Part shown: positions 1 through 64,000 of the stretch, piece by piece
Numbering within the stretch: position 1 is the stretch's first letter
How the letters are laid out: every line of letters begins with the position of its first letter
Sequence record: MW822007.1
Strand: one strand, 5' to 3'
DNA length: 64,000 nt
Source of the DNA: Escherichia phage BF15
Notes under the pieces: model-generated
What the model saw: the letters and a program-made list of their open reading frames with translations, nothing else
Told to the model about the DNA's origin: nothing
Databases searched by the model: none
Program-made: the position numbers and the translations under genes

Positions 1-1
1 T

Positions 2-205
2 AATGGCATGTATGGAAGGAAACATTCCGCTAAATCTATTCAGAAAATTAAAGATAACATGCCAGATAATTCAGGAGCTAATAACCCAGCTGCTAAACCT
101 ATAGAAGTAAATGGTGTTAAGTATAAATGCATGAAAGATGCTTCTAAAGCTACTGGATTATCAATGTACAAACTAAGAATACTTAGAAAAACAGTTAATT
201 TATAA
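2..205 (+). CDS. C-terminal fragment of an ORF continuing off the 5' window edge; homing-endonuclease-like DNA-binding tail (alternatively UvsW C-terminus by synteny)
   Basis: Open frame from position 2 with no upstream stop; GRKHSAKSIQKI resembles a NUMOD3 motif; NGVKYKCMKDASKATGLSMYKLRILRK looks like a C-terminal HTH. Confidence 0.4.
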   Translation, partial: NGMYGRKHSAKSIQKIKDNMPDNSGANNPAAKPIEVNGVKYKCMKDASKATGLSMYKLRILRKTVNL

Positions 206-230
206 GGGCTTCGGCCCTTTGGAGAAAAAG

Positions 231-461
231 ATGTTACTAGAATTTAAACAATTTCTTTATGAAGCTTCTATTGATGAATTTATGGGTAAAATTGCATCAT
301 GCCAAACATTAGAAGGTCTAGAAGAACTTGAAGCTTATTATAAGAAAAGAGTTAAAGAAACTGAATTAAAAGATACTGATGACATCTCTGTGAGAGATGC
401 TTTGGCAGGAAAAAGAGCTGAATTAGAAGATTCAGACGATGAAGTAGAAGAAAGCTTTTAA
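231..461 (+). CDS. uvsW.1: UvsW.1 small conserved protein (76 aa from internal Met of track ORF 219..461)
   Basis: MLLEFKQFLYEASIDEF... matches recalled T4 UvsW.1; lies upstream of the uvsY cluster as in T4. Confidence 0.65.
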   Translation: MLLEFKQFLYEASIDEFMGKIASCQTLEGLEELEAYYKKRVKETELKDTDDISVRDALAGKRAELEDSDDEVEESF

Positions 462-516
462 ATTAAAAAAGGCCCAACCAAAAAGGAAGGGCCAAAACTA
501 TAGACTAAAGGTCACA

Positions 517-684
517 CTATAGCAAAAGTTGTGTTTCATTTAATTGTTCTTCCGAACTTTCTGAAACTGGTAGTTCTTTAATGTAATTATAACAAGGCCC
601 AGGATGTACAGGACCTTTGTCTGTTTCAACAACCAATGCAGAATCGATTGGAGTTTTACAGACAACACAAATCTTATCTGACAT
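517..684 (-). CDS. Small CxxC-containing hypothetical protein (about 55 aa), below the ORF-track cutoff
   Basis: Hand-translated MSDKICVVCKTPIDSALVVETDKGPVHPGPCYNY...; fills the gap between uvsW.1 and the uvsY cluster. Confidence 0.4.
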   Translation of the reverse strand: MSDKICVVCKTPIDSALVVETDKGPVHPGPCYNYIKELPVSESSEEQLNETQLLL

Positions 685-712
685 GATTGTCTCCTCTAAA
701 TTATATATCTAT

Positions 713-937
713 TTATATAACTCTCATATGCATATCAATGCCCATATCTTTGGAATAAAAATATTCATCAAGATATCCGGCAAATTTTCCTTTAATATAA
801 AGTACATCTTCACCGCATGGGTGGTCAGCCAGGATACGAATATCCTGACGCTTGAGATTATACTTTTTCATTAAGAATTGAATTTCCGTTTCGAATTCTT
901 CTTCATAATTAAAAGCATCATCAATGCTATATTTCAT
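713..937 (-). CDS. Hypothetical small early protein (uvsY-proximal)
   Basis: 74-aa track ORF, start overlapping the uvsY stop; T4 uvsY.-1 position. Confidence 0.55.
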   Translation of the reverse strand: MKYSIDDAFNYEEEFETEIQFLMKKYNLKRQDIRILADHPCGEDVLYIKGKFAGYLDEYFYSKDMGIDMHMRVI

Positions 938-1350
938 TATTTTCCAGCCTCAAATGCTCGCATGTCTTGAATATGCTTAATAGCAAATCCACGTGATTTA
1001 ATAGCATCAAGAGCTCCGCTACAGAAATCTAATAAAATTCCCCAATATTGTAATGAAGTATCAACTTTTAAAACATCCTTATCAGCTGATAGAACTGTCT
1101 TCATTTCTGATTTCTCGTAACGATCCATACTAAATTCATCACCATCTCCTCGTCCCGAGTAGTAGTCTAATTTAGCTTTAAGAGCAACTTTTTTCTGTGC
1201 ATCAATTCTAAGCATTTCCTTTTTAATACTTGAATGCTTATTAAGCCATTTACTATATAACATCACATTATTAGCTGCTTCATACTGTAATTTAGTCGAA
1301 TCTATAAACACATCTTTCTTCAATTCTTCTTGAAGATCTTCTAATTTCAT
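937..1350 (-). CDS. uvsY: UvsY recombination mediator protein
   Basis: 137 aa, same length as T4 UvsY; synteny uvsY-25-26-51. Confidence 0.9.
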   Translation of the reverse strand: MKLEDLQEELKKDVFIDSTKLQYEAANNVMLYSKWLNKHSSIKKEMLRIDAQKKVALKAKLDYYSGRGDGDEFSMDRYEKSEMKTVLSADKDVLKVDTSLQYWGILLDFCSGALDAIKSRGFAIKHIQDMRAFEAGK

Positions 1351-1391
1351 ATTGTTCTCTATTCAATTGTTATTGGATTGGACTTAGATTC

Positions 1392-1418
1392 ATTATACCA
1401 CGTTTATACGTGAAGCAT
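1392..1418 (-). promoter_or_regulatory. MotA-dependent middle promoter upstream of uvsY
   Basis: Minus strand reads AATGCTTCA (MotA box), 12-nt spacer, TATAAT; about 40 nt upstream of the uvsY ATG. Confidence 0.55.
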
Positions 1419-1816
1419 TATACTCTGTTACTAGAAGCCAGTTGCAGTTTTATCTGCTCAATATCATCAGGGTTATCGATGACCGAAAAGCGTATTTCTA
1501 CTATCAGAGTATAATCATCATAAACTGGTATTACATTAACTGCTAATTTATCAATACGCGGCTCGTAGTTTCTTACTGCGCTTTCAATGTTACGCTCAAC
1601 CGTATCAGCAGTAAGAGGAGTCATATTCTCAAAAAGTTGATCAGATAAATCGCAACCAAATTCTGGGTCAAACGGTCTCGACCCTTTTCTGGTTGTAATA
1701 ATTCCCAAAAGGCTATTTTTAATTGACCTTAATCCAAGAGATCTAGAAACATCTTTGTCCCAATCCATTTTCATTTCTGGGTCAATGTCAGAATAAAGCT
1801 TATTAATATTTGCCAT
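1418..1816 (-). CDS. 25: Baseplate wedge protein gp25
   Basis: 132 aa as in T4 gp25; start overlaps gene 26 stop. Confidence 0.85.
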   Translation of the reverse strand: MANINKLYSDIDPEMKMDWDKDVSRSLGLRSIKNSLLGIITTRKGSRPFDPEFGCDLSDQLFENMTPLTADTVERNIESAVRNYEPRIDKLAVNVIPVYDDYTLIVEIRFSVIDNPDDIEQIKLQLASSNRV

Positions 1817-2442
1817 TACAATAGCTCAAAGAATTCTTTGAGTCCTCTTATTACATGAGCGTGAGTTTTTCCACACTCTGGACACTTAATTGGAACAGCC
1901 AAATAAACAGTAGGCTTTAAAAGCATATCTTTTATAGCTACAATATCTGACTCTGTGATGATAGAATATAAATCTTCCAGTTCCTTTTCATTTAAGTCTT
2001 CAACTGGAATGCTTTCCCCGTTAGCATGAATCGTTTCTATGCATGATACTATCATGTGGGCTATATTTTTATCATCAAAAATTTTAGGGTAATGGAACTT
2101 AATTTTAATGTCACCCAGTGTATACCAGAGGTCTTCTGGTGCATCTATTTGTGTATGTAATAGATTTATATGGGTTGGTATTTCAGTTCCACAGGTGCAC
2201 TTCCAGGAGTTTTCATGATTAACTTCTCCAAGAGAATGCGCCCATAAATGAATCAACAATAGTTCTGATTCTTGGCGGTTTAAATCTTTTGCATTTGTAC
2301 AGTCTTTAATTAGCTTTTTAACAATTTCTTCGACTGAACCGTTCTTTTTAGCAGTAATAAGTTCTAGATATTCTTTAAGAGTAAATGCGCGACAGTTGAT
2401 TATTTTAGAACCAACTCTCACGTCAAATTTGTATTCATACAT
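1816..2442 (-). CDS. 26: Baseplate hub protein gp26
   Basis: 208 aa as in T4; divergent from gene 51. Confidence 0.85.
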
Positions 2443-2463
2443 ATTTAGCTCCTTTATTTATCA

Positions 2464-2475
2464 TATTTATAAATA
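2464..2475. promoter_or_regulatory. Overlapping divergent late promoters (TATAAATA on both strands) for genes 26 and 51
   Basis: catatttataaatag contains TATAAATA on plus and, via tatttata, on minus; 20-30 nt from both start codons. Confidence 0.6.
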
Positions 2476-2492
2476 GAATAAAAGGAGCATCT

Positions 2493-3242
2493 ATGGCAAA
2501 CATTATTCGTTGTAAATTACCAGATGGTGTTCATCGTTTTAAACCATTTACGGTAGAAGATTATCGAGATTTTTTGTTAGTTCGAAACGATATAGAACAT
2601 CGGTCACCACAAGAACAAAAAGAAATAATTGCTGATTTAATTGCCGATTATTTTGGAGACTATCCGAAGACTTGGCAACCATTTATATTTTTGCAGGTAT
2701 TTGTAGGGTCAATAGGTAAAACTAAAGTACCAGTCACATTTGTATGTCCAAAATGTAAAAAAGAAAAGACAGTTCCATTTGAAATATATCAAAAAGAACT
2801 AAAGGAACCTGTTTTTGATGTAGCTAATGTTAAAATTAAATTAAAGTTTCCTTCTGAGTTTTATGAAAATAAAGCAAAGATGATTACTGAAAATATTCAT
2901 TCTGTTCAAGTAGATGAAACATGGTATGATTGGAAGGAAATTAGTGAATCAAGTCAAATAGAACTTGTTGATGCCATCGAGATAGAAACATTAGAAAAAA
3001 TTCTCGATGCATTGAATCCTATTAATTTAACGCTACATATGTCCTGCTGTGATAAGTATGTAAAAAAATACACTGATATAGTAGATGTGTTTAAGCTATT
3101 AGTTAACCCAGATGAGATATTTACTTTTTATCAAATTAATCACACACTCGTAAAAAGTAATTATAGCTTAAATTCAATAATGAAAATGATTCCTGCCGAG
3201 CGCGGATTCGTATTAAAACTGATTGAGAAGGATAAACAATAA
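2493..3242 (+). CDS. 51: Baseplate hub assembly protein gp51
   Basis: 249 aa as in T4; synteny. Confidence 0.85.
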
Positions 3243-4417
3243 TGAGTATGTTGCAACGCCCAGGATATCCAAATCTCAGCGTTAAATTATTTGATAGCTA
3301 CGACGCTTGGAGTAATAATAGATTTGTTGAATTAGCTGCTACTATTACCACATTAACTATGCGGGATTCTCTTTATGGCCGAAATGAAGGAATGCTGCAG
3401 TTTTATGATTCTAAAAACATCCATACAAAAATGGATGGAAATGAAATAATTCAGATTTCTGTAGCTAATGCAAACGATATTAATAATGTTAAAACAAGAA
3501 TTTATGGATGTAAGCATTTTTCTGTGTCAGTAGATTCAAAGGGTGATAACATCATTGCTATTGAATTGGGAACTATTCATTCTATAGAAAATCTTAAATT
3601 TGGCAGACCGTTTTTCCCTGATGCAGGTGAATCTATAAAGGAAATGCTTGGCGTCATTTATCAAGACCGCACATTATTAACTCCAGCAATAAATGCTATA
3701 AATGCTTATGTTCCTGATATTCCGTGGACTAGTACATTTGAAAACTATTTGTCATATGTCAGAGAAGTTGCTCTAGCTGTAGGAAGTGACAAATTTGTAT
3801 TTGTATGGCAAGACATCATGGGAGTTAACATGATGGACTATGATATGATGATAAATCAAGAACCGTATCCAATGATTGTCGGTGAGCCATCTTTAATAGG
3901 TCAATTCATCCAAGAATTAAAATATCCATTGGCATATGATTTCGTTTGGTTGACTAAATCGAATCCTCACAAACGTGACCCAATGAAAAACGCTACTATC
4001 TATGCTCATTCATTTTTAGATTCTTCATTGCCAATGATTACTACAGGAAAGGGCGAAAACTCTATTGTAGTGTCAAGGTCAGGTGCTTATTCTGAAATGA
4101 CTTATAGGAATGGATATGAAGAAGCTATTCGTCTTCAAACTATGGCGCAATACGATGGCTATGCTAAATGTTCTACTGTCGGTAATTTTAACTTGACACC
4201 TGGCGTTAAAATTATTTTTAATGATAGTAAAAACCAATTTAAAACAGAATTTTACGTTGATGAAGTCATCCATGAATTATCCAATAATAATTCAGTAACT
4301 CATCTATATATGTTCACTAATGCAACGAAACTGGAAACAATAGACCCAGTTAAGGTTAAAAATGAATTTAAATCTGATACTACCACTGAAGAAAGTAGTT
4401 CTTCCAATAAGCAATAA
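3242..4417 (+). CDS. 27: Baseplate hub protein gp27
   Basis: 391 aa as in T4; synteny. Confidence 0.9.
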
Positions 4418-4895
4418 AGAAGTTTCTATTCCTAAAATGGGTCTTAAACATTATAACATTTTAAAAGATGTTAAAGGTCCTGATGAAAATTTAAAACTTC
4501 TTATTGATTCTATTTGTCCGAATTTATCACCGGCAGAAGTTGATTTCGTTTCTATTCATTTATTGGAATTTAATGGAAAGATTAAATCTCGTAAAGAAAT
4601 AGATGGTTATACTTATGACATTAATGATGTTTATGTATGCCAAAGATTGGAATTTCAATACCAAGGAAATACATTTTATTTTAGACCGCCTGGAAAATTT
4701 GAACAATTTTTAACTGTGAGCGATATGTTATCCAAATGCTTGCTTAAGGTCAATGATGAAGTTAAAGAAATTAATTTTCTTGAGATGCCAGCATTCGTTT
4801 TAAAATGGGCAAATGATATTTTTACAACTTTAGCAATTCCTGGCCCTAATGGTCCAATAACCGGAATTGGCAATATTATTGGATTATTTGAATGA
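4362..4895 (+). CDS. 28: Baseplate hub distal subunit gp28
   Basis: 177 aa as in T4; overlaps the 3' end of gene 27. Confidence 0.8.
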
Positions 4896-6664
4896 AAAAG
4901 CCACAAGAAATGCAAACGATGCGTAGAAAAGTTATTTCAGATAATAAACCAACACAGGAAGCGGCTAAATCCGCTTCCAACACTTTATCTGGACTTAATG
5001 ATATATCTACGAAATTGGATGATGCTCAAGCTGCTTCTGAATTAATTGCTCAAACTGTCGAAGAAAAATCGAATGAAATAGTTGGAGCAATTGATAATGT
5101 AGAAAGCGCAGTGAGTGATACTACTGCTGGTTCTGAGTTAATTGCTGAAACTGTCGAAATTGGCAACAATATTAATAAAGAAATCGGTGAATCACTCGGG
5201 AGCAAATTAGATAAATTAACAAGTTTATTAGAGCAAAAAATTCAGACAGCTGGAATTCAACAAACAGGAACCAGTTTAGCCACTGTTGAAAGCGCTATTC
5301 CTGTTAAAGTTGTTGAGGATGATACAGCTGAATCTGTGGGTCCTTTATTACCGGCTCCTGAAGCAGTTAATAATGATCCTGATGCTGATTTTTTCCCTAC
5401 CCCTCAGCCAGTTGAACCTAAACAAGAATCGCCAGAAGAAAAACAGAAAAAAGACGCATTTAACTTAAAATTATCTCAAGCTTTAGATAAATTAACAAAG
5501 ACTGTTGATTTTGGATTTAAGAAATCCATTTCAATTACTGATAAAATATCAAGCATGTTATTTAAGTACACCGTCAGTGCTGCTATTGAAGCTGCTAAAA
5601 TGACTGCAATGATATTGGCTGTTGTTGTTGGAATAGACCTGTTGATGGTTCATTTTAAATATTGGTCAGATAAATTTTCACAGGCTTGGGATTTGTTTAG
5701 TACAGACTTTACTAAATTCTCTAGCGAAACCGGAACATGGGGTCCTTTATTACAGAGCATCTTTGGTTCTATCGATGAAATTAAAAAATTCTGGGAAGCG
5801 GGAGATTGGGGTGGTTTGACGGTAGCTATTGTAGAAGGGCTTGGAAAGGTTCTTTATAATTTAGGTGAACTTATTCAGCTTGGAATGGCTAAATTATCTG
5901 CGGCAATTCTTCGAGTTATTCCTGGTATGAAGGATACCGCTGATGATGTAGAAGGAAGAGCACTAGAAAATTTCCAAAATACTACAAATGCTTCTCTTAG
6001 CAAAGAAGACCAAGAAAAAGTTGCAAATTATCAATATAAAAGAATGAATGGAGAACTTGGTCCGATAGCAAAAGGACTAGACAAAATTGCGAACTGGAAA
6101 ACTCGCGCATCTAACTGGATTCGTGGTGTTGATAATAAAGAAGCACTAACGACTGATGAAGAGAGAGAAGAGGAAGAAGAAAAATTAAAGCAACTTTCTC
6201 CGGAGGAAGCTAAAATTGCTTTAATGAAAGCTAATGAAGCTCGTGCTGCTATGAATCGTTTTGATGAATACGCTAATTCGGCTGATATGAGTAAAGATTC
6301 AACAGTTAAATCAGTTGAAGCTGCCTATGAAGACCTTAAAAAACGGATGGATGACCCGGATTTAAATAATTCACCGGCAGTTAAAAAAGAACTTGCTGCT
6401 AGATTTTCTAAAATTGATGCTACTTATCAAGAACTAAAGAAAAATCAACCTAATGCCAAACCTGAAACTTCTGCTAAATCGCCAGAAGCAAAACAAGTCC
6501 AGGTAATAGAAAAGAACAAAGCACAGCAAGCTCCTGTTCAACAAGCATCTCCTTCGATCAATAATACTAATAATGTTATTAAGAAAAATACTGTCGTTCA
6601 TAATATGACACCTGTTACGAGTACAACTGCTCCCGGTGTATTTGACGCGACTGGAGTTAATTAA
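4892..6664 (+). CDS. 29: Baseplate hub / tail tube length determinant gp29
   Basis: 590 aa as in T4; coiled-coil-rich; ATGA overlap with gene 28. Confidence 0.9.
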   Translation: MKKPQEMQTMRRKVISDNKPTQEAAKSASNTLSGLNDISTKLDDAQAASELIAQTVEEKSNEIVGAIDNVESAVSDTTAGSELIAETVEIGNNINKEIGESLGSKLDKLTSLLEQKIQTAGIQQTGTSLATVESAIPVKVVEDDTAESVGPLLPAPEAVNNDPDADFFPTPQPVEPKQESPEEKQKKDAFNLKLSQALDKLTKTVDFGFKKSISITDKISSMLFKYTVSAAIEAAKMTAMILAVVVGIDLLMVHFKYWSDKFSQAWDLFSTDFTKFSSETGTWGPLLQSIFGSIDEIKKFWEAGDWGGLTVAIVEGLGKVLYNLGELIQLGMAKLSAAILRVIPGMKDTADDVEGRALENFQNTTNASLSKEDQEKVANYQYKRMNGELGPIAKGLDKIANWKTRASNWIRGVDNKEALTTDEEREEEEEKLKQLSPEEAKIALMKANEARAAMNRFDEYANSADMSKDSTVKSVEAAYEDLKKRMDDPDLNNSPAVKKELAARFSKIDATYQELKKNQPNAKPETSAKSPEAKQVQVIEKNKAQQAPVQQASPSINNTNNVIKKNTVVHNMTPVTSTTAPGVFDATGVN

Positions 6665-6672
6665 GGAATAAT

Positions 6673-7767
6673 ATGGCAATTGTTAAAGAAATAACTGCTG
6701 ATTTAATTAAAAAGTCCGGTGAGAAAATTTCAGCCGGACAGAGTACTAAATCAGAAGTAGGAACTAAAACATACACTGCCCAGTTTCCAACTGGGCGTGC
6801 TAGTGGTAATGACACTACAGGGGACTTCCAGGTAACAGATCTATATAAGAATGGATTATTATTTACTGCATACAATATGTCATCTAGGGATTCTGGAAGT
6901 CTTAGATCGATGAGATCTAACTACTCTTCTTCATCTTCGAGTATTTTACGTACAGCCAGAAACACTATCAGTAATACAGTATCAAAACTGTCAAATGGAT
7001 TAATATCAGATAATAATTCAGGAACAATAAGTAAAGCTCCTGTGGCAAACATTCTTTTACCGAGATCTAAATCTGACGTTGATACATCATCACATAGATT
7101 TAATGATGTTCAAGAAAGTCTTATCAGTAGAGGCGGAGGAACTGCTACTGGTGTGCTAAGTAATATTGCTTCAACTGCAGTATTTGGAGCACTGGAAAGT
7201 ATAACACAAGGTATAATGGCTGATAATAATGAACAGATTTATACGACAGCCAGAAGTATGTATGGTGGTGCTGAGAATAGAACTAAAGTGTTTACATGGG
7301 ATTTGACTCCACGTTCCACAGAAGATTTAATGGCTATTATTAATATCTATCAATATTTTAACTATTTTTCTTATGGTGAAACGGGCAAATCTCAATATGC
7401 TGCTGAAATAAAGGGGTATTTAGATGATTGGTATCGTTCTACGTTAATTGAACCTTTATCTCCGGAAGACGCAGCTAAAAATAAAACACTGTTTGAGAAA
7501 ATGACATCGAGTTTAACTAACGTCCTAGTAGTTTCAAACCCGACAATTTGGATGGTGAAAAACTTTGGTGCAACATCTAAGTTTGATGGAAAAACGGAAA
7601 TATTTGGCCCATGCCAAATACAAAGCATCAGATTTGATAAAACGCCTAATGGTAACTTTAACGGATTAGCTATTGCTCCAAACCTCCCTAGTACATTTAC
7701 TCTTGAGATTACTATGAGAGAAATTATCACGTTAAACCGTGCTTCTTTATATGCGGGGACTTTTTAA
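6673..7767 (+). CDS. 48: Baseplate-tail tube junction protein gp48
   Basis: 364 aa as in T4; synteny. Confidence 0.9.
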   Translation: MAIVKEITADLIKKSGEKISAGQSTKSEVGTKTYTAQFPTGRASGNDTTGDFQVTDLYKNGLLFTAYNMSSRDSGSLRSMRSNYSSSSSSILRTARNTISNTVSKLSNGLISDNNSGTISKAPVANILLPRSKSDVDTSSHRFNDVQESLISRGGGTATGVLSNIASTAVFGALESITQGIMADNNEQIYTTARSMYGGAENRTKVFTWDLTPRSTEDLMAIINIYQYFNYFSYGETGKSQYAAEIKGYLDDWYRSTLIEPLSPEDAAKNKTLFEKMTSSLTNVLVVSNPTIWMVKNFGATSKFDGKTEIFGPCQIQSIRFDKTPNGNFNGLAIAPNLPSTFTLEITMREIITLNRASLYAGTF

Positions 7768-8732
7768 TGTATTCTTTAGAGGAATTTAATAATCAAGCAA
7801 TAAACGCAGATTTCCAACGTAATAATATGTTTAGCTGTGTTTTTGCGACAACTCCATCAACTAAAAGCTCTTCGTTGATAAGTTCAATTAGCAACTTTTC
7901 TTATAATAACTTGGGTCTAAATTCAGATTGGTTAGGATTGACTCAAGGCGATATTAATCAGGGAATTACCACGCTAATTACAGCTGGCACACAAAAACTG
8001 ATAAGAAAATCAGGAGTTAGTAAATATCTTATTGGTGCCATGAGTCAACGTACAGTTCAAAGTTTATTAGGCTCATTTACAGTTGGTACATATTTAATTG
8101 ACTTCTTTAATATGGCATATAACTCATCTGGATTGATGATATATTCTGTAAAAATGCCAGAGAATAGATTATCCTATGAAACTGACTGGAACTATAATTC
8201 TCCTAATATTCGTATAACCGGGAGAGAATTAGACCCTTTGGTTATTTCATTTAGAATGGATTCAGAGTCGTGTAATTATCGTGCAATGCAAGACTGGGTT
8301 AACGCTGTTCAAGACCCAGTAACTGGATTACGCGCTTTGCCACAAGATGTCGAGGCAGACATTCAGGTTAATCTTCATGCTCGTAATGGATTACCTCATA
8401 CTGCTGTGATGTTCACCGGATGCATTCCAGTGTCAGTGAGCGCTCCTGAGTTATCATATGATGGAGATAACCAAATAACTACATTTGATGTTACTTTTGC
8501 GTATAGAGTCATGCAGGCTGGAGCAGTTGATAGACAAGCTGCGCTTGAATGGCTTGAATCCGCTGCTATAAACGGTATTCAAAGCGTTCTCGGAAATAGC
8601 GGAGGCGTTACTGGACTATCTAATTCGCTTTCACGACTTAGTAGATTAGGAGGAACTGCTGGAAGCATTTCAAACATTAATACTATGACGGGAATTGTCA
8701 ACTCGCAAAGTAAAATATTAGGAGCAATATAA
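7767..8732 (+). CDS. 54: Baseplate-tail tube initiator gp54
   Basis: 321 aa (T4 about 320); overlaps gene 48 stop. Confidence 0.9.
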   Translation: MYSLEEFNNQAINADFQRNNMFSCVFATTPSTKSSSLISSISNFSYNNLGLNSDWLGLTQGDINQGITTLITAGTQKLIRKSGVSKYLIGAMSQRTVQSLLGSFTVGTYLIDFFNMAYNSSGLMIYSVKMPENRLSYETDWNYNSPNIRITGRELDPLVISFRMDSESCNYRAMQDWVNAVQDPVTGLRALPQDVEADIQVNLHARNGLPHTAVMFTGCIPVSVSAPELSYDGDNQITTFDVTFAYRVMQAGAVDRQAALEWLESAAINGIQSVLGNSGGVTGLSNSLSRLSRLGGTAGSISNINTMTGIVNSQSKILGAI

Positions 8733-8734
8733 CA

Positions 8735-8760
8735 ATGGGGACCGAAAGGTCCCCATATTT
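8735..8760. terminator. Bidirectional hairpin terminator between convergent gene 54 and the 96-aa ORF
   Basis: GGGGACC-GAAA-GGTCCCC followed by ATATTTTTATTT. Confidence 0.55.
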
Positions 8761-9051
8761 TTATTTACGGAATGAAATAAAAGCAGCAACTGAAGCAACT
8801 AAACTGTCTTCAATATAAACTTCAATTTTTACCGGAGCTTCTGACTCAAATTTACCTGTTACTACACCTTGGAAAATGCTTTCAGTCTGTTCTGGCTTTG
8901 AAAAATTTTCAGAAGGAAAAATTCCGAACTTTTTATCTGTTCCAAAAATTTTGATAAATTCATCATAAACTGCTTCATTAAAAGCGTTATCAGCAGGAAT
9001 AACGCCTTCAACTACAAGTTCTTGACCTAAAAAGCGCAAAGAAGATTTCAT
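8761..9051 (-). CDS. Hypothetical protein, 96 aa
   Basis: Track ORF preceded by GAGG Shine-Dalgarno and an early promoter. Confidence 0.6.
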   Translation of the reverse strand: MKSSLRFLGQELVVEGVIPADNAFNEAVYDEFIKIFGTDKKFGIFPSENFSKPEQTESIFQGVVTGKFESEAPVKIEVYIEDSLVASVAAFISFRK

Positions 9052-9082
9052 TTTGTGTTCCTCATGTTATGTCAGTAAGTCT

Positions 9083-9112
9083 ACTATAACACAACACGAG
9101 GGACTTGTAAAC
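9083..9112 (-). promoter_or_regulatory. T4-type early promoter (GTTTAC-N18-TATAGT); part of a 53-nt block repeated at 24487..24539
   Basis: Minus strand GTTTACAAGTCCCTCGTGTTGTGTTATAGT. Confidence 0.6.
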
Positions 9113-11169
9113 TACATCTTGAACTTTTTAGACATTCCATTGATGTTAACCAAAGAAGCCAAGATTTGAGAAACTTCGTTTTCCTCTTCTTTTGATTCTT
9201 CTACAAGGAATTGATTAAACCCAGCCATTGGACGAACTTCACCAGTTTCCATTAGATGGTCGCCATCATATACCGATTCTTCTAATTGTTCAGAAGGAGG
9301 AACGATTGTGCCTTCGATTAGATACTTGTTATAAGCAGTTTCTTTCATCATGTACGTACTCACTTTATTAATCTTCAGCAAAATTCCACGTGGTAAAATA
9401 ACTTCAGCTTCTGATGGAAATCCTGATAAATGTCCTGGAACGATAACTTTGATTCGCTCAGCTCCTTTAATTACCATACCCACGCTAGTTTCAGCATCTT
9501 CATTGGCATACGCAGAATGACTACCCATATGCATTAAATCTTCAGCGTCAACAGAACCTTCTCCTTCACCAGAAAATACTGCACCGGAATCATCTAGAGC
9601 CATATAGTTTTTACCATACTCACCGAAGATATTTGGTTTAAGCGATGTGGATACGAAGTTCTTGAAGTAGAACATTTTATTTTCAATATTATGACGTAAA
9701 GTTTTAAAGGTAACTTCTTGTCCACGGTAAAGTGTAGTTCCTGGAGGAAGAACTGATCCTTTGGCAAAGGCAGAATCCATTGTCTCGATGTGTTTAATAG
9801 CTCGTTCCATATATTCTTCACGGGTAGAATCCGGTTTACCTAAAAGGAATGAGTTCATTTCAACATATGAATCTGCACAATAATCTTCAATTACATCAGA
9901 CTCAGCCTGAGTTAATCCTTTTGGAGTTACTTCAGTACTTGCATATTCATACGCTTGAGAAGCAGACTCATTAATCAATTTATAAACGCCATTCATGACA
10001 AATTGAACAATAGCTACCTTTTCATCTGGTGTGGCTTTAGAACCTTTAACTAAATCATTGACAATTTTCTTAATAACATCAAAGCTATTAGAAATATTAA
10101 TGTCAGCAAGATCACTTAAAATTTTATCAGTTTTATAATCAAAAAATTCTTTATTCTTTAAATATTCTTGAGAACCTTGATATGATATATCGCTCTGTAA
10201 CTTGATAGATGGATCACGTAAACGCGCATGAGCCAATGCAATATGATTTCGGAAGCTTTCTAATTCATAATCACTAGATTTAAAACGGGAAGCACTCCTC
10301 ATACCACCGATAGCTCCTTTGCTGAAGTTTGAACCAACCTGAATAACGCCAGAGTTCATTGGTCCTTCTGCTTTATATACCGGAACTTTAGATTCAAACT
10401 CTTGATATTTCTTAGCAGCGAAGCTATCACCCTGAAGTGAAGCATCGACAGTAGAGTATTGAGCTTGTGCTGCTAATCGACGACTAATTTTAGTTTTCTG
10501 AATAACAGCTTGATCCGTGCGCTTATCATTTTCTAAAGCAATAGAAGCAGCAACAGCGACAGCTTTAGGAACAGCATTACCTGTTTTAACGTCTACATAA
10601 ACATCACCAACCTTTGATTCAACTTTTGTGAATAACTCAGTTGAAATAGGAGGTACACCTGGAATGTCTTCTAAATTAGCATTTTTACGGTAAACCATAA
10701 TATATGCGTACTTTTTATCGTAATCCCAGATTTCCTTTAAAAGAACATATCGACCTGCTCCTTTAGTACGTACTAAACGGTCGGCAATAACTTGCATTTG
10801 ACGAGCTGCACCATTTGTTTTACTCTTTAGTACGCGGAATAAGCATGCGTCAATTTTATACTGTTTCATTGTTTGAAGAGCAGTATCAAAAACGGCATTA
10901 ATGACGCCAATTGGATTTCCACCTAAGTTTTTAAGTTTAACTAATGATAGTTTCTCATTAACACCTATCATTACGATATGCATCATTTTATCGCCTGGCT
11001 TAACGTTTTTATTTGTATCACCGCCAGAGGTGTATGTACAAAATCTAAATCCAGGAAGCACACTTTCTTCGCCTGCTTGAATAGCAAAAATTTGAGGTAT
11101 TTTATGCTTAGGATTTAAGTTAACAACCGGCGCCGAAGCGCCGTCAAATAATTCTGTAATAAGTTCCAT
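9112..11169 (-). CDS. Alt-like ADP-ribosyltransferase, tandem paralog (685 aa)
   Basis: Shares the MELITELFD N-terminus, CTYTSGGDTN, MHIV and FYFKNFVSTSL...EAEVILPRG (R-S-E ART motifs) with the adjacent alt gene. Confidence 0.8.
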   Translation of the reverse strand: MELITELFDGASAPVVNLNPKHKIPQIFAIQAGEESVLPGFRFCTYTSGGDTNKNVKPGDKMMHIVMIGVNEKLSLVKLKNLGGNPIGVINAVFDTALQTMKQYKIDACLFRVLKSKTNGAARQMQVIADRLVRTKGAGRYVLLKEIWDYDKKYAYIMVYRKNANLEDIPGVPPISTELFTKVESKVGDVYVDVKTGNAVPKAVAVAASIALENDKRTDQAVIQKTKISRRLAAQAQYSTVDASLQGDSFAAKKYQEFESKVPVYKAEGPMNSGVIQVGSNFSKGAIGGMRSASRFKSSDYELESFRNHIALAHARLRDPSIKLQSDISYQGSQEYLKNKEFFDYKTDKILSDLADINISNSFDVIKKIVNDLVKGSKATPDEKVAIVQFVMNGVYKLINESASQAYEYASTEVTPKGLTQAESDVIEDYCADSYVEMNSFLLGKPDSTREEYMERAIKHIETMDSAFAKGSVLPPGTTLYRGQEVTFKTLRHNIENKMFYFKNFVSTSLKPNIFGEYGKNYMALDDSGAVFSGEGEGSVDAEDLMHMGSHSAYANEDAETSVGMVIKGAERIKVIVPGHLSGFPSEAEVILPRGILLKINKVSTYMMKETAYNKYLIEGTIVPPSEQLEESVYDGDHLMETGEVRPMAGFNQFLVEESKEEENEVSQILASLVNINGMSKKFKM

Positions 11170-11172
11170 GAT

Positions 11173-13266
11173 TTATCCTTGAACGAACTTGTAAGGCATG
11201 TTTGCAATATCTATGCAAGATGCAATAATTCCAAGAGATGATTCTACTTTTTGTTTAACATTTGATGAAACAAATGATGCAAAGTCAACTCTGTCTTCTA
11301 TTTCAATATCACCTGTCATTGCAACTACTTCGCCGGTTTCCATTAGACGGTCACCGTCATAAATTACTGATTCGGTGAGTTCTTCCGTAGTCATAACTTC
11401 AGCTTGAATGAGTTTTGTATTATTAGATGTTGTTCCGTCATTATTAGAAGCATCAGTTATTTTATTAACTTTGACCATCAATCCGCGTGGTAGAATAACT
11501 TCAGCTTCTGTTGCTATTCCGAGACTTCCTGGATATACAACATTAACTTTATGAGCTCCATCAATTGCCCATCCTATTTGAACTTTAACGTATTCAGGAT
11601 TTTCTTTATACGCTCTTATTTCGTTTGGATTAATAGTTATTCCTTCTTCATTTTTATCAACTGTCAATTCATTACGAGCTTCTGGTTCTAAAAGACCAAT
11701 ACCAGCATGTGTAATTCCAAAACGTCCAAAAATGATAGGAGTTAAAGAAGTAGATACAAAATTTCTGAAATAGAACACTTTATTTTTAACTAGTGCTTCG
11801 TATATAGGAGCAGTCATGCTTTGAGCACGATAAACTGTAATGCCTTCTGGTATACGGTCACCATTTTCAAAAGCTGAATCTAAATTATTTATCGCAGATT
11901 CAATTTCTTTTTCACTCATTACATCATATCGTTCTGGATTGTAGCGGCCTAAAAGAAGATTATTGATGTCAGTATATCCTGATCCACAATACTCTCTAAT
12001 GCCGCGCTTTTGCGATGGAGTATATTTAGAACCATCACGGGCAATAGTAATATCAATCATTGGACCTGCACCAATTCCAGAAAAGCTATAAATCATTCGT
12101 TTGAGGAATTTAGTTTTTGCTGCGTTCCAGGAATTTTTAGTTATTTCTTCCCAGACTTCATCTGGCTGCCCTTTACGAGTTTTATTATGTTTATCAAGCC
12201 AATTATCTTTATATTCTTCAAAGAATTTATTAACAGCTGCTGCGTATTTCTCTAAACATTTTATTGAAGTAGTTGGTTCATTTTTGATCGCGTTAAAAAT
12301 TACATCTTTAATTTTTTCAGAAACTTCATCAACCTCACTTTTTGGAAAGAATTTATAGTCATAGTGAAGTTCATCTGCGGTTCCTTCGGCAATGATTTTT
12401 GCTGCCTTAGTTTTAGAAGCTAATGAATTAATTCCAAGCTTCATTTCTTCTGCTTCGGGAATTAAAGGAGCAGTAGCAGGTTTATTGAAATTAGCTGCAG
12501 TAGATTCATACTTCTGGAATAATTCGCTTTCAAATCTAGAAGATTCTAATGATTGACTTTGCGCAATTGCTCTACGGGAAATTTTAACTTTAACAATAAC
12601 AGCTTGGTCAGAACGTTTATCGTTTTCTTGCGCAATAGATGCTGCAATTGCCTCATTTTTAGTTACTTGAGCTCCAGTATCTTTATTGATATAAACATCG
12701 CCGACTTTCGATTCAACTTTAGTAAAGAGCTCGGTACTAATTTCTGGAACTCCTGGAATGTCTTCTAATGATACATTTTTGCGATGTATAAGAATATATG
12801 CATACTTTTTATCGTAATCCCAGAGTTCCTTAAGAAGGACGTATCTGCCACCTGAACGACTACGGATAAGTCTATCAGCAATAACTTGAATTTGTCGAGC
12901 TTGACCAGCAGTTTTAGACTTAAGAATACGAAGCATGCAGGCATCAATTTTATACTGACGCATCGTTTGCATCGCAACAGTAAAAACTGAATTGATATAA
13001 TTAATTGGGCTTGGACCGAGACCTTTTAATTTAGCAATTGAACCTTTAGCAGTTAATGTAAAAGGAACAATATGCATCATTTTATCGCCCATTTTTAAAT
13101 CACGGTTAGTATCACCTCCAGATGTATAGGTACATAAACGAAAGCCTGGTTGTTCAATTGCGTCATCGACATGAACTGAAAAAATTTGTGGTATTTTCTT
13201 CTTTGGATTTAAGTTTGTAATCGGAAGAGTAGTATCTTCGTCAAATAATTCTGTAATAAGTTCCAT
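11173..13266 (-). CDS. alt: Alt ADP-ribosyltransferase (capsid-packaged)
   Basis: 697 aa from second Met; MELITELFDEDTTLPITNLNPKKKIPQIF N-terminus; STS and EAEVILPRG motifs; adjacent to gene 30. Confidence 0.85.
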   Translation of the reverse strand: MELITELFDEDTTLPITNLNPKKKIPQIFSVHVDDAIEQPGFRLCTYTSGGDTNRDLKMGDKMMHIVPFTLTAKGSIAKLKGLGPSPINYINSVFTVAMQTMRQYKIDACMLRILKSKTAGQARQIQVIADRLIRSRSGGRYVLLKELWDYDKKYAYILIHRKNVSLEDIPGVPEISTELFTKVESKVGDVYINKDTGAQVTKNEAIAASIAQENDKRSDQAVIVKVKISRRAIAQSQSLESSRFESELFQKYESTAANFNKPATAPLIPEAEEMKLGINSLASKTKAAKIIAEGTADELHYDYKFFPKSEVDEVSEKIKDVIFNAIKNEPTTSIKCLEKYAAAVNKFFEEYKDNWLDKHNKTRKGQPDEVWEEITKNSWNAAKTKFLKRMIYSFSGIGAGPMIDITIARDGSKYTPSQKRGIREYCGSGYTDINNLLLGRYNPERYDVMSEKEIESAINNLDSAFENGDRIPEGITVYRAQSMTAPIYEALVKNKVFYFRNFVSTSLTPIIFGRFGITHAGIGLLEPEARNELTVDKNEEGITINPNEIRAYKENPEYVKVQIGWAIDGAHKVNVVYPGSLGIATEAEVILPRGLMVKVNKITDASNNDGTTSNNTKLIQAEVMTTEELTESVIYDGDRLMETGEVVAMTGDIEIEDRVDFASFVSSNVKQKVESSLGIIASCIDIANMPYKFVQG

Positions 13267-13289
13267 CATATCCTCTCTAGTGTTTATTC

Positions 13290-13297
13290 TATTTATA
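13290..13297 (-). promoter_or_regulatory. Late promoter (TATAAATA) upstream of alt
   Basis: Minus strand TATAAATA about 25 nt upstream of the alt start. Confidence 0.5.
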
Positions 13298-13302
13298 AAA
13301 TT

Positions 13303-13322
13303 AAAGGCCCGAAGGCCTTTAA
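13303..13322 (-). terminator. Tetraloop hairpin (GGCC-CGAA-GGCC) with T-rich tail
   Basis: aaaggcccgaaggccttt; minus strand hairpin followed by TTTAATTTTAT. Confidence 0.45.
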
Positions 13323-13507
13323 TAATCTAGTGGTAAGAGAGTACGATATATTTCAAACTTTGGCCCTTTTTCATAGGCATCAAATGTTTCTGTAAATTTA
13401 TTATAAGCATATGCATCTACAAATTCGAGAACGATTTGTGATACAGAAGTAGAAACATCTCCACCTTCTTTTTGAGCCACGACAATTGTTTCTAAGTAAG
13501 CTTTCAT
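13319..13507 (-). CDS. Hypothetical protein, 62 aa
   Basis: Track ORF; start overlaps the ligase stop. Confidence 0.5.
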   Translation of the reverse strand: MKAYLETIVVAQKEGGDVSTSVSQIVLEFVDAYAYNKFTETFDAYEKGPKFEIYRTLLPLDY

Positions 13508-14964
13508 AAACCAGTTACCTCATGAAAATCACCAAATACATCCTCAAATGTATTAGCTTTAGTTTTATCTTCACGTAAACGAATCGCAATCGGAAGAAAT
13601 AATTTAACGTAATCAGTGCGGCCATCAGATTTTAACCAACCATTGCATTCGCACTCTAGAATTTTTCCAATATAATAATTTTGGTTTTCCATAATGCGAG
13701 TACGGTCAAGTTCATGTGATTTTACGCCAGCTTTATCTTTTAAGCCTGAACCTGCATTTACTTTAATTTTTCCACACTCTGATTCAAGAATAAATCCACC
13801 CGCTTTAGTAGGGTCTTTACGGTGAGGATAAATTCCTACAATTTTTAAATCAACATCAATTACTTCTTTAAATTTATAAAGATTTTTTGAACGAGCATTT
13901 TCCCACAATCCATCGATATTTTTGAGAATAATACCTTCAAGACCTTGGTCAATATACTTTTTATAAATTACCTTAGCTTCATCTAGGTTATTTACTACCT
14001 GGTTTTCAATTAAAATTACTTTATCATATCCTGATGTCATTTGTTCTAGTTTAGAAAAACGTACATCATATTTTAAACGAAACGCCGGAAGACCGTATAT
14101 TTCTACCAACGGAACATAATCCCAGACCTGAAACTTCATGCATTTGGCTTCTTTTTCTGAAATAGTTCCCTTTAAAGATTTATTGGCGATTCCATTAGAA
14201 GCAGTACGAGATTCAGCTACTTCGGCAAACTCTTTAGCTTTACTATTTTCAGGAGCATCAAAAAGAAAATCTAGGCCTTCTGGTTCCTTTTCAACTTGCT
14301 CATGGTATACCAATTCGCCATCGATTAACACGCCTTCTGGATGAATCTGGCGGGCTTCAGCAGTCATTTTGATTAACTCTTCCTTAAGAAGATCTAATCC
14401 TAGGTATTCATTGCCAGCTCGTGATAAAAGACGAACATCATCTAATTCATCACCTCTGACTTCAGCAAAACACCGAGCTCCATCTGCTTTTAACTGCGCA
14501 AAAGCTGGAAACTTGATATTCTTACTAATGCCTTTTTCATCATAAGAACTTGCCAGCATTTGAGGTTGTTCAGGAATTAAACCTGGCCAAACTTTGTTTG
14601 CAATAGATACTGAAGCACCGCATTCAAGGTCTCGCATCATAACTCGACGCAAAACTTCAACATCATCCTTTTTACCATCGGTGATATATCCAGTTAATTC
14701 CTCAATTGCTGCATTGCCAGTTAATTTCCGAGTAGCTAACGTAAATTCAATAAAGTCAAGCATATCGGTAATAGTCAGCATTCCAAAACTCTGGGTAGCA
14801 ATACCAGGTTTAGGCCATTTCTTGATATAATACTGTAACCCACGAGAATAAGTCAGACGATATACTCGTTTAAGCAATTCATTATTTTTATTCTTTTCAA
14901 GAATTGCTTGCTTCTGTTTAGTTGATCCAATAGATGCTATTTCATTCAGAATTTTAAGAATCAT
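13504..14964 (-). CDS. 30: ATP-dependent DNA ligase gp30
   Basis: 486 aa; KADGAR adenylation motif; matches recalled T4 ligase. Confidence 0.95.
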   Translation of the reverse strand: MILKILNEIASIGSTKQKQAILEKNKNNELLKRVYRLTYSRGLQYYIKKWPKPGIATQSFGMLTITDMLDFIEFTLATRKLTGNAAIEELTGYITDGKKDDVEVLRRVMMRDLECGASVSIANKVWPGLIPEQPQMLASSYDEKGISKNIKFPAFAQLKADGARCFAEVRGDELDDVRLLSRAGNEYLGLDLLKEELIKMTAEARQIHPEGVLIDGELVYHEQVEKEPEGLDFLFDAPENSKAKEFAEVAESRTASNGIANKSLKGTISEKEAKCMKFQVWDYVPLVEIYGLPAFRLKYDVRFSKLEQMTSGYDKVILIENQVVNNLDEAKVIYKKYIDQGLEGIILKNIDGLWENARSKNLYKFKEVIDVDLKIVGIYPHRKDPTKAGGFILESECGKIKVNAGSGLKDKAGVKSHELDRTRIMENQNYYIGKILECECNGWLKSDGRTDYVKLFLPIAIRLREDKTKANTFEDVFGDFHEVTGL

Positions 14965-15230
14965 TGTTCATCCTTCAGAGTTTGATTTACATCTCTATTA
15001 TAAATCAATTCATCATTAAGCTCAGGCAAAGACTTATGATATGTCGTTCTAACTTTATTTCCTTGCATCCAGTGCTTGACGTAAATGAAACCTTGCTCTA
15101 CACATTTTTTAAAAATTCGTTCGTCTTTTTGAGCACGGAATTCTGGATTGCATCTAAAAAATTGATTTACGTGACCGTAATCACGTGTAGTATTACCTTC
15201 ATTTTCATAAATAGTATGAACAACAAACAT
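14961..15230 (-). CDS. Hypothetical protein (30.x cluster)
   Basis: 89-aa track ORF, translationally coupled. Confidence 0.55.
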   Translation of the reverse strand: MFVVHTIYENEGNTTRDYGHVNQFFRCNPEFRAQKDERIFKKCVEQGFIYVKHWMQGNKVRTTYHKSLPELNDELIYNRDVNQTLKDEQ

Positions 15231-16069
15231 TAGAATGCTCCTTGAAAAATATTATCACCACTAGTAGGTCTATTATACAAATACTCTATGCCACCAGGTT
15301 TAATATAGTTCCATGTCTGAAACGGATGTGTCTGATATGGATGATATAGATGATTATAAGGATTAAATCCAGGCGTTCTCCAGGTAGTGTTCCAAGGAAA
15401 AGAATCGTTTTTAACCATCTTCTCAATTAAATCTTTTATAGCTTTTTCACTATCAAAACTTTCTTTATTTTCCTTCGGCGAAAAAAGCTTATTTTCTACA
15501 TCATTCCATGTATAAACTCGCTGCGCAGTTTTTGGAATATTATCACGCTCCCCTCGAGCCATCCAATAAACAGGAACATTTAATATTTCACTCGCATGAT
15601 CGCAGTGATGAGCGAGATCGTCAATATAACAAATTACGTTATATTTCTCTTTTGCCTTTTTGAACAGCTCTTCTTTTGAAGAATCATGACCACACATCAT
15701 TACTTCCGAGAAAGCACCAGGAAAAAGAGCATTCAAATTAAATTGACGATTCAATAAAGCGTCAATAGAATCACCCAATGCTGTAACAGCAACAAAATTA
15801 TAATCTTCTTTTAATTTGTTAATTACACACAGGGCATCTTTATACGGAGACAAGTAACGAATAAAATCTGAACGATTGTATTTTTCAATTAACTTGACGC
15901 CAAGTTCTTCGTCACAATTAAAGAGTTTACCTGGAGAAATAAATTTCTCATCTTGGATCATTTTTAAAATATGTTCTAACGGAAGATTATATTTCTGAGC
16001 AAAATAAGGAAGGCCTGATTGCCAGCTTAAACATACTCCATCAATATCAGTCAAAATAGTTGGTTTCAT
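15230..16069 (-). CDS. HAD-superfamily hydrolase-like protein (possible nucleotidase)
   Basis: 279 aa; N-terminal LTDIDGV (DxDG) motif and later CYIDDLAHH acidic motif. Confidence 0.5.
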   Translation of the reverse strand: MKPTILTDIDGVCLSWQSGLPYFAQKYNLPLEHILKMIQDEKFISPGKLFNCDEELGVKLIEKYNRSDFIRYLSPYKDALCVINKLKEDYNFVAVTALGDSIDALLNRQFNLNALFPGAFSEVMMCGHDSSKEELFKKAKEKYNVICYIDDLAHHCDHASEILNVPVYWMARGERDNIPKTAQRVYTWNDVENKLFSPKENKESFDSEKAIKDLIEKMVKNDSFPWNTTWRTPGFNPYNHLYHPYQTHPFQTWNYIKPGGIEYLYNRPTSGDNIFQGAF

Positions 16070-16530
16070 AGAGAGTCTCTTAATAGGTTTAACACATCAA
16101 TAAATTCAGCTTCGGTTAGTATTGTATCATCTTTTGTTAGACCACTAGCCATGCTGTGCTTCAAAACTTTTCCTTTCGAGGCTTGTAATGCATCACGAAA
16201 ACCCCTGTTTTGGATCGCTGCTTCAAAATATGCATTTGTGTATAATTCTTTCCATGCTTCGGAATATCTTGAAAACGGAGTTCCAAGCCAGAACAACGTG
16301 CCACGGTCCTGAGCTCTTGCATAAGCTCGTCCAGCTTTTTGCGCGTCCAACCCGGACATCCCAAATATACGTCTTTGCTGTTCAACATTTTTCACCTTAC
16401 ATCCTTGGAGGAATCCTTCTAGACCTCCAAATTGAATACCATCCATAACGAAAGGCCATTGGGCGAAATTGCTTAATGCACATGATGGCCATTTAAAATT
16501 GCTTCTAATCTCTAACTCAGACATTTTCAA
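16066..16530 (-). CDS. Hypothetical protein
   Basis: 154-aa track ORF in operon context. Confidence 0.55.
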   Translation of the reverse strand: MKMSELEIRSNFKWPSCALSNFAQWPFVMDGIQFGGLEGFLQGCKVKNVEQQRRIFGMSGLDAQKAGRAYARAQDRGTLFWLGTPFSRYSEAWKELYTNAYFEAAIQNRGFRDALQASKGKVLKHSMASGLTKDDTILTEAEFIDVLNLLRDSL

Positions 16531-16723
16531 TACTTATAATTTCAACATCAGCCCAATGACCATAGCAAGGAAGACGAAATTCAACTGGCCAGTTAGGGTC
16601 CTTTTCTAATATAATAGACTGAACTTGTGACTCTTCATATTCATCGGTATACGGACCTTTATACGTTACTTTATATGTGACCTTAATGTACTGAATTCCA
16701 AAAATCTTATTAATTATATTCAT
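16517..16723 (-). CDS. Hypothetical protein
   Basis: 68-aa track ORF. Confidence 0.45.
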   Translation of the reverse strand: MNIINKIFGIQYIKVTYKVTYKGPYTDEYEESQVQSIILEKDPNWPVEFRLPCYGHWADVEIISIENV

Positions 16724-16917
16724 ACTAATTCCTTTAATCCGTAAATAGGAGATAATTCATCACCCATACGAAGGTCTTCATTTCCATCTACCCAGGAAAC
16801 AATATAAGCCTCTTTTATTTGAATACCACTCCATTTAAATGGAGATAGAACCTTAGAAATTAATCCAGGTATACCAACTCCCTTTAATTCAACAGTTTGA
16901 CCTAAAAAGAATTTCAT
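16720..16917 (-). CDS. Hypothetical protein
   Basis: 65-aa track ORF, ATGA-coupled. Confidence 0.45.
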   Translation of the reverse strand: MKFFLGQTVELKGVGIPGLISKVLSPFKWSGIQIKEAYIVSWVDGNEDLRMGDELSPIYGLKELV

Positions 16918-17255
16918 TAGAACCTCATCTGAAAACCGTGCGATTTAACATTACCACCACCAATGTCAGAAATATTAATTTCACGCGCAATTGAAGGGTC
17001 AATGTCAATTTCACGATTGAGTTTAACGATAGCTAAAGTATCGCGCCCATTTACACTACGGAACTCTAAGGGGCAGACTACATTAACGTAGTTTTTAATC
17101 GATTCACTGGTAGGTTGCAAATGAGCAGGAAGGCCTTTAGGCGCCTTTGAGAAAACCACTTCACAGAAATTTTTACGGGTATCAAAATAAGTAGTCATAA
17201 ACATAGTATTTTCCTCAGTAAGGGGCCGAAGCCCCTGTTTTATTTTAAATATCAA
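16917..17255 (-). CDS. Hypothetical protein
   Basis: 112-aa track ORF. Confidence 0.5.
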   Translation of the reverse strand: MIFKIKQGLRPLTEENTMFMTTYFDTRKNFCEVVFSKAPKGLPAHLQPTSESIKNYVNVVCPLEFRSVNGRDTLAIVKLNREIDIDPSIAREINISDIGGGNVKSHGFQMRF

Positions 17256-17610
17256 ATTCGTTAAGAACTACATCAAAGATTGCTTTAAGATGCTCAGGTT
17301 TAGCTCTGTTACTCAGAATATGACGAATCCAAGTTTTAACCAGAAGCTTACGATTGACGCCATTCCAGCAAGGATGAGTACCTAAATCACGTTGACGGAA
17401 ATCATCATCTAATGCGATTTTAAAAGAAGAACCTTCTTTCGTGATTGAAACCGTGATGCCATTTTCAAATCGCATATAAACGTAGTTAGGAGTCATATAC
17501 TGTTCAATTTCACATACTGATCCATTTTGATGTTTCCAAAGGCAGATAGTATCAATAGAACCTGCAATACCGTTAGAAACATATTTACGTTCAAAGTTAA
17601 TGTAGTTCAT
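17245..17610 (-). CDS. Hypothetical protein
   Basis: 121-aa track ORF preceded by GGAGAATAAAAATG. Confidence 0.55.
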   Translation of the reverse strand: MNYINFERKYVSNGIAGSIDTICLWKHQNGSVCEIEQYMTPNYVYMRFENGITVSITKEGSSFKIALDDDFRQRDLGTHPCWNGVNRKLLVKTWIRHILSNRAKPEHLKAIFDVVLNEFDI

Positions 17611-17647
17611 TTTTATTCTCCGAGATATTTAATTGCGGTACAGGTAT

Positions 17648-17676
17648 ATAATATCATATCCTGTACCAAAGTAAAC
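17648..17676 (-). promoter_or_regulatory. T4-type early promoter
   Basis: Minus strand GTTTAC-N17-TATTAT. Confidence 0.55.
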
Positions 17677-17678
17677 AA

Positions 17679-18011
17679 TTATTTTACTACTTTCCAATGT
17701 TGCATGTCAAGTTTACCAACTTTTTTCATCTTCTCAATTAAGCGTTCGGCACGCTGGCGAGCTGTAACATAATACCATTCACCTAATTCATTTTGTTCAA
17801 TTTTTCCAACGATTACTGTATTCAATTCATAAATCCAACCAGTAAAGAAATTATGAACTTGGATTGTAAAGGTGAAATCTGTTCCCATACCTTCTGTTGT
17901 TTCTACTTCAATAATATCACCTTCAACTGCCATTAAGAACCACATAGTTTCGTTATATTCACCATTGAAGCATTTAGTTTTAACTGTGGCGTTCAGATTA
18001 ATCGTTTTCAT
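17679..18011 (-). CDS. Hypothetical protein
   Basis: 110-aa track ORF preceded by GGAGAATAAAATG. Confidence 0.55.
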   Translation of the reverse strand: MKTINLNATVKTKCFNGEYNETMWFLMAVEGDIIEVETTEGMGTDFTFTIQVHNFFTGWIYELNTVIVGKIEQNELGEWYYVTARQRAERLIEKMKKVGKLDMQHWKVVK

Positions 18012-18038
18012 TTTATTCTCCTTTGTTTGTGTAAGATA

Positions 18039-18068
18039 ATACTATCACAAAGGAACTATACTGTAAAC
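18039..18068 (-). promoter_or_regulatory. T4-type early promoter
   Basis: Minus strand GTTTACAGTATAGTTCCTTTGTGATAGTAT. Confidence 0.55.
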
Positions 18069-18087
18069 AACTTTATGCAATCTTTGG

Positions 18088-18118
18088 AAAATAAAAAAGG
18101 ACTCCCGAAGGAGTCCTC
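18088..18118 (-). terminator. Rho-independent terminator (minus strand)
   Basis: GGACTCC-CGAA-GGAGTCC hairpin then TTTTTTATTTT on the minus strand. Confidence 0.6.
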
Positions 18119-18121
18119 AAC

Positions 18122-18340
18122 TTATGCTTTCTGCTTACCAAAACGAGAAGCATCATCTCGAAGAACCGCACGTGCTCGGCGCATGATCTTCTCAACAGTT
18201 TGATTGATACGAGAGTTCGACCCACGCTTGTAACCAGCGCGTTTAGAATCACCAACTTTCTTTTCAACTGCTTTCTTTGCTTTAGCTTGTTTTGCCATTA
18301 TAAATTCTCTTTTAAATGAAAATGCAGGACTTATTGGCAT
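18122..18340 (-). CDS. Small basic hypothetical protein (start may be the internal Met near 18298)
   Basis: Track ORF; Lys/Arg-rich MAKQAKAKKAVEKK... Confidence 0.5.
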   Translation of the reverse strand: MPISPAFSFKREFIMAKQAKAKKAVEKKVGDSKRAGYKRGSNSRINQTVEKIMRRARAVLRDDASRFGKQKA

Positions 18341-18694
18341 TGCCTGCGAAAGCCCTCAAGGGGTACTTAGGTTTTGAATATTTACCGACAGGATAACCAT
18401 AAACCCGTCATCATACCTTATAGCTCTTATCTGTTGCACACCGTTAGCTTAAAGGTTCCGGGTTCGATTTCTCGAGGATAAGATATATACTGATGGATAT
18501 ATAGGCCTTGAGGCGTACTCCCAATTGGCCATCACCTCGGGGTAGCATGCACTTGCCGCTATAAGAATAACATTCAAGAGGTACACCATAAAACTGCCGG
18601 GGTCTTAAAACTATAATGATTCGCAAATCATTAATCAGACAGTTCGATGGCTCCTCGATTTTAGCTCACACTAAGGCAGTGAATCTCCAATAAA

Positions 18695-18943
18695 TTACTT
18701 CAGTGTTACCACAAAGTGACGAACTGCTTTTCGTGCAGCAGAAGCCAGAGGCTTAGCATACTTAAGTTCATCTTTTTCCTGAAGCTCAGCAGCTAATGCA
18801 GTTTGAGCAGGATTCAGATGTTTGAAATAACGCAGGATTTCAAGAGCTTCGGCTTCAACATCAATAGATGCGCCATAGTTTTCGTGACCATTATTCCATG
18901 CGTTTCGTTGCAGTTCAAGAGCGTGTTGTAATTGTTTAATCAT
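18695..18943 (-). CDS. rIII: rIII lysis inhibition accessory protein
   Basis: 82 aa as in T4; adjacent to gene 31. Confidence 0.8.
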   Translation of the reverse strand: MIKQLQHALELQRNAWNNGHENYGASIDVEAEALEILRYFKHLNPAQTALAAELQEKDELKYAKPLASAARKAVRHFVVTLK

Positions 18944-19090
18944 TTAAAAATTCTCGTTAGAGATTAAAACTCGGTAGTCACGTTCTTCTGAATTTCATCT
19001 TCTTTCGACAGATCTCTCAGTTGTAGACTACCACATAGAATTGTTCGGTTAACTTATTATTCCGACACCCAATTCATATTATTATTTATA

Positions 19091-19426
19091 TCACTTATAA
19101 AGACACGGAATAGCTTTATAGTGACAGGTAACGAATTTTTGTTTAATTTCTTTTGGCTGCTTAAGACCCAGAGCTACAAAAGGATGCGGAACGTTTCGAA
19201 TTTGACCAACTGGAAGAGAAGTCAAATCACCAACTTCGCAGAAACCTTCAGGAACATCAGGACCAACAGAGTGAACTACACACAGTTCAGGAACTTCACC
19301 TTGAACACGTTTACCGATAATGAGTCCTGATTCTGTAACTTCTTCATCACCGGCTTGTGCAGGTTCAGAAACTAAAATAACATATTCACCGACAGCACGA
19401 ATTGGTAGCTGTTGTACTTCAGACAT
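19091..19426 (-). CDS. 31: Co-chaperonin gp31 (GroES-like)
   Basis: 111 aa as in T4; synteny. Confidence 0.9.
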
Positions 19427-19456
19427 CGTTTTTCCTTTTTGTTAACAGATGAATTA

Positions 19457-19481
19457 ATAATAACAAATAATTCTTAAAGCA
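19457..19481 (-). promoter_or_regulatory. Putative MotA-dependent middle promoter upstream of gene 31
   Basis: Minus strand AAATGCTTTA (MotA box), 12 nt, TATTAT. Confidence 0.4.
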
Positions 19482-19482
19482 T

Positions 19483-19791
19483 TTATTTACCAATAAATTG
19501 AAGCAAATGCTCAACTTTCATGCCATTAACGGAAATCAATTTGTCAATAGAAAAACCTCGCCATGCACCAAGCTCAACATCAAATACTGGAATCATATCA
19601 GTAGATTCTTTACGAGTAGATTCAGTCAATTTACCGGTTTGCATGGTTGGCATAAAGTCTGCATCACGAGTACCTTTCATAGTACGAATAGTACCATCAG
19701 ACTTTTCAAAAACTACGTTTGAAATACCCATGGACAATTTAGTTTTCAAAATTTCACGAATTGCTACTTTTTGTTCAGTCGTCAGTTTCAT
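19483..19791 (-). CDS. Hypothetical protein
   Basis: 102-aa track ORF. Confidence 0.55.
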   Translation of the reverse strand: MKLTTEQKVAIREILKTKLSMGISNVVFEKSDGTIRTMKGTRDADFMPTMQTGKLTESTRKESTDMIPVFDVELGAWRGFSIDKLISVNGMKVEHLLQFIGK

Positions 19792-20028
19792 TTATTTACC
19801 TATTACAGTTTTAATATGGGTTGTTCCACGTTCTTTAAGAGTGGAAAGCAATTTTTGGCATTTTTCTAAATCAGATTTCCAACTATATGGTCTATCAATA
19901 CAAACCCATTCTGACTTATAATACTGCTTCCATTTAGAGAAAAAATATTTCTTATACTCTACAGCAAATGAAATATTCTCATTAGAATAAGAACTAATTG
20001 CTGTGAGTTGTACCAAACGAAATTTCAT
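19792..20028 (-). CDS. Hypothetical protein
   Basis: 78-aa track ORF. Confidence 0.5.
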   Translation of the reverse strand: MKFRLVQLTAISSYSNENISFAVEYKKYFFSKWKQYYKSEWVCIDRPYSWKSDLEKCQKLLSTLKERGTTHIKTVIGK

Positions 20029-20609
20029 TATTCACCACAGAATTCGTTGATATTTTCCCAATTTAACTTATTCAAGTTTTTCTTAGGAACATTAAACACT
20101 TCAATACCCGCATTTCGCAGAATATCATCCCAGCCAGGTTTATTTTTATCGTATGTTTCACAATAAACCAACTTTTTAATTCCAGATTGAGCTATCGCTT
20201 TTGCACAATCTGGGCAAGGAGAAAGTGTTACATACATAGTAGCACCTTCAATTGAAGAACCATTTCGTGCAGCAAACAAAATCGCATTTAGTTCAGCATG
20301 AATTTCATTTTTAGACGACCATTCAGAGTGAGCGCTGCGGTGTTCTTTCGCCAAAACAAAACGATCAGTTGAACAAAATGATACACATTCGGGCTTATGA
20401 CCTTGAATGATAGTATGTTTAGGCTTATTCAGCAACCAACCTTGCTCAGCAGCATAATCGCAGCAATTCACACCACCAGCCGGAGAACCGTTATATCCAG
20501 TAGAAATAATACGTCCATTCTTTTCAATTACTGCTCCTACCTTCCAGGAGCAACACTTTGATTCTTGTGATACTAAATATGCAATTTGAAGTACTGTACT
20601 CGCTTTCAT
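20028..20609 (-). CDS. cd: dCMP deaminase
   Basis: 193 aa; HAE...PCPDC zinc-binding deaminase motifs. Confidence 0.9.
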   Translation of the reverse strand: MKASTVLQIAYLVSQESKCCSWKVGAVIEKNGRIISTGYNGSPAGGVNCCDYAAEQGWLLNKPKHTIIQGHKPECVSFCSTDRFVLAKEHRSAHSEWSSKNEIHAELNAILFAARNGSSIEGATMYVTLSPCPDCAKAIAQSGIKKLVYCETYDKNKPGWDDILRNAGIEVFNVPKKNLNKLNWENINEFCGE

Positions 20610-20944
20610 TTCATAATCACCAGATAAGCAGATTTAGCAGTTTCAACACGATAAATTTCGTGACGAAGTTTAGTTATACTTTTAATAACAGAACTAATTA
20701 TATTCTGCCCATCTTTAAAGCGGTTTTTCTTATCAATAAAAATTGCACCAGCCATCTTTTTGTGAAGCTCAACTGGATACTTCGTCACAATAATAGCATC
20801 ATACACAGAAGGATGAATACTATTCACTAGAGTATCATTCATTAAAGTTATTCTAATGAACTGTGCTGTTTCAGAGTCAAGCGCTCTATGATCGCCAGTA
20901 TCATTTTCAAGACAATTATCAATTATATCAGTTAAATTCATCAT
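20606..20944 (-). CDS. Hypothetical protein
   Basis: 112-aa track ORF. Confidence 0.5.
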   Translation of the reverse strand: MMNLTDIIDNCLENDTGDHRALDSETAQFIRITLMNDTLVNSIHPSVYDAIIVTKYPVELHKKMAGAIFIDKKNRFKDGQNIISSVIKSITKLRHEIYRVETAKSAYLVIMK

Positions 20945-21177
20945 AGTACGCCATACACCCTTTGTGCTTCAACTAATCCATCAAAATCCAATTTGAGATG
21001 TGTTATTTGGTCACCATCACCTGGATTCACAATTACTAATACTGAACGAGGAGTTTCGGTAATAACACGAACCGATGTTTCAGGAAATCGTTCAGAAACC
21101 TTATTTACCAATTCCTGAGCAAATAGTTTAACTTTTTCTTGGAATTCTTTAACAGTAATTGGTTTTTCACTTAGCAT
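20941..21177 (-). CDS. Hypothetical protein
   Basis: 78-aa track ORF. Confidence 0.5.
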   Translation of the reverse strand: MLSEKPITVKEFQEKVKLFAQELVNKVSERFPETSVRVITETPRSVLVIVNPGDGDQITHLKLDFDGLVEAQRVYGVL

Positions 21178-21206
21178 TTCAATTTCCTCATTTGTTTGGT
21201 AGAGCT

Positions 21207-21236
21207 ATAATATCACAACTCTACCGTAAAGTAAAC
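21207..21236 (-). promoter_or_regulatory. T4-type early promoter
   Basis: Minus strand GTTTAC-N18-TATTAT. Confidence 0.55.
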
Positions 21237-21238
21237 TA

Positions 21239-21514
21239 TTAAATTGCTTTGAATTCTGATGTCTGTGATTCAAAGCGAATATCGCCTTTGATAACTAACT
21301 CAGCATCAAGACCAAATACGACAATGATATGCGCGGAACCTGGATACAGCGTAATTGCAATAGAATCCACTTGGTCTGGAAGCAAAGCGTTCAATACATG
21401 AGTCACTTGAGCGTGGATTCGAAGTTCAGCTGCATTATCAAGCTTTTCAAACATATTATTAGCGATAATTTGGCTAAACACTACTTCTACGATTTTAGAA
21501 TAAGTCGGAAACAT
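21239..21514 (-). CDS. Hypothetical protein
   Basis: 91-aa track ORF. Confidence 0.5.
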   Translation of the reverse strand: MFPTYSKIVEVVFSQIIANNMFEKLDNAAELRIHAQVTHVLNALLPDQVDSIAITLYPGSAHIIVVFGLDAELVIKGDIRFESQTSEFKAI

Positions 21515-21516
21515 AT

Positions 21517-21717
21517 TTACCTCACATAATTTTCTTCAAGCCAATCAATAACATCCAAAGCGTTATCAAAAATTGAACCATCTACTTTGTCTTCTGTTTC
21601 ATAATCAAGAACATCTAAGCCTACTCTTCCGTCAACAATAGGCCATAGACAAAATAGATATTTCTTTTCTTTTTCAATTTTATCACAAAGACGATAAATC
21701 TTTTCTAGATTATTCAT
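21517..21717 (-). CDS. Hypothetical protein
   Basis: 66-aa track ORF. Confidence 0.45.
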   Translation of the reverse strand: MNNLEKIYRLCDKIEKEKKYLFCLWPIVDGRVGLDVLDYETEDKVDGSIFDNALDVIDWLEENYVR

Positions 21718-21906
21718 AAGTTTTCCATGGTAAAGGCAGTTTAGTTTTCTTTACTGTTAGTTCAGCATCAGGATTCTTTTCTCTTAATTTAAGACATTCC
21801 TCCCAAGCTCTGTTTTCACTAGTGAATACACAAAATTGCCCATTACTAGTACCAACTAAACCGCTATTTACAATAACAATAGCCCAAGTTTCATGATGCA
21901 AAGCCA

Positions 21907-21907
<1 letters not shown>
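21710..21907 (-). CDS. Hypothetical protein
   Basis: 65-aa track ORF. Confidence 0.45.
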
Positions 21908-23107
<1,200 letters not shown>

Positions 23108-23111
<4 letters not shown>

Positions 23112-23338
23112 TTATTTTTCTCAACCAATGATTGAATATAATCATGCAGGTCTTTAGATGCTTTACCCCACTTATTTTGGTATTCATTTTTAAGATTAGC
23201 ACGTGATTGAGCTAATAAAACATCATTAGTTGGAGGTAAAGATTCTAATCGTTGAATCTGGCGTCCATAAATCATTGCAGCCATCTCGGATTCATAAATC
23301 AATCCTTTGAGATGTTCAAATTGATGCCATGAAATCAT
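23108..23338 (-). CDS. Hypothetical protein
   Basis: 76-aa track ORF. Confidence 0.5.
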
Positions 23339-23634
23339 TTACATTTATCCTCTTTTAGCTCTTGACGATAATAACATATCATAGTTTTTTGGTCATGTAC
23401 ATATCGTTTTACATCATTAAGCCAAATACGAAATTCCTGGGAATCTTCAAATGGCATACCAACCCAAGCTTTACCATCAATAACTTTAACTTGCCAGGAT
23501 AGTTTAGCTTCATCATATGACTTTATTTGTACTGGCCAATTAGGATGAACTGTTTCTTTCTTTACTTCTAAAGGCTTTGTCGAACAACCAACTAGAAGAC
23601 CAATAGATAATATTACTGCTGATAGTTTAATCAT
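23335..23634 (-). CDS. Outer-membrane spanin (o-spanin) lipoprotein
   Basis: 99 aa; signal peptide with LVGC lipobox; immediately downstream of the i-spanin-like gene. Confidence 0.7.
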   Translation of the reverse strand: MIKLSAVILSIGLLVGCSTKPLEVKKETVHPNWPVQIKSYDEAKLSWQVKVIDGKAWVGMPFEDSQEFRIWLNDVKRYVHDQKTMICYYRQELKEDKCK

Positions 23635-23984
23635 TTAGAAAGGTCCTGGATGTCTTCTGCGAACTTGTTGAAGGAGTTGTTGATTTGTTTTTCAACCAAT
23701 CCTGGCTTATGAGCCACCACATCCGCCTTCTTTGCATCTTTGCGCAGTTTTTCATTTTCACGCTCAATAGCAGCAATTGCCTCACGATTTTTATTATTCA
23801 TCGCATCAATATAATTATACTGAATTCGCAAATTATCTAATGCTAAAGCGTTTTCATTGGCCGTTTTTGTAATTTCAGTAACCGATGTTTCTAATCTTTC
23901 TACCTTATTTTTTAAAATAATAGATGTTCCGCCAAATGCTATTACAAGTAATAGCAATCCAGCTGTAAAATTACTTACATGCAT
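23631..23984 (-). CDS. Inner-membrane spanin (i-spanin)
   Basis: 117 aa; N-terminal TM helix then coiled-coil-like region; paired with the lipoprotein. Confidence 0.7.
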   Translation of the reverse strand: MHVSNFTAGLLLLVIAFGGTSIILKNKVERLETSVTEITKTANENALALDNLRIQYNYIDAMNNKNREAIAAIERENEKLRKDAKKADVVAHKPGLVEKQINNSFNKFAEDIQDLSK

Positions 23985-24478
23985 AAAGTTTTAATAACCT
24001 CTACAATATCGTCTTGAGAAAGACCGTTAATTAAAATATGATGTTCAGCTGGAGATTTAGAAATTTTAAAACATGCCTCAACATCTTCTGCCATATCTGA
24101 TGCACTACGATTTGGATTACTAATTCCAAGACGATGTTTTCCCGTCAAAGGATTAACGATGATGTAGCATTTACAGTTGTTAATATGAACATTAGGTTGA
24201 GTCTGATTAATGAACACATCACAATCATATTTCGCAAGCTGATTTTCTAAAAAGACTTTCATCTCCTCAACTGCGTCAGGAAGCATATCACGGGCTTGCT
24301 CAAGACGACGATTTCGATATTCTTTGATGGTCGTTTTCCGCTTGACTTGCTTAGCTAAATCTTTCTTAAGATCGGTGATATATCCAACTCGACGATTTCC
24401 TTTAAATACAGAAATCCCATCTGTAGTATCACCGTATGCTTCAACGACCATTTCAGTAGTAATAAGCTGTAAATCCAT
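23975..24478 (-). CDS. alc: Alc, inhibitor of host transcription
   Basis: 167 aa from second Met; position between spanins and rnlA as in T4. Confidence 0.7.
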   Translation of the reverse strand: MDLQLITTEMVVEAYGDTTDGISVFKGNRRVGYITDLKKDLAKQVKRKTTIKEYRNRRLEQARDMLPDAVEEMKVFLENQLAKYDCDVFINQTQPNVHINNCKCYIIVNPLTGKHRLGISNPNRSASDMAEDVEACFKISKSPAEHHILINGLSQDDIVEVIKTLCM

Positions 24479-24506
24479 CATAAAGTCCTCATGTTATGTC
24501 AGTAAG

Positions 24507-24539
24507 TCTACTATAACACAACACGAGGGACTTGTAAAC
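24507..24539 (-). promoter_or_regulatory. T4-type early promoter upstream of alc; identical copy of the block at 9060..9112
   Basis: 53 nt identical to 9060..9112, covering the -35, -10 and 5' UTR. Confidence 0.6.
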
Positions 24540-24542
24540 AGC

Positions 24543-26130
<1,588 letters not shown>

Positions 26131-26157
26131 AATAAAATGGGCCTTGCGGCCCACTCC

Positions 26158-27336
26158 TTAAAAATATTTTTTAAAACTCATCATAACTTTATCATCAACA
26201 TCATTATCAATCTGTGCTACAAGGTAAGATGATAGTTCTACTTCTTGCGGCGCGGATTGAACATTATCAGAATTAAGGTATTCACGAATCCAAGGATATG
26301 GATGTTTAACCGGAGCATCGGTAATTGGGCATGGAAGACCGCACTGTTTCATACGAGATACAGTTAAGTAATCAATAAAGCTCCACATGCTATTTGTATT
26401 TAATCCAGGAACATCACCATCTTTAAATAAATGAACTGCCCAATCTTTTTCTTGGCGGTTAACTTCCATGAAAATATCAACTGCTTCTTGTTCACACTCT
26501 TGGGCAATTTTAACCCATTCATCACCATCAGTGCCAAGCTGAAGTTGACGAATAATATATTGGGTGCCTTTAAGGTGAAGCTGCTCATCACGAGCAATGA
26601 ACTTCATAATCTTGGCATTACCTTCCATGATTTCCATGTTCTTATGGAAGTTAAAGGTACATGCGAAAGATACATAAAAACGAATAGCTTCCAATGCGTT
26701 GATTACATGAAGGCAAAGATAAAGAGATTTCATTAGTGCTCGTTTAGCTTCGGCTTCTTGTTTAATAGCTCGATTTAAACGAAAATCAGCATCAGGAGAT
26801 TCTTTAGCTAGTTCTACAAATTCTTTAGCATTTTCCCATTCACGGGTCTTCTTAAGAACATCATCGTAATAGCGACCAATGGACTCAGCGCGTTTCATAA
26901 TATCTTCATCTAATACAATCTCATCAAATACCTTTGATGGGTCAGTATAAAGATTTCGCATGATATGAGTATATGAACGACTGTGAATAGTTTCACTAAA
27001 AGTCCATGTAGCAACCCATGTATCAAGGCTTGGGTCTGAAATTAATGACATAAGTACTGCAGACGGTGCACGACCCTGAATGCTATCTAGAAGTGATTGA
27101 TACTTCAGGTTATTAGTAAAAATATCTTGCTGATACTGAGGAAGCTTGTTAAATTGTGCAGCATCCATCATCAAGTTTACTTCTTCAGGGCGCCAGAAAA
27201 ATGATAATTGCTTTTCGGTTAAATCTTCAAAAACTTTATGGCGTTGAATATCATAACGCGCAATACCAAGACCTGAACCGAAGAACATAGGTTCTTTTAA
27301 AACATCAACTGGATTTGTATTAAAAACTGTGCTCAT
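26158..27336 (-). CDS. nrdB: Ribonucleotide reductase small subunit, uninterrupted
   Basis: 392 aa contiguous ORF; no intron or intron-encoded ORF. Confidence 0.95.
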   Translation of the reverse strand: MSTVFNTNPVDVLKEPMFFGSGLGIARYDIQRHKVFEDLTEKQLSFFWRPEEVNLMMDAAQFNKLPQYQQDIFTNNLKYQSLLDSIQGRAPSAVLMSLISDPSLDTWVATWTFSETIHSRSYTHIMRNLYTDPSKVFDEIVLDEDIMKRAESIGRYYDDVLKKTREWENAKEFVELAKESPDADFRLNRAIKQEAEAKRALMKSLYLCLHVINALEAIRFYVSFACTFNFHKNMEIMEGNAKIMKFIARDEQLHLKGTQYIIRQLQLGTDGDEWVKIAQECEQEAVDIFMEVNRQEKDWAVHLFKDGDVPGLNTNSMWSFIDYLTVSRMKQCGLPCPITDAPVKHPYPWIREYLNSDNVQSAPQEVELSSYLVAQIDNDVDDKVMMSFKKYF

Positions 27337-27387
27337 AAATTTTCCGCTTAGTTAATAGATAGTGACTCGTCCGTGAGTCAAATTATA

Positions 27388-29652
27388 TCATAATTTACAG
27401 GATGAACAATCTTCAGCTTTTGGAGTTTCTATTTCATAATCATCAGTACCAGAACCATCACGGGTATTATGATAATAGAAATTTTTTCCGCCAAAATACC
27501 AAAAGTACAAAAGGTCATCAATCATTACAGACATTGGAACCTTTCCTTTTGGAAAAATCTGCGGGTCATAATATGTATTCGCTGAAGCTGATTGACACAC
27601 CCATTTCAGCATAATAGCTACCTGCGTAAGATAAGGTTTATTACCTTTCTTAGCTAATTTCCACGTATAATCATAGAGGTCTATGTTATGCTCAATATTG
27701 GGCACGACTTGATTAAAGGAACCCTCTTTTGATTCTTTAACAGAGACTGGTCCACGTGGAGGCTCGATACCGTTTGTACTGTTAGAAACTTGGGAAGATG
27801 ACTCACATGGCATAAGTGCTGATAATGTGCTATTACGGATGCCAAAGAGCTTAAGGTCTTCCCGCAGCGCCGACCAGTCACAAACGTATTTTGGAGCTGC
27901 GATTTGGTCAATCTTTTTATTGTACCAGTCGATAGGTAATTCGCCTCGAGACCAACGAGTGTCTGAATAATATTCGCAAGGTCCTTTTTCTTTGGCGAGC
28001 TTAATGGATGCTTTAATGAGTCCATACTGTAATCTCTCAAATAGTTCATGTGTTAAATCGTTAGCATCTTCATAAGAAGCAAAGTTACTTGCCAGCCAAG
28101 CTGCATAGTTAGTAACACCTACGCCAAGGTTTCGACGTTTTTTAGCTTTTTCTGCTTCAGGAACTGGATATCCTTGGTAGTCCAAAAGATTATCAAGAGC
28201 GCGAACTTGGACTTCTGCCAATTCATTAATTTTATCTTGGTCTTGCCAATCGAAGTTATCCAACACAAATGCAGACAATGTACACAATCCAATTTCGGCA
28301 TCAGGACTATTCACGTCATTTGTTGGAATAGCAATTTCACAGCACAAGTTACTCTGGCGAATAGGTGCCTTTTCACGAATAAACGGAGTATAGTTATTCG
28401 TATTATCAATGAACTGTACATAAATCCTTGCTGTTCCTGATCGTTCAGTCATGAGCAATTCAAACAGTTCACGGGCTTTAATACGCTTTTTACGAATATT
28501 AGGGTCTTTTTCTGCGGCTTCATATAATTCACGGAAACGGTCTTGGTCTTTAAAATAAGAATAATAAAGCTCGCCACCCATTTCATGTGGACTAAACAAA
28601 GTAATGTAATCGTTCTTTCCAAAACGTTCCATCATCAAATCATTCAGCTGGACACCATAATCCATATGACGGATACGGTTTTCTTCTACGCCTTTGTTAT
28701 TTTTCAAAACGAGAAGATTTTCAACTTCCAAATGCCAAATAGGATAATAAGCAGTAGCAGCGCCGCCACGAATTCCGCCCTGTGAACATGATTTAACAGC
28801 AGTCTGAAAATGTTTCCAAAAAGGAATAACACCAGTATGACGCACTTCACCTGTGCCAATCTTAGAACCTTCGGCACGAATCATACCAACGTTAATGCCG
28901 ATTCCAGCTCGTTTGGAGATATATTCAACAATTGAAGCAGAAGCTTTGTTGATAGACTTCAGCGAATCACCTGCCTCAATAACAACGCATGAACTAAACT
29001 GCCGAGTTGGAGTACGACAACCAGCCATAATAGGAGTTGGCAATGAAATCTGTCGAGTAGATACTGCTTCATAAAAACGAATAACATGTTTTAATCTATC
29101 AACAGGTTCATCTTGATGCAATGCCATTCCAATAGTCATAAATGCAAACTGTGGAGTTTCATAAATTTGACCAGTGGTTTTATCTTTAACTAGATATTTT
29201 TCTTTTAACTGCATCGCCCCGGAATAAGTAAATTCCATATCCCGCTCGTGCTTAATTTTTGATTCTAAAAATGTAATTTCTTCTGCTGAATATTTTGACA
29301 ACAGTTCAGGGTCGTATTTACCTTCATTTACGCAGTAAGAAATATGGTCAATAAATGAACGTGGTTCATATTGCCCGTAAACATGCTTACGAAGAGCGAA
29401 CATTAAACAGCGCGCAGCTACATATTGATAATCAGGCTCTTCAACTGAAATAGAATTCGCAGCAGCCTTAATTACAATGGTTTGAATGTCATCAGTTGTC
29501 ATTCCATCACGGAGATATGATTTAATATTTTCATATAATTCATAAGGATCTACAGATGTTCCTTCAGCTGCCCAAGATAAAACTTTAATAATTTTTTGTG
29601 GGTCAAAGCTTTGAGAAACACCGCTACTTTTGATAACATTAATTAATTGCAT
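27388..29652 (-). CDS. nrdA: Ribonucleotide reductase large subunit
   Basis: 754 aa class I RNR alpha subunit. Confidence 0.95.
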   Translation of the reverse strand: MQLINVIKSSGVSQSFDPQKIIKVLSWAAEGTSVDPYELYENIKSYLRDGMTTDDIQTIVIKAAANSISVEEPDYQYVAARCLMFALRKHVYGQYEPRSFIDHISYCVNEGKYDPELLSKYSAEEITFLESKIKHERDMEFTYSGAMQLKEKYLVKDKTTGQIYETPQFAFMTIGMALHQDEPVDRLKHVIRFYEAVSTRQISLPTPIMAGCRTPTRQFSSCVVIEAGDSLKSINKASASIVEYISKRAGIGINVGMIRAEGSKIGTGEVRHTGVIPFWKHFQTAVKSCSQGGIRGGAATAYYPIWHLEVENLLVLKNNKGVEENRIRHMDYGVQLNDLMMERFGKNDYITLFSPHEMGGELYYSYFKDQDRFRELYEAAEKDPNIRKKRIKARELFELLMTERSGTARIYVQFIDNTNNYTPFIREKAPIRQSNLCCEIAIPTNDVNSPDAEIGLCTLSAFVLDNFDWQDQDKINELAEVQVRALDNLLDYQGYPVPEAEKAKKRRNLGVGVTNYAAWLASNFASYEDANDLTHELFERLQYGLIKASIKLAKEKGPCEYYSDTRWSRGELPIDWYNKKIDQIAAPKYVCDWSALREDLKLFGIRNSTLSALMPCESSSQVSNSTNGIEPPRGPVSVKESKEGSFNQVVPNIEHNIDLYDYTWKLAKKGNKPYLTQVAIMLKWVCQSASANTYYDPQIFPKGKVPMSVMIDDLLYFWYFGGKNFYYHNTRDGSGTDDYEIETPKAEDCSSCKL

Positions 29653-29969
29653 AAGTCCTCAACTTGAAAATCGTCTTTAAACAATCGGTTAACTATATGA
29701 GCTATTATATCACCATGACACGGCTTTGGTTTACATGTGCATCCTAGCCTCATTCCACGTAAAGGCTCTAAATGTGCTTTAGTTATTTCTCCGGATTTAA
29801 TTCGACGTATAAAATCTTTTTTGAATAATTCAATGGCAGCCTCCCGGCTGCCAGCATCTTTACCGACGTAATTTCCCCAAAATGTACCACGGTGAATATT
29901 AACATCAAAGTCGGATTTATATTTATTCACTACCCGGCATAGACGGCCCACGCTGGAATAATTCGTCAT
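29643..29969 (-). CDS. Hypothetical protein (between td and nrdA)
   Basis: 108-aa track ORF. Confidence 0.5.
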
Positions 29970-30186
29970 ATTGTTTTTCCGTTAAAACAGTAATATCATA
30001 ATAACAATCAGAAGAAGTTTTAACTGTGGAAATTTTATTATCAAAATACTCACGAGTCATTTTATGAGTATAATATTTTTTGCCATAAATGATAATAGGC
30101 TGTTCTGGCCCTGGAACTTCTAACTCGCTTGGGTTAGGAAGTGTAAAAAGAACTACACCAGAAGTATCTTTAAATCGTAAAATCAT
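29923..30186 (-). CDS. Hypothetical protein (between td and nrdA)
   Basis: 87-aa track ORF; overlaps the next ORF, start uncertain. Confidence 0.45.
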
Positions 30187-30209
30187 ATATCCTCACAATT
30201 AATAATTAA

Positions 30210-31070
30210 TTACACCGCCATTTTTCCTTTAATAGGAGGGTGTGATTCGTAACCTTTAAGAACGAAATCTTTAGGCCTGAGTTTAAGAACATATTCCAAT
30301 TGTTCTTTAGTAGAAAGATGGCGGAATTTATAAGGCAATCCGCCTATTACCAGTTCACAAAGCTCTTTAGGTTCACGACGTAAAATTTCTTTACATTGTT
30401 CCACGTGATTCATATAGATATGAGTATTACCGCCAGAAAATATCAAATCTCCAGGAATAAGATTACACATCTTAGCTACAATATGAACTAATGCAGCATA
30501 TGATGCAATATTAAATGGAAGACCGAGGAAAACATCTACCGAACGTTGATACCACTGCAAATCCAAATAGCCATTACGCACATTAAACTGATAGAACATA
30601 TGACAAGGCGGTAATGCCATATATTTAAGTTCAGCTGGATTCCACGCAGAAACAATTTGACGCCTATCATTTGGTAGTTTTTTAATACGATCAACAACTT
30701 CTACAATTTGGTCTACACCGCCAAAATCACGCCACTGTTTTCCATAAATTGGACCAAGTTCACCACTATGATATCCTAAATCTTTTGCTTGATTTTCGTA
30801 ATTTTCATCCCAGACTGTTTTGCCTTGAATTAATGAATCATGTTGAATTAATCGCAAATCATTGACATTTGTGCTTCCTGATAAAAACCATATTAGCTCA
30901 GCGATGCAAGCTTTCCAAGCGAGCTTCTTAGTCGTTACTGCAGGAAAACCTTTAGTTAAATCCCAGCGTAATTTAGTACCGAACAAAGCAATTGTTCCTG
31001 TGCCTGTTCGGTCATCGGTTTCATAGCCGTTTTCAAAAATGTCTTTAATTAAATCTTGGTATTGTTTCAT
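30210..31070 (-). CDS. td: Thymidylate synthase, uninterrupted
   Basis: 286 aa contiguous; PPCHMFYQF active-site region; no intron. Confidence 0.95.
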   Translation of the reverse strand: MKQYQDLIKDIFENGYETDDRTGTGTIALFGTKLRWDLTKGFPAVTTKKLAWKACIAELIWFLSGSTNVNDLRLIQHDSLIQGKTVWDENYENQAKDLGYHSGELGPIYGKQWRDFGGVDQIVEVVDRIKKLPNDRRQIVSAWNPAELKYMALPPCHMFYQFNVRNGYLDLQWYQRSVDVFLGLPFNIASYAALVHIVAKMCNLIPGDLIFSGGNTHIYMNHVEQCKEILRREPKELCELVIGGLPYKFRHLSTKEQLEYVLKLRPKDFVLKGYESHPPIKGKMAV

Positions 31071-31115
31071 TTAGTACCTTATATAAATTATAATACATTT
31101 TATGAAGCTAAATAA

Positions 31116-31475
31116 TCAATACGGTTTAGCATCAAATTTTCTTTCGATTTCAGGAGTGAAATATAATTCTTTACCACGCTTGGAAAAGCGACCAATAATA
31201 TGATAATTATTCTCATCAAACGTGATATTGCCAATATCCATAGCTTTCAACCAAATATCGATATTTCTATCCAGCTTTATATCAAAATTCCAATACGGAG
31301 AACTATTACCGAAAATACTGCAAGCGGATTCAGTGAAACAACTGCTATAAATCTTGTCTTTAGGAACTACTAATTGATAGACACCTTTAATAAACTGAGG
31401 ACCCTGCCATTTTGGTTGTTTCGCGTCTTTTTCCAATAGAATAGGGTAATAATTAAAGCTCATATTTTCCGCCAC
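31116..31475 (-). CDS. Hypothetical protein inserted between frd and td
   Basis: 119-aa track ORF with no function I can assign. Confidence 0.55.
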   Translation of the reverse strand: MAENMSFNYYPILLEKDAKQPKWQGPQFIKGVYQLVVPKDKIYSSCFTESACSIFGNSSPYWNFDIKLDRNIDIWLKAMDIGNITFDENNYHIIGRFSKRGKELYFTPEIERKFDAKPY

Positions 31476-31483
31476 GCGTTATT

Positions 31484-32310
<827 letters not shown>

Positions 32311-32318
32311 ATTATCTC

Positions 32319-32654
32319 CTAATATAAAGGATCGGGAACATATCCACTGGCTTTAATCATTTTAATTAACGTTAACATTCCTTTATTAACTGCTCGTGAG
32401 ATTTCATCAAAAACTTCATCACTAAAAAGTTCTAACACACCCTTCTGAACTTTTAATTTACATCCAACGATTTCGTCATCGCCTATAATAAATTCATTTC
32501 CGCCAATTCCACCGAAAAACTTAATTACACCAGTTAACTGTCTTCCACGAGAATATGGGTCGTGTGATAAAGTAATATGAGTCACCCCAGGTACAGTTTT
32601 AAATTGGCAGCGGATGTTTACTTGGGCAATTCCAGTTACGTGAATGTCAGACAT
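32319..32654 (-). CDS. Hypothetical protein
   Basis: 111-aa track ORF. Confidence 0.5.
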   Translation of the reverse strand: MSDIHVTGIAQVNIRCQFKTVPGVTHITLSHDPYSRGRQLTGVIKFFGGIGGNEFIIGDDEIVGCKLKVQKGVLELFSDEVFDEISRAVNKGMLTLIKMIKASGYVPDPLY

Positions 32655-32664
32655 AATATTTTCC

Positions 32665-32907
32665 TCAAACAGACTTTTTCACAATTTTCCAATCAGCTTT
32701 AAACTGATCGACGTCAGAATGGTAAATCCAGAATCCTGCGCTTTCTCCATCCTCATAAAGAGGGCATCCATCGCATTCATCTTCCCATCCCATATCACGC
32801 AAAAGACGTTCAGCTTTTTCAACAAGTTCAGAATCTTTACCGATGATATTAAAATACCATTTACCCCTAACTTCTGAATCTTTAATGCTCTGACGTTGTA
32901 ATCTCAT
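32665..32907 (-). CDS. Hypothetical protein
   Basis: 80-aa track ORF preceded by an early promoter. Confidence 0.5.
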   Translation of the reverse strand: MRLQRQSIKDSEVRGKWYFNIIGKDSELVEKAERLLRDMGWEDECDGCPLYEDGESAGFWIYHSDVDQFKADWKIVKKSV

Positions 32908-32932
32908 TTTATTCTCCTTAGTTGATAGGGTA

Positions 32933-32962
32933 ATAATATCACACTACTACCCTACTGTAAAC
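32933..32962 (-). promoter_or_regulatory. T4-type early promoter
   Basis: Minus strand GTTTACAGTAGGGTAGTAGTGTGATATTAT. Confidence 0.5.
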
Positions 32963-33327
32963 TACTTTTTGAAAGTTTTTCGCAAAAGTTCAATGATTTC
33001 ATCTACATTGTTTTCGTCTACAATGCAATGAATTTTTGTTACGCCAGAAATCTTGTCTTCGACTTCATCTTCTTCAGAAATCGGTTCTTTATACTCGCGG
33101 AAACAATGAAATTCGTCTTCGCAGACGTTGAAGTAAAAATGCTTTCCATTTGCGCATTCAATGTGTTTTATTACTCTAAATCCATCAGCAGAGAAAGCTT
33201 CTTTAACTTCAAACCATCCACCATTTTCTTGAATAATTTTAACTATTGATGAATTAGAACGTGGGCGATAATTAATAAATGTATTAATAAGTCTTGGAAC
33301 AAGCTCATACTTTTTGCCAATATACAT
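32962..33327 (-). CDS. Hypothetical protein
   Basis: 121-aa track ORF. Confidence 0.5.
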   Translation of the reverse strand: MYIGKKYELVPRLINTFINYRPRSNSSIVKIIQENGGWFEVKEAFSADGFRVIKHIECANGKHFYFNVCEDEFHCFREYKEPISEEDEVEDKISGVTKIHCIVDENNVDEIIELLRKTFKK

Positions 33328-33370
33328 TGCGTTTTCCTCATTTTAACGGGGCTTGATAGCCCCTTGATAA

Positions 33371-33619
33371 TTACTGCTCAATAAATCCTGTGTAAAATTC
33401 TACATCTTCAGCATCCATACCGTCACAATATTCATTAACCATAAATTGTTTAAGACGATTTAAAGGGCCTTCAATAACAACTGAAACATTGCAATTGGGG
33501 TCATTTAGTGCGCTTGTAATACGGAGTTCAGGATAACGATTACGAATAATTTCTTCAATATATTCAAAATCAACAACATCAATATCAATTTTAGCCATGT
33601 TATTTTCCTCTTTAATCAT
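33371..33619 (-). CDS. Hypothetical protein
   Basis: 82-aa track ORF. Confidence 0.5.
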
Positions 33620-33641
33620 CAGCAGTATTGCCGATAGTTGT

Positions 33642-33671
33642 ATAGTACCACAAAGCTTTATGCTTGTAAAC
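33642..33671 (-). promoter_or_regulatory. T4-type early promoter downstream of gene 32
   Basis: Minus strand GTTTACAAGCATAAAGCTTTGTGGTACTAT. Confidence 0.6.
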
Positions 33672-33693
33672 AGTTTTGTGAAAAAATTTTGAA

Positions 33694-33722
33694 ATAAAAA
33701 AGGGGACCTCTAGGGTCCCCAA
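33694..33722 (-). terminator. Rho-independent terminator after gene 32
   Basis: GGGGACC-CTAGA-GGTCCCC hairpin then TTTTTTATTT on the minus strand. Confidence 0.7.
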
Positions 33723-33742
33723 TTAATTAGTAATATAATCTA

Positions 33743-34651
33743 TTAAAGGTCATTCAAAAGGTCATCCAGGTCCGTGTCATCAGCACTAGATGAACTGCCA
33801 GAGCTTGAGCTCATAAAATCATCTTCAGTTTTTGTTTTGAAGTCATCAACATTGAATGCATCCAAATCATCAGCAACTTTATCAGCTTTCTTAGCGGCAG
33901 TTGCTGCGGCACCACCCATAGCAGCAGTTCCCATAACTTGACTGAACTTAGTGCTCAGTTCTTCAAACGATTTGAATTTATCTTTAGAAGTCATTTCAGA
34001 AAGGTCAACCATTTGTTCGAACAATTCTTTCTGGAAAGATTCATCATCAATGTTTGGAATCGCAGATTGATTCAGGAATTTAGATTCGTCGTAGTTACTA
34101 AAACCAGAAACTTGTTTAACTTTCAGTACAAAGTTAGCACCTTCCCACGGACAAGTTACATCAACCGGAGTTTCACCCATTTCAACATCAACTGCAATCA
34201 TTGCATTGATTTTATCCCAGATTTTCTTACCGAAACGGTATTTAAATACTTTACCTTCATTTTCTGGAGCAGCTGGGTCTTTTACTACAAGAATGTTAGC
34301 CCAGTAAGAAGTTTTACGTTTAACAAGACCGTACTCTTTATTGTCAGTGTTGTACAAATCATTTTTACTGATGTACTGACATACTGGACAAGAATCGTAA
34401 TCACCGTGGGTAGATGAACAGTTTTCAATATACCATTTACCATTTTTCTTGAAACCGTGATTTACAAGAATTGCGAATGGCGCTTGTTCATCATTTTTAG
34501 ACGGAAGAAAACGAATTACTGCTTGACCGTTACCCGCATTATCGAGTTTCAGTTTCCACTCGCCTTTATCTTCAGAAGAAAAACCACCTTTATTTCCAGC
34601 CAGTTTAGCCATTTGTGCAGCGAGTTCAGCAGTAGATTTACGTTTAAACAT
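33743..34651 (-). CDS. 32: Single-stranded DNA-binding protein gp32
   Basis: 302 aa; [17 protein letters not shown]... with Cys/His zinc site and acidic Ser/Asp-rich C-terminus. Confidence 0.95.
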
Positions 34652-34718
34652 TTTTATTTCCTTTTTAATTTAATTAACAGTTGGTGCTATGACGATGTAT
34701 GACCTCATAGCTGGTCAG
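34652..34718 (-). promoter_or_regulatory. Gene 32 translational operator: pseudoknot plus AU-rich unstructured gp32 binding region
   Basis: Minus strand GCUGACCAGCUAUGAGGUCAUACAUCGUCAUAGCAC can form an H-type pseudoknot, then UUAAUUAAAUUAAAAAGGAAAUAAAAAUG. Confidence 0.6.
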
Positions 34719-34750
34719 TGAGATAATTATAATCTATTTATAATAAGCAA

Positions 34751-35404
34751 TTAATACTTGCAAGATTTCACAGTTTCAATGAAAACACTTTTAGCTTTCT
34801 GTGAATCAATATTTAAAATTTTTCTATAAGCCTTTAACTTTATAGAATAATTATTCCAGACTAAATTATCAGTCTGTTCATCATGTTTATCAATTATATT
34901 TAAAAACGAATCAAGCAAGATAAACGTCTCAAACGAAATTATATTCGATTGAAGTAGTTTAAAAATATAACTTGATTGAACTTTTGGATTATACTCAAAG
35001 ATTTCTTTAAAAGCAGAAACTTCAACTTTTTTACTAAAATAATAAATGTTGCGAATATCTTCTTCAAACTTAAATTTAATTTGCTTTAAGCGTCCGATAT
35101 ATTCACGATAAAACACAAGTGCATCAGCGTCAGAGATGTCACCAATCCAAGCATCCTGGTTAGCAACAAGATTGCTTATAAAGATTAAAGCAAGTTCCTT
35201 TAATTTATATTTTTCTGATAACTTCTGGAAAAAATACTTATCCCTTCGCTTTTGATAAGCGGCATCAGACACCCGCATGCACCAATTATACTTAATTACA
35301 TCATACTTTCCATTCATATGTTGTTTTATCATTAAGTATAATTTATAAACTGATTTACCATCAATGTATCTTTCACCACCAGCAGGCATGCGGAGTTTAA
35401 TCAT
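34751..35404 (-). CDS. 59: Helicase loader gp59
   Basis: 217 aa as in T4; between 33 and 32. Confidence 0.85.
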   Translation of the reverse strand: MIKLRMPAGGERYIDGKSVYKLYLMIKQHMNGKYDVIKYNWCMRVSDAAYQKRRDKYFFQKLSEKYKLKELALIFISNLVANQDAWIGDISDADALVFYREYIGRLKQIKFKFEEDIRNIYYFSKKVEVSAFKEIFEYNPKVQSSYIFKLLQSNIISFETFILLDSFLNIIDKHDEQTDNLVWNNYSIKLKAYRKILNIDSQKAKSVFIETVKSCKY

Positions 35405-35739
35405 AGTAGAAAATCTAATGTATTAGTTTTTTCACAACGAACAACAGAAGGACGTAAAAGATTTTCGTCAATAGCTTCTGACTGAATTTTTTCAATTATA
35501 CCCGAAGGAATAAATTTAGCAAATTGAGTTTCAGGAATAGAATTTTCTTCCAAGAATGCTGTTGTAGCTTCAAGATAACTCATTCCAAACTCTTCTACCA
35601 TTTTTTCAATAATAAATCCATTTTCTTGACGATCAAGCAGTTTTGCTATTTCATCCTTTTCTTTCTTAATTGAAAGTTCTTTTTCTGAAAGACCGGTCTC
35701 ATCGACCGGACGAATATCATTTAGAGAAAACTGTGTCAT
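35401..35739 (-). CDS. 33: Late transcription co-activator gp33
   Basis: 112 aa from MTQFSLND...; synteny. Confidence 0.8.
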   Translation of the reverse strand: MTQFSLNDIRPVDETGLSEKELSIKKEKDEIAKLLDRQENGFIIEKMVEEFGMSYLEATTAFLEENSIPETQFAKFIPSGIIEKIQSEAIDENLLRPSVVRCEKTNTLDFLL

Positions 35740-35986
35740 AAAGTTCAACTACCTCTTCGGTTTCAGCTTCAAACACATCACGGTTATCTTTATGATACAA
35801 AGCTAAAAGACGATTAAACATCTTACCATCAACGCCAAGTTCATCTTTGGCGCGAATTCGAATATCTTTAATCAATTCATTATAACCAGAAATTTTCAGT
35901 TTATGATCAGATGCTTCTTTGATAAATTTAGCCAAGTCTTCGCCATGGATAGCTTCATCAAATTCAACCATTTCTTTTTTAGCCAT
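35717..35986 (-). CDS. dsbA: dsDNA-binding protein DsbA
   Basis: 89 aa; between rnh and 33 as in T4. Confidence 0.7.
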   Translation of the reverse strand: MAKKEMVEFDEAIHGEDLAKFIKEASDHKLKISGYNELIKDIRIRAKDELGVDGKMFNRLLALYHKDNRDVFEAETEEVVELYDTVFSK

Positions 35987-35994
35987 TATTCACC

Positions 35995-36912
35995 TCAAAA
36001 TTCATTAATGCTATTAGTTAATTTAGAAAGACCCGCTTTTACAAAATATGAATAAATTTTGCCACGCGGTGGTAATTTATATGAATTATAGTAATTCACA
36101 ATGTTTGAAGCAATATTATCAGGAATATAATCAAAATCAATTAGAACTAAATTTTCTTTATATCGATTATATTCAGATTCAGTGAGAAGCACCTTAGCTT
36201 GCTCACGGTCATTAGCAATAGCTTCAACAACAGATGTTTTCATTGAAGGAGTTCGTTCACCTTCAACTCTGGTAAACCAAAAGTCAGATCGTACTTTAAC
36301 TGAAGCAACGTTATCCTTTTTGTCGCCTTTAAGGATTTTAGTCATGCAGTCAATTTCAGCAGAACCGCTTTTAATTTTAACCCATTTCTTGTGCATCGGT
36401 GACCATTGCTTAACATTTGGATACTTGTGAAGTTGAGTAAAGTCACCATCCGATGAAATGATTAAAATTTTATGTCCTTCTAAAGAGAACTTTTTAACAA
36501 GAACAGCAATGTGATCATCTGCTTCATACTTATCAATATCCATAACAATGTATGGCATATAAGCTTTCAATTCATCTATAACTTTATGACTGGATTCAAA
36601 ATAACCTTCCCAGTCCCAAGTAGATTCTTCTCGTGCTTTTCCACGGTTTTTCTTATAATAATAAGCAAAATCACGACGCCAGTATCCAGATTTCGCGTTA
36701 TCGATACACAGTATAATTTTAGTGTATCCAAGAGTTTTTGCTTTTTTGACATTAAACTTAATTGAGTTCAATATCAAATGACGAACCATTGATAAATTAA
36801 TTTTTTCTTTATCTGGAAAGTTTACTAGAGCAGTCGAAAGTGCAATTTGACTAAAGTCAATTAAGCAAATTCCTTCTTTGTAATCTTCATCCAGCATCAT
36901 TTCTAAATCCAT
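35995..36912 (-). CDS. rnh: RNase H (5'-3' exonuclease, FEN-like)
   Basis: 305 aa from MDLEMMLDEDYKEG... Confidence 0.9.
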   Translation of the reverse strand: MDLEMMLDEDYKEGICLIDFSQIALSTALVNFPDKEKINLSMVRHLILNSIKFNVKKAKTLGYTKIILCIDNAKSGYWRRDFAYYYKKNRGKAREESTWDWEGYFESSHKVIDELKAYMPYIVMDIDKYEADDHIAVLVKKFSLEGHKILIISSDGDFTQLHKYPNVKQWSPMHKKWVKIKSGSAEIDCMTKILKGDKKDNVASVKVRSDFWFTRVEGERTPSMKTSVVEAIANDREQAKVLLTESEYNRYKENLVLIDFDYIPDNIASNIVNYYNSYKLPPRGKIYSYFVKAGLSKLTNSINEF

Positions 36913-36941
36913 ATGAACCTCGTTCAATTAGTGAGATTTTT

Positions 36942-36971
36942 ATTATATACCATCCGAATCTTAAAGTAAAC
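36942..36971 (-). promoter_or_regulatory. T4-type early promoter for rnh
   Basis: Minus strand GTTTACTTTAAGATTCGGATGGTATATAAT. Confidence 0.55.
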
Positions 36972-36974
36972 AAG

Positions 36975-36982
36975 TATAAATA
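36975..36982 (+). promoter_or_regulatory. Late promoter (TATAAATA) for gene 34
   Basis: Exact TATAAATA about 35 nt upstream of the gene 34 ATG. Confidence 0.65.
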
Positions 36983-37016
36983 CTTATTATTGAAAACACA
37001 ATAGGAGCCCGGGAGA

Positions 37017-40000
37017 ATGGCCGAGATTAAAAGAAAGTTCAGAGCAGAAGACGGTCTGGACGCAGGTGGCGATAAAATAATCAACGTAGCTTTAGCTGAT
37101 CGTACCGTAGGAACTGACGGTGTTAACGTTGATTACTTAATTCAAGAAAACACAGTTCAACAATACGATCCAACTCGTGGATATTTAAAAGATTTTGTAA
37201 TCATTTATGATAACCGCTTTTGGGCTGCTATAAATGATATTCCAAAACCGGCAGGAGCTTTTAATAGCGTACGCTGGAGAGCATTACGTACTGATGCTAA
37301 TTGGACAACCGTTTCATCAGGACCTTATCAATTAAAGTCAGGCGAATCAATTTCAGTTGATACTGCAGCTGGTAATGACATTACATTTACTTTACCATCT
37401 TCCCCAATTGATGGAGATACTATCGTTCTCCAAGACATTGGAGGAAAACCTGGTGTTAACCAAGTTTTAATTACAGCTCCGGTGCAAAGCATTGTAAATT
37501 TTAGAGGTCAGCAAGTACGATCAGTACTAATGACTCATCCAAAATCGCAGATAGTTTTAATTTTTAGTAATCGTCTGTGGCAAATGTATGTTGCTGATTA
37601 TAGCAGAGAAGCTGTAGTTGTGACGCCGGCAAGTCTTTATCAAGCGCAATCTAACGATTTTATCGTGCGCAGATTTACTTCAGCCGCGGCGATTAATATT
37701 AAACTTCCGAGATTTGCTAATCATGGCGATATTATTAATTTCGTCGATTTGGACAAATTAAATCCACTTTATCATACAATTGTCACAACATACGATGAAA
37801 CGACATCAGTACAAGAAGATGGAACTCATTCTATTGAAGGACGTACATCGATTGATGGTTTCTTGATGTATGATGATAATGAAAAATTGTGGAGATTGTT
37901 TGACGGGGATAGTAAAGCACGTTTACGTATTATAACAACTAATTCAAATATTCGTCCAAATGAAGAAGTTATGGTATTTGGTGCGAATAACGGAACAACT
38001 CAAGCAATTGAACTTCAGCTTCCAACCGATATTTCTATTGGTGATACTGTTAAAATTTCCATGAATTACATGAGAAAAGGCCAAACAGTTAAAATCAAAG
38101 CTGCCGGTGAAGATAAAATTGCTTCTTCAGTTCAATTGCTGCAATTCCCAAAACGTTCAGAATATCCGCCTGAAACTAAATGGGTGACTGTTCAAGAATT
38201 AGTTTTTAACGGCGAAACCAATTATGTTCCAGTTTTACAGCTTGCTTATATAGAAGATTCTGATGGAAAATACTGGGTGGTGCAGCAAAACGTGCCAACA
38301 GTTGAAAGAGTTGATTCTTTAAATGATTCTACTAGAGCAAGATTAGGCGTAATTGCTTTAGCTACACAAGCTCAAGCAAATGCTGATTTAGAAAATTCTC
38401 CGCAAAAAGAATTAGCAATTACACCAGAAACATTAGCTAACCGTACTGCCACAGAAACTCGTAGAGGTATCGCAAGAATAGCAACTACTGCCCAAGTGAA
38501 CCAGGATACTACATTCTCTTTTGCTGATGATATTATCATCACTCCTAAAAAGCTGAATGAAAGAACTGCCACAGAAACTCGTAGAGGTGTTGCTGAAATT
38601 GCTACACAGCAAGAAACTAATGCAGGTACTGATGATGCTACAATCATCACTCCTAAAAAGCTTCAAGCTCGTCAAGGTTCTGAATCATTATCTGGTATTG
38701 TAACCTTTGTATCTACCGCAGGAGCTACTCCAGCTTCTAGTCGTGAATTAAATGGTACAAATGTTTATAATAAAAACACTAATAATTTAGTTGTTTCGCC
38801 TAAAGCTTTGGATCAGTATAAAGCTACTCCAACACAACAAGGTGCAGTAATTTTAGCAGTTGAAAGTGAAGTAATTGCTGGACAAAGCCAAGAAGGATGG
38901 GCAAATGCGGTTGTAACGCCAGAAACGCTACATAAAAAGACATCAACTGATGGAAGAATTGGTTTAATTGAAATTGCTACGCAAAGTGAAGTTAATACAG
39001 GAACTGACTATACACGTGCAGTCACTCCTAAAACTTTAAATGACCGTAGAGCAACTGAAAGTTTAAGTGGTATAGCTGAAATTGCGACACAAGTTGAATT
39101 CGACGCAGGCGTCGACGATACTCGTATCTCTACACCATTAAAAATTAAAACCAGATTTAATAGTACTGATCGTACTTCTGTTGTTGCTCTATCTGGATTA
39201 GTTGAATCAGGAACTCTCTGGGACCATTATACCCTTAATATTCTTGAAGCAAATGAGACACAACGTGGTACACTTCGTGTAGCTACACAGGTCGAAGCTG
39301 CTGCAGGAACATTAGATAATGTTTTAATAACTCCTAAAAAGCTTTTAGGTACTAAATCTACTGAAGCGCAAGAAGGTGTTATTAAAGTTGCAACTCAGTC
39401 TGAAACTGTGACTGGAACATCAGCAAATACTGCTGTATCTCCAAAAAATTTAAAATGGATTGCGCAGAGTGAACCTACTTGGGCAGCGACTACTGCGATA
39501 AGGGGCTTTGTTAAAACTTCATCTGGTTCAATTACGTTCGTTGGTAATGATACAGTCGGTTCTACTCAAGATTTAGAACTGTATGAGAAAAATAGTTATG
39601 CAGTATCACCATATGAATTAAACCGTGTATTAGCAAATTATCTGCCGTTAAAAGCAAAAGCTGTAGATAGTAATTTATTGGATGGTCTAGATTCATCTCA
39701 GTTCATTCGTAGGGATATTGCACAGACTGTTAATGGTTCACTAACCTTAACCCAACAAACGAATCTGAGTGCCCCTCTTGTATCATCTAGTACTGCTACG
39801 TTTGGTGGATCAGTTACGGCAAATAGTGTACTAACTATTTCTAATACTGGAACAGAAACTCATCTGATTTTTGAGAAAGGACCTCAAACTGGAACTAACC
39901 AAGCACAGACGGTGACTATTAGAGTGTGGGGTAATCAATTTAGTGGGGAATCAGACACAACACGTTCTACTGTATTTGAAGTTGGTGATGAAACATCTAA

Positions 40001-40886
40001 TCACTTTTATTCTCAACGTGATAAAGCTGGAAATATAACATTTAATATCAATGGTACAGTAACACCTATAAATGTTAATGCTTCAGGAACATTGAATGCA
40101 AATGGTGTAGCAACATTTGGTAATTCAGTCACTGCAACTGGTGAAATTATTTCTCGAAGCGCAAATGCTTTCCGTGCTATTAACGGAAATTATGGTTTCA
40201 TTGTTCGCAATGACGGGTCAGTAACGAATTTTATGCTTACTGCATCGGGTGATCAGACTGGCGGATTTAATGGATTGCGTCCTTTAGCTATTAATAATGC
40301 ATCTGGCCAAGTAACGATTGGTGAAAGCTTAATCATTGCCAAAGGTGCTACTATAAATTCAGGCGGTTTGACTGTTAACTCGAGAATTCGTTCTCAGGGC
40401 ACTAAAACATCTGATTTATACACTCGCGCACCAACATCTGATACAGTAGGATTCTGGTCAATCGATATTAACGATTCAGCCACTTATAACCAGTTCCCTG
40501 GTTATTTTAAAATGGTTGAAAAAACTAATGAAGTGACTGGACTTCCATACTTAGAACGTGGCGAAGAAGTTAAATCTCCTGGTACACTGACCCAGTTTGG
40601 TAACACACTTGATTCGCTTTACCAAGATTGGATTACTTATCCAACAACACCAGAAGCACGTACCACTCGTTGGACACGCACATGGCAGAAAACCAAAAAC
40701 TCTTGGTCAAGTTTTGTTCAGGTATTTGATGGAGGTAACCCTCCTCAGCCATCTGATATTGGTGCTTTACCATCTGATAATGCTATAATGGGGAATCTTA
40801 CTATTCGTGATTTCTTACGAATTGGTAATGTTCGCATTGTTCCTGACCCAGTGAATAAAACGGTTAAATTTGAATGGGTTGAATAA
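37017..40886 (+). CDS. 34: Long tail fibre proximal subunit gp34
   Basis: 1289 aa as in T4; MAEIKRKFRAEDGLDAGGDKIINVALADR... Confidence 0.95.
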   Translation: MAEIKRKFRAEDGLDAGGDKIINVALADRTVGTDGVNVDYLIQENTVQQYDPTRGYLKDFVIIYDNRFWAAINDIPKPAGAFNSVRWRALRTDANWTTVSSGPYQLKSGESISVDTAAGNDITFTLPSSPIDGDTIVLQDIGGKPGVNQVLITAPVQSIVNFRGQQVRSVLMTHPKSQIVLIFSNRLWQMYVADYSREAVVVTPASLYQAQSNDFIVRRFTSAAAINIKLPRFANHGDIINFVDLDKLNPLYHTIVTTYDETTSVQEDGTHSIEGRTSIDGFLMYDDNEKLWRLFDGDSKARLRIITTNSNIRPNEEVMVFGANNGTTQAIELQLPTDISIGDTVKISMNYMRKGQTVKIKAAGEDKIASSVQLLQFPKRSEYPPETKWVTVQELVFNGETNYVPVLQLAYIEDSDGKYWVVQQNVPTVERVDSLNDSTRARLGVIALATQAQANADLENSPQKELAITPETLANRTATETRRGIARIATTAQVNQDTTFSFADDIIITPKKLNERTATETRRGVAEIATQQETNAGTDDATIITPKKLQARQGSESLSGIVTFVSTAGATPASSRELNGTNVYNKNTNNLVVSPKALDQYKATPTQQGAVILAVESEVIAGQSQEGWANAVVTPETLHKKTSTDGRIGLIEIATQSEVNTGTDYTRAVTPKTLNDRRATESLSGIAEIATQVEFDAGVDDTRISTPLKIKTRFNSTDRTSVVALSGLVESGTLWDHYTLNILEANETQRGTLRVATQVEAAAGTLDNVLITPKKLLGTKSTEAQEGVIKVATQSETVTGTSANTAVSPKNLKWIAQSEPTWAATTAIRGFVKTSSGSITFVGNDTVGSTQDLELYEKNSYAVSPYELNRVLANYLPLKAKAVDSNLLDGLDSSQFIRRDIAQTVNGSLTLTQQTNLSAPLVSSSTATFGGSVTANSVLTISNTGTETHLIFEKGPQTGTNQAQTVTIRVWGNQFSGESDTTRSTVFEVGDETSNHFYSQRDKAGNITFNINGTVTPINVNASGTLNANGVATFGNSVTATGEIISRSANAFRAINGNYGFIVRNDGSVTNFMLTASGDQTGGFNGLRPLAINNASGQVTIGESLIIAKGATINSGGLTVNSRIRSQGTKTSDLYTRAPTSDTVGFWSIDINDSATYNQFPGYFKMVEKTNEVTGLPYLERGEEVKSPGTLTQFGNTLDSLYQDWITYPTTPEARTTRWTRTWQKTKNSWSSFVQVFDGGNPPQPSDIGALPSDNAIMGNLTIRDFLRIGNVRIVPDPVNKTVKFEWVE

Positions 40887-40894
40887 GAGGTATT

Positions 40895-42013
40895 ATGGAA
40901 AAATTTATGGCAGAGTTTGGACAAGGATATGTCCAAACGCCATTTTTATCGGAAAGTAATTCAGTAAGATACAAAATAAGTATAGCGGGTTCTTGCCCGC
41001 TTTCTACTGCAGAAGGACCATACGTTAAATTTCAGGATAATCCTGTAGGAAGTCAAACATTTAGCGCAGGCCTTCATTTAAGAGTTTTTGACCCTTCCAC
41101 AGGAGCATTAGTTGATAGTAAGTCATATGCTTTTTCGACTTCAAATGATACAACATCTGCCGCTTTTGTTAGTTTCATGAATTCTTTGACGAATAATCGA
41201 ATTGTTGCTATATTAACTAACGGAAAGGTTAATTTTCCTCCTGAAGTAGCATCTTGGCTAAGAGCCGCGGGAACGTCTGCTTTTCCATCTGACTCTGTAT
41301 TGTCAAGATTCGACGTATCATATGCTGCTTTTTATACTTCTTCTAAAAGAGCTATCGCATTAGAGCATGTTAAATTAAGTAATAGAAAAAGCACAGATGA
41401 TTATCAAACTGTTTTAGATGTTGTATTTGACAGTTTAGAAGACGTCGGAGCTACCGGGTTTCCAAGAAGAACATATGAAAGCGTTGAGCAGTTTATGTCA
41501 GCGGTTGGTGGAACTAATAACGAAATTGCACGTTTACCAACTTCATCCGCGATAAGTAAATTATCTGATTATAATTTAATTCCTGGCGATGTTCTTTATC
41601 TTAAAGCACAGTTATATGCTGATGCCGATTTACTTGCGCTTGGAACTACAAATATATCTATCCGTTTTTATGATGAATCGAATGGATATATTTCTTCAAC
41701 ACATGCTGAGTTTACTGGACAAGCTGGGTCATGGGAATTAAAGGAAGATTATGTAGTTATTCCAGAAAACGCAGTAGGATTTACGATATATGCACAAAGA
41801 ACTGCTCAAGCTGGTCAAGGCGGCATGAGAAATTTAAGCTTTTCTGAAGTATCAAGAAATGGTGGAATTTCAAAACCTGCTGAATTTGGCGTCAATGGTA
41901 TTCGAGTTAATTATGTCTGTGAATCTGCTTCACCTCCGGATATAATGGTACTTCCTACGCAAGCATCGTCTAAAACTGGTAAAGTGTTTGGACAAGAATT
42001 TAGAGAAGTTTAA
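40895..42013 (+). CDS. 35: Long tail fibre hinge protein gp35
   Basis: 372 aa as in T4; synteny. Confidence 0.9.
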   Translation: MEKFMAEFGQGYVQTPFLSESNSVRYKISIAGSCPLSTAEGPYVKFQDNPVGSQTFSAGLHLRVFDPSTGALVDSKSYAFSTSNDTTSAAFVSFMNSLTNNRIVAILTNGKVNFPPEVASWLRAAGTSAFPSDSVLSRFDVSYAAFYTSSKRAIALEHVKLSNRKSTDDYQTVLDVVFDSLEDVGATGFPRRTYESVEQFMSAVGGTNNEIARLPTSSAISKLSDYNLIPGDVLYLKAQLYADADLLALGTTNISIRFYDESNGYISSTHAEFTGQAGSWELKEDYVVIPENAVGFTIYAQRTAQAGQGGMRNLSFSEVSRNGGISKPAEFGVNGIRVNYVCESASPPDIMVLPTQASSKTGKVFGQEFREV

Positions 42014-42017
42014 ATTG

Positions 42018-42044
42018 AGGGAGCCTTCGGGTTCCCTTTTTCTT
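42018..42044 (+). terminator. Hairpin plus U-run after gene 35
   Basis: GGGAGCC-TTCG-GGTTCCC followed by TTTTTCTTT. Confidence 0.55.
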
Positions 42045-42052
42045 TATAAATA
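42045..42052 (+). promoter_or_regulatory. Late promoter (TATAAATA) for gene 36
   Basis: Exact TATAAATA 24 nt upstream of the gene 36 ATG. Confidence 0.65.
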
Positions 42053-42075
42053 CTATTAAAATAAAGGGGCATACA

Positions 42076-42732
42076 ATGGCTGATTTAAAAGTAGGTTCAA
42101 CAACTGGAGGCTCTGTCATTTGGCATCAAGGAAATTTTCCATTGAATCCAGCCGGTGACGATGTACTCTATAAATCATTTAAAATATATTCAGAATACAA
42201 TAAACCACAAGCTGCTGATAACGATTTCGTTTCTAAAGCTAATGGTGGTACTTATTTAAATAGAGTAATTTTTAATAATGGAATAACGATTCCATTAGCA
42301 AGTAATTCTGGAAATGGTATATATCCTGGTAATGATGATGGAGCAACATTTGATACTACAAATATGGATATTGTTTCGTGGTATGGTATTGGTTTTAAAT
42401 CATCACAAGGTTCAGCAGACCGAACTGTTGTAATTAACACTCGAAATGGAGATATTAGCTCAAAGGGCGTAATTGAAGCATCACAAATCCGTGTAACTTC
42501 GTTATCACCAGTAAATAATTATGACCTTACACGGAAAGATTATGTTGATGGAGCAATAAATATTGTTACAGCAAACGCAAACTCTAGGGTATTACGCTCT
42601 GGAGACACTATGACAGGAAATTTAACTGCGCCAAACCTTTTTTCACAGAATCCCGCATCTCAACCTTCACATGTTCCACGATTTGACCAAATCGTGATTA
42701 AGGATTCTGTTCAAGATTTCGGCTATTATTAA
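42076..42732 (+). CDS. 36: Long tail fibre distal connector gp36
   Basis: 218 aa; synteny. Confidence 0.9.
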   Translation: MADLKVGSTTGGSVIWHQGNFPLNPAGDDVLYKSFKIYSEYNKPQAADNDFVSKANGGTYLNRVIFNNGITIPLASNSGNGIYPGNDDGATFDTTNMDIVSWYGIGFKSSQGSADRTVVINTRNGDISSKGVIEASQIRVTSLSPVNNYDLTRKDYVDGAINIVTANANSRVLRSGDTMTGNLTAPNLFSQNPASQPSHVPRFDQIVIKDSVQDFGYY

Positions 42733-42740
42733 GAGGACTT

Positions 42741-45700
42741 ATGGCTACTTTAAAACAAATACAATTTAAAAGAAGCAAAACTGCAGGAGCACGTCCTGCC
42801 GCTTCAGTATTAGCCGAAGGTGAATTGGCTATAAACTTAAAAGACCGTGTACTTTTTACTAAAGATGACCAAGGAAATATTATCGATCTGGGTTTTGCTA
42901 AAGGCGGTAGTATTGACGGGAATGTTATTCATACAGGCAATTATAACCAAACTGGCGATTATACTTTAAATGGCACCTTCACTCAGACTGGTAATTTTAA
43001 TTTAACTGGTATTGCTCGAGTAACTCGCGATATTATTGCCGCTGGGCAGATTATGACTGAAGGCGGAGAACTTATTACAAAAAGTTCAGGTACAGCGCAT
43101 GTTCGTTTTTTCGATAACAATAGTCGCGAACGTGGAATCATTTATGCCCCGGCTAATGATGGTTTAACTACACAAGTACTTAATATCAGGGTTCAAGACT
43201 ACGCCGCTGGTGATGAAAGCACCTATGCATTTTCGGGCAGTGGCCTATTTACTTCACCTGAAGTATCAGCATGGAAATCTATTTCGTCTCCACAAATTCT
43301 GACCGATAAAGTTATTACAAATGGGAAGAAGACAGGCGATTATGATATATCTTCATTAGCAAATAATAATTCTGATACAGATAAAAACTATTTGCGCATT
43401 GTACGTACCGACCCAGCGGCCGCAATGCTCCATGAAATTTGCGAAAATAACGGCATCAGTTGGTATTCCGGTTCAACCCCTACTGATTACATGTTGTCTT
43501 TTGCTTATTCAGGTGGTTTTCAAGCTGGGCATTCGATTGCAGTAGGTATGGAATCAGGGCCTATAACATATTCAGCCTTAGGTAAAGGTTCTATTGCTCT
43601 TGGCGATAATGACACCGGGCTAAAATGGCATCAGGATGGATATTTTTTTACGGTAAGCAACGGTACAAAAACTTTCCTTTCTGGTCCGGCGGAAACCACT
43701 AGCCTTAGAAAAATGGTTATGGGTTATTCTGTAAATGGTACTGATTTGACTACTCCTCCAACTGAAAATTATGCTCTTGCAACTGTAGTTACTTACCATG
43801 ATAATAACGCGTATGGTGACGGTCAGACTCTTTTAGGATATTATCAAGGTGGTAATTACCACCACTATTTCCGTGGTAAAGGCACTACAAATATTAACAC
43901 TGCAGGCGGATTGTTAGTTACTCCAGGCAATATTGACGTTATTGGTGGTTCTGTTAATATCGATGGTAGAAATAATTCTTCTACGCTGATGTTTAGAGGT
44001 AACACAACAGGATACAGCTCAGTTGATAATATGGATATTAAAGTTTGGGGTAATACTTTTGTTGATCCAAGCGAAGGCACCCGTAAAAATATCATGGAAA
44101 TTTCTGATGCAACTAGTTGGATGAGCTATATTCAAAGACTTACAACAGGTGAAGTAGAAATGAACGTTAACGGTTCATTTGAATCATCTGGTGTTACTGC
44201 TGGAAATAGAGGAGTTCACACAACAGGCGAAATTTCATCTGGAGCAGTGAATGCGCTTCGCATTTGGAACGCAGATTATGGAGCTATTTTTAGACGTTCA
44301 GAAGGTAGTCTTCATATTATTCCAACTGCTTATGGTGAAGGTAAACATGGTGATATCGGTCCACTTCGCCCGTTTAGTATGGCTTTAGATACTGGTAAAG
44401 TTACTATTCCAGATTTACAATCAAGTTACAATACGTTTGCAGCAAACGGTTATATTAAATTTACTGGTCACGGCGCAGGCGCGGGCGGTTATGATATTCA
44501 ATATGTTCAAGCAGCTCCTGTTTTCCAAGAAATCGATGATGATGCTATAAGCAAATATTATCCTATTGTTAAACAGAAGTTTTTAAACGGTAAAGCCGTT
44601 TGGTCTTTAGGTACTGAAATTAATTCGGGTACATTTGTTTTACACCATATCAAAGAAGATGGATCACAAGGACATACATCTCGTTTTAATCAAGACGGTA
44701 CGGTTAATTTCCCTGATAATGTTCAGGTTGGTGGTGGTGAAGCTACTATTGCTCGCAACGGTAACATCTGGTCTGATATCTGGAAAACGTTTACTTCAGC
44801 AGGAGACACCACAAATATTCGCGATGCAATAGCTACCCGTGTTTCTAAAGAAGGCGACACGATGACCGGCACTCTTTGGATTAATAAAGATGCTGCTGGA
44901 ATAGTTCTTAATCCTCCTTTGGCCAGTGATTCATCATTTATTCGTTCCGATACGGCCGGGGTAAATAATTGGTATATTGGTAAAGGCGGTGCCGACAATG
45001 GTCTAGGTTTTTACAGTTATGTTACACAAGGCGGTGTATATATAACAAATAACGGAGAAATATCACTTTCTCCTCAAGGCCAAGGAACATTTAATTTTAA
45101 TAGAGACCGCCTCCATATAAACGGTACACAATGGACCGCACACCAGGGAGGTGGTTGGGGAAATCAATGGAATCAAGAAGCACCGGTATTTGTAGATTTT
45201 GGTAATGTTGGTAATGATAGTTATTATCCTATTATTAAAGGAAAATCCGGTATTACTAATGAAGGATACGTATCTGGTGTAGATTTTGGTATGCGACGCA
45301 TTACTAATACATGGGCACAAGGTATTATTCGTGTAGGTAATCAGGAAAATGGTTATGACCCACAAGCTGTATATGAATTCCATCATAACGGTACTTTTTA
45401 TGCTCCAAGCTTACTTAAGAGCAGTAGAGTATCAGCTGGTGGTGGTGACCCAGCATGGGGCAGTCCTTGTATTGTATTAGGTGACAATGATACCGGATTT
45501 CTTTGGGAAGCAGATGGTATTTTCAACGCATATGCAAACGGCCAAGGCGTATTCAGTTTTAGAGCTGGTCTCGCACAAACGTTCGGTAACGTTAACTTCC
45601 ACTGTAACGCCGGTATGTATGTTCGTGATAACATTGATGTTAACGATGTTTATATCCGTTCTGATATTCGTTGTAAGTCAGAAATTAAGCTTATTAAGAA

Positions 45701-45980
45701 CGCTCAAGAGAAATCTAAACTCTTAGGCGGCTATACTTATCTGCTTAAAAACCCTGTTACAGACGAAGTTAAACCGTCTGCAGGTTTAATTGCTCAGGAA
45801 GTTCAAGAAGTATTACCTGAACTTGTTTCTGAAGATAAAGAGACCGGCTTACTTCGTTTAAACTATAACGGTATTATCGGTTTAAATACTGCTACTATCA
45901 ACGAGCATACTGACGAAATCAAGGAATTGAAATCTGAAATTGCTGAGTTGAAAGCATTAATTAAATCATTGATAAAATAA
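42741..45980 (+). CDS. 37: Long tail fibre distal subunit gp37 with C-terminal intramolecular chaperone domain
   Basis: 1079 aa; the C-terminal ~106 aa from SDIRCKSEIK...GLIAQEVQEVLPELV... plus terminal coiled coil resemble S74-type auto-cleaving chaperone domains. Confidence 0.9.
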   Translation: MATLKQIQFKRSKTAGARPAASVLAEGELAINLKDRVLFTKDDQGNIIDLGFAKGGSIDGNVIHTGNYNQTGDYTLNGTFTQTGNFNLTGIARVTRDIIAAGQIMTEGGELITKSSGTAHVRFFDNNSRERGIIYAPANDGLTTQVLNIRVQDYAAGDESTYAFSGSGLFTSPEVSAWKSISSPQILTDKVITNGKKTGDYDISSLANNNSDTDKNYLRIVRTDPAAAMLHEICENNGISWYSGSTPTDYMLSFAYSGGFQAGHSIAVGMESGPITYSALGKGSIALGDNDTGLKWHQDGYFFTVSNGTKTFLSGPAETTSLRKMVMGYSVNGTDLTTPPTENYALATVVTYHDNNAYGDGQTLLGYYQGGNYHHYFRGKGTTNINTAGGLLVTPGNIDVIGGSVNIDGRNNSSTLMFRGNTTGYSSVDNMDIKVWGNTFVDPSEGTRKNIMEISDATSWMSYIQRLTTGEVEMNVNGSFESSGVTAGNRGVHTTGEISSGAVNALRIWNADYGAIFRRSEGSLHIIPTAYGEGKHGDIGPLRPFSMALDTGKVTIPDLQSSYNTFAANGYIKFTGHGAGAGGYDIQYVQAAPVFQEIDDDAISKYYPIVKQKFLNGKAVWSLGTEINSGTFVLHHIKEDGSQGHTSRFNQDGTVNFPDNVQVGGGEATIARNGNIWSDIWKTFTSAGDTTNIRDAIATRVSKEGDTMTGTLWINKDAAGIVLNPPLASDSSFIRSDTAGVNNWYIGKGGADNGLGFYSYVTQGGVYITNNGEISLSPQGQGTFNFNRDRLHINGTQWTAHQGGGWGNQWNQEAPVFVDFGNVGNDSYYPIIKGKSGITNEGYVSGVDFGMRRITNTWAQGIIRVGNQENGYDPQAVYEFHHNGTFYAPSLLKSSRVSAGGGDPAWGSPCIVLGDNDTGFLWEADGIFNAYANGQGVFSFRAGLAQTFGNVNFHCNAGMYVRDNIDVNDVYIRSDIRCKSEIKLIKNAQEKSKLLGGYTYLLKNPVTDEVKPSAGLIAQEVQEVLPELVSEDKETGLLRLNYNGIIGLNTATINEHTDEIKELKSEIAELKALIKSLIK

Positions 45981-46010
45981 TAAAAGGGCCTTCGGGCCCT
46001 GGAGGTTTAT

Positions 46011-46790
46011 ATGGCAGTAGTAGGAATCCCTGGTTGGATTGGGACTTCAGCCGTCGCTGAAACAGGCCAACGTTGGATGACAGCAGCTTCTAGAGAATTG
46101 CGTCTTGGTAACCCATCTTGGATGTCCCAATTCGCAGGCCGCTCAAGAGAAATTATTCACACACTTGGAGCAGACCATAACTTCAATGGTCAATGGTTCC
46201 GAGATAGATGTTTTGAGGCAGGTAGTGCACCTATAGTGTTTAATATTACAGGTGATTTAGTATCATATTCTAAAGATGTTCCTTTATTTTTCATGTATGG
46301 AGATACACCGAATGAATATGTTCAGTTGAATATACACGGCGTAACGATGTATGGACGTGGCGGTAATGGCGGTAGCAATAGTCCTGGCTCAGCTGGAGGT
46401 CATTGTATTCAAAACGATATTGGTGGGAGACTAAGAATTAATAATGGTGGAGCTATTGCAGGCGGCGGTGGCGGCGGTGGCGGCGGTAACAGGGGTAGAC
46501 TAGTATTTGGTGGCGGCGGTGGTCGTCCATTTGGTGCTGGTGGGTCTTCCTCTCATATGAGTGCTGGTGCAACCGCTGGCACCATTTACGCTCCGGGTGC
46601 AGGATCTGTCGGTGAGGGGTCTCTTAGTGCATATACAGGCGGGTCTGGTGGTGAAGTAGGTTCCGCGGGAGGTAGATGTAATACTCACGGTGCCGGTACA
46701 GAATATAACGGCGGAGCTGCTGGTTATGCTGTTATAGGGTCTGCTCCAACGTGGATAAATGTTGGAGCAATATATGGTCCAAGAGTATAA
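46011..46790 (+). CDS. 38: Receptor-recognising adhesin gp38 (T2-type, glycine-rich)
   Basis: 259 aa; multiple poly-Gly blocks ([21 protein letters not shown]) alternating with variable segments. Confidence 0.85.
46461..46487 (+). repeat. Coding trinucleotide repeat (GGCGGCGGT)x3 inside gene 38
   Basis: Direct tandem repeat encoding a Gly9 run. Confidence 0.7.
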
Positions 46791-46820
46791 TTTGAATAAA
46801 TATCCTTAAAAGGAGGGTCT

Positions 46821-47477
46821 ATGGCAGCACCTAGAATATCATTTTCGCCCTCTGATATTCTGTTTGGTGTTCTAGATCGCTTGTTCAAAGATAACGCTAC
46901 CGGGAAAGTTCTTGCTTCCCGGGTAGCTGTCGTAATTCTTTTATTTATGATGGCGATTGTTTGGTATAGGGGAGATAGTTTCTTTGAGTACTATAAGCAA
47001 TCAAAGTATGAAACATACAGTGAAATTATTGAAAAGGAAAGAAATGCACGCTTTGAATCTGTCGCCCTGGAACAACTCCAGATAGTTCATATATCATCTG
47101 AGGCAGACTTTAGTGCGGTGTATTCTTTCCGCCCTAAAAACTTAAACTATTTTGTTGATATTATAGCATACGAAGGAAAATTACCTTCAACAATAAGTGA
47201 AAAATCACTTGGAGGATATCCTGTTGATAAAACTATGGATGAATATACAGTTCATTTAAATGGACGTCATTATTATTCCAACTCAAAATTTGCTTTTTTA
47301 CCAACTAAAAAGCCTACTCCCGAAATAAACTACATGTACAGTTGTCCATATTTTAATTTGGATAATATCTATGCTGGAACGATAACCATGTACTGGTATA
47401 GAAATGATCATATAAGTAATGACCGCCTTGAATCAATATGTTCTCAGGCGGCCAGAATATTAGGAAGGGCTAAATAA
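46821..47477 (+). CDS. t: Holin T
   Basis: 218 aa as in T4; single N-terminal TM segment. Confidence 0.9.
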   Translation: MAAPRISFSPSDILFGVLDRLFKDNATGKVLASRVAVVILLFMMAIVWYRGDSFFEYYKQSKYETYSEIIEKERNARFESVALEQLQIVHISSEADFSAVYSFRPKNLNYFVDIIAYEGKLPSTISEKSLGGYPVDKTMDEYTVHLNGRHYYSNSKFAFLPTKKPTPEINYMYSCPYFNLDNIYAGTITMYWYRNDHISNDRLESICSQAARILGRAK

Positions 47478-47750
47478 TTATTTGTTTGTATACATCTCTA
47501 GATATCGATATACACCCTCAAAACCCTCGTTGAATTCGTCGATGAGGGTTTTCTTATCTTCTTGGGTTAATTCAGAAACAATTTTACGGAATGAATTCTG
47601 ATTTAACTTTCTACCTTCATGCGTTACTCCAATCTCATTCAGAAATGCAATAAAATTAGCACGATTCTCAACAATATCTTCTCTGGAAAATTTAATCAAA
47701 ATAGACGCAACAGTAATAATTTCACGAACTGTATCAATGTTTTTATTCAT
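47478..47750 (-). CDS. asiA: Anti-sigma70 factor AsiA
   Basis: 90 aa; MNKNIDTVREIITVASILIKFSREDIVENRANFIAFLNEIG... Confidence 0.9.
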   Translation of the reverse strand: MNKNIDTVREIITVASILIKFSREDIVENRANFIAFLNEIGVTHEGRKLNQNSFRKIVSELTQEDKKTLIDEFNEGFEGVYRYLEMYTNK

Positions 47751-47782
47751 TAACTATACCACTCAATTAGTTGACTTTATTA

Positions 47783-47812
47783 TAATATCATCAGACACTT
47801 GATTTGTAAACT
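47783..47812 (-). promoter_or_regulatory. T4-type early promoter for asiA
   Basis: Minus strand GTTTACAAATCAAGTGTCTGATGATATTAT. Confidence 0.6.
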
Positions 47813-47911
47813 GGTCTGTGTTATTTTCTTCAAAAATTTTTTCTACGAATTCTTTGAACGACTCACGTTCCTGAGCTACATTATGCTCGATTACCTTTTC
47901 AAGATTATGAC

Positions 47912-48190
47912 TCATTCGAAATAATCTTCAATTTCGTAATCATGGACATAAATCATTATAGCTTTTAATACATCATCAATACTTTTTCCTGGAGCTGGAA
48001 TTACGTAAAAATACCCCGCCTTTGAGTTATCTTTATAAGTTCCAACCAAGAAATCATTATTCTCAAGATGTAGTTCTTCAACTAATTCATCGACAATTGA
48101 GTGGTATAAATTTGGTAGAAACTTATATAGCTTTTCTAGAATATCAATTTTGATTGTATATTGAACCACAGATTGAGAATCAATAATCAT
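47912..48190 (-). CDS. arn: Probable Arn anti-restriction protein (acidic, 92 aa)
   Basis: 92 aa as in T4 Arn; acidic; between motA and asiA. Confidence 0.6.
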   Translation of the reverse strand: MIIDSQSVVQYTIKIDILEKLYKFLPNLYHSIVDELVEELHLENNDFLVGTYKDNSKAGYFYVIPAPGKSIDDVLKAIMIYVHDYEIEDYFE

Positions 48191-48273
48191 AGACCTTCCC
48201 CTTATGTTTCTGTTTGCGATTAGATTCTTTAAACGCTTTCTTCTTATCTTTATGAACAGAAGCTTTATTAAAA

Positions 48274-48492
48274 TTATGTTTTGCGACTAAATTGTTCATA
48301 GTGCTGAATTACCTCTCTTAAACATTTGCATGTGAATGAAAACTTTTTAGCTACACCACATTCAAATATATGTTCTCTTAAATCACGTGTATCAGTATAT
48401 CCCATCTCAACAATAAAATGCCGTATTAGATTTTTATCTTTATCGTTGAGGGAATTAAAATAATCGGATTTTGAATTAATTTCCCTGGCCAA
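48274..48492 (-). CDS. Hypothetical protein
   Basis: 72-aa track ORF. Confidence 0.5.
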   Translation of the reverse strand: MAREINSKSDYFNSLNDKDKNLIRHFIVEMGYTDTRDLREHIFECGVAKKFSFTCKCLREVIQHYEQFSRKT

Positions 48493-48772
48493 ATTGAATC
48501 GCCTTCAGTTGACGTTTTAGTTCTTTTATCATTTCTTCGTTCATCGCAATATAAAGATCACGTAAAGCAGGTTTTAGCATTCCATTTACTGGAGAACTAA
48601 ATGGACATACATAATCTTTTCCTACAAGCTTTTTAGTTAATTCCATGTCACAAAACTGAAATGCTGGTTCATTGGCATAAATTCCCCAATTGGTTGACAT
48701 CATTTTATTGGCATATTCCAATGCCTGGATTTGATTAGTAATTCCATCAATTTGAAACTTTTTAATATTCAT
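48476..48772 (-). CDS. Hypothetical protein
   Basis: 98-aa track ORF. Confidence 0.5.
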   Translation of the reverse strand: MNIKKFQIDGITNQIQALEYANKMMSTNWGIYANEPAFQFCDMELTKKLVGKDYVCPFSSPVNGMLKPALRDLYIAMNEEMIKELKRQLKAIQFGQGN

Positions 48773-49233
48773 TAGTAAAGGTCCTCAGAGTAAAGTTCTT
48801 TTTCACTACCACCACGTTCAATACGTACTTGTCCAGCGTAAGTTGCAATAATCATTGCTTCTTCACGTGTCCAATAATTACTATATTGGTCAATAAACCC
48901 TTGATCATCATCACAAACTTGCTGAGTAACTAATTGAGGTTTAACTACATCTAAAACTGCTGCCATATCTTTAGAATAATGACGAGCACCTGGAATAACA
49001 AGAGTTCGTCCATCTTTTAATTTAAAACGGTTGGCTGCGCAAACAATCCGTCGTTGGTACTTTTGGTTTTCATCCCAGTATGCGGTTTGCCAACAAATTT
49101 CCGGAACTTCTGCAAGAATATCTTCTTCTGTGCATTTATAACCATGTGCTTTAAATTTTTGAACAAGACTTTCTGGAGTTTCACGAGATAAAGGAACATT
49201 CAGCATTTTTAAACGATTAATAAATGGATTCAT
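48772..49233 (-). CDS. Hypothetical protein
   Basis: 153-aa track ORF. Confidence 0.55.
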
Positions 49234-49559
49234 TTAAACCATCCTTTAATACGTTGCCACAAAGTTTTCTGTTGAGCTTTGTTAACACCAATTGAGCGAA
49301 TAACCGGTTGAGATTCCTGGAATTCTTTATAATCGGCAAGGTAAATTTCGTAAGCTGAATCTGTAAAGGAACTTATAGCTGCCATGAAATTATTGCGAAT
49401 GCCTACTGGAGCATCTTTACTTTCACGAATAATCATGTATTTACCAGTCTTAATCTTTACGATAGTTCCAAGATAAGCTCCATGATACCAGATGTCCCAC
49501 CCCTCTTGAGTGGGTTCTGCACAACGACGAAGTTCATTGACAATTTCTAACTTGTTCAT
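49230..49559 (-). CDS. Hypothetical protein
   Basis: 109-aa track ORF. Confidence 0.55.
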
Positions 49560-49569
49560 TATTTATTCC

Positions 49570-50205
49570 TCATAGTTCAGATGCTACAGTGATTACAGCT
49601 TCAATGTTTTCTGCTGAGCGTTTAATGTCAAGATACACATTACCGTTTTTAGCGATTTTACATGACATTCCGATGTCAGTAAATTTCTGAATATGATGTT
49701 CCATCATTTTGTATCCAAAAATTCGCATATTTCCATTGTTGTTAATTTCAAAATTACGAATTCCGTGAGTGCGTTTTTCTAAAATAGCGAGATAGTTACT
49801 GCGATAAGTTTCAACCTTTTTAAGAACAAATCCATTTTCATCTAAAAGTTTTAACATGAAGTCTTTATCTTCTTCCATATCAGAAGTAATCTCACGAGCT
49901 TTACGAGTTGCTCGTTTTTTCAGCAGTTCCGGAGCGTTTTCCTGTGCGTATAAAGTTGCTGCATTTGAAATAATATCCTGAGCTTCACCAGTAATGATTA
50001 ATCCATCACCAGATTTCTCCACCAGGCCTTTTTTAATCAATACCCCAATATTACTATTAACTACTGCGTTACCTAAATCTGGATGCACCTCACGAACTTC
50101 TGCAGCTGTAATGAAATCTTTCTTAGCAATGGTAATTAAAATCGCAGCAGTTTTTTCATTCAGAACATCGTTAGAAGCTTTGATGATGTAAGTTACTTTA
50201 GACAT
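49570..50205 (-). CDS. motA: Middle transcription activator MotA
   Basis: 211 aa as in T4; MSKVTYIIKASNDVLNEKTAAILITIAKKDF... Confidence 0.9.
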   Translation of the reverse strand: MSKVTYIIKASNDVLNEKTAAILITIAKKDFITAAEVREVHPDLGNAVVNSNIGVLIKKGLVEKSGDGLIITGEAQDIISNAATLYAQENAPELLKKRATRKAREITSDMEEDKDFMLKLLDENGFVLKKVETYRSNYLAILEKRTHGIRNFEINNNGNMRIFGYKMMEHHIQKFTDIGMSCKIAKNGNVYLDIKRSAENIEAVITVASEL

Positions 50206-50246
50206 TTTCTAATCTCCGTAATTCTGTATCAGTAGTTGATAGTTGT

Positions 50247-50276
50247 ATAGTACCACAGTATGCTTTGGTTGTAAAC
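50247..50276 (-). promoter_or_regulatory. T4-type early promoter for motA
   Basis: Minus strand GTTTACAACCAAAGCATACTGTGGTACTAT. Confidence 0.6.
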
Positions 50277-50302
50277 CGTTTTGTGAAAAAATTTTAAAAT
50301 AA

Positions 50303-50327
50303 AAAGGGAGAGCCGAGGCTCTCCCTA
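50303..50327 (-). terminator. Rho-independent terminator (minus strand)
   Basis: GGGAGAGC-CGAG-GCTCTCCC hairpin then TTTTTATTTT. Confidence 0.6.
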
Positions 50328-50330
50328 AAA

Positions 50331-50480
50331 TTACTGCATGACTGTGATAACTGTCATGATAACACGTTGAATGCCGAACGCAAGAAGACCTCCTGCTACG
50401 GCTGGAACAACACCTAACCCCGCCAGTAAAATGCTACCAGATACTAACGCCGCGCTTGTAATACCAATGAATGGACTCAT
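50331..50480 (-). CDS. Small hydrophobic membrane protein (about 49 aa), below track cutoff
   Basis: Hand-translated MSPFIGITSAALVSGSILLAGLGVVPAVAGGLLAFGIQRVIMTVITVMQ; ATGA-coupled to the gene 52 stop. Confidence 0.5.
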   Translation of the reverse strand: MSPFIGITSAALVSGSILLAGLGVVPAVAGGLLAFGIQRVIMTVITVMQ

Positions 50481-51805
50481 TTGATTTCCTCTAAATCTTT
50501 GGTGTATTCGGTAACTACATCAGTAGTTTTCCAATATTCGTTTTCTTCTTTCTTAGCTTTAGCTTCTTCAGCAAGTTTCTTTGCTTCGTCGGAAGTCATA
50601 TGAAAAATATTCATTCCGACTAGTTTATCGACATAAGAAGAATACATCTCAATTTTAGAAAGTTCTTCGGTCAGTTCTTTGCGAGTTTTACCCTGCACAA
50701 CAATTTCACCTGAAATTACTTTCTTAATGAAATGTGCCTTGGCAAAGGCTAAACGAAATGCTGATTCAGTTTCTTTGATTTTGTTATCAATTCGCTTTTG
50801 GACATAAGTTTTACGAACTTCAACGAAGTCTTTAATTAAATCAACTACGTTATCGTAAACTTGTAACTTTCCTTTCTCGTTGATGACTGTAATATTTTGG
50901 GAACGACGCTCAATCAACCCAAAGTCTTTCATAATTTTTGCATGGCGTTCTTCTTCGTTATCGCTCAAAGAATATTCTTTGCGGAATTTAACTTTGAAGC
51001 CAAAACCATGCTCACCGCAAGCATCATCCCATGTAATGAAGCCCTTATCTTCAAGCGGGTCTAAGATTTTACTCACATAAGTTTCACGATCATACTTATA
51101 CGGAATCTCAGTGATATTCATTTGAGTTCGTGAAGTAAACTTATATGTTCCACGAATTTCATATTGCCCGTCAATCTCAACGACTTCACCACGAAATTCT
51201 GGGAATTCTACCTTCGGTTTAGTTACTTTCTTTCCTTGAAGAGCTTGTAGTACAGCTTTCTTGACAGAAGAAACACTATGAGGAAGAATGTAAGTTGCAT
51301 AACCAGTTGCAATACCGGAAACACCATTAAGAAGAACAGTAGGAATAATAGGCAAATAGAAAGCAGGAGGAATGTGTTCTTTATCTTGATGTACCGGAGC
51401 ATATTCAGTATCTTTATATACGTTATAGAAATTTTTACTTACACGAGCAAAAATATAACGGCTTGCCGCTGCTTTTTGAACGGTACGAGAACCAAAGTTT
51501 CCTTGACCATCTAACAAAGGAAAGTTATTATTCCAAGTGTTAGCCATCAAAGCCCCCGCATCTTGTGCAGAGTTTTCGCCATGATGATATCCAAGGTCAG
51601 CTACACCACCTGCAATAGAAGCGAGTTTGTGAAACTTATCTTTATTTCCCCGTGCCAAATCAAGAGCTCGAGCGATAACAAATCGTTGAACTGGCTTAAA
51701 TCCATCAATCATATTTGGAATAGCACGATTTTCAACCGTGTACATAGCATAAGCCAATGCTTCATTATCAATGATACTTTTTAAATCGCGATTATTCAGT
51801 TGCAT
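50477..51805 (-). CDS. 52: DNA topoisomerase II medium subunit gp52
   Basis: 442 aa as in T4; breakage-reunion domain. Confidence 0.95.
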   Translation of the reverse strand: MQLNNRDLKSIIDNEALAYAMYTVENRAIPNMIDGFKPVQRFVIARALDLARGNKDKFHKLASIAGGVADLGYHHGENSAQDAGALMANTWNNNFPLLDGQGNFGSRTVQKAAASRYIFARVSKNFYNVYKDTEYAPVHQDKEHIPPAFYLPIIPTVLLNGVSGIATGYATYILPHSVSSVKKAVLQALQGKKVTKPKVEFPEFRGEVVEIDGQYEIRGTYKFTSRTQMNITEIPYKYDRETYVSKILDPLEDKGFITWDDACGEHGFGFKVKFRKEYSLSDNEEERHAKIMKDFGLIERRSQNITVINEKGKLQVYDNVVDLIKDFVEVRKTYVQKRIDNKIKETESAFRLAFAKAHFIKKVISGEIVVQGKTRKELTEELSKIEMYSSYVDKLVGMNIFHMTSDEAKKLAEEAKAKKEENEYWKTTDVVTEYTKDLEEIK

Positions 51806-51809
51806 AAAT

Positions 51810-51950
51810 TTACCATACTAGTGAATGTAGTGCCATAATAACATCAGAAATGAAAAGCACGACTTGAATTAATCCGAACATTACTCCATAATATAGTGCT
51901 ACCAATAAAGCAGCAAGGGCTACCGAGTAGCCCAAGATTTTCTTAATCAT
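51810..51950 (-). CDS. Small hydrophobic protein (about 46 aa), below track cutoff
   Basis: Hand-translated MIKKILGYSVALAALLVALYYGVMFGLIQVV... Confidence 0.45.
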   Translation of the reverse strand: MIKKILGYSVALAALLVALYYGVMFGLIQVVLFISDVIMALHSLVW

Positions 51951-52098
51951 TAGATAACAACGCAAATGTTAAATATGCACACATACCCTGAGCTAAAGCT
52001 TGCGAAAACACACTGCTAGCATCTATACAGATAGTTAAAACACATGCTACTATCCAACAAATAAATGAAATAACTCCTAATAATTTTGCAATATTCAT
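51943..52098 (-). CDS. ac: Small membrane protein, probable Ac (51 aa)
   Basis: Hand-translated MNIAKLLGVISFICWIVACVLTIC...; position between 52 and stp as in T4. Confidence 0.5.
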   Translation of the reverse strand: MNIAKLLGVISFICWIVACVLTICIDASSVFSQALAQGMCAYLTFALLSND

Positions 52099-52105
52099 AT
52101 TTTCC

Positions 52106-52186
52106 TCACTGGCGTCCGAAGACGCCTTTAGTTTTAAGATTATTACGATAGAACTGCATCACGTGTTCGTTGTGGAAATTACTCAT
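52106..52186 (-). CDS. stp: Stp peptide (26 aa), activator of the host PrrC anticodon nuclease
   Basis: Hand-translated [26 protein letters not shown], matching recalled T4 Stp; TAATG coupling to the ndd stop. Confidence 0.7.
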
Positions 52187-52644
52187 TAATATGCCTGCAA
52201 AACGAATTTAAAATTATCAGCCAACATACGGTTCATTTCTTCAAGTGTTTGATACTCAGAATGATGATTACGAGTAAACGCTAAAGCTAACTGTCCTTTT
52301 CCAAATCCCGTCGTCAGAGGTTTCATCTTAGAAGCAGGCAGATAAAATACTGTGTATGGAACATTGTTATTTGCAATAGTACGTGCAAGCTGAGATCGAC
52401 GTTGACGAATATGACTTAGAACTGCACTGAATCCTTGCTTAGAACGCTGATTACCTACATAAAATCGTGCTGACACACATGGATTACTAAATGGACGACC
52501 ATCTAATTTACTTACTAAAAAGTAAAATCCAGGTTTAGATAAAATATCTTTATGCGGAGTTCCCAAAAACCACTCACCACCCTTGATTGTACCAATAACA
52601 GTAGCGCCTGCGTTGTTCAGATCAGTAACAGTCATGTATTTCAT
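52186..52644 (-). CDS. ndd: Nucleoid disruption protein Ndd
   Basis: 151 aa from internal Met; [26 protein letters not shown]... Confidence 0.9.
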
Positions 52645-52702
52645 ATTAATTTCCTCTAAATTATTTTCTACTCCATGGCCGCATGAATACGCGGCCATTA
52701 AA

Positions 52703-52918
52703 TTAATCGTCGCAGTCGACGCTCAATTCCCAAAACTCTTCTACGGTATAAGTTTCAGTATCATTTTCAATACAGAAACGTTCATTACTGTTATTTGCTA
52801 AAGTAGCATTAACTGTCGGTTTCTCGCTAGTGCTCTTAAGAGGTGAAATACGAATTAACTGATCACCGTTATCTAAACAGAAAATTTCACCAACTTTTAC
52901 ATCTTTAAAGATTTTCAT
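52703..52918 (-). CDS. Hypothetical protein
   Basis: 71-aa track ORF. Confidence 0.5.
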
Positions 52919-53033
52919 AATTCACCTCAAGGAGTATAAAATCCGAATGCAGTTGTTGACCATCCCATCCAATATGGGAAATTTGCACCAATGTAAAACA
53001 TGAGAATATAAAACCAACCACTCAGCAAATTCA

Positions 53034-53252
53034 TCATTTTACACCATTCCAAATTGTTTCAACTACAGATTTTAAGCCATTTTGATGAATGTCCATTCCG
53101 ACAACTGCCATCAAATAGATTCCAACTACAACTGAACCTAAGGCGAAAATCAGCATGAAAATGAATAAAGCCGGAAAAATATTATCGAAAAACCATTCAA
53201 TAAATGTAAAAGCACTGCGTTTACGCTTCATATTTTCCTCACATAAATCCAA
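53034..53252 (-). CDS. Hypothetical small membrane protein
   Basis: 72 aa with a hydrophobic core. Confidence 0.5.
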   Translation of the reverse strand: MDLCEENMKRKRSAFTFIEWFFDNIFPALFIFMLIFALGSVVVGIYLMAVVGMDIHQNGLKSVVETIWNGVK

Positions 53253-53352
53253 AGTAAGCGTTTAATACATCAATCATTAAAACGATTGGGAATATACTCA
53301 AAACTACTAGTATTATAACTACATTCCATATAGCTTTAACAATCTTTTTCAT
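53239..53352 (-). CDS. Tiny membrane protein (37 aa); the track ORF is over-extended
   Basis: MKKIVKAIWNVVIILVVLSIFPIVLMIDVLNAYFGFM preceded by GGAGGAACAGAAAATG; an early promoter lies inside the longer track ORF. Confidence 0.4.
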   Translation of the reverse strand: MKKIVKAIWNVVIILVVLSIFPIVLMIDVLNAYFGFM

Positions 53353-53380
53353 TTTCTGTTCCTCCGTAGTTGATAGGGTA

Positions 53381-53410
53381 ATAGTACCACGGAAGAACAG
53401 TCTTGTAAAC
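53381..53410 (-). promoter_or_regulatory. T4-type early promoter
   Basis: Minus strand GTTTACAAGACTGTTCTTCCGTGGTACTAT. Confidence 0.5.
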
Positions 53411-53632
53411 AACTTTTTTAAAAATATTCGTAATAAATGTGAATACCAACTACTACCGCTGAAACCTGTGCAACCCACCACGCGCAAGCAATAAGTACAG
53501 AATTCATAATTTTCATAATAACCTCATTACAAAAGTAAATGTTAAACAAATTACTGGAATACTAATTAACCAAACAAAACACCACCATAGTGAACTCATA
53601 GTTCAATCTCAACCATTTTCATTTCATTTTAC

Positions 53633-53839
53633 TCAATAATCCGCTAAAAGATCAACGATTGCATCACGAAGACACTTATTCGCAATACGTTTAAGAGCGA
53701 TTTCAGCTTCTGGAGCATTTTGAATAATCATTGAATTCAATTCAGCTTCAGCAAACTGAAGTTCTTTAACTAATTCAGCTTTATATTTTCCTTGCCCTTT
53801 CTTAGCTTTTGCTCGTTTTAGTTCAGCTGTAGTAAACAT
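53633..53839 (-). CDS. Hypothetical protein (68 aa from internal ATG)
   Basis: Track ORF 53633..53851; GGAGAATAAAATG precedes the internal Met. Confidence 0.55.
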   Translation of the reverse strand: MFTTAELKRAKAKKGQGKYKAELVKELQFAEAELNSMIIQNAPEAEIALKRIANKCLRDAIVDLLADY

Positions 53840-53873
53840 TTTATTCTCCAAATCCGTATCAGTTGATAGTTGT

Positions 53874-53903
53874 ATAGTACCACAGTCCTTGTGGTATGTA
53901 AAC
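53874..53903 (-). promoter_or_regulatory. T4-type early promoter
   Basis: Minus strand GTTTACATACCACAAGGACTGTGGTACTAT. Confidence 0.55.
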
Positions 53904-53918
53904 CGTTTTGTGAATTTT

Positions 53919-54476
53919 TTAAATGGAAAGATACCATCCGTTGTAGTTGCTTTTTCTTACAACCTTACGAAGGTCTTCTCTGTCACCGATGAACTTCGGA
54001 GTGTACTGGATGACACCTGGATGAATTTCTTTAGTGTTGAATATAATTATACAGTCAGCGACTTGATGATTTAGAATGGGCCCTAGATTTATTCCAGAAC
54101 CATATGGATACTCTCCGCTGCATCCTGTTGTTACCGAAATCCAACGTGAGTCAGTTTGATGTGTCTTAACTTCTACACGAAGCCCACAGTATTTTGGATG
54201 TGCTAAAACATCCCATGCATATGTGTACGGATCATCGACATCTTCTTGGCCTTTATTGACATATCCGCTTAGCCAATCTGCCACAAAAAACTCTGCGTAC
54301 ACAGCGATACGGCATCTTTCGATAACTTCTGCTTTATCCTGGTTCGGGTTTTGTTTTAAAGAGTATCTTGCTGTATCAGCAATTTTGACCTTCATTTCAC
54401 TAGTCAAGTCACTGTTCGATAGGGTAAATGTCGGAATCTGAAATAGTCTCTGTAAACCCGGATTCGTTTTCTGCAT
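53919..54476 (-). CDS. denB: Endonuclease IV
   Basis: 185 aa as in T4; between ndd cluster and rIIB. Confidence 0.8.
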   Translation of the reverse strand: MQKTNPGLQRLFQIPTFTLSNSDLTSEMKVKIADTARYSLKQNPNQDKAEVIERCRIAVYAEFFVADWLSGYVNKGQEDVDDPYTYAWDVLAHPKYCGLRVEVKTHQTDSRWISVTTGCSGEYPYGSGINLGPILNHQVADCIIIFNTKEIHPGVIQYTPKFIGDREDLRKVVRKSNYNGWYLSI

Positions 54477-54558
54477 TTAGACTTTCCTTTATGTCGGAAT
54501 CACTGATATTCATATAAATCATAATTTCTCTTAAAACAAAAGGGCCGAAGCCCTTATT

Positions 54559-54753
54559 TTATTTGAATTGTGCAATTCTTTTCTCTAAACAGTCAGCGTA
54601 AGATTTCATTGAGATGAACTGCGAAAGTAGCAGTTCTTGCTCAACTGCACTAACTGTTAGAAACTTTGCGCTTTCTAAAAATTTACTCAGTGCATTAATT
54701 TTGAGCATTAATTGATCGTATTCTTCTTTTACTCGTGCTTGATAACCTAACAT
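54559..54753 (-). CDS. Hypothetical protein flanked by near-identical hairpins
   Basis: 64-aa track ORF; AGGGCC-GAAG-CCCTTATTT hairpins at about 54538..54558 and 54764..54785. Confidence 0.5.
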   Translation of the reverse strand: MLGYQARVKEEYDQLMLKINALSKFLESAKFLTVSAVEQELLLSQFISMKSYADCLEKRIAQFK

Positions 54754-54781
54754 AATTTTCCTTAGTTAAGGGCCGAAGCCC

Positions 54782-55720
54782 TTATTTAAATTGTTCAGTA
54801 ACGTCTTCAACTACTTCGTATTGGCAGGTACGCATTTTAGCGTCGTTGTAATCAATCGGAATTGATACTACATCGCGAGGATGTACTTTAACTTTTACAA
54901 CTCGGCTAGTTGAACTGCCAAAGTGACGAATATAAGATTTAGAACACACGTGCAGACCACGAGAACAAGTTTGTGTATCATCGTCATTCACACGAGTACG
55001 TGGCATTTTAACTACTTTACCAGGACTGTTATCAAAGGTATTTGAGTGGCAGTCAAAGTAATTGCTGCGAACTACTTTCCAAGCATAGAAGTAACCATCT
55101 TCTGTAATTTCAATATCGTTTGCTACCAAGAAATCAAAGAGTCGAGACACCGCTTTTTGGCTTGGATTTTCCAGCAGATTTTCCAAGAACGGAAAATAAA
55201 ATTCAAAGTTTTCGCCTTTTTCCATCGAATCGAGAATACGATCAACTAAACCAGACCGCAATTCAATGTTTTGATAGAACAAGCTTCCACCTTCAATTCG
55301 AACATCACCGGAAATATATTTTTCAACAGCGCGACGAACATTAATTTTTTGTGCCGCTTCTTCCAACTTATCCGCTACAAGCAGATTAAGAATTTCCTGG
55401 AAGTTTGAATGAGTATTAGGAGTTGCGTTATAAGTTACACCGTCAACAGTAATTGAAATGAATTTTTTAGATGCATTCCAAATAATGTCAGATTTAGCAA
55501 CTGGAGCAATAACTGCATCGCTATTAACTTTAACTGTAATATCACCGCTAATAGTAACTTTAGAGCGTTTAGCTTCTTCAGCATTTTTCAAAACACGACG
55601 GATTGTGTCAACCGATACACCTTGCCAATCAGCCAATTCCTGTTGGGTGTAATTACCACTTGAATACAGCTTAACAATTTCAGCTTGTTCGTTTTTGGTC
55701 AGGCATTTAATATTGTACAT
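54782..55720 (-). CDS. rIIB: rIIB protein
   Basis: 312 aa as in T4; adjacent to rIIA. Confidence 0.9.
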   Translation of the reverse strand: MYNIKCLTKNEQAEIVKLYSSGNYTQQELADWQGVSVDTIRRVLKNAEEAKRSKVTISGDITVKVNSDAVIAPVAKSDIIWNASKKFISITVDGVTYNATPNTHSNFQEILNLLVADKLEEAAQKINVRRAVEKYISGDVRIEGGSLFYQNIELRSGLVDRILDSMEKGENFEFYFPFLENLLENPSQKAVSRLFDFLVANDIEITEDGYFYAWKVVRSNYFDCHSNTFDNSPGKVVKMPRTRVNDDDTQTCSRGLHVCSKSYIRHFGSSTSRVVKVKVHPRDVVSIPIDYNDAKMRTCQYEVVEDVTEQFK

Positions 55721-55731
55721 AATTTTCCTTA

Positions 55732-57909
55732 TTAGGCCGCAAGGGCCTTCATAGTTTTAGCGATTTGGGAAACTTCATCATCACTTAAAGAGTTGCGATA
55801 TCCGATGAAGTCGGAAACAATACGGAATTTCTTGGTAAACTCAGCAACCATTTTATCACTGTTTTTTGAAGCATTATTTGATAATACATCAAAAAGATTA
55901 GTTACTGTCCAGATGTCATGACCGATGGTATCTTTTCCACCATTAAAATATACACCCTGTAATGAACTAACCATATTAGCAAGTCGTGTATATTCTTCAG
56001 AAACTTCATCTACGCTGAAGTACTTCATCATAAAATCTAATTCAGGATACTTGATAATTTTATCAATATATCGTTTAGCTGAACTTGAATAACCTACATA
56101 CTTATCATAATCTACATCATCAAAAGCATCTACATATAAATCACGCAAAGCTTCAAAAATACATTGGCACTGACCGAGTTCTTTTACCTTTTTCTGTAAA
56201 AGCGGACGAATAACATAAAATTCATTAATGCCAATAAGATTAGCCATACGAATCAAAATATTCATAGATGGATGACAAAGAGATGTAGTACCATCCATAG
56301 AGAAAATATCAGAACGATGCATATACGCTACATAACCAGTAATTTCATCTGCTTCTGACGTGAGCGTAAATAGTTCCTCTTTTTCCCATCGCCCATCTTT
56401 AATTTCAAATTTAAATGCTGTAGCAGCTTTAGGACGAGGAGCTTTACTTTTAACTACCTTTGGAATATAGCTTTTAACTAAAGCTTCAATTTCTGACAAA
56501 TAATGAATGTTAACTTCATCACTTTCAAACATCGCCATAATATCAGGGAGTAAATCAATCTGCGATTCTACTTCTGGATTAATAAACAGAAGACGCTCAT
56601 TGTGATGAATATTCAAAGTGTTATTAAATTCACTATCATCTAACGCATGTGCTAATCCACGAACAATATTAACACGATTTTTAATATCATCAATAACGAT
56701 ATTAATTTTTGTTGTATTAATACCAAACAGACGATAACTTGATGCAACGGCTGAAGTTTCATGACTTTGCTTAATGCGCTTCAGTCGAGGGTCAAGATTT
56801 ACTTCATACACAACTCCTGCATTGCATAACTTACTGTCAGGTTCAAACATGCTCTGCATCTTTTTATATGACAGATTTTTAGTCGTGAATTTAACTGAAT
56901 TACTAATCATATAATCTCGAGCAGAATACCCCATCTTCATCAATTCACGATATGTGTGACGAGGAGATGTAGATTCTTTAAATCGTTTTACATCTTCATT
57001 AAATGCTTTCTCACTGAGTTCTTTAACTCGTTCAATAATATTTTTACGAGTACGATCATCCAGCGAAAGAGCCTCGCGAGATGGAGCAATATCAAGTGAA
57101 CCCATTGGAAACTTAATGTAATTCACTTCATTGCGAATGCTTAGCCAGTTACGGTCTCTAATAACACCATCGATAGGATAAACAATACCGCCATAGATAG
57201 CATACAATCCGCCGCGATCTGGCCAGTATCTTTCTGGATTTACACCGTAATAGTCGTCAAAATCCGGAAAATAATCAATTTCGCGGTCAAGACCATTAAT
57301 GATAGCCAAATCTTTGAATGGTCGCATGATATAAGAAACTTCATAAGCAAAGTTTCTAAAGTCTTTTTCTTCAACTGGAACTACGATTTCAATACCAGTT
57401 TTATCATCTGGACCCATTTCTTTTACGAATGTAGGTTTAATCTGTGGACCATCACCGTCCATATAAGCTACATAACCACGAATTTCACCTTTATGGTATG
57501 AAGTAATACTAAACGTATCAGTATAACTAAATGGAGATTTAGAACCTAAACCAAATCCGCCAATAAAGTCATTAGATTCAGCCTTAGATGAACTAAAGTA
57601 TGAATTATACAACCCAGGAGAATTATCATCACCTTGAATATCAAAATCACTCATACCCGGACCAAAATCTCGACAAACAAATCGTGGGTCTAAACGTCCA
57701 GGAACTTGTATGATAAATTTTTCAGGATTTCCATTAAGTGCATGGGCATCAATCATGTTAGTAATTAATTCACGGACTACTGCGCGAATCTTGTTTGTAT
57801 ACAAATCAGATGACAGAATTTTAAATACTTTAGGATTTGCTGCGATGCTAAATGCTTTTGATTTAGAACCATTACCAAGAATTGTTTCTTTTTCAGTGGT
57901 GATAATCAT
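55732..57909 (-). CDS. rIIA: rIIA protein
   Basis: 725 aa as in T4; synteny. Confidence 0.9.
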
Positions 57910-57919
57910 AATTTCCTCA

Positions 57920-58123
57920 TTAATTCATATTACGCTTAATAACTTCGGCAACTTCTAGTAGTTCATCTTTAGTTGCGGTGTCGGATTGAATTTTATCTCT
58001 AATATCCTTAAAGCGGTTTTTAAATTCTTCGGCTTCTCCCATATCGAAAAAGCGTTGAATGATTCTATATTCTCGATGAACTGCTTTATCAAAAAGTTCT
58101 AAATTTACTTTATATGATTTCAT
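57920..58123 (-). CDS. Hypothetical protein (rIIA.1 position)
   Basis: 67-aa track ORF. Confidence 0.6.
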
Positions 58124-58148
58124 TTCAATATCCTCATTTGTCCAATTA

Positions 58149-58178
58149 ATTATACCACATCCTTGTGGTAAAGTAAAC
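58149..58178 (-). promoter_or_regulatory. T4-type early promoter
   Basis: Minus strand GTTTACTTTACCACAAGGATGTGGTATAAT. Confidence 0.55.
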
Positions 58179-58710
58179 TACTGGCTCATCCATTCTTTAC
58201 GAAGGTCAGCGTTATCTCCCATGAGCATTTCAAAAAGCTCTTTCCAGTTCTCAGGAAGTTTAACAACATCATATACTGGGTTTTGAATCATCTCACGATA
58301 TTCAGATTTTTCCAAAGAGCCAAGTCCCTTAATATAACGGATGCTATGTTTAGGTAGAGCATCTTTAGCACTCTCATATTCAGCGACTGTATAAAACCAT
58401 TCTTGTTTTTTACCGACCTGAGCGATGATTACAGGAGTTTTGACAAAGCGAATTCGTCCTTGCTCAAACAATTCTGGCCAATTACTAAAAAATCCGAGCA
58501 GAGAAGGATAAATAGAACCTAATCCAATAATCTCTTAATTATGAGGTATTTCTATAGATAGCCCGAAGGCTATCCATCGTGATCTGCGTCTGTCATAATA
58601 GCGACATTCGCATAGTTCATTGAAGAGGATTTAATAGAACGACGAACATTGTTCTGCAATTTATATTTTTTCATATCAACGCTAGAAGAATCAATTTTTA
58701 CAAATTTCAT
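58178..58710 (-). CDS. 60: Topoisomerase II small subunit gp60, made by translational bypass of a 50-nt coding gap
   Basis: 46-codon segment MKFVKIDSS...TDADHDG ends GGA-UAG; second segment LGSIYPSLLGFFSNWPELFEQGRIRF... resumes after a matching GGA; the track splits it into 58570..58761 and 58178..58471. Confidence 0.9.
58523..58572 (-). other. 50-nt non-decoded coding gap of gene 60 (take-off GGA, UAG stop, take-off hairpin, landing GGA)
   Basis: Minus strand GAU-GGA-UAG-CCUUCGGGCUAUCUAUAGAAAUACCUCAUAAUUAAGAGAUUAUUG-GA-UUA; UUCG tetraloop hairpin at take-off. Confidence 0.9.
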
Positions 58711-59509
58711 TATACACCTCATAGAACTTTTCATCAGGAATCCAACCGCGTTTAAATTCATTAAATGCTCGGCCGAATAATTTTGAATTCACAGTTATAT
58801 TATTAACTGATTTCCATTTAGCAACTCCCGTTCGTTTATAATGATCGGGGTCATATTTCGTGACGTACCATTCATATAAATTTGGTATTAATTTTACAGC
58901 CTCTGGATTTGTCGCTGATTTATTATACCATGGTTTCGCTTTTTCAAGTTCAGCTGCTTTTGCAGTAGCAGCAACAGTATTTCCAATACCAACTAATTTT
59001 TCAGCTTTAATGCGTGGATCATTAACATGAAGACGAAAAACTTCGCCTTTTTCATTTTTAAAGCATGTCATGCCTTTAATTCCAGGAAGCTTAACACCTT
59101 TATTAACACCGCACCATTCCTTTGGGTTAAATGATCCTTTAATTAATAAGGCGCATTTACCCGATTTAATACTTCTCATTAAAACTTTATCTTTCATAAA
59201 GTTTTTTGACCATTCAGATACTGCTCTTTGATGGTAAATTCTAGCAATTTCATATAATTTACTAGAACGTAAATATTTTTCAGTGTTTAACATTCTATTC
59301 ATCGCATATGCCATTTCACGATTACGATGAATTTTATATAGTAGAAAATGTGCTAAAAAATGTTCACGAAAAGTCAGTTTCACCAAATTTTCTTTATCAT
59401 CAGAACCTCCCATTGATCTTGGAAGGATATGATGAATTTCACCCTTAAATTTAGAAACGCGGGTTTTACCCCGCACTATTAAGTCATTATAGATTTTTTC
59501 GTAATTCAC
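58691..59509 (-). CDS. mobA: HNH homing endonuclease between genes 39 and 60
   Basis: 272 aa; EIHHILPRSMGGSDDKENLVKLTFREHFLAH HNH motif; non-ATG start in the track. Confidence 0.75.
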   Translation of the reverse strand: MNYEKIYNDLIVRGKTRVSKFKGEIHHILPRSMGGSDDKENLVKLTFREHFLAHFLLYKIHRNREMAYAMNRMLNTEKYLRSSKLYEIARIYHQRAVSEWSKNFMKDKVLMRSIKSGKCALLIKGSFNPKEWCGVNKGVKLPGIKGMTCFKNEKGEVFRLHVNDPRIKAEKLVGIGNTVAATAKAAELEKAKPWYNKSATNPEAVKLIPNLYEWYVTKYDPDHYKRTGVAKWKSVNNITVNSKLFGRAFNEFKRGWIPDEKFYEVYNEICKN

Positions 59510-61037
59510 CTACTGTTATCCATTTACCATTAATCTGTACTTCATCATTTTCATTTACGATAATTGTATCGCCATTTAGTTCGAAAGTAAACCACTCGCC
59601 ATCTTCTTTTTCTTCAAACGCCTTTTCACCGAGAACTAGACCAGTGATTGCGCAAATATCAAATAGTTCTTTGTTTTTAAGCATATCTGCATAAGACATA
59701 CCCCAACTGTTGAGAACTTTACCGCGCAATGGATAACCACCATGAAGTTCTTTATCACGAACATCAATAAGATATCCGATAGCAGAATCACCCTCAGTCA
59801 AGAAAAGAGTAGTGTCAGCATCTTTACCGCAAAGATTCGCTTTGATATGTTTATGAACCTTAGCTTTAGAAGCCTTTTTAGCTGCTTTAGTTTCTGCTGC
59901 TTTTTCTGCCGCCAATTTACGAGCCAAAGCAGCTTCAATAATCGGCATCAAAATCGCTTCATTATTTAGAATAGCACGTGAAATCTTTTTAGCATCAAGT
60001 TGAATATGACTACGGATTTCGCCAAATGGAGAAGTCAAACGCTCTTTAGTTTGAGAATCAAATCGCATGTTTTTCATATCACGAACAAACATAATGATAG
60101 TCAAACATTCTTTAACACGTGCTTTAGTCACATCAATTTTGAACTTACGTTTGATTTGTGGAATAAGGTCTTCACAAATATCATCCATAACACAGTCAAT
60201 GTGATGGCCACCATTCTTAGTGTGGATGTTATTGACGTATGTTAATTGACGAAAACCATCCGGTGAACGACCAACTGCAATAGAACAGTTTTCTTGTTCT
60301 TGAACGATAGCATGCTCATCATACTGTCGTGCATATTTCTTAAAATTGCCCTGAACCTTTTTACCATTAAAGGTAAATTGAATATCAGGATAAACAACAG
60401 CAAGTGTCTGGAGACGATCTAGTGTAATGTCAAGATAAACTTGGGACAGCTCATTAGTTTCAAATGACATAAAATCGGGAATGAAAGTAACACGAGTTCC
60501 TTTCCATTTTCCAGGAATATCTTCCCATGATTTATTTTCCATGCCATTTGAACAACGAACTACAATATTATTTTGACCATCACCAGTTTCACCGACAAAC
60601 ATCACAGAAAAAATGTTTGTCAAACTAGAACCAACACCATTCATACCGCCAGTGACGCGTTCTTTATCATCACCGAAGTTACCACCTGCTTTTGGAATAG
60701 TCCATGCAGCAACAGGACCAGGAATTTCTTCACCGGTAGGTGTTTTAACCATCGCTTGTGGAATACCACGACCGTTATCTTCAACTGTTACTTGATTGTT
60801 TTTAATAGTAACATTAATTTTATTTGCGAATTTAAACTTAGTACGAATACTTTCATCTACTGAGTTATCGATAATTTCATCAATAAGCTTAACAAGACCA
60901 GGTACATACTGAACACTTTCCCATTTACCAAACAGAAAGCGCTCATGCATTTCATTAGCAGAAGAGCCAATATACATGCCGCTACGCTTTTTGATATGTT
61001 CAATATCGCTCAGAATTTTAATTTCATTCTTAATCAT
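59487..61037 (-). CDS. 39: Topoisomerase II large (ATPase) subunit gp39
   Basis: 516 aa from second Met; GHKL ATPase motifs (IIDNSVDE, DNGRGIP). Confidence 0.9.
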   Translation of the reverse strand: MIKNEIKILSDIEHIKKRSGMYIGSSANEMHERFLFGKWESVQYVPGLVKLIDEIIDNSVDESIRTKFKFANKINVTIKNNQVTVEDNGRGIPQAMVKTPTGEEIPGPVAAWTIPKAGGNFGDDKERVTGGMNGVGSSLTNIFSVMFVGETGDGQNNIVVRCSNGMENKSWEDIPGKWKGTRVTFIPDFMSFETNELSQVYLDITLDRLQTLAVVYPDIQFTFNGKKVQGNFKKYARQYDEHAIVQEQENCSIAVGRSPDGFRQLTYVNNIHTKNGGHHIDCVMDDICEDLIPQIKRKFKIDVTKARVKECLTIIMFVRDMKNMRFDSQTKERLTSPFGEIRSHIQLDAKKISRAILNNEAILMPIIEAALARKLAAEKAAETKAAKKASKAKVHKHIKANLCGKDADTTLFLTEGDSAIGYLIDVRDKELHGGYPLRGKVLNSWGMSYADMLKNKELFDICAITGLVLGEKAFEEKEDGEWFTFELNGDTIIVNENDEVQINGKWITVGELRKNL

Positions 61038-61086
61038 CACTTATCCTCGTTTGGTTTCGGGAATATTATACTCCGGTAATCATAAA

Positions 61087-61104
61087 GCTAAAGGCCCGAA
61101 GGCC
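61087..61104 (-). terminator. Tetraloop hairpin with T-run (minus strand)
   Basis: GGCC-CGAA-GGCC then TTTTATTT. Confidence 0.5.
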
Positions 61105-61106
61105 TT

Positions 61107-61367
61107 TTATTTAAAACGGATAGTCGAATCCTTGAAGAATAGACCAGAACATACGGTTCCTTCTACTTTCTGCCCGGTAGGTCCAATAGCACGAAATCCA
61201 GTGTGTTGGAAATCATTTTCAGAGCAACCGAACCAATTATATCCAGTGATTTCAATATTAGTAAAACCACTTGAAGACAAAACTTTAGTTGCATTATCAG
61301 CATCAGTGCATCCTACTAAAGACACTGCTAATACTAATGCTGCGATAGAACGATTAATATATTTCAT
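61107..61367 (-). CDS. Predicted small lipoprotein
   Basis: 86 aa; MKYINRSIAALVLAVSLVGC signal peptide with lipobox. Confidence 0.6.
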   Translation of the reverse strand: MKYINRSIAALVLAVSLVGCTDADNATKVLSSSGFTNIEITGYNWFGCSENDFQHTGFRAIGPTGQKVEGTVCSGLFFKDSTIRFK

Positions 61368-61369
61368 AA

Positions 61370-61546
61370 TTACCCTTTAAGCAAGTCGTAAAATCCGCCA
61401 TTCACATGCTTAGGAGCGGAAACTAACCGAATAGCAATCCGATGACAATCAGGACATACATCAGTATCTCTTTCAGAAATTTTCTTGATTTTTTCGTATT
61501 CTTTTGCACAGTCTTTGGATTGGCATTTATAATCATAAAGCGGCAT
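61370..61546 (-). CDS. Small zinc-ribbon protein (about 58 aa), below track cutoff
   Basis: Hand-translated MPLYDYKCQSKDCAKEYEKIKKISERDTDVCPDCH...; two CxxC pairs. Confidence 0.45.
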   Translation of the reverse strand: MPLYDYKCQSKDCAKEYEKIKKISERDTDVCPDCHRIAIRLVSAPKHVNGGFYDLLKG

Positions 61547-61548
61547 AA

Positions 61549-61953
61549 TTATTCCTTAAAGTGAGCTTTCAACATCTGATACAAGGACCATGCCTGTTCA
61601 TTATTTTCAATAGTAACTTTCATGACCGGGAATTCTGTGAAATCTTCTATTTGTTCTTGCTCTTCAACTGCCTGGTATGGATTTTCAACTTCATTAAAGA
61701 ATTCAGCTTCATTCGTTGAAAGCCAAATAAAATCTTCATCCAAAATATCTTTACCAGAAGATAGTACTAAATTTCCAGCAAATGACATAATTTTAATAGG
61801 ACGCCCAAGAGCATCCACATCTAAAATTTTAAAAGGATGCATACCTAAACGGCGTGCATAGATTCCGTTATCAGTATGGTCTTTAATAAAATTTTCTTGA
61901 GCTTGTTTATTTTTGAATTGATACCATTTATTAACTTCAAATTTAATAGCCAT
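61549..61953 (-). CDS. Hypothetical protein
   Basis: 134-aa track ORF. Confidence 0.55.
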
Positions 61954-62168
61954 TAATAAATTTCCTTCCAGTAAGTTGTGCCGTTTTCAGTAATTTCACG
62001 AAATACACCATAAATTGGCTGTTTATCACCGACTTTCTCATATACATAAACCGAAGTCAAGTGAGTAAACTTGATAGTGTGTTCCTTTTGAACTACTACC
62101 AAATTTGGATCAAATAATACATCTTCAAATTCATCATTAGTGCAATTCTGAACAATTTTACGTTTCAT
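61953..62168 (-). CDS. Hypothetical protein (length and position of T4 cef)
   Basis: 71-aa track ORF between 39 and motB. Confidence 0.5.
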
Positions 62169-62340
62169 TACAATTTCCTCATTAATTGAACATTGGAGCG
62201 ATGCGTTTCAGAAGAGTATCAGCGCCTTTAACGAATTATCCATTTTATTCTCCAAGTTGTTTTCTGTATCAGTAGTTGATATTGATATAGTACCATAATC
62301 AACTACTGATGTATATAGTTTTATGAAAAAATTTTAAACT

Positions 62341-62829
62341 TTATGCATAGCGAGCTTTGCTATAGTGTTTAATCCAACTTTCAGGAATGACTTTGTATGT
62401 TCCTAAAAATACCACGTTGTACAACTTAACACCATCTTCTACCCATTGATCTGTAATGTATCCACACATAGCGCGAGTATAAGCAACCTTTCCATCATCT
62501 TTGATAAATTTAAATTCGCAAGGAGCAATGAACTTAATAGCTTGACCGAGTTTCCACTTAAAGTCTACACCTACATGCGAAGTATCAATCGTTTCAATTC
62601 CTTTAGCGGGAACAGCTTTCAAAAACGCAGATTCAAGAAATTTCGCGCGAACATAACCAAACTGAGGTTTAGACTTTCCATCTTTAGGAATGATACGAAC
62701 TTTTACTTCAGAATCTTCATCTTTAACACCATGCTTAAGCTGAATGCTTACAATTTCGACCAATTTTCCTGCTGCTTTAGAACGGGATTTATCAGATACA
62801 CGAGCAATTTCACCAATATTAATAATCAT
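62341..62829 (-). CDS. motB: MotB (DNA-binding early protein)
   Basis: 162 aa as in T4; synteny. Confidence 0.6.
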   Translation of the reverse strand: MIINIGEIARVSDKSRSKAAGKLVEIVSIQLKHGVKDEDSEVKVRIIPKDGKSKPQFGYVRAKFLESAFLKAVPAKGIETIDTSHVGVDFKWKLGQAIKFIAPCEFKFIKDDGKVAYTRAMCGYITDQWVEDGVKLYNVVFLGTYKVIPESWIKHYSKARYA

Positions 62830-62874
62830 AGTTATCTCTCACTTGTTAAAAAGATTTTTATACTCCACAGGACC

Positions 62875-62904
62875 ATTATACTCTGGTCCCAAGAGTTTGT
62901 AAAC
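62875..62904 (-). promoter_or_regulatory. T4-type early promoter upstream of motB
   Basis: Minus strand GTTTACAAACTCTTGGGACCAGAGTATAAT. Confidence 0.55.
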
Positions 62905-62906
62905 TA

Positions 62907-63446
62907 TTAATTCAAAATAGCTACCACTGCACTACGAGGTACTACGCTAAAATCACCTGCATGAACAACGTTCAGAAGTTCAACACCATCTTCAATCCAC
63001 TGGTCTGTTACCCAACCACAGACCGAAACAAATGGGGTCTTGATAGCTACAGCACGAGTTAGAAGGTCAGTAGGATCAACTTCTTTGAAGAGGATAAGCT
63101 CTGCTTCAAAGACTATAGTTTTAATTACTTCATCATTATCTAAGCGATGTGCTCGAATCACGTAAGCTTTATTCTTATCATACCAGTTACTTTTTGAAAA
63201 GCTTTTAACCACAAACTCGCCTTCACCAAAAACATTAGTCAATGCTTTATAACCCAAATTTAGTTCGGTAGTTTTAATTTCAGTTTCAACCAGTTTGTAG
63301 GTTTTGCCGATTTCAATAGCGGTAGTCATAGTAGGTTCCTTAATTTCCAGCGGTTTAACAGGGCATACATAAGTGCTTACAACATCAAAATCAATCAGCT
63401 TAGCTACCGGATTTGGTGTGTATTCAGGATTATAATTAAATTTCAT
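62907..63446 (-). CDS. MotB-like paralog
   Basis: 179 aa; C-terminal TDQWIEDGVELLNVV...V.P.S block shared with motB (TDQWVEDGVKLYNVV). Confidence 0.55.
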   Translation of the reverse strand: MKFNYNPEYTPNPVAKLIDFDVVSTYVCPVKPLEIKEPTMTTAIEIGKTYKLVETEIKTTELNLGYKALTNVFGEGEFVVKSFSKSNWYDKNKAYVIRAHRLDNDEVIKTIVFEAELILFKEVDPTDLLTRAVAIKTPFVSVCGWVTDQWIEDGVELLNVVHAGDFSVVPRSAVVAILN

Positions 63447-63448
63447 AA

Positions 63449-63988
63449 TTATCTCATTTCAATAAAATCTACGAGTTCAGCATGCGATTTGCGGAACATT
63501 ACTTGGTGCCCACCAATGATAACTTCATCTTCAGGAACTTCGTATACAGCGAGATAAAATCCTTTAGAAGATAATTCTTCCCGCTCTTCTCGTGTGAACC
63601 ATCTCATCATATCATATTCGCTAGCGAAAGCAAAATGATAAAGACCTATAAACCATCCTGGAATATGATATTCTACTCCAACATAATCTTTCTTGAACTT
63701 AGTATTAATTACTATATTAGCGTTTTTAACTAATAGTTTATCTTCGTGTGGTAAAGGAATTCTTTTATTATTATCGCTATGATGCATAAAATTAGGTCTG
63801 TCATAACCTACGTGTAATAGCCACTCTTCGCTCCATGAATCTATTATACTCCTGTACGGCGTTATTTGAACACAAAGATTTCGACGTATTGTTATAGCAT
63901 CTTCATAATCAAGAATACTAAACGATGATTCAACACGATAAATTTTCATTTTATTATCCTCAGTAGCTATGGTGTTATAATACCACAA
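63449..63988 (-). CDS. Hypothetical protein
   Basis: 179-aa track ORF; promoter-like GTGGTATTATAAC just upstream at the window edge. Confidence 0.55.
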   Translation of the reverse strand: MWYYNTIATEDNKMKIYRVESSFSILDYEDAITIRRNLCVQITPYRSIIDSWSEEWLLHVGYDRPNFMHHSDNNKRIPLPHEDKLLVKNANIVINTKFKKDYVGVEYHIPGWFIGLYHFAFASEYDMMRWFTREEREELSSKGFYLAVYEVPEDEVIIGGHQVMFRKSHAELVDFIEMR

Positions 63989-64000
63989 CTAACCGAGGAA

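Follow-up and report, generated by a model that had tools for sequence, protein, structure and literature searches.

The mob and seg genes of phage T4 have been described as promoter-less cassettes with overlapping start and stop codons (PMC2988022). Among these endonucleases, T4 MobE is encoded in the nrdA/nrdB spacer, and SegE, a GIY-YIG enzyme that has been characterised experimentally, is encoded between inh and uvsW and cleaves the uvsW gene of related phages. HNH endonuclease genes are also known from within essential or important coding sequence whose function is kept, as in the T4 MobA/gene 60 cassette and in Aeh1, where mobE lies in nrdA (PMC2988022). I-TevI, by comparison, is a GIY-YIG enzyme encoded in the T4 td intron.

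Here we analysed a stretch of 64,000 nucleotides from Escherichia phage BF15 (MW822007.1), referred to below as the window. Its downstream genes follow the order of the T4 annotation (uvsY.-2, uvsY.-1, uvsY, 25, 26, 51, 27, 28, 29), which places the window in a T4-like phage, and the records that match it best belong to Tequatrovirus. At its 5′ edge the window cuts through a reading frame that very probably belongs to a free-standing Mob-type HNH homing endonuclease of such a phage, inserted at the 3′ end of uvsW and upstream of uvsW.1. The gene is already known and annotated in RefSeq and GenBank, under the names 'homing endonuclease', 'mobD' and 'putative mobile endonuclease E', in T6, PST, W143 and other phages.

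A putative endonuclease gene at the window edge

In frame 2 of the plus strand the first stop after the window edge is the TAA at 203–205, and translation (window 2–205) gives 67 residues, NGMYGRKHSAKSIQKIKDNMPDNSGANNPAAKPIEVNGVKYKCMKDASKATGLSMYKLRILRKTVNL, followed by the stop. The preliminary description had picked out a NUMOD3-like motif followed by a helix-turn-helix-like tail at the end of this frame. The observation holds: the strings that it quoted are present, GRKHSAKSIQKIKDNM at 14–61 and NGVKYKCMKDASKATGLSMYKLRILRK at 110–190. Taken alone, the 67-residue fragment gives only modest statistical support: NUMOD3 reaches 12.4 bits in Pfam, a low score because the window edge cuts the motif, I-TevI_DNA-bd (PF20987) reaches 17.5 bits against a 27-bit cut-off, and the PHROG 314 'homing endonuclease' profile matches with E 1.2e-5 (Table 1).

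What we take as decisive for a predicted endonuclease is identity to complete genes. The tail is identical at 67 of 67 residues to the C-terminus of the 230-aa protein gp215 of T6 and, again at 67 of 67, to that of SH-2_7 from Shigella phage SH-2. At the DNA level the window and SH-2 show 0 differences over 205 nt, and SH-1 is 100% identical to window bases 1–218. The gene order in T6 (NC_054907) and SH-2 runs from a segE-like gene through uvsW (502 aa) and a 693-bp ORF to uvsW.1; a separate 230-aa ORF stands between uvsW and uvsW.1 in these two and in 46 other records, just where an inserted endonuclease gene had been proposed from the window alone. Read against these genes, the first ORF of the window is very probably the last 67 codons of a homing endonuclease gene between uvsW and uvsW.1, with the HNH domain and the 5′ junction of the cassette upstream of the window, as deduced from T6, SH-1 and SH-2.

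The preliminary description had also allowed that it was misreading a C-terminus of UvsW, a doubt that arose because the endonuclease ORF ends on the native uvsW residues KTVNL and stop. That suspicion was correct for these last five codons and the stop at 188–205, which are the same as in T4 UvsW, and for nothing else in the tail. The two share 18 nt and no more, and in the comparison with the T4 UvsW C-terminus nothing further is collinear. As a variant C-terminus of the helicase, the tail would moreover have to continue upstream into UvsW, but in genomes with the identical tail the upstream extension aligns with T4 MobE, MobD, MobB and MobC. All 48 tail-bearing relatives end UvsW at its own TGA 5′ of the tail, and for the other 62 residues the matches are to DNA-binding modules of endonucleases rather than to UvsW. 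The helicase reading is already refuted for all sequenced relatives, and we give it practically no chance for the window. In annotation, the first ORF should be entered as a putative truncated Mob-type HNH homing endonuclease and not as a UvsW fragment.

Table 1 Features of the uvsW/uvsW.1 locus and related sites (window positions unless stated)
Feature	Position	Strand	Basis or remark
3′ part of the 689-bp endonuclease cassette	1..187	+	Frame 2; residues 164–225 of the 230-aa protein
Predicted second half of the final NUMOD3 repeat (MYGRKHSAKSIQKI)	8..49	+	Pfam NUMOD3, fragment residues 3–16, E 0.15
Predicted I-TevI-like DNA-binding tail, β-hairpin and helix-turn-helix (IEVNGVKYKCMKDASKATGLSMYKLRILRK)	86..193	+	Pfam PF20987, E 0.0039
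Native uvsW 3′ end, AAA ACA GTT AAT TTA TAA (KTVNL-stop)	188..205	+	~450 endonuclease-free records match from base 188
GGGC-TTCG-GCCC tetraloop hairpin (GGGCTTCGGCCC), from stop codon to uvsW.1	206..217	+	Identical in T4
uvsW.1, 76 aa	231..461	+	Pfam UvsW-1 PF11637, E 1.7e-30; GGAG Shine-Dalgarno at 221–224
SP18 repeat (ATTAAACAGGTGGAAAT)	2484–2504 and 3176–3196 of SP18 segment		Both proteins end …KQVEI-stop
T4 segments absent	26660–26663, 27336–27392, 30521–30522, 34714–34750		blastn map versus T4

Domain architecture of the full-length protein

Domains were tested on the complete proteins of T6 and SH-2, which end in the same 67 residues as the window ORF. The HMM search that the preliminary description had suggested returned NUMOD3 (PF07460) in two stretches at 51 bits, above its 20.4-bit cut-off, together with sub-threshold matches to HNH (16.7 bits, cut-off 21.4) and to I-TevI_DNA-bd (PF20987; 14.7 bits, cut-off 27); there was no Pfam match to a GIY-YIG domain. 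The PHROG 655 'homing endonuclease' profile matched with E 4e-61. Residues 1–103 align with T4 MobE at 52% identity (blastp, E 7e-32), and the other T4 matches of the full protein are MobD (59%), MobB (44%) and MobC (43%). The N-terminal domain, homologous to Mob proteins, contains the HNH catalytic motif (His-His, Asn, His) in the full-length relatives, and H27, H28, N42, H51 and H55 are kept in 45 homologues.

The C-terminal part resembles I-TevI. Residues 158–222 are 32% identical to that enzyme, and phmmer aligns residues 157–216 with its DNA-binding domain (PDB 1i3j, E 0.0058). An AlphaFold2 model (pLDDT 88.7) folds residues 197–227 into a β-hairpin (E197–199, E202–204) and a helix-turn-helix (H207–214, H218–227). 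The top PDB match in Foldseek is likewise 1i3j (probability 1.00, E 0.087, target-normalised TM 0.46), and HNH domains stand lower in the list. The predicted layout thus begins with an HNH domain at the N-terminus, continues through a helical linker that contains the NUMOD3 repeats and ends in an I-TevI-like helix-turn-helix, as in a Mob-type HNH nuclease fused to an I-TevI-like DNA-binding module.

From the tail, the preliminary description had named GIY-YIG and HNH enzymes together; the HNH half of that proposal holds, on the MobE-like N-terminus, and the GIY-YIG half does not. A GIY-YIG endonuclease of the Seg or I-TevI type, or one encoded by a group I intron, is brought to mind by records that annotate a 'group I intron endonuclease', by a weak match to TIGR01453 (29.9 bits, cut-off 56) and by the tail itself, which in both structure and sequence is closest to the DNA-binding domain of the GIY-YIG enzyme I-TevI. 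Every full-length copy, however, has an HNH, Mob-like N-terminus, and phages that lack the endonuclease also have uvsW and uvsW.1 as two separate, complete ORFs. An Rfam scan of the T6 locus (5200–6600 of segment) found neither a group I intron nor any other plausible RNA family at E ≤ 1, which argues that the endonuclease is not intron-encoded. We therefore regard an intron-encoded or GIY-YIG enzyme as very improbable.

Anatomy of the insertion

T6, whose site is filled, was aligned with T4 (re-sequenced clone) and phage OES_C-1, whose sites are empty. The difference is a discrete block of 689 bp, a cassette that phages either have or lack at this one fixed position. T4 UvsW ends in NYVMKTVNL; the insert follows codon 497, between NYVM and KTVNL, and its 3′ end (…CTTAGA) lies at window position 187. 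Its 5′ end, AAA GAG GTT AAA CTT TGA, provides five replacement uvsW codons and a stop, so that UvsW now ends in KEVKL. The insert also carries a GAGG ribosome-binding site 7 nt 5′ of the endonuclease start, a TTG that overlaps the uvsW stop (CTTTGA); the homologous codon is ATG in the Jiaodavirus orthologue and in the T4 Mob proteins. At the opposite junction the native uvsW end closes the endonuclease ORF in frame, supplying its last five codons and stop. This duplicated and recoded uvsW end, borrowed by the ORF, is the sole mildly new detail of the locus.

Tentatively, and with considerable doubt, we suggest that the cassette preserves its original insertion footprint, in which the 18 nt of the final five uvsW codons and stop were duplicated, and that a neighbouring run of eight silent changes is the recognition site. 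One copy of the uvsW end would have been recoded to hold the endonuclease ribosome-binding site and overlapping TTG start, and the other kept as the endonuclease C-terminus and stop. Gaprivervirus SP18 has 17 nt directly and perfectly repeated at the uvsW end and the endonuclease end (Table 1); in Tequatrovirus, 11 of the 18 nt are identical between the two copies. Were the duplication a general signature, it would show how such genes first enter a coding 3′ end with the host gene surviving, and, if the duplication reading is true, the adjoining purely silent changes would mark the site that the enzyme recognises. The SP18 annotation begins the endonuclease at a later ATG (2597) and labels it hypothetical.

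The flank of uvsW next to the insert is divergent. T4 and T6 uvsW are 97–100% identical to about nt 1340, 62–65% identical at nt 1351–1440 and ~80% identical thereafter, and the divergent zone has two layers. The layer that adjoins the insert comprises 22 uvsW codons, in which endonuclease-carrying and endonuclease-free alleles are distinguished by 8 silent changes (codons 480–496) and 0 replacement changes. This tract is a possible co-conversion tract or self-immunity determinant; it could also be imported donor sequence and not an immunity determinant. The other layer is a hypervariable patch at uvsW codons 461–472. A link between this patch and the endonuclease was rejected, as the T6-type patch also occurs where the endonuclease is absent, in phages OES_C-1, OES_C-2, OES_C-3 and LH2.

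The uvsW genes of these four phages (OES_C-1, 1400–1700 of segment) are mosaics, in which the patch (VVSKSKTSSKKYS) is of T6 type and the last ~90 nt and stop are of T4 type. Such mosaics could reflect a recombination breakpoint between patch and insertion site, or could be the trace of a lost cassette.

Distribution and signs of mobility

Bases 1–1400 of the window match 744 phage records. For bases 1–218 there are 498 matching records, of which 48 span the tail; the ~450 others match mainly from base 188 and are annotated uvsW. A query of 866 bp that joins the uvsW 3′ flank to the whole gene is found at full length and ungapped in exactly 48 records. Among close relatives, this free-standing gene is present or absent at a single position. 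The records closest to the window over 188–25000 (megablast, 25 kb), at 98% identity, are without the endonuclease gene, so that its presence is uncoupled from the phage backbone; no public record is >98% identical to the window backbone over 25 kb. Gaprivervirus SP18 and Jiaodavirus PSE-D1 have orthologues of 57–69% identity at this site between uvsW and uvsW.1, and in both phages the orthologue overlaps the uvsW stop. The patchy distribution on unrelated backbones fits ongoing mobility.

Conservation among these copies bears on whether the gene is instead a decaying or domesticated remnant, of homing-endonuclease ancestry but with nuclease mobility lost, and now passive or co-opted, for example as a DNA-binding protein. 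The window shows the DNA-binding tail only, and T4 itself has a defective I-TevIII. The database entry of UFV-AREG1 holds one product of 146 aa, cut short of both the catalytic and the helix-turn-helix ends, and some copies may accordingly be decaying or mis-sequenced; the UFV-AREG1 paper says nothing on the uvsW-site endonuclease, and a full-text literature search found no functional, cleavage or homing study of it and no report of activity. Several observations pull the other way. All 48 records align over the 866 bp as one piece with net length unchanged, the catalytic residues persist across the 45 homologues, and the T6 and SH-2 copies differ at 18 synonymous and 5 non-synonymous codons, a ratio that appears consistent with purifying selection; the patchy spread, too, suits a mobile gene. 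We consider a remnant unlikely.

Proposed mechanism

For a Mob-type HNH homing endonuclease at this site, knowledge of the T4 seg and mob genes (reviewed in PMC2988022) suggests the following course. The gene would be co-transcribed with uvsW, and its weak TTG start would allow low-level translation by coupling or re-initiation. In a mixed infection the NUMOD3 helices and helix-turn-helix would attach the enzyme to a long asymmetric target where uvsW meets uvsW.1 in endonuclease-free phages, and the HNH domain would nick or cut this target. Through recombination-dependent repair, the cut genome would then acquire a copy of the cassette together with the uvsW markers that flank it. Alleles that carry the endonuclease would themselves be protected by the insertion, which splits the site, and possibly also by the silent substitutions just upstream.

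Over bases 1–720, a promoter scan found nothing exceeding shuffled expectation. The exact late-promoter motif TATAAATA was not found within 1–461, where TATAAATG at 122–129 is a near-match only. The hairpin at 206–217 folds, in a 66-nt context that is no more stable than shuffles (z −1.08), and is not a canonical terminator, the terminator scan of 1–720 having returned none.

uvsW.1 and the wider window

The true start of uvsW.1 is likely to be the ATG at 231 and not the TTG at 219 taken from the ORF list. The T4 and SH-2 annotations begin the gene at the homologous ATG, and the annotation of the window should do the same. The separation of uvsW and uvsW.1 was reported by Nolan et al. 2006 for all T4-like genomes that they examined. 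That the endonuclease had caused this split was considered and is not supported: an exhaustive phmmer search with UvsW.1 found no fused helicase, and its matches at E<1e-10 are only short free-standing proteins of 57–145 aa. The T4 RefSeq record NC_000866 annotates uvsW as one 1764-bp ORF that includes uvsW.1 (2678–4441 of segment), the product of a known sequencing error (TTAATA versus TTATAA in re-sequenced T4). Synteny arguments that rest on NC_000866 can therefore mislead.

Several other parts of the window differ from T4. On the minus strand, 58691–59509 holds a full-length ORF for a mobA-like HNH homing endonuclease of 272 aa, with a GTG start and a 23-nt overlap with the end of gene 39; its product shares 92% identity with the 37-aa 'defective mobA' fragment of the T4 RefSeq and 57% with T4 MobE over 76 aa. 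In a blastn map against T4 the window is without the nrdB intron and I-TevIII, mobE and nrdB.1, the td intron and I-TevI, and segG (Table 1), so that in this region the uvsW-site endonuclease is present and four T4 endonucleases are absent. Small ORFs of 100, 119, 81 and 111 aa on the minus strand (22809–23111, 31116–31475, 32065–32654) fall in segments without a T4 counterpart; ORFs of these sizes lie beside pseT, between td and frd, and after frd, and tblastn found no match between them and the T4 endonuclease set.

In gene 38 and the distal part of gene 37 (42907–46796), blastn matched nothing in T4; the tail-fibre tip and adhesin are presumably of a different type, as in T2/T6-like phages. 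Compared with T4, the alt region (9131–12460) has been rearranged or duplicated; its matches to alt and alt.-1/-2 overlap and are of low identity (69–79%), and relatives annotate two Alt-like ADP-ribosyltransferases there.

Comparison with known endonucleases

The locus refines the understanding of mobile endonucleases in T-even phages and changes nothing in it. It is a clean natural example of known behaviour, in which an endonuclease gene sits in the last codons of a host gene, repairs the end of that gene and couples its own translation to it.

One of the closest known counterparts is T4 MobE. The N-terminal HNH regions are 52% identical over 103 aa and share the MNYxKIY start, and both genes have a patchy presence among T-even phages. 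Each is a free-standing cassette apparently without a promoter of its own, which has been shown for mobE and seems probable at the uvsW site, and each has a start codon that overlaps the stop codon of the gene before it (PMC2988022). Unlike mobE, the uvsW-site gene is inserted at the uvsW 3′ end, starts with TTG where mobE has ATG, and ends on the last five codons of its host gene; the C-terminal half, with NUMOD3 and an I-TevI-like helix-turn-helix, is unrelated to that of MobE, and activity of the uvsW-site protein is putative. It is this half that recalls I-TevI, and the part in the window aligns with the minor-groove helix and helix-turn-helix of 1i3j. In contrast to I-TevI, the uvsW-site enzyme is of HNH type and its gene free-standing, and its Pfam score for the DNA-binding family lies under the cut-off.

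Like the T4 MobA/gene 60 cassette and Aeh1 MobE in nrdA, the uvsW-site gene is an HNH gene placed inside the coding region of a host gene that is essential or important and that keeps its function (PMC2988022). It differs from both in that only the last five uvsW codons are displaced and replaced, for which reason uvsW is not split into two functional pieces. With T4 SegE it has in common that it is free-standing and exploits the same host gene, from the opposite side of uvsW and with a predicted HNH nuclease of putative activity in place of a characterised GIY-YIG enzyme. In T6 and SH-2, where a segE-like gene lies 5′ of uvsW and the HNH gene 3′ of it, uvsW is bordered by two different selfish nucleases.

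Follow-up and report, generated by a model that had tools for sequence, protein, structure and literature searches.

The early genes alt.-3 and alc of Escherichia phage BF15 are each preceded by an identical 54-nt cassette, which combines a σ70 promoter, a leader and an SD sequence, and whose RNA is predicted to fold into a hairpin that encloses the promoter and pairs the SD. Taken as a whole, the folding predictions and the genome comparisons make it fairly probable that the cassette serves as a translational gate in which a hairpin is combined with an early promoter, and that its two copies derive from an old duplication homogenised by gene conversion. The components and both mechanisms, hairpin gating and gene conversion, are already known and nothing in the cassette is surprising in principle; what is new relative to the known hairpin-gated genes of T4 is that the nested promoter is of the early class, theirs being late.

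The cassette and its genomic context

The window, i.e., the whole 64,000-nt stretch of DNA analysed (MW822007.1), belongs to the genus Tequatrovirus (the T4 genus), and both regions that carry the cassette match about 500 T4-like phages at 90–99% identity. The initial annotation had reported a perfect 53-nt duplication; on re-inspection the 53-nt string indeed occurs exactly twice in the window, at 9060–9112 and 24487–24539, with 0 mismatches, and a repeat search over the whole window, in which the pair forms family D8, adds one more identical base, for a total of 54 nt (9059–9112 = 24486–24539). A third copy of the 53-nt string was not found in the window with up to 3 mismatches allowed, and the string had 0 matches in 100 dinucleotide-preserving shuffles. 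The two copies are direct repeats located 15 kb apart, and all the genes that flank either of them are on the minus strand. The description of the repeat as lying in "otherwise diverged intergenic DNA" does not stand, since the cassette itself accounts for 54 of the 60–61 intergenic bases at each of the two sites. In a search of the phage collection, the 54-mer matched 499 records at 997 places, or close to two copies for each genome. This rules out an assembly artefact as the source of the repeat, the reservation under which it was first described, and shows, for the related phages that were to be checked, that the cassette is found at both sites. The coordinates of the features are collected in Table 1.

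Table 1. Positions of the cassette elements, of the flanking genes and of other repeats (window coordinates unless indicated).
Feature	Position	Strand	Remarks
Cassette copy A (alt.-3 copy)	9059..9112	−	54 nt; promoter, leader and SD
Cassette copy B (alc copy)	24486..24539	−	54 nt; same sequence as copy A
alt.-3	8761..9051	−	96 aa; early gene driven by copy A
alt paralog	9112..11169	−	full-length, 685 aa, "Alt-like ADP-ribosyltransferase"; upstream of copy A
alc	23975..24481	−	inhibitor of host transcription; early gene driven by copy B
rnlA	24543..25703	−	gene 63, RNA ligase 1 / tail-fibre attachment; upstream of copy B
−35 element GTTTAC	A, 9107..9112; B, 24534–24539	−	
TGn and −10 element TATAGT	A, 9083..9091; B, 24510–24518	−	
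Hairpin 5′ arm	A, 9088..9101; B, 24515–24528	−	CCUCGUGUUGUGUU
Hairpin 3′ arm	A, 9060..9073; B, 24487–24500	−	GACAUAACAUGAGG; leader with SD
SD GAGG	A, 9060–9063; B, 24487–24490	−	
regB cassette	298–357 of the fetched record		Kanagawavirus IME523
D1 repeat members	33633–33706, 50238–50311, 53372–53445, 53865–53938, 62278–62351		
D4/D13/D14 hairpins	17208–17245, 54527–54564, 54755–54792; 13290–13323, 61077–61110		

The placement of the cassette before the 96-aa ORF downstream of the alt paralog (alt.-3) and before alc, as first proposed, is confirmed. Copy A fills the gap between the stop codon of the alt paralog (9112–9114) and alt.-3, and the G of this TAG stop is the first base of GTTTAC, while copy B begins 3 nt downstream of the stop codon of rnlA (24543–24545). 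In T4, the position upstream of copy A is occupied by the truncated alt.-1/alt.-2 instead of a full-length paralog. The window carries tandem full-length alt paralogs (9112–11169 and about 11173–13270, minus strand), also seen as the repeat families D9, D10, D12 and D15 with a spacing of about 2094–2097 nt; most of the relatives fetched have the full-length paralog and T4 retains alt.-1/alt.-2 as the remnant of the second alt copy. On the other side of alt.-3, where gene 54 converges on it, the two genes are separated by a bidirectional terminator-like hairpin (ATGGGGACCGAAAGGTCCCCAT, 8735–8756), whose only T-run is on the plus-strand (gene 54) side.

On the minus strand the cassette reads GTTTAC AAGTCCCTCGTGTTGTGT TATAGT AGACTTACTGACATAACATGAGGA, in agreement with the promoter GTTTAC-N18-TATAGT, leader and GAGG first described for both copies. 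In σ70 terms, the promoter corresponds to TTTACA-17-TATAGT, with 10/12 matches at both sites, and has in both copies an extended −10, namely a TGT directly before TATAGT. The transcription start would lie 7 nt after the −10, at about 9076 in copy A and about 24503 in copy B, giving the cassette a leader of its own of about 27 nt. The GAGG sits 8 nt before the alt.-3 ATG and likewise 8 nt before the second ATG of alc (24478), which is the start annotated in T4. The sequence upstream of the promoter (UP-element region) is AAAAAGTTCAAGATGTA at alt.-3 and GAAGGATATTAAGCT at alc; a UP element around −40 to −60 would fall inside the 3′ end of the upstream coding gene. The GTTTAC −35, the TGn, the TAnnnT −10, the correct spacing and the position directly before T4-early genes are all as in the T4 early promoters, whose consensus is of the UP/−35/TGn/−10 type (PMC2988021, PMC1524935), and we see no difference of substance. 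Furthermore, the alc copy of one relative, fPS-90, is annotated as "predicted early promoter" in its record, and T4 omics data place alt.-3 and alc among the genes with early RNA and early protein (PMC9697503), both of which bear out the reading of the repeat as an early-promoter/5′ UTR cassette.

At neither site did a scan of the transcribed strand reveal a terminator-like site from the stop codon of the upstream gene to the promoter. An intrinsic terminator formed by the cassette hairpin is likewise rejected, as the stem is not followed by a U-tract; after the hairpin comes AACACAAAAUG at one site and CUUUAUG at the other. Searching the whole window against Rfam, no family reached the gathering score and only chance-level matches occurred near the cassette. 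An AUG within the cassette (CAUGAGG) opens a mini-ORF of 4–5 codons (9051–9066 and 24478–24493, minus strand), whose UGA stop overlaps the start codon of the gene (AUGA) at both loci. This mini-ORF is probably incidental, since it lacks its own SD and its conservation does not extend to other genera.

A predicted hairpin that encloses the promoter

The first reading of the sequence had missed that the promoter is nested in a predicted hairpin that would mask the SD. The cassette RNA (57 nt) is predicted to form an 18-bp interrupted hairpin of −23.0 kcal/mol (z = −5.3), and none of 200 shuffled sequences was as stable. The promoter spacer and the first −10 base make up the 5′ arm, the remaining −10 bases are found in a bulge and in the apical stem, and all four SD bases are paired in both the MFE and the centroid structures. 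Starting from the inferred +1, the predicted own-promoter transcript lacks the 5′ arm, begins 3′ of the loop and has a folding energy of 0 to −2 kcal/mol (−0.8). On the other hand, RNA reading in from the upstream gene has both arms and is predicted to fold at −23 to −24 kcal/mol with the SD paired.

Each copy would thus represent a compact early module, with a strong σ70 promoter, a leader of its own, GAGG and no terminator before it. The genes from which transcription would read in are of the alt family (late or middle RNA) at copy A and rnlA (early RNA, late protein) at copy B; in T4, alt.-1/-2 are classified as middle RNA, alt as late, and rnlA as early RNA with late protein (PMC9697503). 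We propose that the read-through RNA, which holds both arms, would fold and bury the SD, while the RNA made from the own promoter, which would begin inside the loop enclosed by the two arms and without the 5′ arm, would be unstructured and translated. Hence, alt.-3 and alc would be produced solely from their own immediate-early transcript, the downstream gene being early-only because the read-through RNA masks the SD and the own RNA does not. The translational block on the read-through RNA is what we infer from these predicted folds.

A similar organisation exists in T4 for e, soc, 49 and I-TevI, where the RBS is buried in a helix of the read-through RNA and a nearby promoter gives a translatable RNA (PMC3014915). 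The cassette shares with these genes an SD paired in the upstream RNA and a nested promoter whose RNA is without the 5′ arm, both of which are predictions in our case. However, their promoters are late (gp55), whereas that of the cassette is an early σ70 promoter; their hairpins delay the translation of late genes located in early regions, whereas the logic of the cassette would be "early only"; and, unlike theirs, the genes upstream of the cassette are of later kinetic class. Neither alc nor alt.-3 is among the hairpin-gated genes in the accessible T4 reviews, including PMC3014915. T4 is the reference system for phage gene regulation, and these reviews give only late-promoter hairpin gates (e, soc, 49, I-TevI); should the predicted fold be functional, an early-promoter version of hairpin gating would be added by alc and alt.-3. 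This would explain how an immediate-early gene located right after a gene of later class, with no terminator in between, can give an early-only protein. With the gating predicted here, phage engineering could also make use of the cassette as a self-insulating expression module of 54 bp.

Within Tequatrovirus, pairing is kept or strengthened by natural variants at pairs 16-49 (G·U to A-U), 21-44 (G·U to G-C), 25-40 (U·G to U-A) and 15-50 (C-G to U·G to U-A), and is broken by others at 19-46 (C·A), 25-40 (U·U) and 29-38 (A·C). Covariation within the genus is not significant, with one double change and 71/500 shuffles reaching the observed score; because there is too little variation, we do not use it as support for the fold.

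Pairing of the SD with pre-start sequence is found in the MFE structure of 4 of the 12 early promoters of the window, as compared to 3.6 after shuffling of the spacers. Therefore, only the stability of the cassette hairpin is exceptional and not the SD pairing itself, and SD masking as a general property of the early promoters of the window is rejected. The stability stands out in three cassettes, namely the alc/alt.-3 pair, 53350–53410 and, more weakly, 18009–18068. The latter two are GTTTAC-type early promoters on the minus strand with a spacer that pairs with the SD, at −22.7 kcal/mol before a 37-aa ORF (53350–53410) and at −12.1 kcal/mol before a 110-aa ORF (18009–18068) that looks like T4 30.8 by position and length; their sequences are unrelated to the alc/alt.-3 cassette. 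Three more early promoters, at 21175–21236, 17608–17676 and 32905–32962 (all minus strand), have a strong inverted repeat straddling the −10 (e.g., GGTAGAGTTGTGATATTATAGCTCTACC), in which the spacer pairs with the initial transcribed region and the SD is free.

The promoter-hairpin design in other T4-type lineages

Upstream of alc, the promoter-hairpin design recurs with other stem sequences in 7 of the 10 other lineages examined. Six of these lineages, i.e., Gelderlandvirus, Karamvirus, Jiaodavirus, Dhakavirus, Winklervirus and Klebsiella phage HMGUkp2, have the rnlA-alc synteny with a spacer of 58–63 nt, which consists of GTTTAC, the 5′ arm within the promoter spacer, the −10 and a 3′ arm with GGAG or GAGG at its end. 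The stems differ across lineages (e.g., UCUCCAUUUGGUUGUG, UCCUCAUCAG, and CCUCGUUUGUU) and have energies of −15.6 to −26.7 kcal/mol. A variant is found at alc of Biquartavirus and Gaprivervirus, where the 5′ arm overlaps the −10 or directly follows it. The fold of the Mosigvirus alc leader gives no SD masking, and there is almost no intergenic space in an Acinetobacter phage.

MAFFT alignment followed by RNAalifold gave no consensus structure across genera. While the −35 and −10 are fixed, the register of the arms with respect to them varies. In place of the alignment we used an arm-swap energy test, which requires no structural alignment and in which the arms of 10 cassettes were taken as fixed windows set by the promoter elements. 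The mean energy is −19.75 kcal/mol for cognate arms as compared to −10.8 kcal/mol for non-cognate ones, and 0 of 20,000 permutations reached the observed mean, a result somewhat inflated by relatedness among some of the lineages. Compensatory changes are also seen between the alc cassettes of STML-198 and CGG4-1, and between the arms of the alc-type and regB-type cassettes of Karamvirus/Kanagawavirus-like phages (CCAUUUGG/CCAAAUGG versus CCUUUUAG/CUAAAAGG). The evidence for the predicted fold is thus stronger across genera than within Tequatrovirus.

In Kanagawavirus and PEi20-like phages, a promoter-hairpin cassette is found before regB, with a spacer identical at 16 of 18 bases to that of the alc cassette in Karamvirus-type phages. 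As for alt.-3, its promoters in Gaprivervirus, Mosigvirus and Marfavirus directly adjoin the stop codon of alt, as in the window, and show no SD masking; in Gaprivervirus and Mosigvirus, the only two compared in this respect, the alt.-3 promoter differs from the alc cassette. Because the alt.-3 promoters of other genera are unmasked and unlike the alc cassette, the alc site is likely the source of the design. It would be the ancestral home of the cassette, from which a copy would have been placed before alt.-3 in the Tequatrovirus ancestor.

The cassette also resembles the promoter-early stem-loop (PeSL) cassettes (Arbiol 2010, PMC2839356; Comeau 2014, PMC4122927). Both are short repeated early-promoter modules that include the SD and provide a patch of homology for recombination, and the promoter type TTTACW-N17-TAYWAT of the PST/T4 pair matches that of our cassette. 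However, the stem-loop of PeSLs directly precedes the promoter (Figure 3 legend of PMC4122927) and serves there as a terminator or attenuator, whereas the stem-loop of the cassette encloses the spacer, the −10 and the SD and is without a U-tract. In addition, PeSLs are tied to indels and mini-circles in hyperplastic regions, whereas the only outcome seen with the cassette is the homogenisation of copies 15 kb apart.

The hairpin might also have one of two other roles. It could be an element of RNA processing, stability or attenuation and not a translational mask, for instance a target of RNase III or RNase E, a protector of the 3′ end of the alt and rnlA messages, or a shield against RegB. An 18-bp interrupted helix at a gene boundary would suit such a role, RNA structure has been reported to protect against RegB (PMC3014915), and PeSL stem-loops do serve as terminators or attenuators (PMC2839356, PMC4122927). 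Nevertheless, we hold this unlikely, if worth weighing, considering the lack of a U-tract and of a terminator-like site on the transcribed strand, the difference between the SD (GAGG) and the RegB motif (GGAG), and the fact that the 3′ arm ends on the SD in 8 of the 11 lineages examined, which would be needless for a pure end-protector.

The second role would be at the level of DNA, with the inverted repeat acting as an operator, a cruciform or a PeSL-like recombination hotspot, and the overlap with the SD being incidental. The Tequatrovirus cassette folds at −24.4 kcal/mol as sense RNA versus −15.4 kcal/mol as antisense, since three G·U pairs favour the sense RNA; in the other genera sense and antisense folds are equally stable and the strand preference is inconsistent. 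Because the sense preference is confined to Tequatrovirus, a DNA-level role has to be considered, all the more as repeated promoter modules are documented as recombination sites of T4-type phages (PMC2839356, PMC4122927). Yet, the stems vary in sequence from genus to genus and among the promoters of a single genome, so that there is no common protein site, and the three G·U pairs make the Tequatrovirus structure specific for sense RNA. We consider this role quite improbable and keep to translational masking as the preferred function of the hairpin.

Age of the duplication and exchange between the copies

The perfect identity of the copies had been ascribed to recent copying of a promoter module or to gene conversion. 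Identity over 54 nt is what a recent duplication in the window genome would leave; however, the same two loci carry copies in the 499 records, T4 included (in which they differ at 1 site), and the copies differ at up to 6 sites in other genomes. Since both copies are present in T4 and in these records, the duplication is as old as the genus Tequatrovirus. Recent copying is therefore scarcely credible, and at most the homogenisation of the copies in the window genome is recent.

Gene conversion, on the other hand, is supported by the comparison of the copy pairs of 21 genomes, taken chiefly from GenBank phage records, as IMG/VR gave only about five Tequatrovirus genomes. The copies of one genome differ at 0 to 6 sites, the only pairs with 0 differences among the 21 being those of the window genome and of one IMG/VR genome. 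On average, 2.6 differences separate the copies of one genome, 2.9 the copies at different loci of different genomes, and 3.3 and 2.2 the orthologs; a permutation of the pairing gives p = 0.044. There are no fixed differences between the alt.-3 and alc loci in the 21 genomes, and eight sites, two of them transversions, have the same two alleles at both loci. Finally, T19C, which is private to UGKSEcP2, is found in both its copies despite breaking a pair. At the sequence level, the absence of fixed differences, the eight shared-allele sites and the private T19C in both copies indicate recurrent ectopic gene conversion between the two copies, which would account for their perfect identity in the window genome.

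Part of the shared polymorphism could be due to recurrent mutation at the few unconstrained sites. This consideration could be extended to the whole pattern, with purifying selection on promoter, hairpin and SD plus recurrent mutation maintaining similarity without any conversion. Indeed, 39 of the 54 cassette positions are invariant, and the variable sites cluster in the loop and at G·U pairs. However, the other early promoters of the genome have wholly different spacers and leaders, so that function does not dictate the cassette sequence; selection would not be expected to place the pair-breaking T19C in both UGKSEcP2 copies, nor to give two shared transversion polymorphisms and no fixed differences; and, among close relatives, the cassette is more variable (2–7%) than its flanks (1–1.5%). 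Selection alone is thus clearly unlikely, and recurrent conversion is the reading that we retain.

The alt.-3 copy of the window has the allele that several of its flank relatives (ZN18, ECO07P5, GEP001 and P922) carry at alc and not at alt.-3. This suggests, as far as direction can be read from alleles, a recent alc-to-alt.-3 conversion in the window genome. Ordinary allelic recombination could also have contributed to the identity seen in the window, as the alt.-3 copy of NBG2, a genome added afterwards for the flank comparison only and not one of the 21, is only 1 nt away from that of the window.

The proposal that the repeat is a substrate for recombination between the loci holds for non-crossover outcomes and not for crossover, by which about 15.4 kb would be lost, with DNA ligase (gene 30) and gene 31 in the deleted stretch. 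Genes 30 and 31 are essential in T4. Only non-crossover products should therefore survive, which fits the outcomes seen between the copies, all of conversion type. Since the duplication, the two 54-bp copies would have undergone repeated non-crossover exchange, ending in the identity found in the window genome. The copy pair would represent a natural, genus-wide record of ectopic conversion across only 54 bp of homology, and the about 500 sequenced genomes could be used to quantify the conversion rate and the tract length.

A broader reading, which we put forward tentatively and rate as possible, considers the alc promoter-hairpin a portable "early-only" module of the whole subfamily, recopied before alt.-3 and regB and evolving in concert by conversion. 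Compensatory evolution would keep the hairpin across Tevenvirinae, because making Alc and other immediate-early products from later read-through RNA would do harm; the module would have been copied independently before alt.-3 in Tequatrovirus and before regB in Kanagawavirus and PEi20-like phages; and copies close enough to each other would evolve in concert through conversion over the 54 bp of homology.

The window contains other dispersed repeats. Five 74-nt early-promoter repeats (family D1), 64–84% alike, have a common leader ACAACTATC and upstream sequence AAAACNGTTTAC, and could offer further dispersed homology for recombination. Hairpins with T-runs that contain the repeated GGGCCGAAGCCC and GGCCCGAAGGCC (families D4, D13, and D14) are probably a shared terminator module. 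Finally, diverged internal direct repeats of 33–41 nt (families D3 and D5), spaced by 108–120 and 483–681 nt, are found at 38445–39343 inside a large gene, which looks like a repeat-containing fibre gene.

Follow-up and report, generated by a model that had tools for sequence, protein, structure and literature searches.

The alt and alt2 genes of Escherichia phage BF15 form the tandem pair of ADP-ribosyltransferase genes usual in T-even phages

The tandem alt locus

Phage T4 has one intact alt gene only, whereas two adjacent alt-type ADP-ribosyltransferase (ART) genes are found in Escherichia phage BF15 (sequence record MW822007.1), of which a stretch of 64,000 nucleotides, here called the window, was analyzed. 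The question is whether this pair is new relative to T4, as a first-pass annotation of the sequence had implied, and what the second copy might do. Both open reading frames of that annotation were found exactly where it placed them on the minus strand, as are all features described below for which a strand can be given: the upstream gene, alt (11173..13269; 698 codons), and the downstream gene, alt2 (9112..11169; 685 codons), which carries the names alt.-1/alt.-2 in T4. The length of 698 residues is correct for the open reading frame; by the T4 convention, which takes the second of two tandem ATGs (a pair identical in T4, T2, and RB14), Alt starts at 13266 and has 697 residues.

The pair lies between gene 54 and gene 30, and its neighbors are genes 48, 54, alt.-3, alt.1, and 30. 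A GC-rich hairpin (AAAGGCC-TTCG-GGCCTTT, then AATTTT; 13303..13320) overlaps the alt.1 stop codon and is identical across T4, T2, RB14, and JoYop; it is a probable terminator splitting alt.1 from the alt operon, which our terminator scan omitted because its T-run is short, and a conserved terminator upstream of alt has been reported (Nolan 2006; PMC1524935). The T4 late-promoter box TATAAATA (13290..13297), which precedes the alt start by about 20 nt and is followed by the Shine–Dalgarno sequence GAGAGGA, is the sole copy on the minus strand within 8600-13800 and is kept in the same four phages; alt of T4 is a late gene (PMC9697503). The alt2 ATG stands 3 nt past the alt stop codon, with its Shine–Dalgarno sequence (AAGGA) inside the end of alt; alt2 has no promoter of its own, and its expression therefore depends on read-through from alt. 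The locus thus shows both the late transcription and the location between genes 54 and 30 that characterize Alt-type head proteins.

Module architecture and processing sites

Alt and Alt2 are diverged paralogs, as the first-pass annotation had recognized: 41% identical over their full length (BLASTP, E 1e-158), with 67% identity in the N-terminal ~238 residues, 16-18% in the central ~190, 37% in the ART domain, and 45% in the C-terminal tail. Its description of a common N-terminal region of ~230 residues and of dissimilar centers is borne out by these values. Each protein matches the profile phrog_802 from end to end (Alt, E 5e-273, residues 1-697 on profile positions 1-674/674; Alt2, E 4e-255, residues 1-685 on 2-674/674). 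The segments MELITELFD, CTYTSGGDTN, MHIV, QYKIDAC, GRYVLLKE, STELFTKVESKVGDVY, FYF-NFVSTSL, EAEVILPRG, and DGD-LMETGEV are common to both; all the motifs quoted in the annotation are present, although DGD-LMETGEV, which it counted with the catalytic region, sits past the gp21 site in the C-terminal propeptide.

T4 Alt is cleaved by the prohead protease gp21 at ITE-6 and LTE-619 (PMC5694885; also PMC9026906), and 63 residues are removed C-terminally at the latter site (PMC5694885). The counterpart of ITE-6 is the N-terminal propeptide (M)MELITE of Alt (13249..13269) and MELITE of Alt2 (11152..11169), each ending in the gp21 motif I-T-E, the Glu of which (E6 in Alt2) is invariant in 21 homologs. 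There follows an alpha/beta module, at residues ~8-238 of Alt (12556..13248), where the AF2 model has strands and helices over 17-195 with pLDDT mostly 70-87, and at residues 7-236 of Alt2 (10462..11151), delimited by alignment with Alt and by the AF2 model. The all-helical central module spans residues ~239-412 of Alt (12034..12555; comparison with T4 Alt and AF2 model) and 237-415 of Alt2 (9925..10461; AF2 model), the latter being confined to the Alt2 lineage in our record survey. The ART domain covers residues ~413-633 of Alt (11371..12033; profile and motif alignment) and 416-631 of Alt2 (9277..9924; Pfam, motifs, and Foldseek).

At the C-terminal end of this domain, L631-T-E633 of Alt and L629-E-E631 of Alt2 align with LTE-619 of T4, and the Glu is again invariant, as is the motif YDGD..E.GE beyond the site. 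The propeptides that follow are residues 634-698 of Alt (11176..11370, including YDGDRLMETGEV) and 632-685 of Alt2 (9115..9276, including YDGDHLMETGEV). With both gp21 sites conserved in both copies, the AF2 models, which are of moderate confidence (pLDDT ~74), turn disordered right at the C-terminal one: pLDDT falls below 50 from residue 653 in Alt, and at 629-633 and 642-685 in Alt2. The annotation's view that the N-terminal targeting signal is kept therefore stands, but not its extension to the whole domain of ~230 residues, since the capsid-targeting/propeptide signal consists of the short ITE-6 peptide together with the C-terminal propeptide (PMC5694885, PMC9026906). T4 Alt is present at ~40 copies per virion and is ejected into the host (PMC9958956, PMC9026906); from the conserved sites we infer that Alt2 would likewise be packaged, processed, and injected.

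Catalytic residues and relatives

Both proteins score above the gathering threshold (23.4 bits) of Pfam family PF03496 (ADPrib_exo_Tox), Alt with 129.9 bits (E 1e-37) and Alt2 with 73.2 bits (E 2.4e-20). The R, S-T-S, and E-x-E columns, which had been noted as kept in both, are invariant in an alignment of 21 sequences and occur in the right order: R481 (11827-11829), S506-T507-S508 (11746-11754), and E588-A-E590 (11500-11508) in Alt, and R482 (9724-9726), S507-T508-S509 (9643-9651), and E587-A-E589 (9403-9411) in Alt2. The Arg and E-x-E residues align with those of CdtA/iota Ia. Searched against the PDB with Foldseek, the Alt2 model matches Vis toxin (4xzj; E 3e-8, probability 1.00) as well as C3bot, CDTa, VIP2, and Certhrax (all probability 1.00), and in BFVD the Alt model finds ART models of the Alt family. 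On these grounds both copies look functional. Only for T4 Alt is it established that the alpha subunit of RNA polymerase and further host proteins are ADP-ribosylated (work cited in PMC5512222 and PMC9503650); for Alt2 we infer arginine-directed transfer solely from the E-x-E motif and the similarity to Vis and the C3 class.

The C3-like, VIP2, iota/CDTa, and Vis toxins have the catalytic fold and the R/S-T-S/E-x-E residues in common with the phage enzymes, at an identity below 21%. Unlike these toxins, Alt and Alt2 carry an N-terminal extension of ~410 residues, two propeptides removed by protease, and a variable insertion of ~75 residues between S-T-S and E-x-E, and they belong to a type whose vehicle is the phage head and not a B-component or a secretion system. 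ModA and ModB of T4 are likewise phage-encoded members of the R-S-E clade which target host transcription and translation proteins (PMC5512222, PMC9503650), but these are early proteins of ~200 residues, made after infection and not packaged, and they have no counterpart of the N-terminal, central, or propeptide modules.

Distribution of the pair and its loss in T4

The pair is the normal and annotated state of T-even phages. In phage KarlGJung/Bas37 the genes are already named Alt (bas37_0033; 99.3% identical to BF15 Alt) and Alt2 (bas37_0032, "ADP-ribosyltransferase Alt2"; 98.5% identical to BF15 Alt2, of equal length and position), RB14 has the second gene as "alt.-2" and T2 as "alt.-1", and nothing material distinguishes BF15 Alt2 from these. 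Paralogous duplications of alt were described by Nolan et al. 2006 (PMC1524935). Counted by the part of alt2 that T4 has lost, the second gene is intact in at least 401 phage records, among them those of T2, RB14, and Bas37; the Alt2-type central segment occurs in 445, made up of 401 at ≥90% identity and 44 of Dhakavirus type at ~48%. Dhakavirus dhabil has both orthologs in the same order, the upstream copy resembling Alt (65% in the middle segment, 84% in the ART domain) and the downstream copy Alt2 (46 and 57%); the duplication therefore predates the split of Tequatrovirus and Dhakavirus.

The single alt that the first-pass annotation attributed to T4 is indeed the only intact copy, standing beside a remnant of the second. 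The small T4 open reading frames alt.-1 (NP_049810) and alt.-2 (NP_049809), labeled in RefSeq "an old duplication of the first part of gene alt," are 95-98% identical to alt2 codons 1-56 and 62-116 and share the flanks of alt2, including the alt.-3 early promoter. The loss of 1 nt in an A-run, a frameshift, has split the remnant into these two frames, and a segment of ~1.69 kb (9132..10821), edged by the 9-bp microhomology CTAAAGAGT/CTAAAAAGT, has been deleted; with it went the remaining N module, the center, the whole ART domain, and the greater part of the propeptide. This junction was found in 91 records. T4 and its close kin thus lost alt2 by a frameshift and a microhomology deletion, and T4 is the exception among T-even phages because most of its second copy is gone.

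The alt gene proper exists as two old alleles, a T2 type in BF15 and a T4 type in T4. BF15 Alt is the ortholog of T4 Alt (NP_049811), with 70% identity overall and 100% over residues 7-236; the two agree in their locus between alt.1/gene 30 and gene 54, late promoter, hairpin, catalytic triad, and both gp21 sites, and their C-terminal propeptides are 95% identical. Their centers are only 33-37% identical, yet homologous (hhalign 99.9%), and a DNA cassette in the center of BF15 alt (12030-12460) is present in 318 records and missing from T4. The ART domains are 67% identical, with synonymous sites saturated, and that of BF15 is nearer to its Dhakavirus ortholog (84%) than to T4's. Against Mokosh type I, T4 Alt restores growth and Bas37 Alt, the near-identical counterpart of BF15 Alt, does not (preprint 10.1101/2025.11.20.689424); the two alleles are not equivalent in function.

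Origin and role of the second copy

A recent duplication peculiar to the BF15 lineage would fit the single intact alt of T4, but the paralogs are at synonymous saturation (dS 1.1-1.4) and have one-to-one orthologs in another genus; the T4 remnant, the records of the full pair in T2, RB14, and others, and the Dhakavirus pair refute it, and we give this origin practically no credence. The comparison with T4 and RB phages, on which the first-pass annotation had staked the novelty of the pair, goes against it, with a remnant in T4 and the full pair in RB14. Scarcely more credible is that alt2 is a duplicate in decay or already without function, bound for the condition of T4. It has been lost at least twice, in the T4 lineage and independently in phage sutha, and is therefore dispensable on some hosts, and no phenotype is reported for it. 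However, comparison of the window, T2, RB14, and JoYop gives all modules a dN/dS of 0.03-0.05, with dS at 0.20-0.34, so that alt2 is under strong purifying selection; its 685-residue reading frame is unbroken in hundreds of genomes, its catalytic triad and gp21 sites are invariant, and its conservation reaches back beyond the separation of the two genera.

Alt2 might instead be an active ART that stays unpackaged and acts late in the producing cell, as a late counterpart of ModA/ModB, or one that enters the head and there modifies phage or head components and not host proteins. Its late expression would allow this, as would the outcome of our literature search, which turned up no virion proteomics for Alt2, and the possibility raised by Ali et al. 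(PMC5694885) that the propeptides control Alt activity. Alt2 keeps MELITE, the 67% identical N module, and the propeptide behind the LxE site at its C terminus; these are tied to head incorporation and processing of Alt and count against an unpackaged Alt2. Moreover, the N modules of the paralogs evolve in concert, which suggests a shared partner. We regard such a role as unlikely. A better case can be made for the Alt2 center as a foreign, non-homologous module acquired by a swap and not by divergence in situ. Neither hhalign (probability ~1%) nor BLASTP (E>0.1) detects any similarity between the two centers, no column between residues ~238 and ~427 is invariant in the homolog alignment, and cassette-like boundaries also separate the alt alleles. 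Against this, the central segments are nearly equal in length (197, 192, and 189 residues), both are all-helical in the AF2 models with a near-parallel helix order and one long last helix entering the ART domain, one distant Alt, that of phage SP18, can be aligned with the whole of either model, and both proteins match phrog_802 throughout. A swap is conceivable on this evidence, although we lean away from it.

We consider it very probable that the locus is the standard late operon alt-alt2 of T-even phages, encoding two injected arginine ARTs that go back to an old duplication and of which T4 has lost one. What counts against it is that our search of the literature yielded no published function for Alt2, nor virion proteomics, an activity assay, or a knockout phenotype for Alt2 of any phage, and that bas37_0032 is absent from the text of the HIDEN-SEQ preprint. 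The late promoter drives two translationally adjacent genes, each for a probable internal head protein of ~76-78 kDa. Either product consists of a 6-residue N-terminal propeptide (ITE), an alpha/beta module of ~230 residues, a helical module of ~180 residues, an ART of the C3/VIP2 class with R-S-E residues and an arginine-type E-x-E ARTT, an LxE site, and an acidic propeptide of ~55-65 residues. In the opening seconds of infection, Alt and Alt2 would transfer single ADP-ribose units to arginines of host proteins, most likely with different target sets, as their helical modules and ART-domain loops differ. The effector bodies have diverged past synonymous saturation since the duplication, and the similarity of the N modules within each genome may be kept by gene conversion, a shared packaging partner, or both.

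This arrangement recalls polymorphic toxins and MuF-fused effectors, which likewise join a conserved N-terminal module to diverged or exchangeable C-terminal effector bodies, and the alt locus also resembles them in its several alleles and in recombination at the module boundary. In contrast, a domain search found no match to MuF in Alt or Alt2, and the body types seen in Tequatrovirus number only three; the likeness is one of logic and not of membership. More tentatively, Alt2 may be a second head-packaged and injected arginine ART, guided by its own helical and loop modules to host targets other than those of Alt, plausibly a specific component of anti-phage defense, and the locus a "warhead" system in which a genome-specific delivery module, homogenized by gene conversion, would carry interchangeable effector bodies; that Mokosh type I is countered by the T4-type and not by the T2-type Alt belongs to this reading. 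If it holds, T4 and T2-like phages would differ in host range or defense sensitivity in part because the T4 lineage has lost alt2.

Domain Organization of the Tandem Alt Pair

The window comes from a T4-like (Tequatrovirus) genome. In it, plus-strand genes 48 and 54 face a minus-strand array consisting of gene 30 (DNA ligase; 13504-14964), alt.1 (13319-13507; 62 aa, all of it matching Pfam PF24647 "Phage blade protein" with E 1e-29), a T2-type allele of alt (A1; 11173-13269, a 698-aa ORF), alt2 (A2; 9112-11169, a 685-aa ORF) and alt.-3 (8761-9051; 96 aa, Pfam DUF5498, E 1e-64). Many T-even phages of Escherichia, Shigella and Yersinia match the 4.9 kb surrounding the alt pair at 97-98% identity. 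The first-pass annotation had placed two adjacent minus-strand ORFs here, and their positions match exactly the ORFs that we found. From end to end, A1 and A2 share 41% identity (E 1e-158). Each scores above the Pfam gathering threshold for ADPrib_exo_Tox and matches PHROG 802 ("Alt-like RNA polymerase ADP-ribosyltransferase") full-length, and a search of NCBIfam returned no model for either.

The similarity is unevenly distributed, being 67% identity in the N-terminal module (residues ~7-236), 16-18% in the central module (~190 residues), 37% in the ART domain and 45% in the C-terminal tail. Neither BLASTP (E>0.1) nor profile-profile comparison (hhalign, probability ~1%) detected similarity between the two centres. 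Modelled with AlphaFold2 (mean pLDDT ~74), the two proteins have a common layout of an alpha/beta N-terminal domain, an all-helical centre, an ART beta-core and a disordered C-terminal tail; the succession of helices in the two centres is closely parallel, with one long helix at the end.

Catalytic residues had been proposed for both copies, and an alignment of 21 sequences bears this out: the Arg, S-T-S and E-x-E motifs are invariant, with R481, S506/S508 and E588/E590 in A1 and R482, S507/S509 and E587/E589 in A2. All three motifs are kept in 115 of the 118 full-length homologues. The tandem diverged pair, catalytically intact in both members, is confirmed; the earlier interpretation is correct in substance, and the pair is not novel.

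In a fold search, the modelled catalytic domain of A2 matches Vis toxin, the C3 exoenzymes, CDTa, VIP2 and Certhrax, and SP18 Alt aligns full-length with both models (TM-scores 0.61 versus 0.38, values dominated by inter-domain orientation). At the sequence level, A2 has no match among PDB chains at E<=0.01, and A1 has weak matches only, to CdtA/iota Ia; we know of no solved Alt structure. In precomputed Pfam annotation, all full-length homologues carry PF26846 as a second family, presumably corresponding to the N-terminal module. BFVD matches also include a "split" Alt in more distant T4-like phages (Acinetobacter phages ZZ1 and Henu6, Citrobacter phage CF1 and Aeromonas phage 50AhydR13PP), in which the N-terminal and ART parts are separate ORFs, consistent with the modules being separable.

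T4 is a Deletion Derivative

T4 (NC_000866) encodes one full alt (682 aa), of which A1 is the orthologue with 70% identity overall, together with the small ORFs alt.-1 and alt.-2, annotated in that record as an old duplication of the first part of alt. They match A2 residues 1-56 and 62-116 at 95% and 98% identity, but Alt at only 56-62%. Relative to the window, T4 has lost 1 nt in an A-run, a frameshift that splits alt.-1 from alt.-2, and ~1.69 kb (window ~9132-10821) between the 9-bp microhomologies CTAAAGAGT and CTAAAAAGT. The deletion junction is found in 91 phage records, and 401 records, including T2, RB5, RB14, wV7 and HP3, contain the deleted segment (93-99% identity). Phage sutha has a different, independent alt2 deletion. 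What is left in sutha (L006, 4481-4597) is a 38-aa stub, the last 38 residues of Alt2, adjoining a 696-aa T2-type alt.

The two-gene alt locus is the ancestral, majority and already-annotated state of the T-even phages, and T4 is a deletion derivative. RB14 names alt2 "alt.-2: Alt-like RNA polymerase ADP-ribosyltransferase", and KarlGJung (Bas37) names the pair "Alt" and "Alt2" (99.3% identity to A1 and 98.5% to A2); both RefSeq and the BASEL collection carry annotation of the locus, and the remnant in T4 was noted as early as the annotation of that genome. Nolan et al. (2006; PMC1524935) had already listed alt.-1 and alt.-2, along with full-length duplications of alt, in T4-like phages. Comparison of the T4 and RB-phage loci upholds the first-pass statement that T4 has a single full alt, with the qualification that T4 keeps a remnant of alt2 and RB14 the full gene. 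Given this remnant, the T2 and RB14 copies, the Alt/Alt2 annotation and the earlier listing, the pair is essentially a conserved feature, and its proposed novelty is not borne out.

Age of the Duplication and Exchange Between the Copies

The Dhakavirus phage dhabil has the gene order of the window (ligase, alt.1, ART, ART, alt.-3, gene 54). Its upstream copy resembles A1 (centre 65%, ART 84% identity) and its downstream copy A2 (centre 46%, ART 57%), and this one-to-one orthology of the effector bodies, in the same order, places the duplication before the Tequatrovirus/Dhakavirus split, so that a recent event was rejected. Decay of alt2 into a pseudogene was likewise rejected, on a dN/dS of 0.03-0.05 at dS 0.20-0.34 among the window, T2, RB14 and JoYop, with no module above 0.13; on these sequence measures alt2 is a maintained gene and not a decaying one. 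The 90%-identity protein cluster of Alt2 has 772 member sequences.

For the N module the pattern is reversed, as paralogues within a genome are 65-67% identical, whereas across the two genera orthologues share only 42-46%. The pattern points to gene conversion within the tandem pair, to co-evolution with a genome-specific partner common to both copies, or to both. In four Alt2 proteins among the database homologues (P0003, P0004, P0006 and P0007), the N module is 76%, 85%, 93% and 98% identical to that of A1, while the centre and ART are still 96-99% Alt2; these N modules have the look of tracts converted from one tandem paralogue to the other.

Alt proper exists in Tequatrovirus as two old alleles, T2-type (as in the window; 318 records) and T4-type, with boundaries near residues 240 and 630. 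Synonymous divergence between the two is saturated in the centre and ART (dS 1.0-1.5) but only 0.10-0.27 in the flanking modules; the N module of A1 is 100% identical to that of T4 Alt, whereas the T2-type ART domain of the window (part of the centre-plus-ART segment, 11371-12555) is nearer to its dhabil orthologue (L007; 84%) than to T4 Alt (L001; 67%). In the first MAFFT windows the centres of A1 and T4 Alt were 14-35% identical, a divergence like that of the paralogues, but a targeted comparison found them homologous (37.5% identity, hhalign 99.9%), and the description "unrelated cassettes even among orthologues" was accordingly dropped for "old diverged alleles". JoYop carries a T4-type alt together with an intact alt2.

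Processing and Predicted Function

T4 Alt is cut by the prohead protease gp21 after ITE-6 and LTE-619, with the loss of 63 C-terminal residues, as determined by mass spectrometry (PMC5694885; also PMC9026906). Both sites are kept in both copies (an N-terminal ITE, and LTE-633 in A1 or LEE-631 in A2), their glutamates are invariant in the alignment, and AlphaFold2 confidence for A1 and A2 falls exactly at the C-terminal site. The predicted mature masses are ~70 kDa (A1) and ~69 kDa (A2). Because the C-terminal site is conserved, the motif YDGD-LMETGEV, which had been counted (as DGD-LMETGEV) in the catalytic region, belongs instead to the C-terminal propeptide.

On the best-supported reading, Alt and Alt2 would be Alt-type internal head proteins, made late and taken up by the prohead, cut near both termini by gp21, leaving the head with the DNA on ejection and acting on host proteins as arginine-specific mono-ARTs; their targets would differ through the helical module and a ~75-residue variable insertion between S-T-S and E-x-E. 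For Alt2 we infer packaging, activity and targets. The protein is strongly conserved, apparently active and probably injected. A literature search for a characterised second Alt found no published Alt2 function, target, phenotype or virion evidence. The loss of its gene from T4, the model phage, explains why Alt2 has been passed over.

T4 Alt helps the phage to evade Mokosh type I; Bas37 Alt, which is essentially A1, fails to complement and so is not interchangeable with T4 Alt against this system (preprint 10.1101/2025.11.20.689424). In the same preprint bas37_0033 (Alt) is conditionally important on clinical isolates, and bas37_0032 (Alt2) is not mentioned in the text. As the capacity to counter defences varies among Alt alleles, Alt2 and the T2-type Alt of the window are reasonable candidates for host- or defence-specific functions. 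As a genomic observation the pair adds little, and its remaining value is functional, Alt2 being a conserved, probably injected enzyme that is missing from the T4 model. The combination of a concerted delivery module with old, diverged effector bodies is a tidy, if incremental, example of injected-effector diversification.

Expression Signals and Neighboring Elements

Ahead of A1, a hairpin overlapping the alt.1 stop codon is followed by a T4 late-promoter box (TATAAATA; 13297-13290, minus strand) and then a Shine-Dalgarno sequence, a stretch conserved in T4, T2, RB14 and JoYop. The A2 ATG lies 3 nt past the A1 stop codon, with AAGGA within the end of A1. With a single late promoter ahead of A1 and the A2 start directly after it, the two genes form one late operon. 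The alt start is a tandem ATG ATG (13264-13269, minus strand), identical in T4, T2, RB14 and JoYop, and annotated lengths vary accordingly, with 698 aa given for Bas37 but 697 aa for T2 and RB14. That the gp21 site is numbered ITE-6 in T4 implies use of the second ATG.

A sigma-70/terminator consensus scan of the region gave no enrichment over shuffles, and only two matches look meaningful, an early-promoter-like site of alt.-3 and a bidirectional hairpin between gene 54 and alt.-3. The former, a sigma-70-like TTTACA-17-TATAGT (9111->9083), is an early-type promoter of alt.-3 immediately past the end of alt2; the alt.-2 frame of T4 runs on into this promoter sequence. In T4, mutations that extend the C-terminus of Alt.-3 allow escape from the CmdTAC defence by blocking CmdA degradation (PMC11618068). 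The hairpin (8735-8756), placed where genes 54 and alt.-3 converge, has a perfect, GC-rich 9-bp stem with T-runs on both strands and probably terminates transcription in both directions.

Follow-up and report, generated by a model that had tools for sequence, protein, structure and literature searches.

In the genome of Escherichia phage BF15, a stem-loop and an early promoter stand together between genes 30.9 and 30.8, an arrangement that an earlier note read as one of a recurrent set of mobile regulatory cassettes bounding variable open reading frames (ORFs). The locus raises the question of whether such modules mark the places where genes are gained and lost, and whether the modules themselves move. 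The window, which is the whole 64,000-nucleotide stretch analyzed (record MW822007.1), belongs to a Tequatrovirus (T4-like) genome: one query of 6 kb and two of 25 kb from it match hundreds of these genomes at 94–98% identity. T4 proteins placed by tblastn form a colinear map that runs through uvsY, alt, 30, 30.1–30.9, rIII, 31, cd, pseT, alc and nrdAB, continues with td, frd, 32, rnh, the tail-fibre genes 34–38 (plus strand), asiA, arn and motA, and ends with 52, ndd, denB, rIIB, rIIA, 39 and motB. The conventional genome start falls at window position ~55,720 and, taken with this map, therefore places rIIA-39-motB, not ndd, at the right end of the window. No tRNAs were found in the window, and Rfam gave no match for it at the gathering score and none for 18280–18720 at E ≤ 1.

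The junction between 30.9 and 30.8

Positions 18039–18118 on the minus strand lie between the stop codon of 30.9 (TAA, 18122–18124) and the ATG of 30.8 (18009–18011), and they coincide exactly with the hairpin plus T-run (18088–18118) and the promoter (18039–18068) that had been pointed out there. Read 5′ to 3′, the 30.9 stop is followed by the stem-loop, a U-run, 19 nt of A/T-rich sequence, GTTTAC, an 18-nt spacer ending in TGn, TAGTAT, about 7 nt to the predicted transcription start, AAGGAG and ATG. The predicted intrinsic terminator, GAGGACUCC-UUCG-GGAGUCCUU (18097–18118, minus strand), starts 4 nt past the 30.9 stop and was identified by consensus scan and by RNAfold (ΔG −15.0 kcal/mol). 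Its 9-bp stem carries a UUCG loop and runs directly into the U-run TTTTTTATTTT (T-run TTTTATTTT, 18088–18096), and several public records, made by independent annotators, have a ‘terminator’ at this stem-loop. The A/T-rich stretch (18069–18087) then leads to the −35 element GTTTAC (18063–18068), the hexamer known at −36 to −31 of T4 early promoters (Nolan et al. 2006, PMC1524935), and to an extended −10, TGTGA TAGTAT (18039–18049, hexamer 18039–18044), found by motif scans. As GTTTAC-N18-TAGTAT with TGn, co-oriented with 30.8 and with 28 nt between its −10 and the 30.8 ATG, this promoter has the form expected of a T4 early promoter. T4 early promoters have been described as ‘uber’ UP/−35/TGn/−10 promoters with extra consensus regions (Hinton 2010, PMC2988021); in consensus, spacing, strand and position before early genes, the promoter part of the module does not differ from them. 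The Rho-independent terminator would stop or attenuate early transcripts arriving from rIII and 30.9, and the sigma-70 promoter of the T4 early type, with its A/T-rich upstream region, GTTTAC, TGn and −10, would restart transcription for 30.8 and the genes downstream.

Contigs of a divergent lineage in IMG/VR, whose gp30.8 is ~80% identical, have AUGGGACUC-UUCG-GAGUCCCAU plus a U-run at the same junction, together with the promoter GTGTAC-N17-TACTAT. All nine terminator pairs are kept in that lineage (100% of cells), five of them changed on both sides, against just 33–61% of cells paired in slid control windows. This one lineage contrast shows, at the level of sequence comparison, a predicted terminator conserved in structure rather than in sequence. 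The 96-nt module occurs at 500 places in 498 records, all of them at the 30.9/30.8 junction; 497 are full-length and nearly all are at least 95% identical. Its spacer is found solely before 30.8, or before 30.7 in T2. The module is thus single-copy and positionally fixed, with none of the dispersed copies by which a mobile element in the strict sense is recognized. We are confident that the feature is a fixed intercistronic terminator/early-promoter junction, a short dispersed repeat and not a transposing unit.

Promoter early stem-loops (PeSLs) were defined in RB49 and phi1, with five possible stem positions that include one between −35 and −10 and one over the −10 (Arbiol et al. 2010, PMC2839356). 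They generate mini-circles in those phages (PMC2839356) and were later extended to T4 and PST with the consensus TTTACW-N17-TAYWAT, stems of the type AGNA-loop-TCNT and the ndd.4/.5 swap as an example (Comeau et al. 2014, PMC4122927). The link drawn earlier between early promoters with terminators and PeSLs is correct, as the focal module (TTTACA-N17-TAGTAT, stem AGGA...TCCT) fits the PMC4122927 consensus with one departure, a G for Y in the −10. It holds all PeSL parts, namely an early promoter, an A/T-rich upstream region, a stem-loop, a Shine-Dalgarno (SD) sequence and an ATG. The focal module is a textbook junction of a T4 terminator and early promoter, belongs to the PeSL class as described and is in this sense already known; the literature covers T4 early promoters and CUUCGG terminators as well as PeSLs, including their T4/PST form.

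Early promoters and hairpins in the window

The motif GTTTAC-N16–19-TANNAT has 13 matches in the window, all on the minus strand, where 0.99 are expected and a maximum of 6 was seen in 100 shuffles; the spacing is N18 in 12 and N17 in one. The earlier count of at least 12 minus-strand GTTTAC promoters is borne out by these 13 exact matches against about one expected. A stricter scan adds two strong promoters that had been missed, at 9112 (before alt.-3) and 24539 (before alc), both with −10 TATAGT, and a profile scan adds 62316, also missed, which has a degenerate −35 and is the sole new member from a position-weight matrix that is overfitted to its 13 sites. The 15 exact family members score at least 11 of 13 and each has a gene start 40–75 nt downstream, and all matches are on the early-gene strand. 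Only −35/−10 scores of 11 or more were retained; a score of 10 is background, with 23 minus-strand and 7 plus-strand matches against 4–16 in shuffles. An antisense match at 44346 inside gene 37 was taken as chance. Judged by their sequences, the credible early promoters in the window number 16. Their likeness would stem mainly from being read by the same host RNA polymerase, which would keep functional positions conserved and leave the spacers mostly unrelated between loci and orthologous between genomes. Promoter and terminator activity is predicted here from consensus, conservation and the T4 literature.

Besides the focal promoter, the family (all on the minus strand) begins with the promoters of alt.-3 (9083–9112) and alc (24510–24539), which lie in two copies of a 54-nt promoter-plus-5′UTR cassette (9059–9112 and 24486–24539). 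The motif-defined promoter of 30.7 (17648–17676) lies within a hairpin (17637–17667; ΔG −16.1, z −4.65) whose arms are invariant in the divergent lineage, and that of cd.2 (21207–21236), noted in the T4 record itself as Pe133295 at the cd.3/cd.2 junction, lies within another (21198–21226; ΔG −16.3, z −5.5). The frd.1 promoter (32933–32962, by motif) has the same arrangement (hairpin 32926–32954; ΔG −15.5) and is adjoined by three distinct indels. On the downstream side of gene 32, before frd.3, a terminator (33692–33720) and an early promoter (33642–33671) together occupy 33642–33720, and a terminator 3′ of gene 32 is a conserved feature of T4-likes (PMC1524935). A second such pair (50247–50326), with terminator 50296–50326 and promoter 50247–50276, marks the motA.1/motA junction. 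Motif scans further identify the promoters of rnh (36942–36971), asiA (47782–47811, within the 3′ end of asiA.1), ndd.4 (53381–53410) and rIIA.1 (58149–58178). Downstream of denB, a promoter found by its motif (53874–53903) is placed to drive a variable ORF of 68 aa (53633–53839), which in other genomes has 87 aa or is an 8-aa remnant. At the 3′ end of the split gene 39, a GTTTAC-N18-TACAAT match of uncertain function (59563–59592) lies within the 39/60 insertion, 28 nt from its edge. The member with the degenerate −35 (ATATAC; 62287–62316) is in the motB/cef interval within a hairpin with 13-bp arms (62268–62310; ΔG −19.7, z −6.9). The motB promoter (62875–62904, by motif) is also within a hairpin (62862–62896; ΔG −17.4), and a T2 deletion of motB.1/motB.2 stops 10 nt upstream of it.

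In the earlier account many of these promoters had GTGGTACTATACAACTATCAACTAC downstream; within three mismatches we find it at two (50256 and 53883), with partial sharing at 33671, 32962, 53410 and 62316. The 5′UTR motif CTATCAACTA is common to five promoters and is family-specific conservation beyond the T4 early consensus.

Five tetraloop hairpins had been singled out as partners of such promoters, those at 18118, 33720, 50326, 13303 and 61087. All are present and stable, at −15.0, −14.3, −18.6, −9.9 and −7.5 kcal/mol, respectively. The pairing with an early promoter holds for the first three, where a canonical terminator (18097–18118, 33702–33720 and 50305–50326) has a GTTTAC promoter within ~30 nt; the last two precede promoters of other types. 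An adjacent canonical terminator is thus found at only 3 of the 16 early promoters. Before alt (13290–13320, minus strand), a UUCG hairpin (13303–13320) is followed by the late-promoter sequence TATAAATA (13290–13297), which is not an early-promoter module; a terminator in front of alt is a feature that T4-likes conserve (PMC1524935). The other UUCG hairpin (61090–61107) overlaps a MotA box, TAGCTTTA (61083–61090), that is followed by N12 and TATAAT (61065–61070), which makes the whole (61065–61107, minus strand) a predicted middle promoter of gene 39 under the MotA-box consensus given in PMC1524935. In T4, P39 starts at 5349 and gene 39 at 5328, and the TAGCTTTA-N12-TATAAT site of the window is placed correspondingly. 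The earlier note cited this hairpin as an example and named ndd.x among the variable clusters; the hairpin is located at the 39.1/39 junction, not among ndd.x, which is at 52.2–53.6 kb. No GTTTAC promoter occurs inside arn.1–arn.4; those at 47811 and 50276 only flank the cluster.

Hairpins with C(UUCG)G tetraloops were reportedly described from T4 intergenic regions by Tuerk and colleagues in 1988. The terminators of the window resemble them in having cUUCGg loops on G+C stems, with U-runs, directly past stop codons. Unlike these, the UUCG hairpins at 17221–17236, 52111–52126, 54767–54784 and 55734–55748 have no U-run on the gene strand and, because of this, are probably not terminators for early transcripts.

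A different kind of stem surrounds the −10 itself. At the focal promoter, a 5′ arm TCCTTTGT (18047–18054, minus strand) and a 3′ arm ACAAAGGA (18019–18026, minus strand) bracket the −10 as an 8-bp perfect complement (p = 0.007 versus shuffles), and the 3′ arm overlaps the 30.8 Shine-Dalgarno AAGGAG (18018–18023). The predicted fold of 30.8 read-through RNA, at −18.9 kcal/mol and z −3.95, pairs both the SD and the AUG, and RNA from the predicted +1 of 30.8 is unstructured by prediction. The inverted repeat would then pair with the SD in read-through RNA only, and this would bias 30.8 translation towards transcripts from its own promoter. In T4 genes e, soc, 49 and I-TevI, the ribosome-binding site is sequestered in read-through RNA and is accessible in transcripts whose promoter is within the hairpin. 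The focal junction is similar: a hairpin encloses its promoter, the 3′ arm of that hairpin covers the SD, and only RNA from this promoter is predicted to be open. It differs in that its promoter is early and its effect is predicted, whereas those promoters are late and their effect is experimentally shown, and in that the divergent lineage does not retain the SD-sequestering 30.8 hairpin (z −0.44).

Across the family, perfect inverted repeats of 7–13 bp surround the −10 in 6 of the 16 promoters (combined p = 1.3 × 10⁻⁴). The six −10-centred hairpins have −15 to −20 kcal/mol and z of −3.2 to −6.9 and no U-run, and are therefore not intrinsic terminators; for the five other than the focal one, −15.5 to −19.7 kcal/mol was matched by none of 200 shuffles. 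Two further promoters have a 7-bp spacer hairpin and the rest are unstructured, so that the PeSL stem types per 16 promoters are 3 upstream terminators, 6 −10-centred hairpins and 2 spacer hairpins. Since transcription from the promoter itself is predicted to begin in the 3′ arm, the −10 hairpin would be confined to read-through RNA or to a DNA cruciform. In NR1 and AndreasVesalius, a different frd.1 promoter allele forms an equivalent hairpin with other arms (−14.7, z −4.4), and two unrelated alleles that each form one point to selection. We tentatively suggest that about a third of Tequatrovirus early promoters (17676, 18068, 21236, 32962, 62316 and 62904) may be built into hairpins at the −10 that selection keeps for read-through sensing or as recombination-prone cruciforms. 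If so, the hairpins could distinguish read-through from locally started RNA through SD occlusion, processing or 3′-end stabilization or, alternatively, could make the sites recombination-prone as cruciform targets. Stems overlapping the −10 are described for the PeSLs of RB49/phi1, which the six promoters here resemble in this respect, and are not described for the T4/PST type (PMC2839356, PMC4122927).

Exchange of promoter cores between loci

We compared the syntenic ~65 kb of T4, PEC04, L14, ESh29, NR1, AndreasVesalius, PST, ES12, T2, TH09 and BCH953P4. Sorted by downstream gene across genomes, promoter spacers are stable and orthologous at all loci but frd.3, which has three unrelated spacers: one is that of the denB/ndd promoter, and another is that of an insert before motA in L14, so that identical 18-nt spacers occur at non-orthologous loci. 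The insert, shared by L14 and ES12, places 321 nt between the motA.1 terminator and motA and consists of a promoter core and a 75-aa ORF. Direct repeats of 36 nt, consisting of −10 plus 5′UTR, flank it, and the crossover is within the promoter. The identity of its 72-nt module is 97% with the frd.3 module of T4 and the window, which is at another locus, and only 85% with the frd.3 module of L14 itself. A transposed frd.3 gene was rejected as the source of the insert, the match being limited to the promoter module.

Promoters of this sub-family share AAAATTTTTTCACAAAAC upstream and TGTGGTACTATACAACTATC downstream, which is enough homology for core conversion. With ~20–26 nt of identical flanks, its members (frd.3, motA, denB/ndd and motB/cef) do exchange cores between loci, in line with the PeSL proposal. 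Over 54 nt, the promoters of alt.-3 and alc are identical to each other in 10 of 10 sequences (the window and nine genomes, without TH09 and BCH953P4). A T>A substitution private to the window is found at one position in the two copies alike, and in T2 the copies also have a variant in common, which hints at gene conversion over 15 kb. An IMG/VR scan for the 54-nt cassette returned 9 stretches. Module exchange between loci is therefore seen in one sub-family only, possibly also in the alt.-3/alc pair, and not at the focal element. The mobile-cassette reading of the earlier note holds for the core swaps in the frd.3/motA/denB/ndd sub-family but not for the focal module, fixed as a single copy in the 498 records.

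Endpoints of gene gain and loss

Endpoints of indels and replacements spanning 50 nt or more were clustered from blastn alignments of the 11 genomes chained to the window. The statistics exclude the tail-fibre mosaic, the events due to introns, homing endonucleases and gene 39/60, and two chaining artefacts (PST 11179–18568, from alt paralogues, and TH09 51393–53615, from record ends). With a promoter module taken to run from 45 nt before the −35 to the end of the start codon, the two early regions contain 49 endpoints: 15 in 1.9 kb of promoter modules (7.8/kb), 10 in 2.1 kb of other non-coding DNA (4.8/kb) and 24 in 40.6 kb of coding DNA (0.6/kb). The proposal that modules coincide with synteny breakpoints is supported in that they hold 15 of the 49, an enrichment over the whole early regions of p = 1.3 × 10⁻⁹. 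What limits the mobile-cassette reading is that their density is not significantly above that of other non-coding DNA (15 versus 10 endpoints in 11 genomes, p = 0.32), a comparison of low power with which a true 1.5–2-fold excess is compatible. Within −20 to +100 nt, 10 of 15 promoter-bearing gene starts have an endpoint versus 17 of 71 others (odds ratio 6.4, Fisher p = 0.004). Ten of the module endpoints are between the −10 and the ATG, three in the upstream A/T region and two between −35 and −10, and terminator stems hold none of the 49 endpoints in the 11 genomes. The co-location of modules with variable ORFs is real, but largely as any non-coding junction shows it.

Most junctions join ATG to ATG or SD to SD through microhomologies of 3–16 nt. 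ATG-to-ATG joins at promoter-less junctions are about as many as module events, and most inserted ORFs bring no promoter. In 8 of the 11 genomes, a 518-nt ORF insertion is joined ATG to ATG just 3′ of the cd.2 promoter. The junction overlap is ‘ATG’ for ORF213 downstream of this promoter, AAATGAAAA for the extra ORF in the pseT.1/pseT interval, TAAATGAAA for the td/frd ORF and ATAATATG for the frd-proximal ORFs. The ORF before 39.1 is likewise joined codon-precisely at the translation start, and the junction of a tiny ORF past the frd.1 promoter is an SD repeat. T2, which lacks 30.8, has its crossover in a 16-nt repeat, GGAGAATAAAATGAA, common to the 30.8 and 30.7 leaders. The loss has one endpoint 32 nt downstream of the focal −10 and leaves the focal terminator-promoter intact, fused to 30.7 and now placed to drive it. 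As a further sign that some modules exchange, the leaders of 30.8 and 30.7 do not differ over ~38 nt in the divergent lineage. In an earlier nine-genome count, 39 of 75 raw endpoints were no farther than 30 nt from a start codon (11.7% expected). From this count and the codon-precise joins, ribosome-binding regions are at least as important a junction class as promoters. Gene-sized insertions, deletions and replacements often end in modules because the modules are short repeats in indel-tolerant DNA. They would lie in the sole DNA that tolerates such events, which would proceed by short-homology recombination, mostly in the 5′UTR/ribosome-binding segment and likewise at start codons that have no promoter.

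An explanation by survival only, with illegitimate indels striking anywhere, survivors ending in non-coding junctions that leave the adjacent genes expressed and modules having no recombination activity, seems doubtful as a full account. It agrees with the 0.6 endpoints/kb in coding DNA versus 4.8–7.8/kb in both non-coding kinds, and with codon-precise ATG-to-ATG junctions that overlap by merely 3–16 nt. The same SD/ATG microhomologies are, however, repeats able to guide recombination, and the identical 72-nt module, the 18-nt spacers at non-orthologous loci and the 36-nt repeats in L14 need homology-driven exchange.

Somewhat less probable, and in our judgment unlikely, is the full PeSL model, in which the modules, the focal one included, are mobile cassettes whose homologous recombination, with excision and integration of mini-circles, does most to shuffle the ORFs of the 30.x, cd.x, arn.x and ndd.x clusters. 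The model is published for RB49/phi1 and T4/PST, and the excess of variable promoter-bearing gene starts (10/15 versus 17/71) is what it predicts. The motA insert of L14 and ES12, as an ORF between two promoters with 36-nt junction repeats, the movement of cores among frd.3, motA and denB/ndd, the substitution specific to the window in both alt.-3/alc copies and the deletion in T2 of 30.8, which sits between two modules, all speak for it. The endpoint densities do not (p = 0.32), nor do the endpoint positions, with none in terminator stems and just 2 of 49 inside −35 to −10. Modules are on both sides of only about 2 of ~23 variable loci, the inserted ORFs are mostly promoter-less and joined ATG to ATG, and the T2 deletion of 30.8 used an SD repeat instead of a promoter or stem-loop. 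The fixed single copy of the focal module and the adjacent terminators at just 3 of 16 promoters also count against it. What the window shares with the described PeSLs is a repeated family in hyperplastic early regions, made of an early promoter, an A/T-rich region, a stem-loop and the SD/ATG of a small ORF, and a hot spot at ndd/denB that is the figure-6 example of the PeSL work. It differs in the rarity of upstream terminators, in crossovers mostly at SD/ATG and not in the A/T-rich region or stem, in a module breakpoint density not significantly higher than in other intergenic DNA and in the immobility of the focal module.

Homing endonucleases in place of promoters as the drivers of small-ORF presence and absence are highly improbable: classic endonuclease/intron events in nrdB, nrdA, td and 59/32 explain endpoints at 26660, 27336–92, 28275–307, 30521 and 34714–50, the AndreasVesalius record labels three variable ORFs ‘putative homing endonuclease’ and the insertion splitting gene 39/60 (58513–59620) contains a mobA remnant, but the classic events were excluded ahead of the endpoint statistics and an endonuclease origin of the promoter-adjacent variable ORFs was rejected, as 0 of 10 have a GIY-YIG, HNH or other endonuclease domain in Pfam or PHROGs.

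Short repeats in indel-tolerant DNA are thus the reading we prefer for the modules. For the PeSL idea, the 11 genomes provide a quantitative check, which is the useful outcome: modules are rich in breakpoints, though not significantly more so than other intergenic DNA. The claim that modular shuffling is driven by regulatory cassettes is tempered by this result, which suggests translation-initiation regions as an equally important ‘linker’ class. The morons of lambdoid phages (Hendrix et al. 2000, discussed in PMC2839356) are similar in being extra ORFs with their own promoter, and sometimes a terminator, between resident genes, a form that the insert with the 75-aa ORF in L14 and ES12 has. 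Unlike morons, the ORFs here are co-oriented and most inserts are without a promoter. Extra variable ORFs in the window also include one of 100 aa at 22809–23111 (pseT.1/pseT) and one of 115 aa at 31116–31463 (frd/td).

The alt.-3/alc promoter pair and the second alt-like gene

The minus-strand early promoters of alt.-3 (9059-9112) and alc (24486-24539) share an identical 54-nt stretch of promoter and 5'UTR, with the identity extending through the spacer, and each of the ten sequences in this comparison (the window and nine genomes) has the pair at both loci. A T>A change private to the window is present in each copy at the corresponding position; T2 likewise has a variant common to its alt.-3 and alc copies. 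The pattern suggests gene conversion across 15 kb. Next to alt lies a second alt-like ADP-ribosyltransferase gene (9112-11169, 685 aa), of which T4 retains only remnants (alt.-1/alt.-2), and PST carries one copy. In T4 the breakpoint precedes the alt.-3 promoter by 19 nt.

Hairpins at promoters and between genes

Besides the promoter of the focal terminator-promoter module, five early promoters sit in hairpins centered on the -10 element (17637-17667, 21198-21226, 32926-32954, 62268-62310 and 62862-62896), with folding energies of about -15.5 to -20 kcal/mol and without a U-run. The frd.1 promoter in NR1 and AndreasVesalius is a different allele, in which an equivalent hairpin is formed from other arm sequences. 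Four intergenic tetraloop hairpins, reading UUCG (17221-17236, 52111-52126 and 54767-54784) or UUGC (55734-55748) on the gene strand, have a T-run on the plus strand only, opposing the early genes. These four may terminate antisense or late read-through transcription, or may stabilize RNA.

Variable ORFs and intergenic segments

Downstream of the degenerate promoter at the motB|cef junction (62316), the window holds a short remnant (62168-62243) of a 270-nt ORF from which roughly 200 nt have been deleted internally; T2, NR1, AndreasVesalius and TH09 have the intact ORF. The ORF after the denB-proximal promoter (53633-53839 in the window) occurs in three states: a 68-aa form, an unrelated 87-aa form, and an 8-aa remnant of the latter, MKIAEIEL, which is found in T4 (locus L002, near 27000). 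In the divergent lineage of IMG/VR contigs (L033-L037), an identical stretch of ~38 nt (GTACCAAATAATACGAAAACAAACTGGAGAATAAAATGAA; ~1160-1206 and ~1575-1612) is shared by the 30.8 and 30.7 5'UTRs and makes a direct repeat on either side of 30.8. A 400-nt non-coding gap (18299-18697) separates rIII from 30.9; it contains no convincing ORF, no tRNA and no Rfam match at E<=1, and its segment 18415-18692 is replaced or missing in most compared genomes.

Tail fiber, introns and homing genes

The distal tail-fiber gene 37 and gene 38 (42741-46790) are of the T2/T6 adhesin type and not of the T4 type, as T4 gp38 has no tblastn match in the window. T4 has introns in nrdB and td as well as nrdB.1/mobE and segG, and the window lacks every one of them (26158-27336, 30210-31070 and 34714-34750). 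Topoisomerase gene 39/60, fused in nine of the 11 compared genomes, is split T4-style in the window (58514-59619), with 60.1 and a mobA remnant. Within the insertion that splits the gene, 28 nt from its edge, there is a GTTTAC-N18-TACAAT match.

Follow-up and report, generated by a model that had tools for sequence, protein, structure and literature searches.

The question raised by this locus was what occupies the long interval between the genes rIII and 30.9 of Escherichia phage BF15. We analyzed a stretch of 64,000 nucleotides of this phage, hereafter the window, in which both genes lie on the minus strand and are separated by a spacer of 396 nt (18299-18694). In reference T4, rIII and 30.9 are annotated likewise, and the spacer is 244 nt. 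The spacer is bordered by the following features.

18695-18943, minus strand, rIII (ORF), the upstream gene on the same transcript
18122-18298, minus strand, 30.9 (ORF), the downstream gene, encoding a conserved basic protein of 58 aa
18097-18118, intrinsic terminator after 30.9, from the terminator scan

By tblastn, rIII was matched in 1116 phage records; 30.9 corresponds to phrog_1427, a family of unknown function. An in-frame ATG upstream at 18340 (AUG 18338-18340) would lengthen 30.9 to 72 aa. The T4 late promoter motif TATAAATA was observed upstream of rIII at 19083-19090.

An earlier note, made from the BF15 letters alone, had described the spacer as an unusually long, GC-rich stretch without a convincing ORF. 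Our analysis confirmed that the spacer is unusual, and all of the features named there were found in place, namely the string GGTTCGATT (18461-18469), an AT hairpin (18614-18633), and the two strings CCTCAAGG (18354-18361) and CCTTGAGG (18506-18513). The GC content was 35.8% for the 64-kb window, 41.2% for the whole spacer, and 44.9-48.1% for its core, which falls within the top 2.4% of 156-nt windows. Both spacer ends showed just 39% GC, and rIII and 30.9 (41% and 44%) were comparable to the spacer, indicating that the GC excess is confined to a core of ~150 nt and is not a property of the whole spacer. ORFs inside the spacer encode 25 to 60 aa. The longest (60 aa, TTG start, 18444-18626, minus strand) slightly exceeded the longest one noted before.

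Next, the interval from rIII to the 30.x genes was aligned across T4-like phages, as the same note had suggested, and both covariation and presence/absence variation were found. When 22 distinct sequences were aligned by MAFFT, with no use of structure, 98.8% of the cells pair, and double changes occurred in 18 of the 46 pairs, a result that was equalled by none of 500 shuffles. Register-slid controls of this alignment showed just 25-42% pairing. With 34 distinct sequences, 99.6% of the cells pair. The compensatory changes were spread over six helices. Furthermore, G-U cells numbered 34 compared with 2 A-C cells, indicating that the RNA is on the transcribed strand. The identity between genera was 81-93% for the core, compared with 58-75% for rIII, gene 31, and 30.9. 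The diversity of the family is narrow, with few independent lineages, so that P6 and the GGC/GCC helix (described below) are predicted from invariant pairs. The folding energy calculated from a single sequence was unexceptional (z = -1.4). The signal above chance is the conservation across genera together with the covariation, which is invisible from a single sequence. From this comparative evidence, we consider it almost certain that 18419-18563 on the minus strand encodes an RNA domain of ~145 nt under strong purifying selection for structure. A small structured RNA had been among the candidates proposed for the spacer, and covariation, the G-U strand asymmetry, and the lack of a conserved ORF strongly support it. 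The predicted fold comprises the following parts.

18419-18563, minus strand, conserved structured RNA domain of ~145 nt, from the P1 5' strand to the P1 3' strand
18558-18563, minus strand, P1 5' strand UAUAGC, pairing with GCUAUA at 18419-18424
18504-18557, minus strand, P2 arm, with GGC/GCC, an internal loop, GCUAC/GUA(C)GC, CCCGA/UUGGG, and loop L2
18529-18534, minus strand, L2 kissing segment UGAUGG, 6 bp with CCAUCA of L3 at 18491-18496
18484-18503, minus strand, P3 hairpin UAUAUAU-CCAUCA-GUAUAUA
18425-18483, minus strand, P4 domain, with P4 UCUUAUC/GAUAAGA enclosing P5, P6, and the junction strand
18464-18475, minus strand, P5 UCGA-GAAA-UCGA
18438-18463, minus strand, P6 with a 15-nt loop
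18432-18437, minus strand, junction strand GCAACA

The covariance model R1 detected the domain with 183 bits (E = 1e-38) as the sole match within the 64-kb window; including flanks, the match covers 18413-18568. P1 to P4 are predicted to form a four-way junction without unpaired junction bases. In P1, three of four pairs showed double changes (AU/UA/GC/CG). The arms are unequal in length, P2 having about 13 bp plus the internal loop and P3 having 7 bp. The internal loop of P2 (8x6) is conserved (AAGUGCAU / CUCAAG) and, inspected by eye, contains no canonical kink-turn (G-A/A-G, either orientation). The distal helices of P2 showed compensatory changes in 6 of 10 pairs, as exemplified by the series CCCGA/UCGGG, CUCUA/UAGAG, and CGGAU/AUCCG. 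L2 is a loop of 12 nt, GG-UGAUGG-CCAA (18525-18536), whose pairing with L3 covaries at two of the six pairs (CG:25 and UA:8 at one position; GC:30, UA:3, and AU:1 at the next). The paired segments are UAUGG/CCAUA in Muldoon and CAAUGA/UCAUUG in EcS1, wholly different in the latter and yet complementary. P3 has two covarying pairs (AU/UA, CG/UA), and its closing pair is U-G in 32 of the 34 sequences, which would be A-C on the opposite strand. P4, P5, and P6 form a three-way sub-junction within the P4 domain, which also holds the invariant 20-mer GCUAACGGUGUGCAACAGAU. Three covarying pairs were found in P4 and two to three in P5, and P6 is invariant except for a single C-to-U change that retains a G-U pair. 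Two other pairings were tried and dropped. RNAalifold predicted a mini-hairpin within L2, whose place was taken by the L2-L3 kissing pairing, with covariation in each of its two strands, and a mutual-information pair, 129-132 in L6, occurred in two lineages only and left a 2-nt loop.

An entirely different explanation would be a small protein encoded by the interval. Some GenBank records annotate hypothetical proteins of 34-64 aa here, short CDSs lie over the core in ACG-C40 and several Klebsiella phages, and BF15 has the 60-aa TTG-start ORF at 18444-18626. However, stops are present in nearly all six reading frames of every homologue, the homologues have no frame that stays open through the core, and the core lengths among them (132, 135, 136, and 144 nt) differ by numbers that are not all multiples of three. 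The annotated short ORFs over the core vary in frame and extent between genera, the 60-aa ORF belongs to no PHROG family, and the substitutions compensate pairs and follow no codon-position pattern. A conserved small ORF, which the earlier note had named as contrary to a structured RNA, was thus looked for in the homologues and not found, and we regard a protein product as extremely improbable.

The distribution of the RNA was then analyzed. Carriers numbered about 400, all of them T4-like phages of Enterobacterales; each genome has a single copy, located between rIII and 30.9 in every genus examined. Almost all T4-like phages of Klebsiella and Enterobacter have the RNA, and its presence in E. 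coli phages is patchy: carriers were about 160 among 162 rIII-bearing Klebsiella phage records, about 155 among ~640 Escherichia and Shigella records, and 0 among 69 Acinetobacter records. The BASEL phage Paracelsus (MZ501096.1), which infects E. coli K-12, is a carrier, and so are JS98 and the Klebsiella phages Marfa and Mineola. By the covariance model, the RNA is absent from Serratia X20, Yersinia phiR1-RT, Proteus phiP4-3, and Acinetobacter PhT2. Reference T4 is without a cassette of 153 nt that corresponds to 18417-18569, matching the P1-to-P1 unit, and keeps the rest of the spacer. In bacteria, a pattern scan of 185,579 species genomes gave no match, and neither did searches of E. coli genomes and plasmids; a host or plasmid origin was set aside on this absence of matches. 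Degenerate two-block patterns applied to IMG/VR returned the same T4-like contigs and chance matches, the latter being rejected by the covariance model. A likeness of 9 nt to what we take to be helix 27 of 16S rRNA (GGGAGUACG) was set aside as too short.

The clean absence in T4 bears on another explanation, in which the interval would act as DNA: it could be an origin of replication, a site of recombination or packaging, or the decayed remnant of a mobile element or a tRNA. The presence/absence is cassette-like and involves exactly the P1-to-P1 unit, the region is one of module shuffling, and a T-loop-like string lies on the plus strand. Nevertheless, the excess of G-U over A-C (34 to 2) and the fact that six helices show compensatory changes speak for a folded single strand, the transcribed one. 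A replication element, one of the earlier candidates, is not supported. Moreover, there is one copy in the window, the locus is the same in all genera examined, no copies were found beyond T4-like contigs, and no target-site duplication or terminal repeats were seen by eye at the T4 indel boundaries. A decayed mobile element, also considered before, is unlikely because the RNA is single-copy, fixed in its locus, and under purifying selection on its structure. ARAGORN, used for the tRNA check, detected 0 tRNA or tmRNA genes across the whole window. Overall, we judge a DNA-level element to be very improbable.

Two of the cues that had drawn attention to the spacer proved incidental. The T-loop-like string GGTTCGATT lies on the strand that is not the RNA, where it is the complement of the 3' half of P5 and the start of P6; it is not conserved, being GGTCCGATT or GGTCTGATT in Klebsiella-type phages and most homologues. 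The inverted copies CCTCAAGG and CCTTGAGG belong to separate modules, namely an independent hairpin and a junction strand of the core, and a long-range helix between them was rejected, as Muldoon, PWKp16, and EnC07 do not keep the complementarity. By arithmetic, chance would give about one 8-nt inverted pair within 396 nt and about 0.5 occurrences of a given 9-mer per 64 kb on both strands; both cues are at chance level.

The conserved RNA occupies only about 145 of the 396 nt of the spacer, and the remainder contains the following neighbouring modules.

18614-18633, minus strand, AT-rich 8-bp hairpin TAATGATT-CGCA-AATCATTA, then UAGUUUU, in the 3' region of rIII
18371-18414, minus strand, module b, hairpin GACGGG/CCUGUC with loop GUUxUxGGUYAUC and tail CGGUAAAUAUUCAAAAC
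18350-18368, minus strand, hairpin a, AAG-UA-CCC-CUUGA-GGG-CUU, holding CCTCAAGG
18324-18347, minus strand, 30.9 leader stem GCAGG...CCUGC, with the upstream AUG at 18338-18340

The AT-rich hairpin, which the earlier note had pointed out, is present, mildly unexpected by chance, and kept in T4 and JS98, but it lies outside the conserved RNA. It is missing from Klebsiella-type spacers and was not flagged by the terminator scan. The stem of module b showed compensatory changes between genera (by eye), and its loop is conserved; in Klebsiella and Serratia phages the module is upstream of the core, in BF15 it is downstream, and T4 has it as well. Hairpin a is single-copy in the window, with a decayed copy at 18570-18584; it precedes the core in EnC07 and EcS1 and follows it elsewhere. 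Other genera have, ahead of 30.9, an equivalent long stem, GGGAGC...GCUCCC, and after the stem a mini-ORF, MYFSKMED (in frame or stopped). Genera differ in whether the core precedes or follows the other spacer modules, the distance from the core to the 30.9 start ranges from about 35 to 150 nt, and 30.9 retains a conserved leader of its own. A competing pairing of the module b loop (GGUUAUCC) with the P4 5' strand was rejected for inconsistent covariation, and none of the alternative pairings tried (module b/P4; CCUCAAGG/hairpin a) covaries.

A scan detected neither promoter-like hexamers nor a terminator in or beside the core, and no T4 late (TATAAATA), middle (MotA box), or early promoter adjoining the core was seen when the spacer was read by eye. 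In CF1-type phages, P1 starts about 7 nt past the rIII stop codon. As judged from this arrangement, the core is part of a predicted rIII-to-30.9 message and would be co-transcribed with both genes.

A regulatory role for the spacer RNA, also raised in the earlier note, is possible. A riboswitch or a protein-binding leader could act in cis here, as a sensor within the 5' untranslated region of 30.9, through which a metabolite, ion, signalling nucleotide, or protein would alter the read-through, translation, or stability of 30.9 and later genes. In every case the RNA precedes 30.9 on the same transcript and is oriented in sense, and a conserved covarying domain with a variable closing P1 and highly conserved junction and loop bases has the anatomy of an aptamer. 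Riboswitches such as the lysine class typically combine a multi-helix junction with loop-loop pairing. However, no expression platform is coupled to P1, as the modules after the core and the spacing of 35-150 nt vary by genus; no terminator-like hairpin with a U-run was found; 30.9 has its own leader, which is unchanged in T4 without the RNA; the tested alternative pairings do not covary; and no Rfam riboswitch matched. We consider such a sensor conceivable but on the unlikely side.

Alternatively, the domain could be a passive stability element, a very stable fold, in the 3' region of rIII or the 5' region of 30.9, that would stop exonucleases or the scanning of RNase E. The spacer is rich in small hairpin modules resembling stability or processing elements, and the core is GC-rich relative to the genome. 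Nevertheless, such an element would not need invariant single-stranded stretches of 20 nt, a covarying kissing loop, or 81-93% identity, and its predicted stability is unremarkable. This explanation is accordingly held to be quite improbable.

Searches against known families gave no identity for the core. The Rfam check proposed in the earlier note, run as cmscan with all 4227 models of Rfam 15 (including riboswitches, ribozymes, the manA motif, and phage RNAs) on the window and five diverged homologous loci, yielded no family over the core at E <= 10. The sole matches nearby, Atu_C8 and Phe_leader, correspond to the 30.9 terminator. These results bear on a self-cleaving or otherwise catalytic RNA that would process the rIII-30.9 polycistronic message. 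Small ribozymes are common in phage genomes; the fold is compact with many invariant unpaired bases, and its fully paired four-way junction with contacting neighbour arms recalls the natural hairpin ribozyme. However, no Rfam 15 ribozyme matched the window or the five homologues at E = 10, known cores (hammerhead, hairpin, twister, twister-sister, pistol, hatchet, HDV-like, VS, and glmS) included; ~145 nt exceeds most small self-cleavers; and no conserved candidate cleavage dinucleotide was found. Catalysis therefore appears to be a poor candidate, with little likelihood. The core RNA is not in Rfam 15, and no description of it was found in the literature searched, which included PeSL papers and a microbiome RNA-motif survey. 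None of the listed records holding the RNA annotates it as RNA; they contain nothing there, spurious short CDSs, or isolated terminator or ribosome-binding-site features.

We infer the function of the RNA, including the binding of a partner, from these features. We propose that it is an autonomous module that would bind a specific partner by virtue of its three-dimensional fold. Once the AU-rich flanks had been cut off, it would most likely persist as a stable species and act in trans on a host or phage protein, with an accessory, host-dependent role of the takeover or counter-defence type and not as a switch for 30.9. As a joint mechanism, this is a tentative preference, plausible but short of probable. 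Autonomy is favored by the module shuffling around the core, the variable distance to 30.9, and the clean loss of the cassette in T4, and an accessory host-linked role by the near-universal presence in Klebsiella, patchy presence in Escherichia/Shigella, and absence in Acinetobacter phages. Against a trans mechanism, the RNA invariably occupies the 5' region of 30.9 on the sense strand, an arrangement that also fits a cis-regulator, and heavily conserved unpaired bases are equally typical of riboswitch aptamers, ribozymes, and protein-binding RNAs. A more specific form, in which the RNA would be a trans-acting effector that occupies a host factor as a protein-free decoy or sponge, maybe as a homo-oligomer through intermolecular L2-L3 pairing, is unlikely. 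Examples of decoy targets would be proteins of immunity or RNA processing that are common in Klebsiella and Enterobacter.

T-even phages have been studied intensively, yet this RNA of ~145 nt is unannotated as RNA in the listed records, although it is better conserved than the neighbouring proteins and its fold is as elaborate as that of a riboswitch or ribozyme. It was most likely overlooked because reference T4 has a clean deletion of 153 nt. Many Klebsiella and Enterobacter T4-like carriers are therapy candidates, and a pattern of near-universal versus patchy presence is typical of host-interaction or counter-defence functions. The natural deletion variants, together with the K-12-infecting carrier Paracelsus, make the function directly testable. 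Whether the RNA proves to be a riboswitch, ribozyme, decoy, or self-assembling RNA, it would be a new RNA class; if the decoy or oligomer reading were true, it would be a new class of phage RNA weapon, missed because T4 deleted it. The minimum consequence is the correction of annotation in several hundred records.

Finally, the RNA was compared with known systems. The lysine riboswitch and other junction-type aptamers resemble the core in several respects: a multi-helix junction closed by a variable P1, P2 and P3 loops that kiss, an internal loop within P2, and junction bases that are conserved. In contrast, the core matches neither the Lysine model nor any other riboswitch model, its main junction is without unpaired bases for a pocket, and it has no coupled expression platform and, by eye, no canonical kink-turn in the P2 loop. 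The natural hairpin ribozyme in its four-way-junction form similarly has a fully paired junction, touching adjacent arms, and conserved internal loops, as does the core; however, the contact here is a Watson-Crick pairing between loops, whereas two internal loops dock in the ribozyme, and its loop A and loop B sequences are absent from the core, which has no Rfam match. The T4 RNAs rnaC and rnaD are small stable RNAs of T-even phages, located in the tRNA cluster beside tRNA-Arg and without an assigned function. The core RNA differs from them in locus, and T4 has RNAs C and D but not the core RNA; the covariance model, with filters off, detected only noise in the T4 tRNA/rnaC/rnaD region (best 5 bits, E = 0.5).

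PeSL cassettes, consisting of a stem-loop and an early sigma-70-like promoter, are short non-coding modules of the hyperplastic regions of T4-type genomes, and they shuffle position between related genomes, marking sites of insertion and deletion (PMC4122927). The rIII-30.9 spacer likewise shows module shuffling, but the core has no promoter-like hexamers and is a multi-helix fold of 145 nt with tertiary pairing as opposed to a simple stem-loop. The manA motif of cyanophage and Photobacterium is similar in being phage-encoded, without an assigned function, and below 200 nt, with several helices and covarying loop-loop pairings. Its kissing loops are intermolecular and build pentamers and a 60-mer cage (bioRxiv 10.64898/2026.07.01.735769), and ROOL, GOLLD, and OLE also form homo-oligomers (PMC12286853). 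Unlike manA, GOLLD, and ROOL, the core has another architecture, no Rfam sequence or structure match, and the Enterobacterales hosts of T-even-type phages. Covarying loop-loop complementarity, one of the features expected of self-assembling RNAs, is present in L2-L3 of the core as read from the sequences alone.

BLAST of the 396-nt gap between rIII and 30.9 (18299-18694) against 50,697 phage records matched 990 records, only 179 of them at a coverage of at least 80%. Reference T4 has the same annotated neighbours, with an rIII-30.9 spacer of 244 nt versus 396 nt here, and aligned to the gap in two pieces, lacking the middle block of 153 nt (18417-18569). T4-like phages belonging to other genera, from Klebsiella, Enterobacter, Citrobacter, Edwardsiella, Serratia and Erwinia, carry this block at 84-95% identity in a spacer that is otherwise unalignable. 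The conserved domain within it, the ~145-nt core (18419-18563, minus strand), was flanked by rIII and 30.9 and shared their strand in every locus opened. Identity to the window was 81-93% for the core and 58-75% for the rIII, gene 31 and 30.9 coding sequences; the EcS1 core (67%) was the sole divergent outlier. The window comes from a T4-like (Tequatrovirus-type) phage; its genes lie on the minus strand as follows.

20028-20609, minus: cd, upstream in the same region
19091-19426, minus: gene 31, upstream of rIII
19083-19090, minus: TATAAATA, immediately past the stop codon of gene 31, upstream of rIII
18695-18943, minus: rIII, directly upstream of the gap
18122-18298, minus: 30.9, directly downstream of the gap
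18097-18118, minus: strong intrinsic terminator after 30.9, GAGGACUCC-UUCG-GGAGUCCUUUUUU, followed by 30.8 and 30.7
18083-18166, minus: weak, sub-threshold matches to Rfam Atu_C8 (31 bits) and Phe_leader (21 bits), representing only the strong terminator after 30.9

A MAFFT alignment of 22 distinct sequences, folded with RNAalifold, yielded a closed multi-helix structure, which was then refined by hand into the following helices.

18558-18563 with 18419-18424, minus: P1, closing a four-way junction with zero unpaired junction bases
18504-18557, minus: P2 arm, comprising GGC/GCC, an 8x6 internal loop (AAGUGCAU / CUCAAG), GCUAC/GUA(C)GC, CCCGA/UUGGG and a 12-nt loop (L2)
18484-18503, minus: P3, a 7-bp hairpin
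18477-18483 with 18425-18431, minus: P4, enclosing P5, P6 and the strand GCAACA

P5 is a short hairpin whose loop is mostly GAAA, P6 has a 15-nt loop, and GCUAACGGUGUGCAACAGAU inside the P4 domain is invariant. A 6-bp kissing pairing joins L2 (UGAUGG, 18529-18534) to the entire P3 loop (CCAUCA, 18491-18496), and explains L2 better than the small hairpin that RNAalifold placed there. Its first two positions covary (C-G 25 and U-A 8; G-C 30, U-A 3 and A-U 1), and the EcS1 loops are wholly different yet complementary (CAAUGA/UCAUUG). In the sequence-only MAFFT alignment, which is independent of the covariance model, 98.8% of 1010 cells paired and 18 of 46 pairs showed double changes. None of 500 column shuffles matched any of five measures, and sliding the partners by 1-3 columns lowered pairing to 25-42%. 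Aligning 34 distinct sequences to the model gave 99.6% paired cells, in an alignment that itself leans towards the model. Because they are invariant across the sequences, P6 and the GGC/GCC helix are unproven candidate pairs; a single C-to-U change in P6 retains a G-U pair.

Among paired cells, G-U outnumbered A-C by 34 to 2, indicating that the folded strand is the minus, transcribed strand; a DNA element or remnant, which the earlier note had listed beside a small structured RNA, is very improbable. Core lengths were 132, 135, 136 and 144 nt, and every frame across the core carried a stop codon, save one frame in one homologue (locus L016). Some records annotate short CDSs over the core, differing in frame and extent, which are very probably false gene calls, and that the region acts through a small protein is scarcely credible. 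Such 34-64-aa "hypothetical protein" CDSs were seen in many genomes, including JN986846.1, PP889492.1, PV400811.1 and PP597396.1 (loci L003, L002, L109 and L111). The small structured RNA option was thus borne out by covariation, the minus-strand G-U excess and the lack of a conserved open frame.

The gap, its GC excess and three sequence strings all lay where the earlier note had placed them. The GC excess is real and confined to the ~150-nt core (44.9-48.1% versus 35.8% for the window; top 2.4% of 156-nt windows), the gap ends having 39%. The longest ORF in the gap is 60 aa with a TTG start (18444-18626, minus), and it has no PHROG family. A simple count puts the 8-nt inverted pair and the T-loop-like string (9 nt) at chance level and makes the AT hairpin mildly unexpected. 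The T-loop-like string, GGTTCGATT, had been read as tRNA-like; it is complementary to the 3' strand of P5 and the beginning of P6, ARAGORN found no tRNA, and most homologues carry GGTCCGATT or GGTCTGATT instead because P5 covaries. The inverted pair CCTTGAGG / CCTCAAGG loses complementarity in other genera: CCTTGAGG is complementary to the internal-loop strand of P2, and CCTCAAGG is part of another hairpin (18350-18368). The proposed Infernal search returned no Rfam 15 family matching the core at E up to 10, in the window or in five diverged homologues.

Small modules make up the spacer as a mosaic, in an order relative to the core that varies by genus: an AT hairpin, "hairpin a", "module b", a 30.9 leader stem accompanied by a mini-ORF and, in some genera, a hairpin with a GNRA cap. 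T4 retains all other modules and 30.9, the core being absent.

18614-18633, minus: 8-bp AT-rich hairpin, then UAGUUUU, ~60 nt past the rIII stop; kept in T4 and JS98
18371-18414, minus: "module b", a second conserved RNA-like hairpin with a covarying stem; also in T4
18350-18368, minus: "hairpin a", AAG-UA-CCC-loop-GGG-CUU, a short GC hairpin that lacks a U-run, single-copy in the window
18299-18347, minus: conserved 30.9 leader, a long stem GCAGG..CCUGC, then AUGUAUUUCUCCAAAAUGGAAGA

The "module b" stem is compensatory between genera (GACGGG/CCUGUC, GAC(G)UGG/CCAGUC, GUC(G)UAG/CUAGAC, GUGGA/UCCAC), with a conserved loop GUUxUxGGUYAUC and tail CGUUAAAUA..CAAAAC. It begins AUGAUG with a mini-ORF of unconserved length, and lies downstream of the core in the window and upstream in Klebsiella and Serratia phages. 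"Hairpin a" lies just past rIII or just past the core, depending on genus, and has a decayed copy at 18570-18584 (minus). The leader stem reads GGGAGC..GCUCCC downstream of the core in L002, L016 and L024. AUGUAUUUCUCCAAAAUGGAAGA encodes the mini-ORF MYFSKMED, which some phages fuse in frame to 30.9 and others end with a stop codon; in the window the upstream AUG (18338-18340) shares the 30.9 frame, accounting for the 72-aa version annotated in some T4-like records, against 58 aa in reference T4. Marfavirus, Karamvirus and Kanagawavirus-type phages carry the GNRA-capped hairpin, AAUGUUGCC-GNAA-GGCAAGUUAA, after the core in L007 and L030 and before it in L016 and L050; its presence on either side is a further sign of cassette shuffling.

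A scan of the window found no sigma-70-like promoter or intrinsic terminator flanking the core. In Citrobacter CF1-type phages P1 starts about 7 nt past the rIII stop codon, so the core RNA must come from the rIII transcript. We take TATAAATA to be the T4 late-promoter consensus, from which the core RNA would also be transcribed late in infection. The AT-rich hairpin may act on rIII transcripts as a weak terminator or as a site of processing; its low number of G-C pairs kept it from being flagged in the terminator scan. Judged from these comparisons, the core is a strongly selected, strand-specific RNA domain with tertiary structure, co-transcribed with rIII and 30.9.

The core was detected in about 380-416 of the 50,697 records, and rIII in 1116. 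By organism name, it occurred in about 156-164 Klebsiella phages (rIII in 162), 22-31 of 36 Enterobacter phages, about 155 of about 640 Escherichia and Shigella phages, and 0 of 69 Acinetobacter phages. The covariance model detected a single copy in the 64-kb window, whereas it gave no hit at the rIII locus of T4, Serratia X20, Yersinia phiR1-RT, Proteus phiP4-3 or Acinetobacter PhT2. Pattern scans of IMG/VR and metagenome contigs hit T4-like contigs only, and the core was not found in one genome per bacterial species or by BLAST against E. coli genomes and plasmids. The genomes searched thus mark it as phage-specific and dispensable in some lineages. The core is almost universal among phages of Klebsiella and Enterobacter and has often been lost from those of E. 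coli, a pattern suggestive of an accessory role that depends on the host.

As for mechanism, we infer that the core may be an autonomous module that works by binding a partner; it would probably do so in trans, as a stable product of processing. This reading is favoured, tentatively, since the core is self-contained, mobile relative to its neighbours and uncoupled from any expression platform. A cis-acting riboswitch or leader for 30.9, from whose start the core lies about 35 to 150 nt, is somewhat less likely. A ribozyme seems unlikely, and a passive stability element equally so.

The core is an unannotated family of structured RNA in T4-like phages, missing from T4 itself. It is unrelated to the T4 stable RNAs beside the tRNA cluster. 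PeSL, promoter-plus-hairpin cassettes, are simpler than the core (PMC4122927). Searches of the open-access literature by sequence string and topic yielded no account of the core, and the family is apparently undescribed. The finding is real and exceeds what the first reading could have known. The L2-L3 pairing could be intramolecular or intermolecular, and the unequal arm lengths favour neither. Loop-loop pairing is intramolecular in the lysine riboswitch, and that of the core could be of this kind. Alternatively, the core pairing could resemble that of the cyanophage manA motif, which was recently found to be intermolecular (bioRxiv 10.64898/2026.07.01.735769), or of ROOL and GOLLD, for which intermolecular assembly is reported (PMC12286853).
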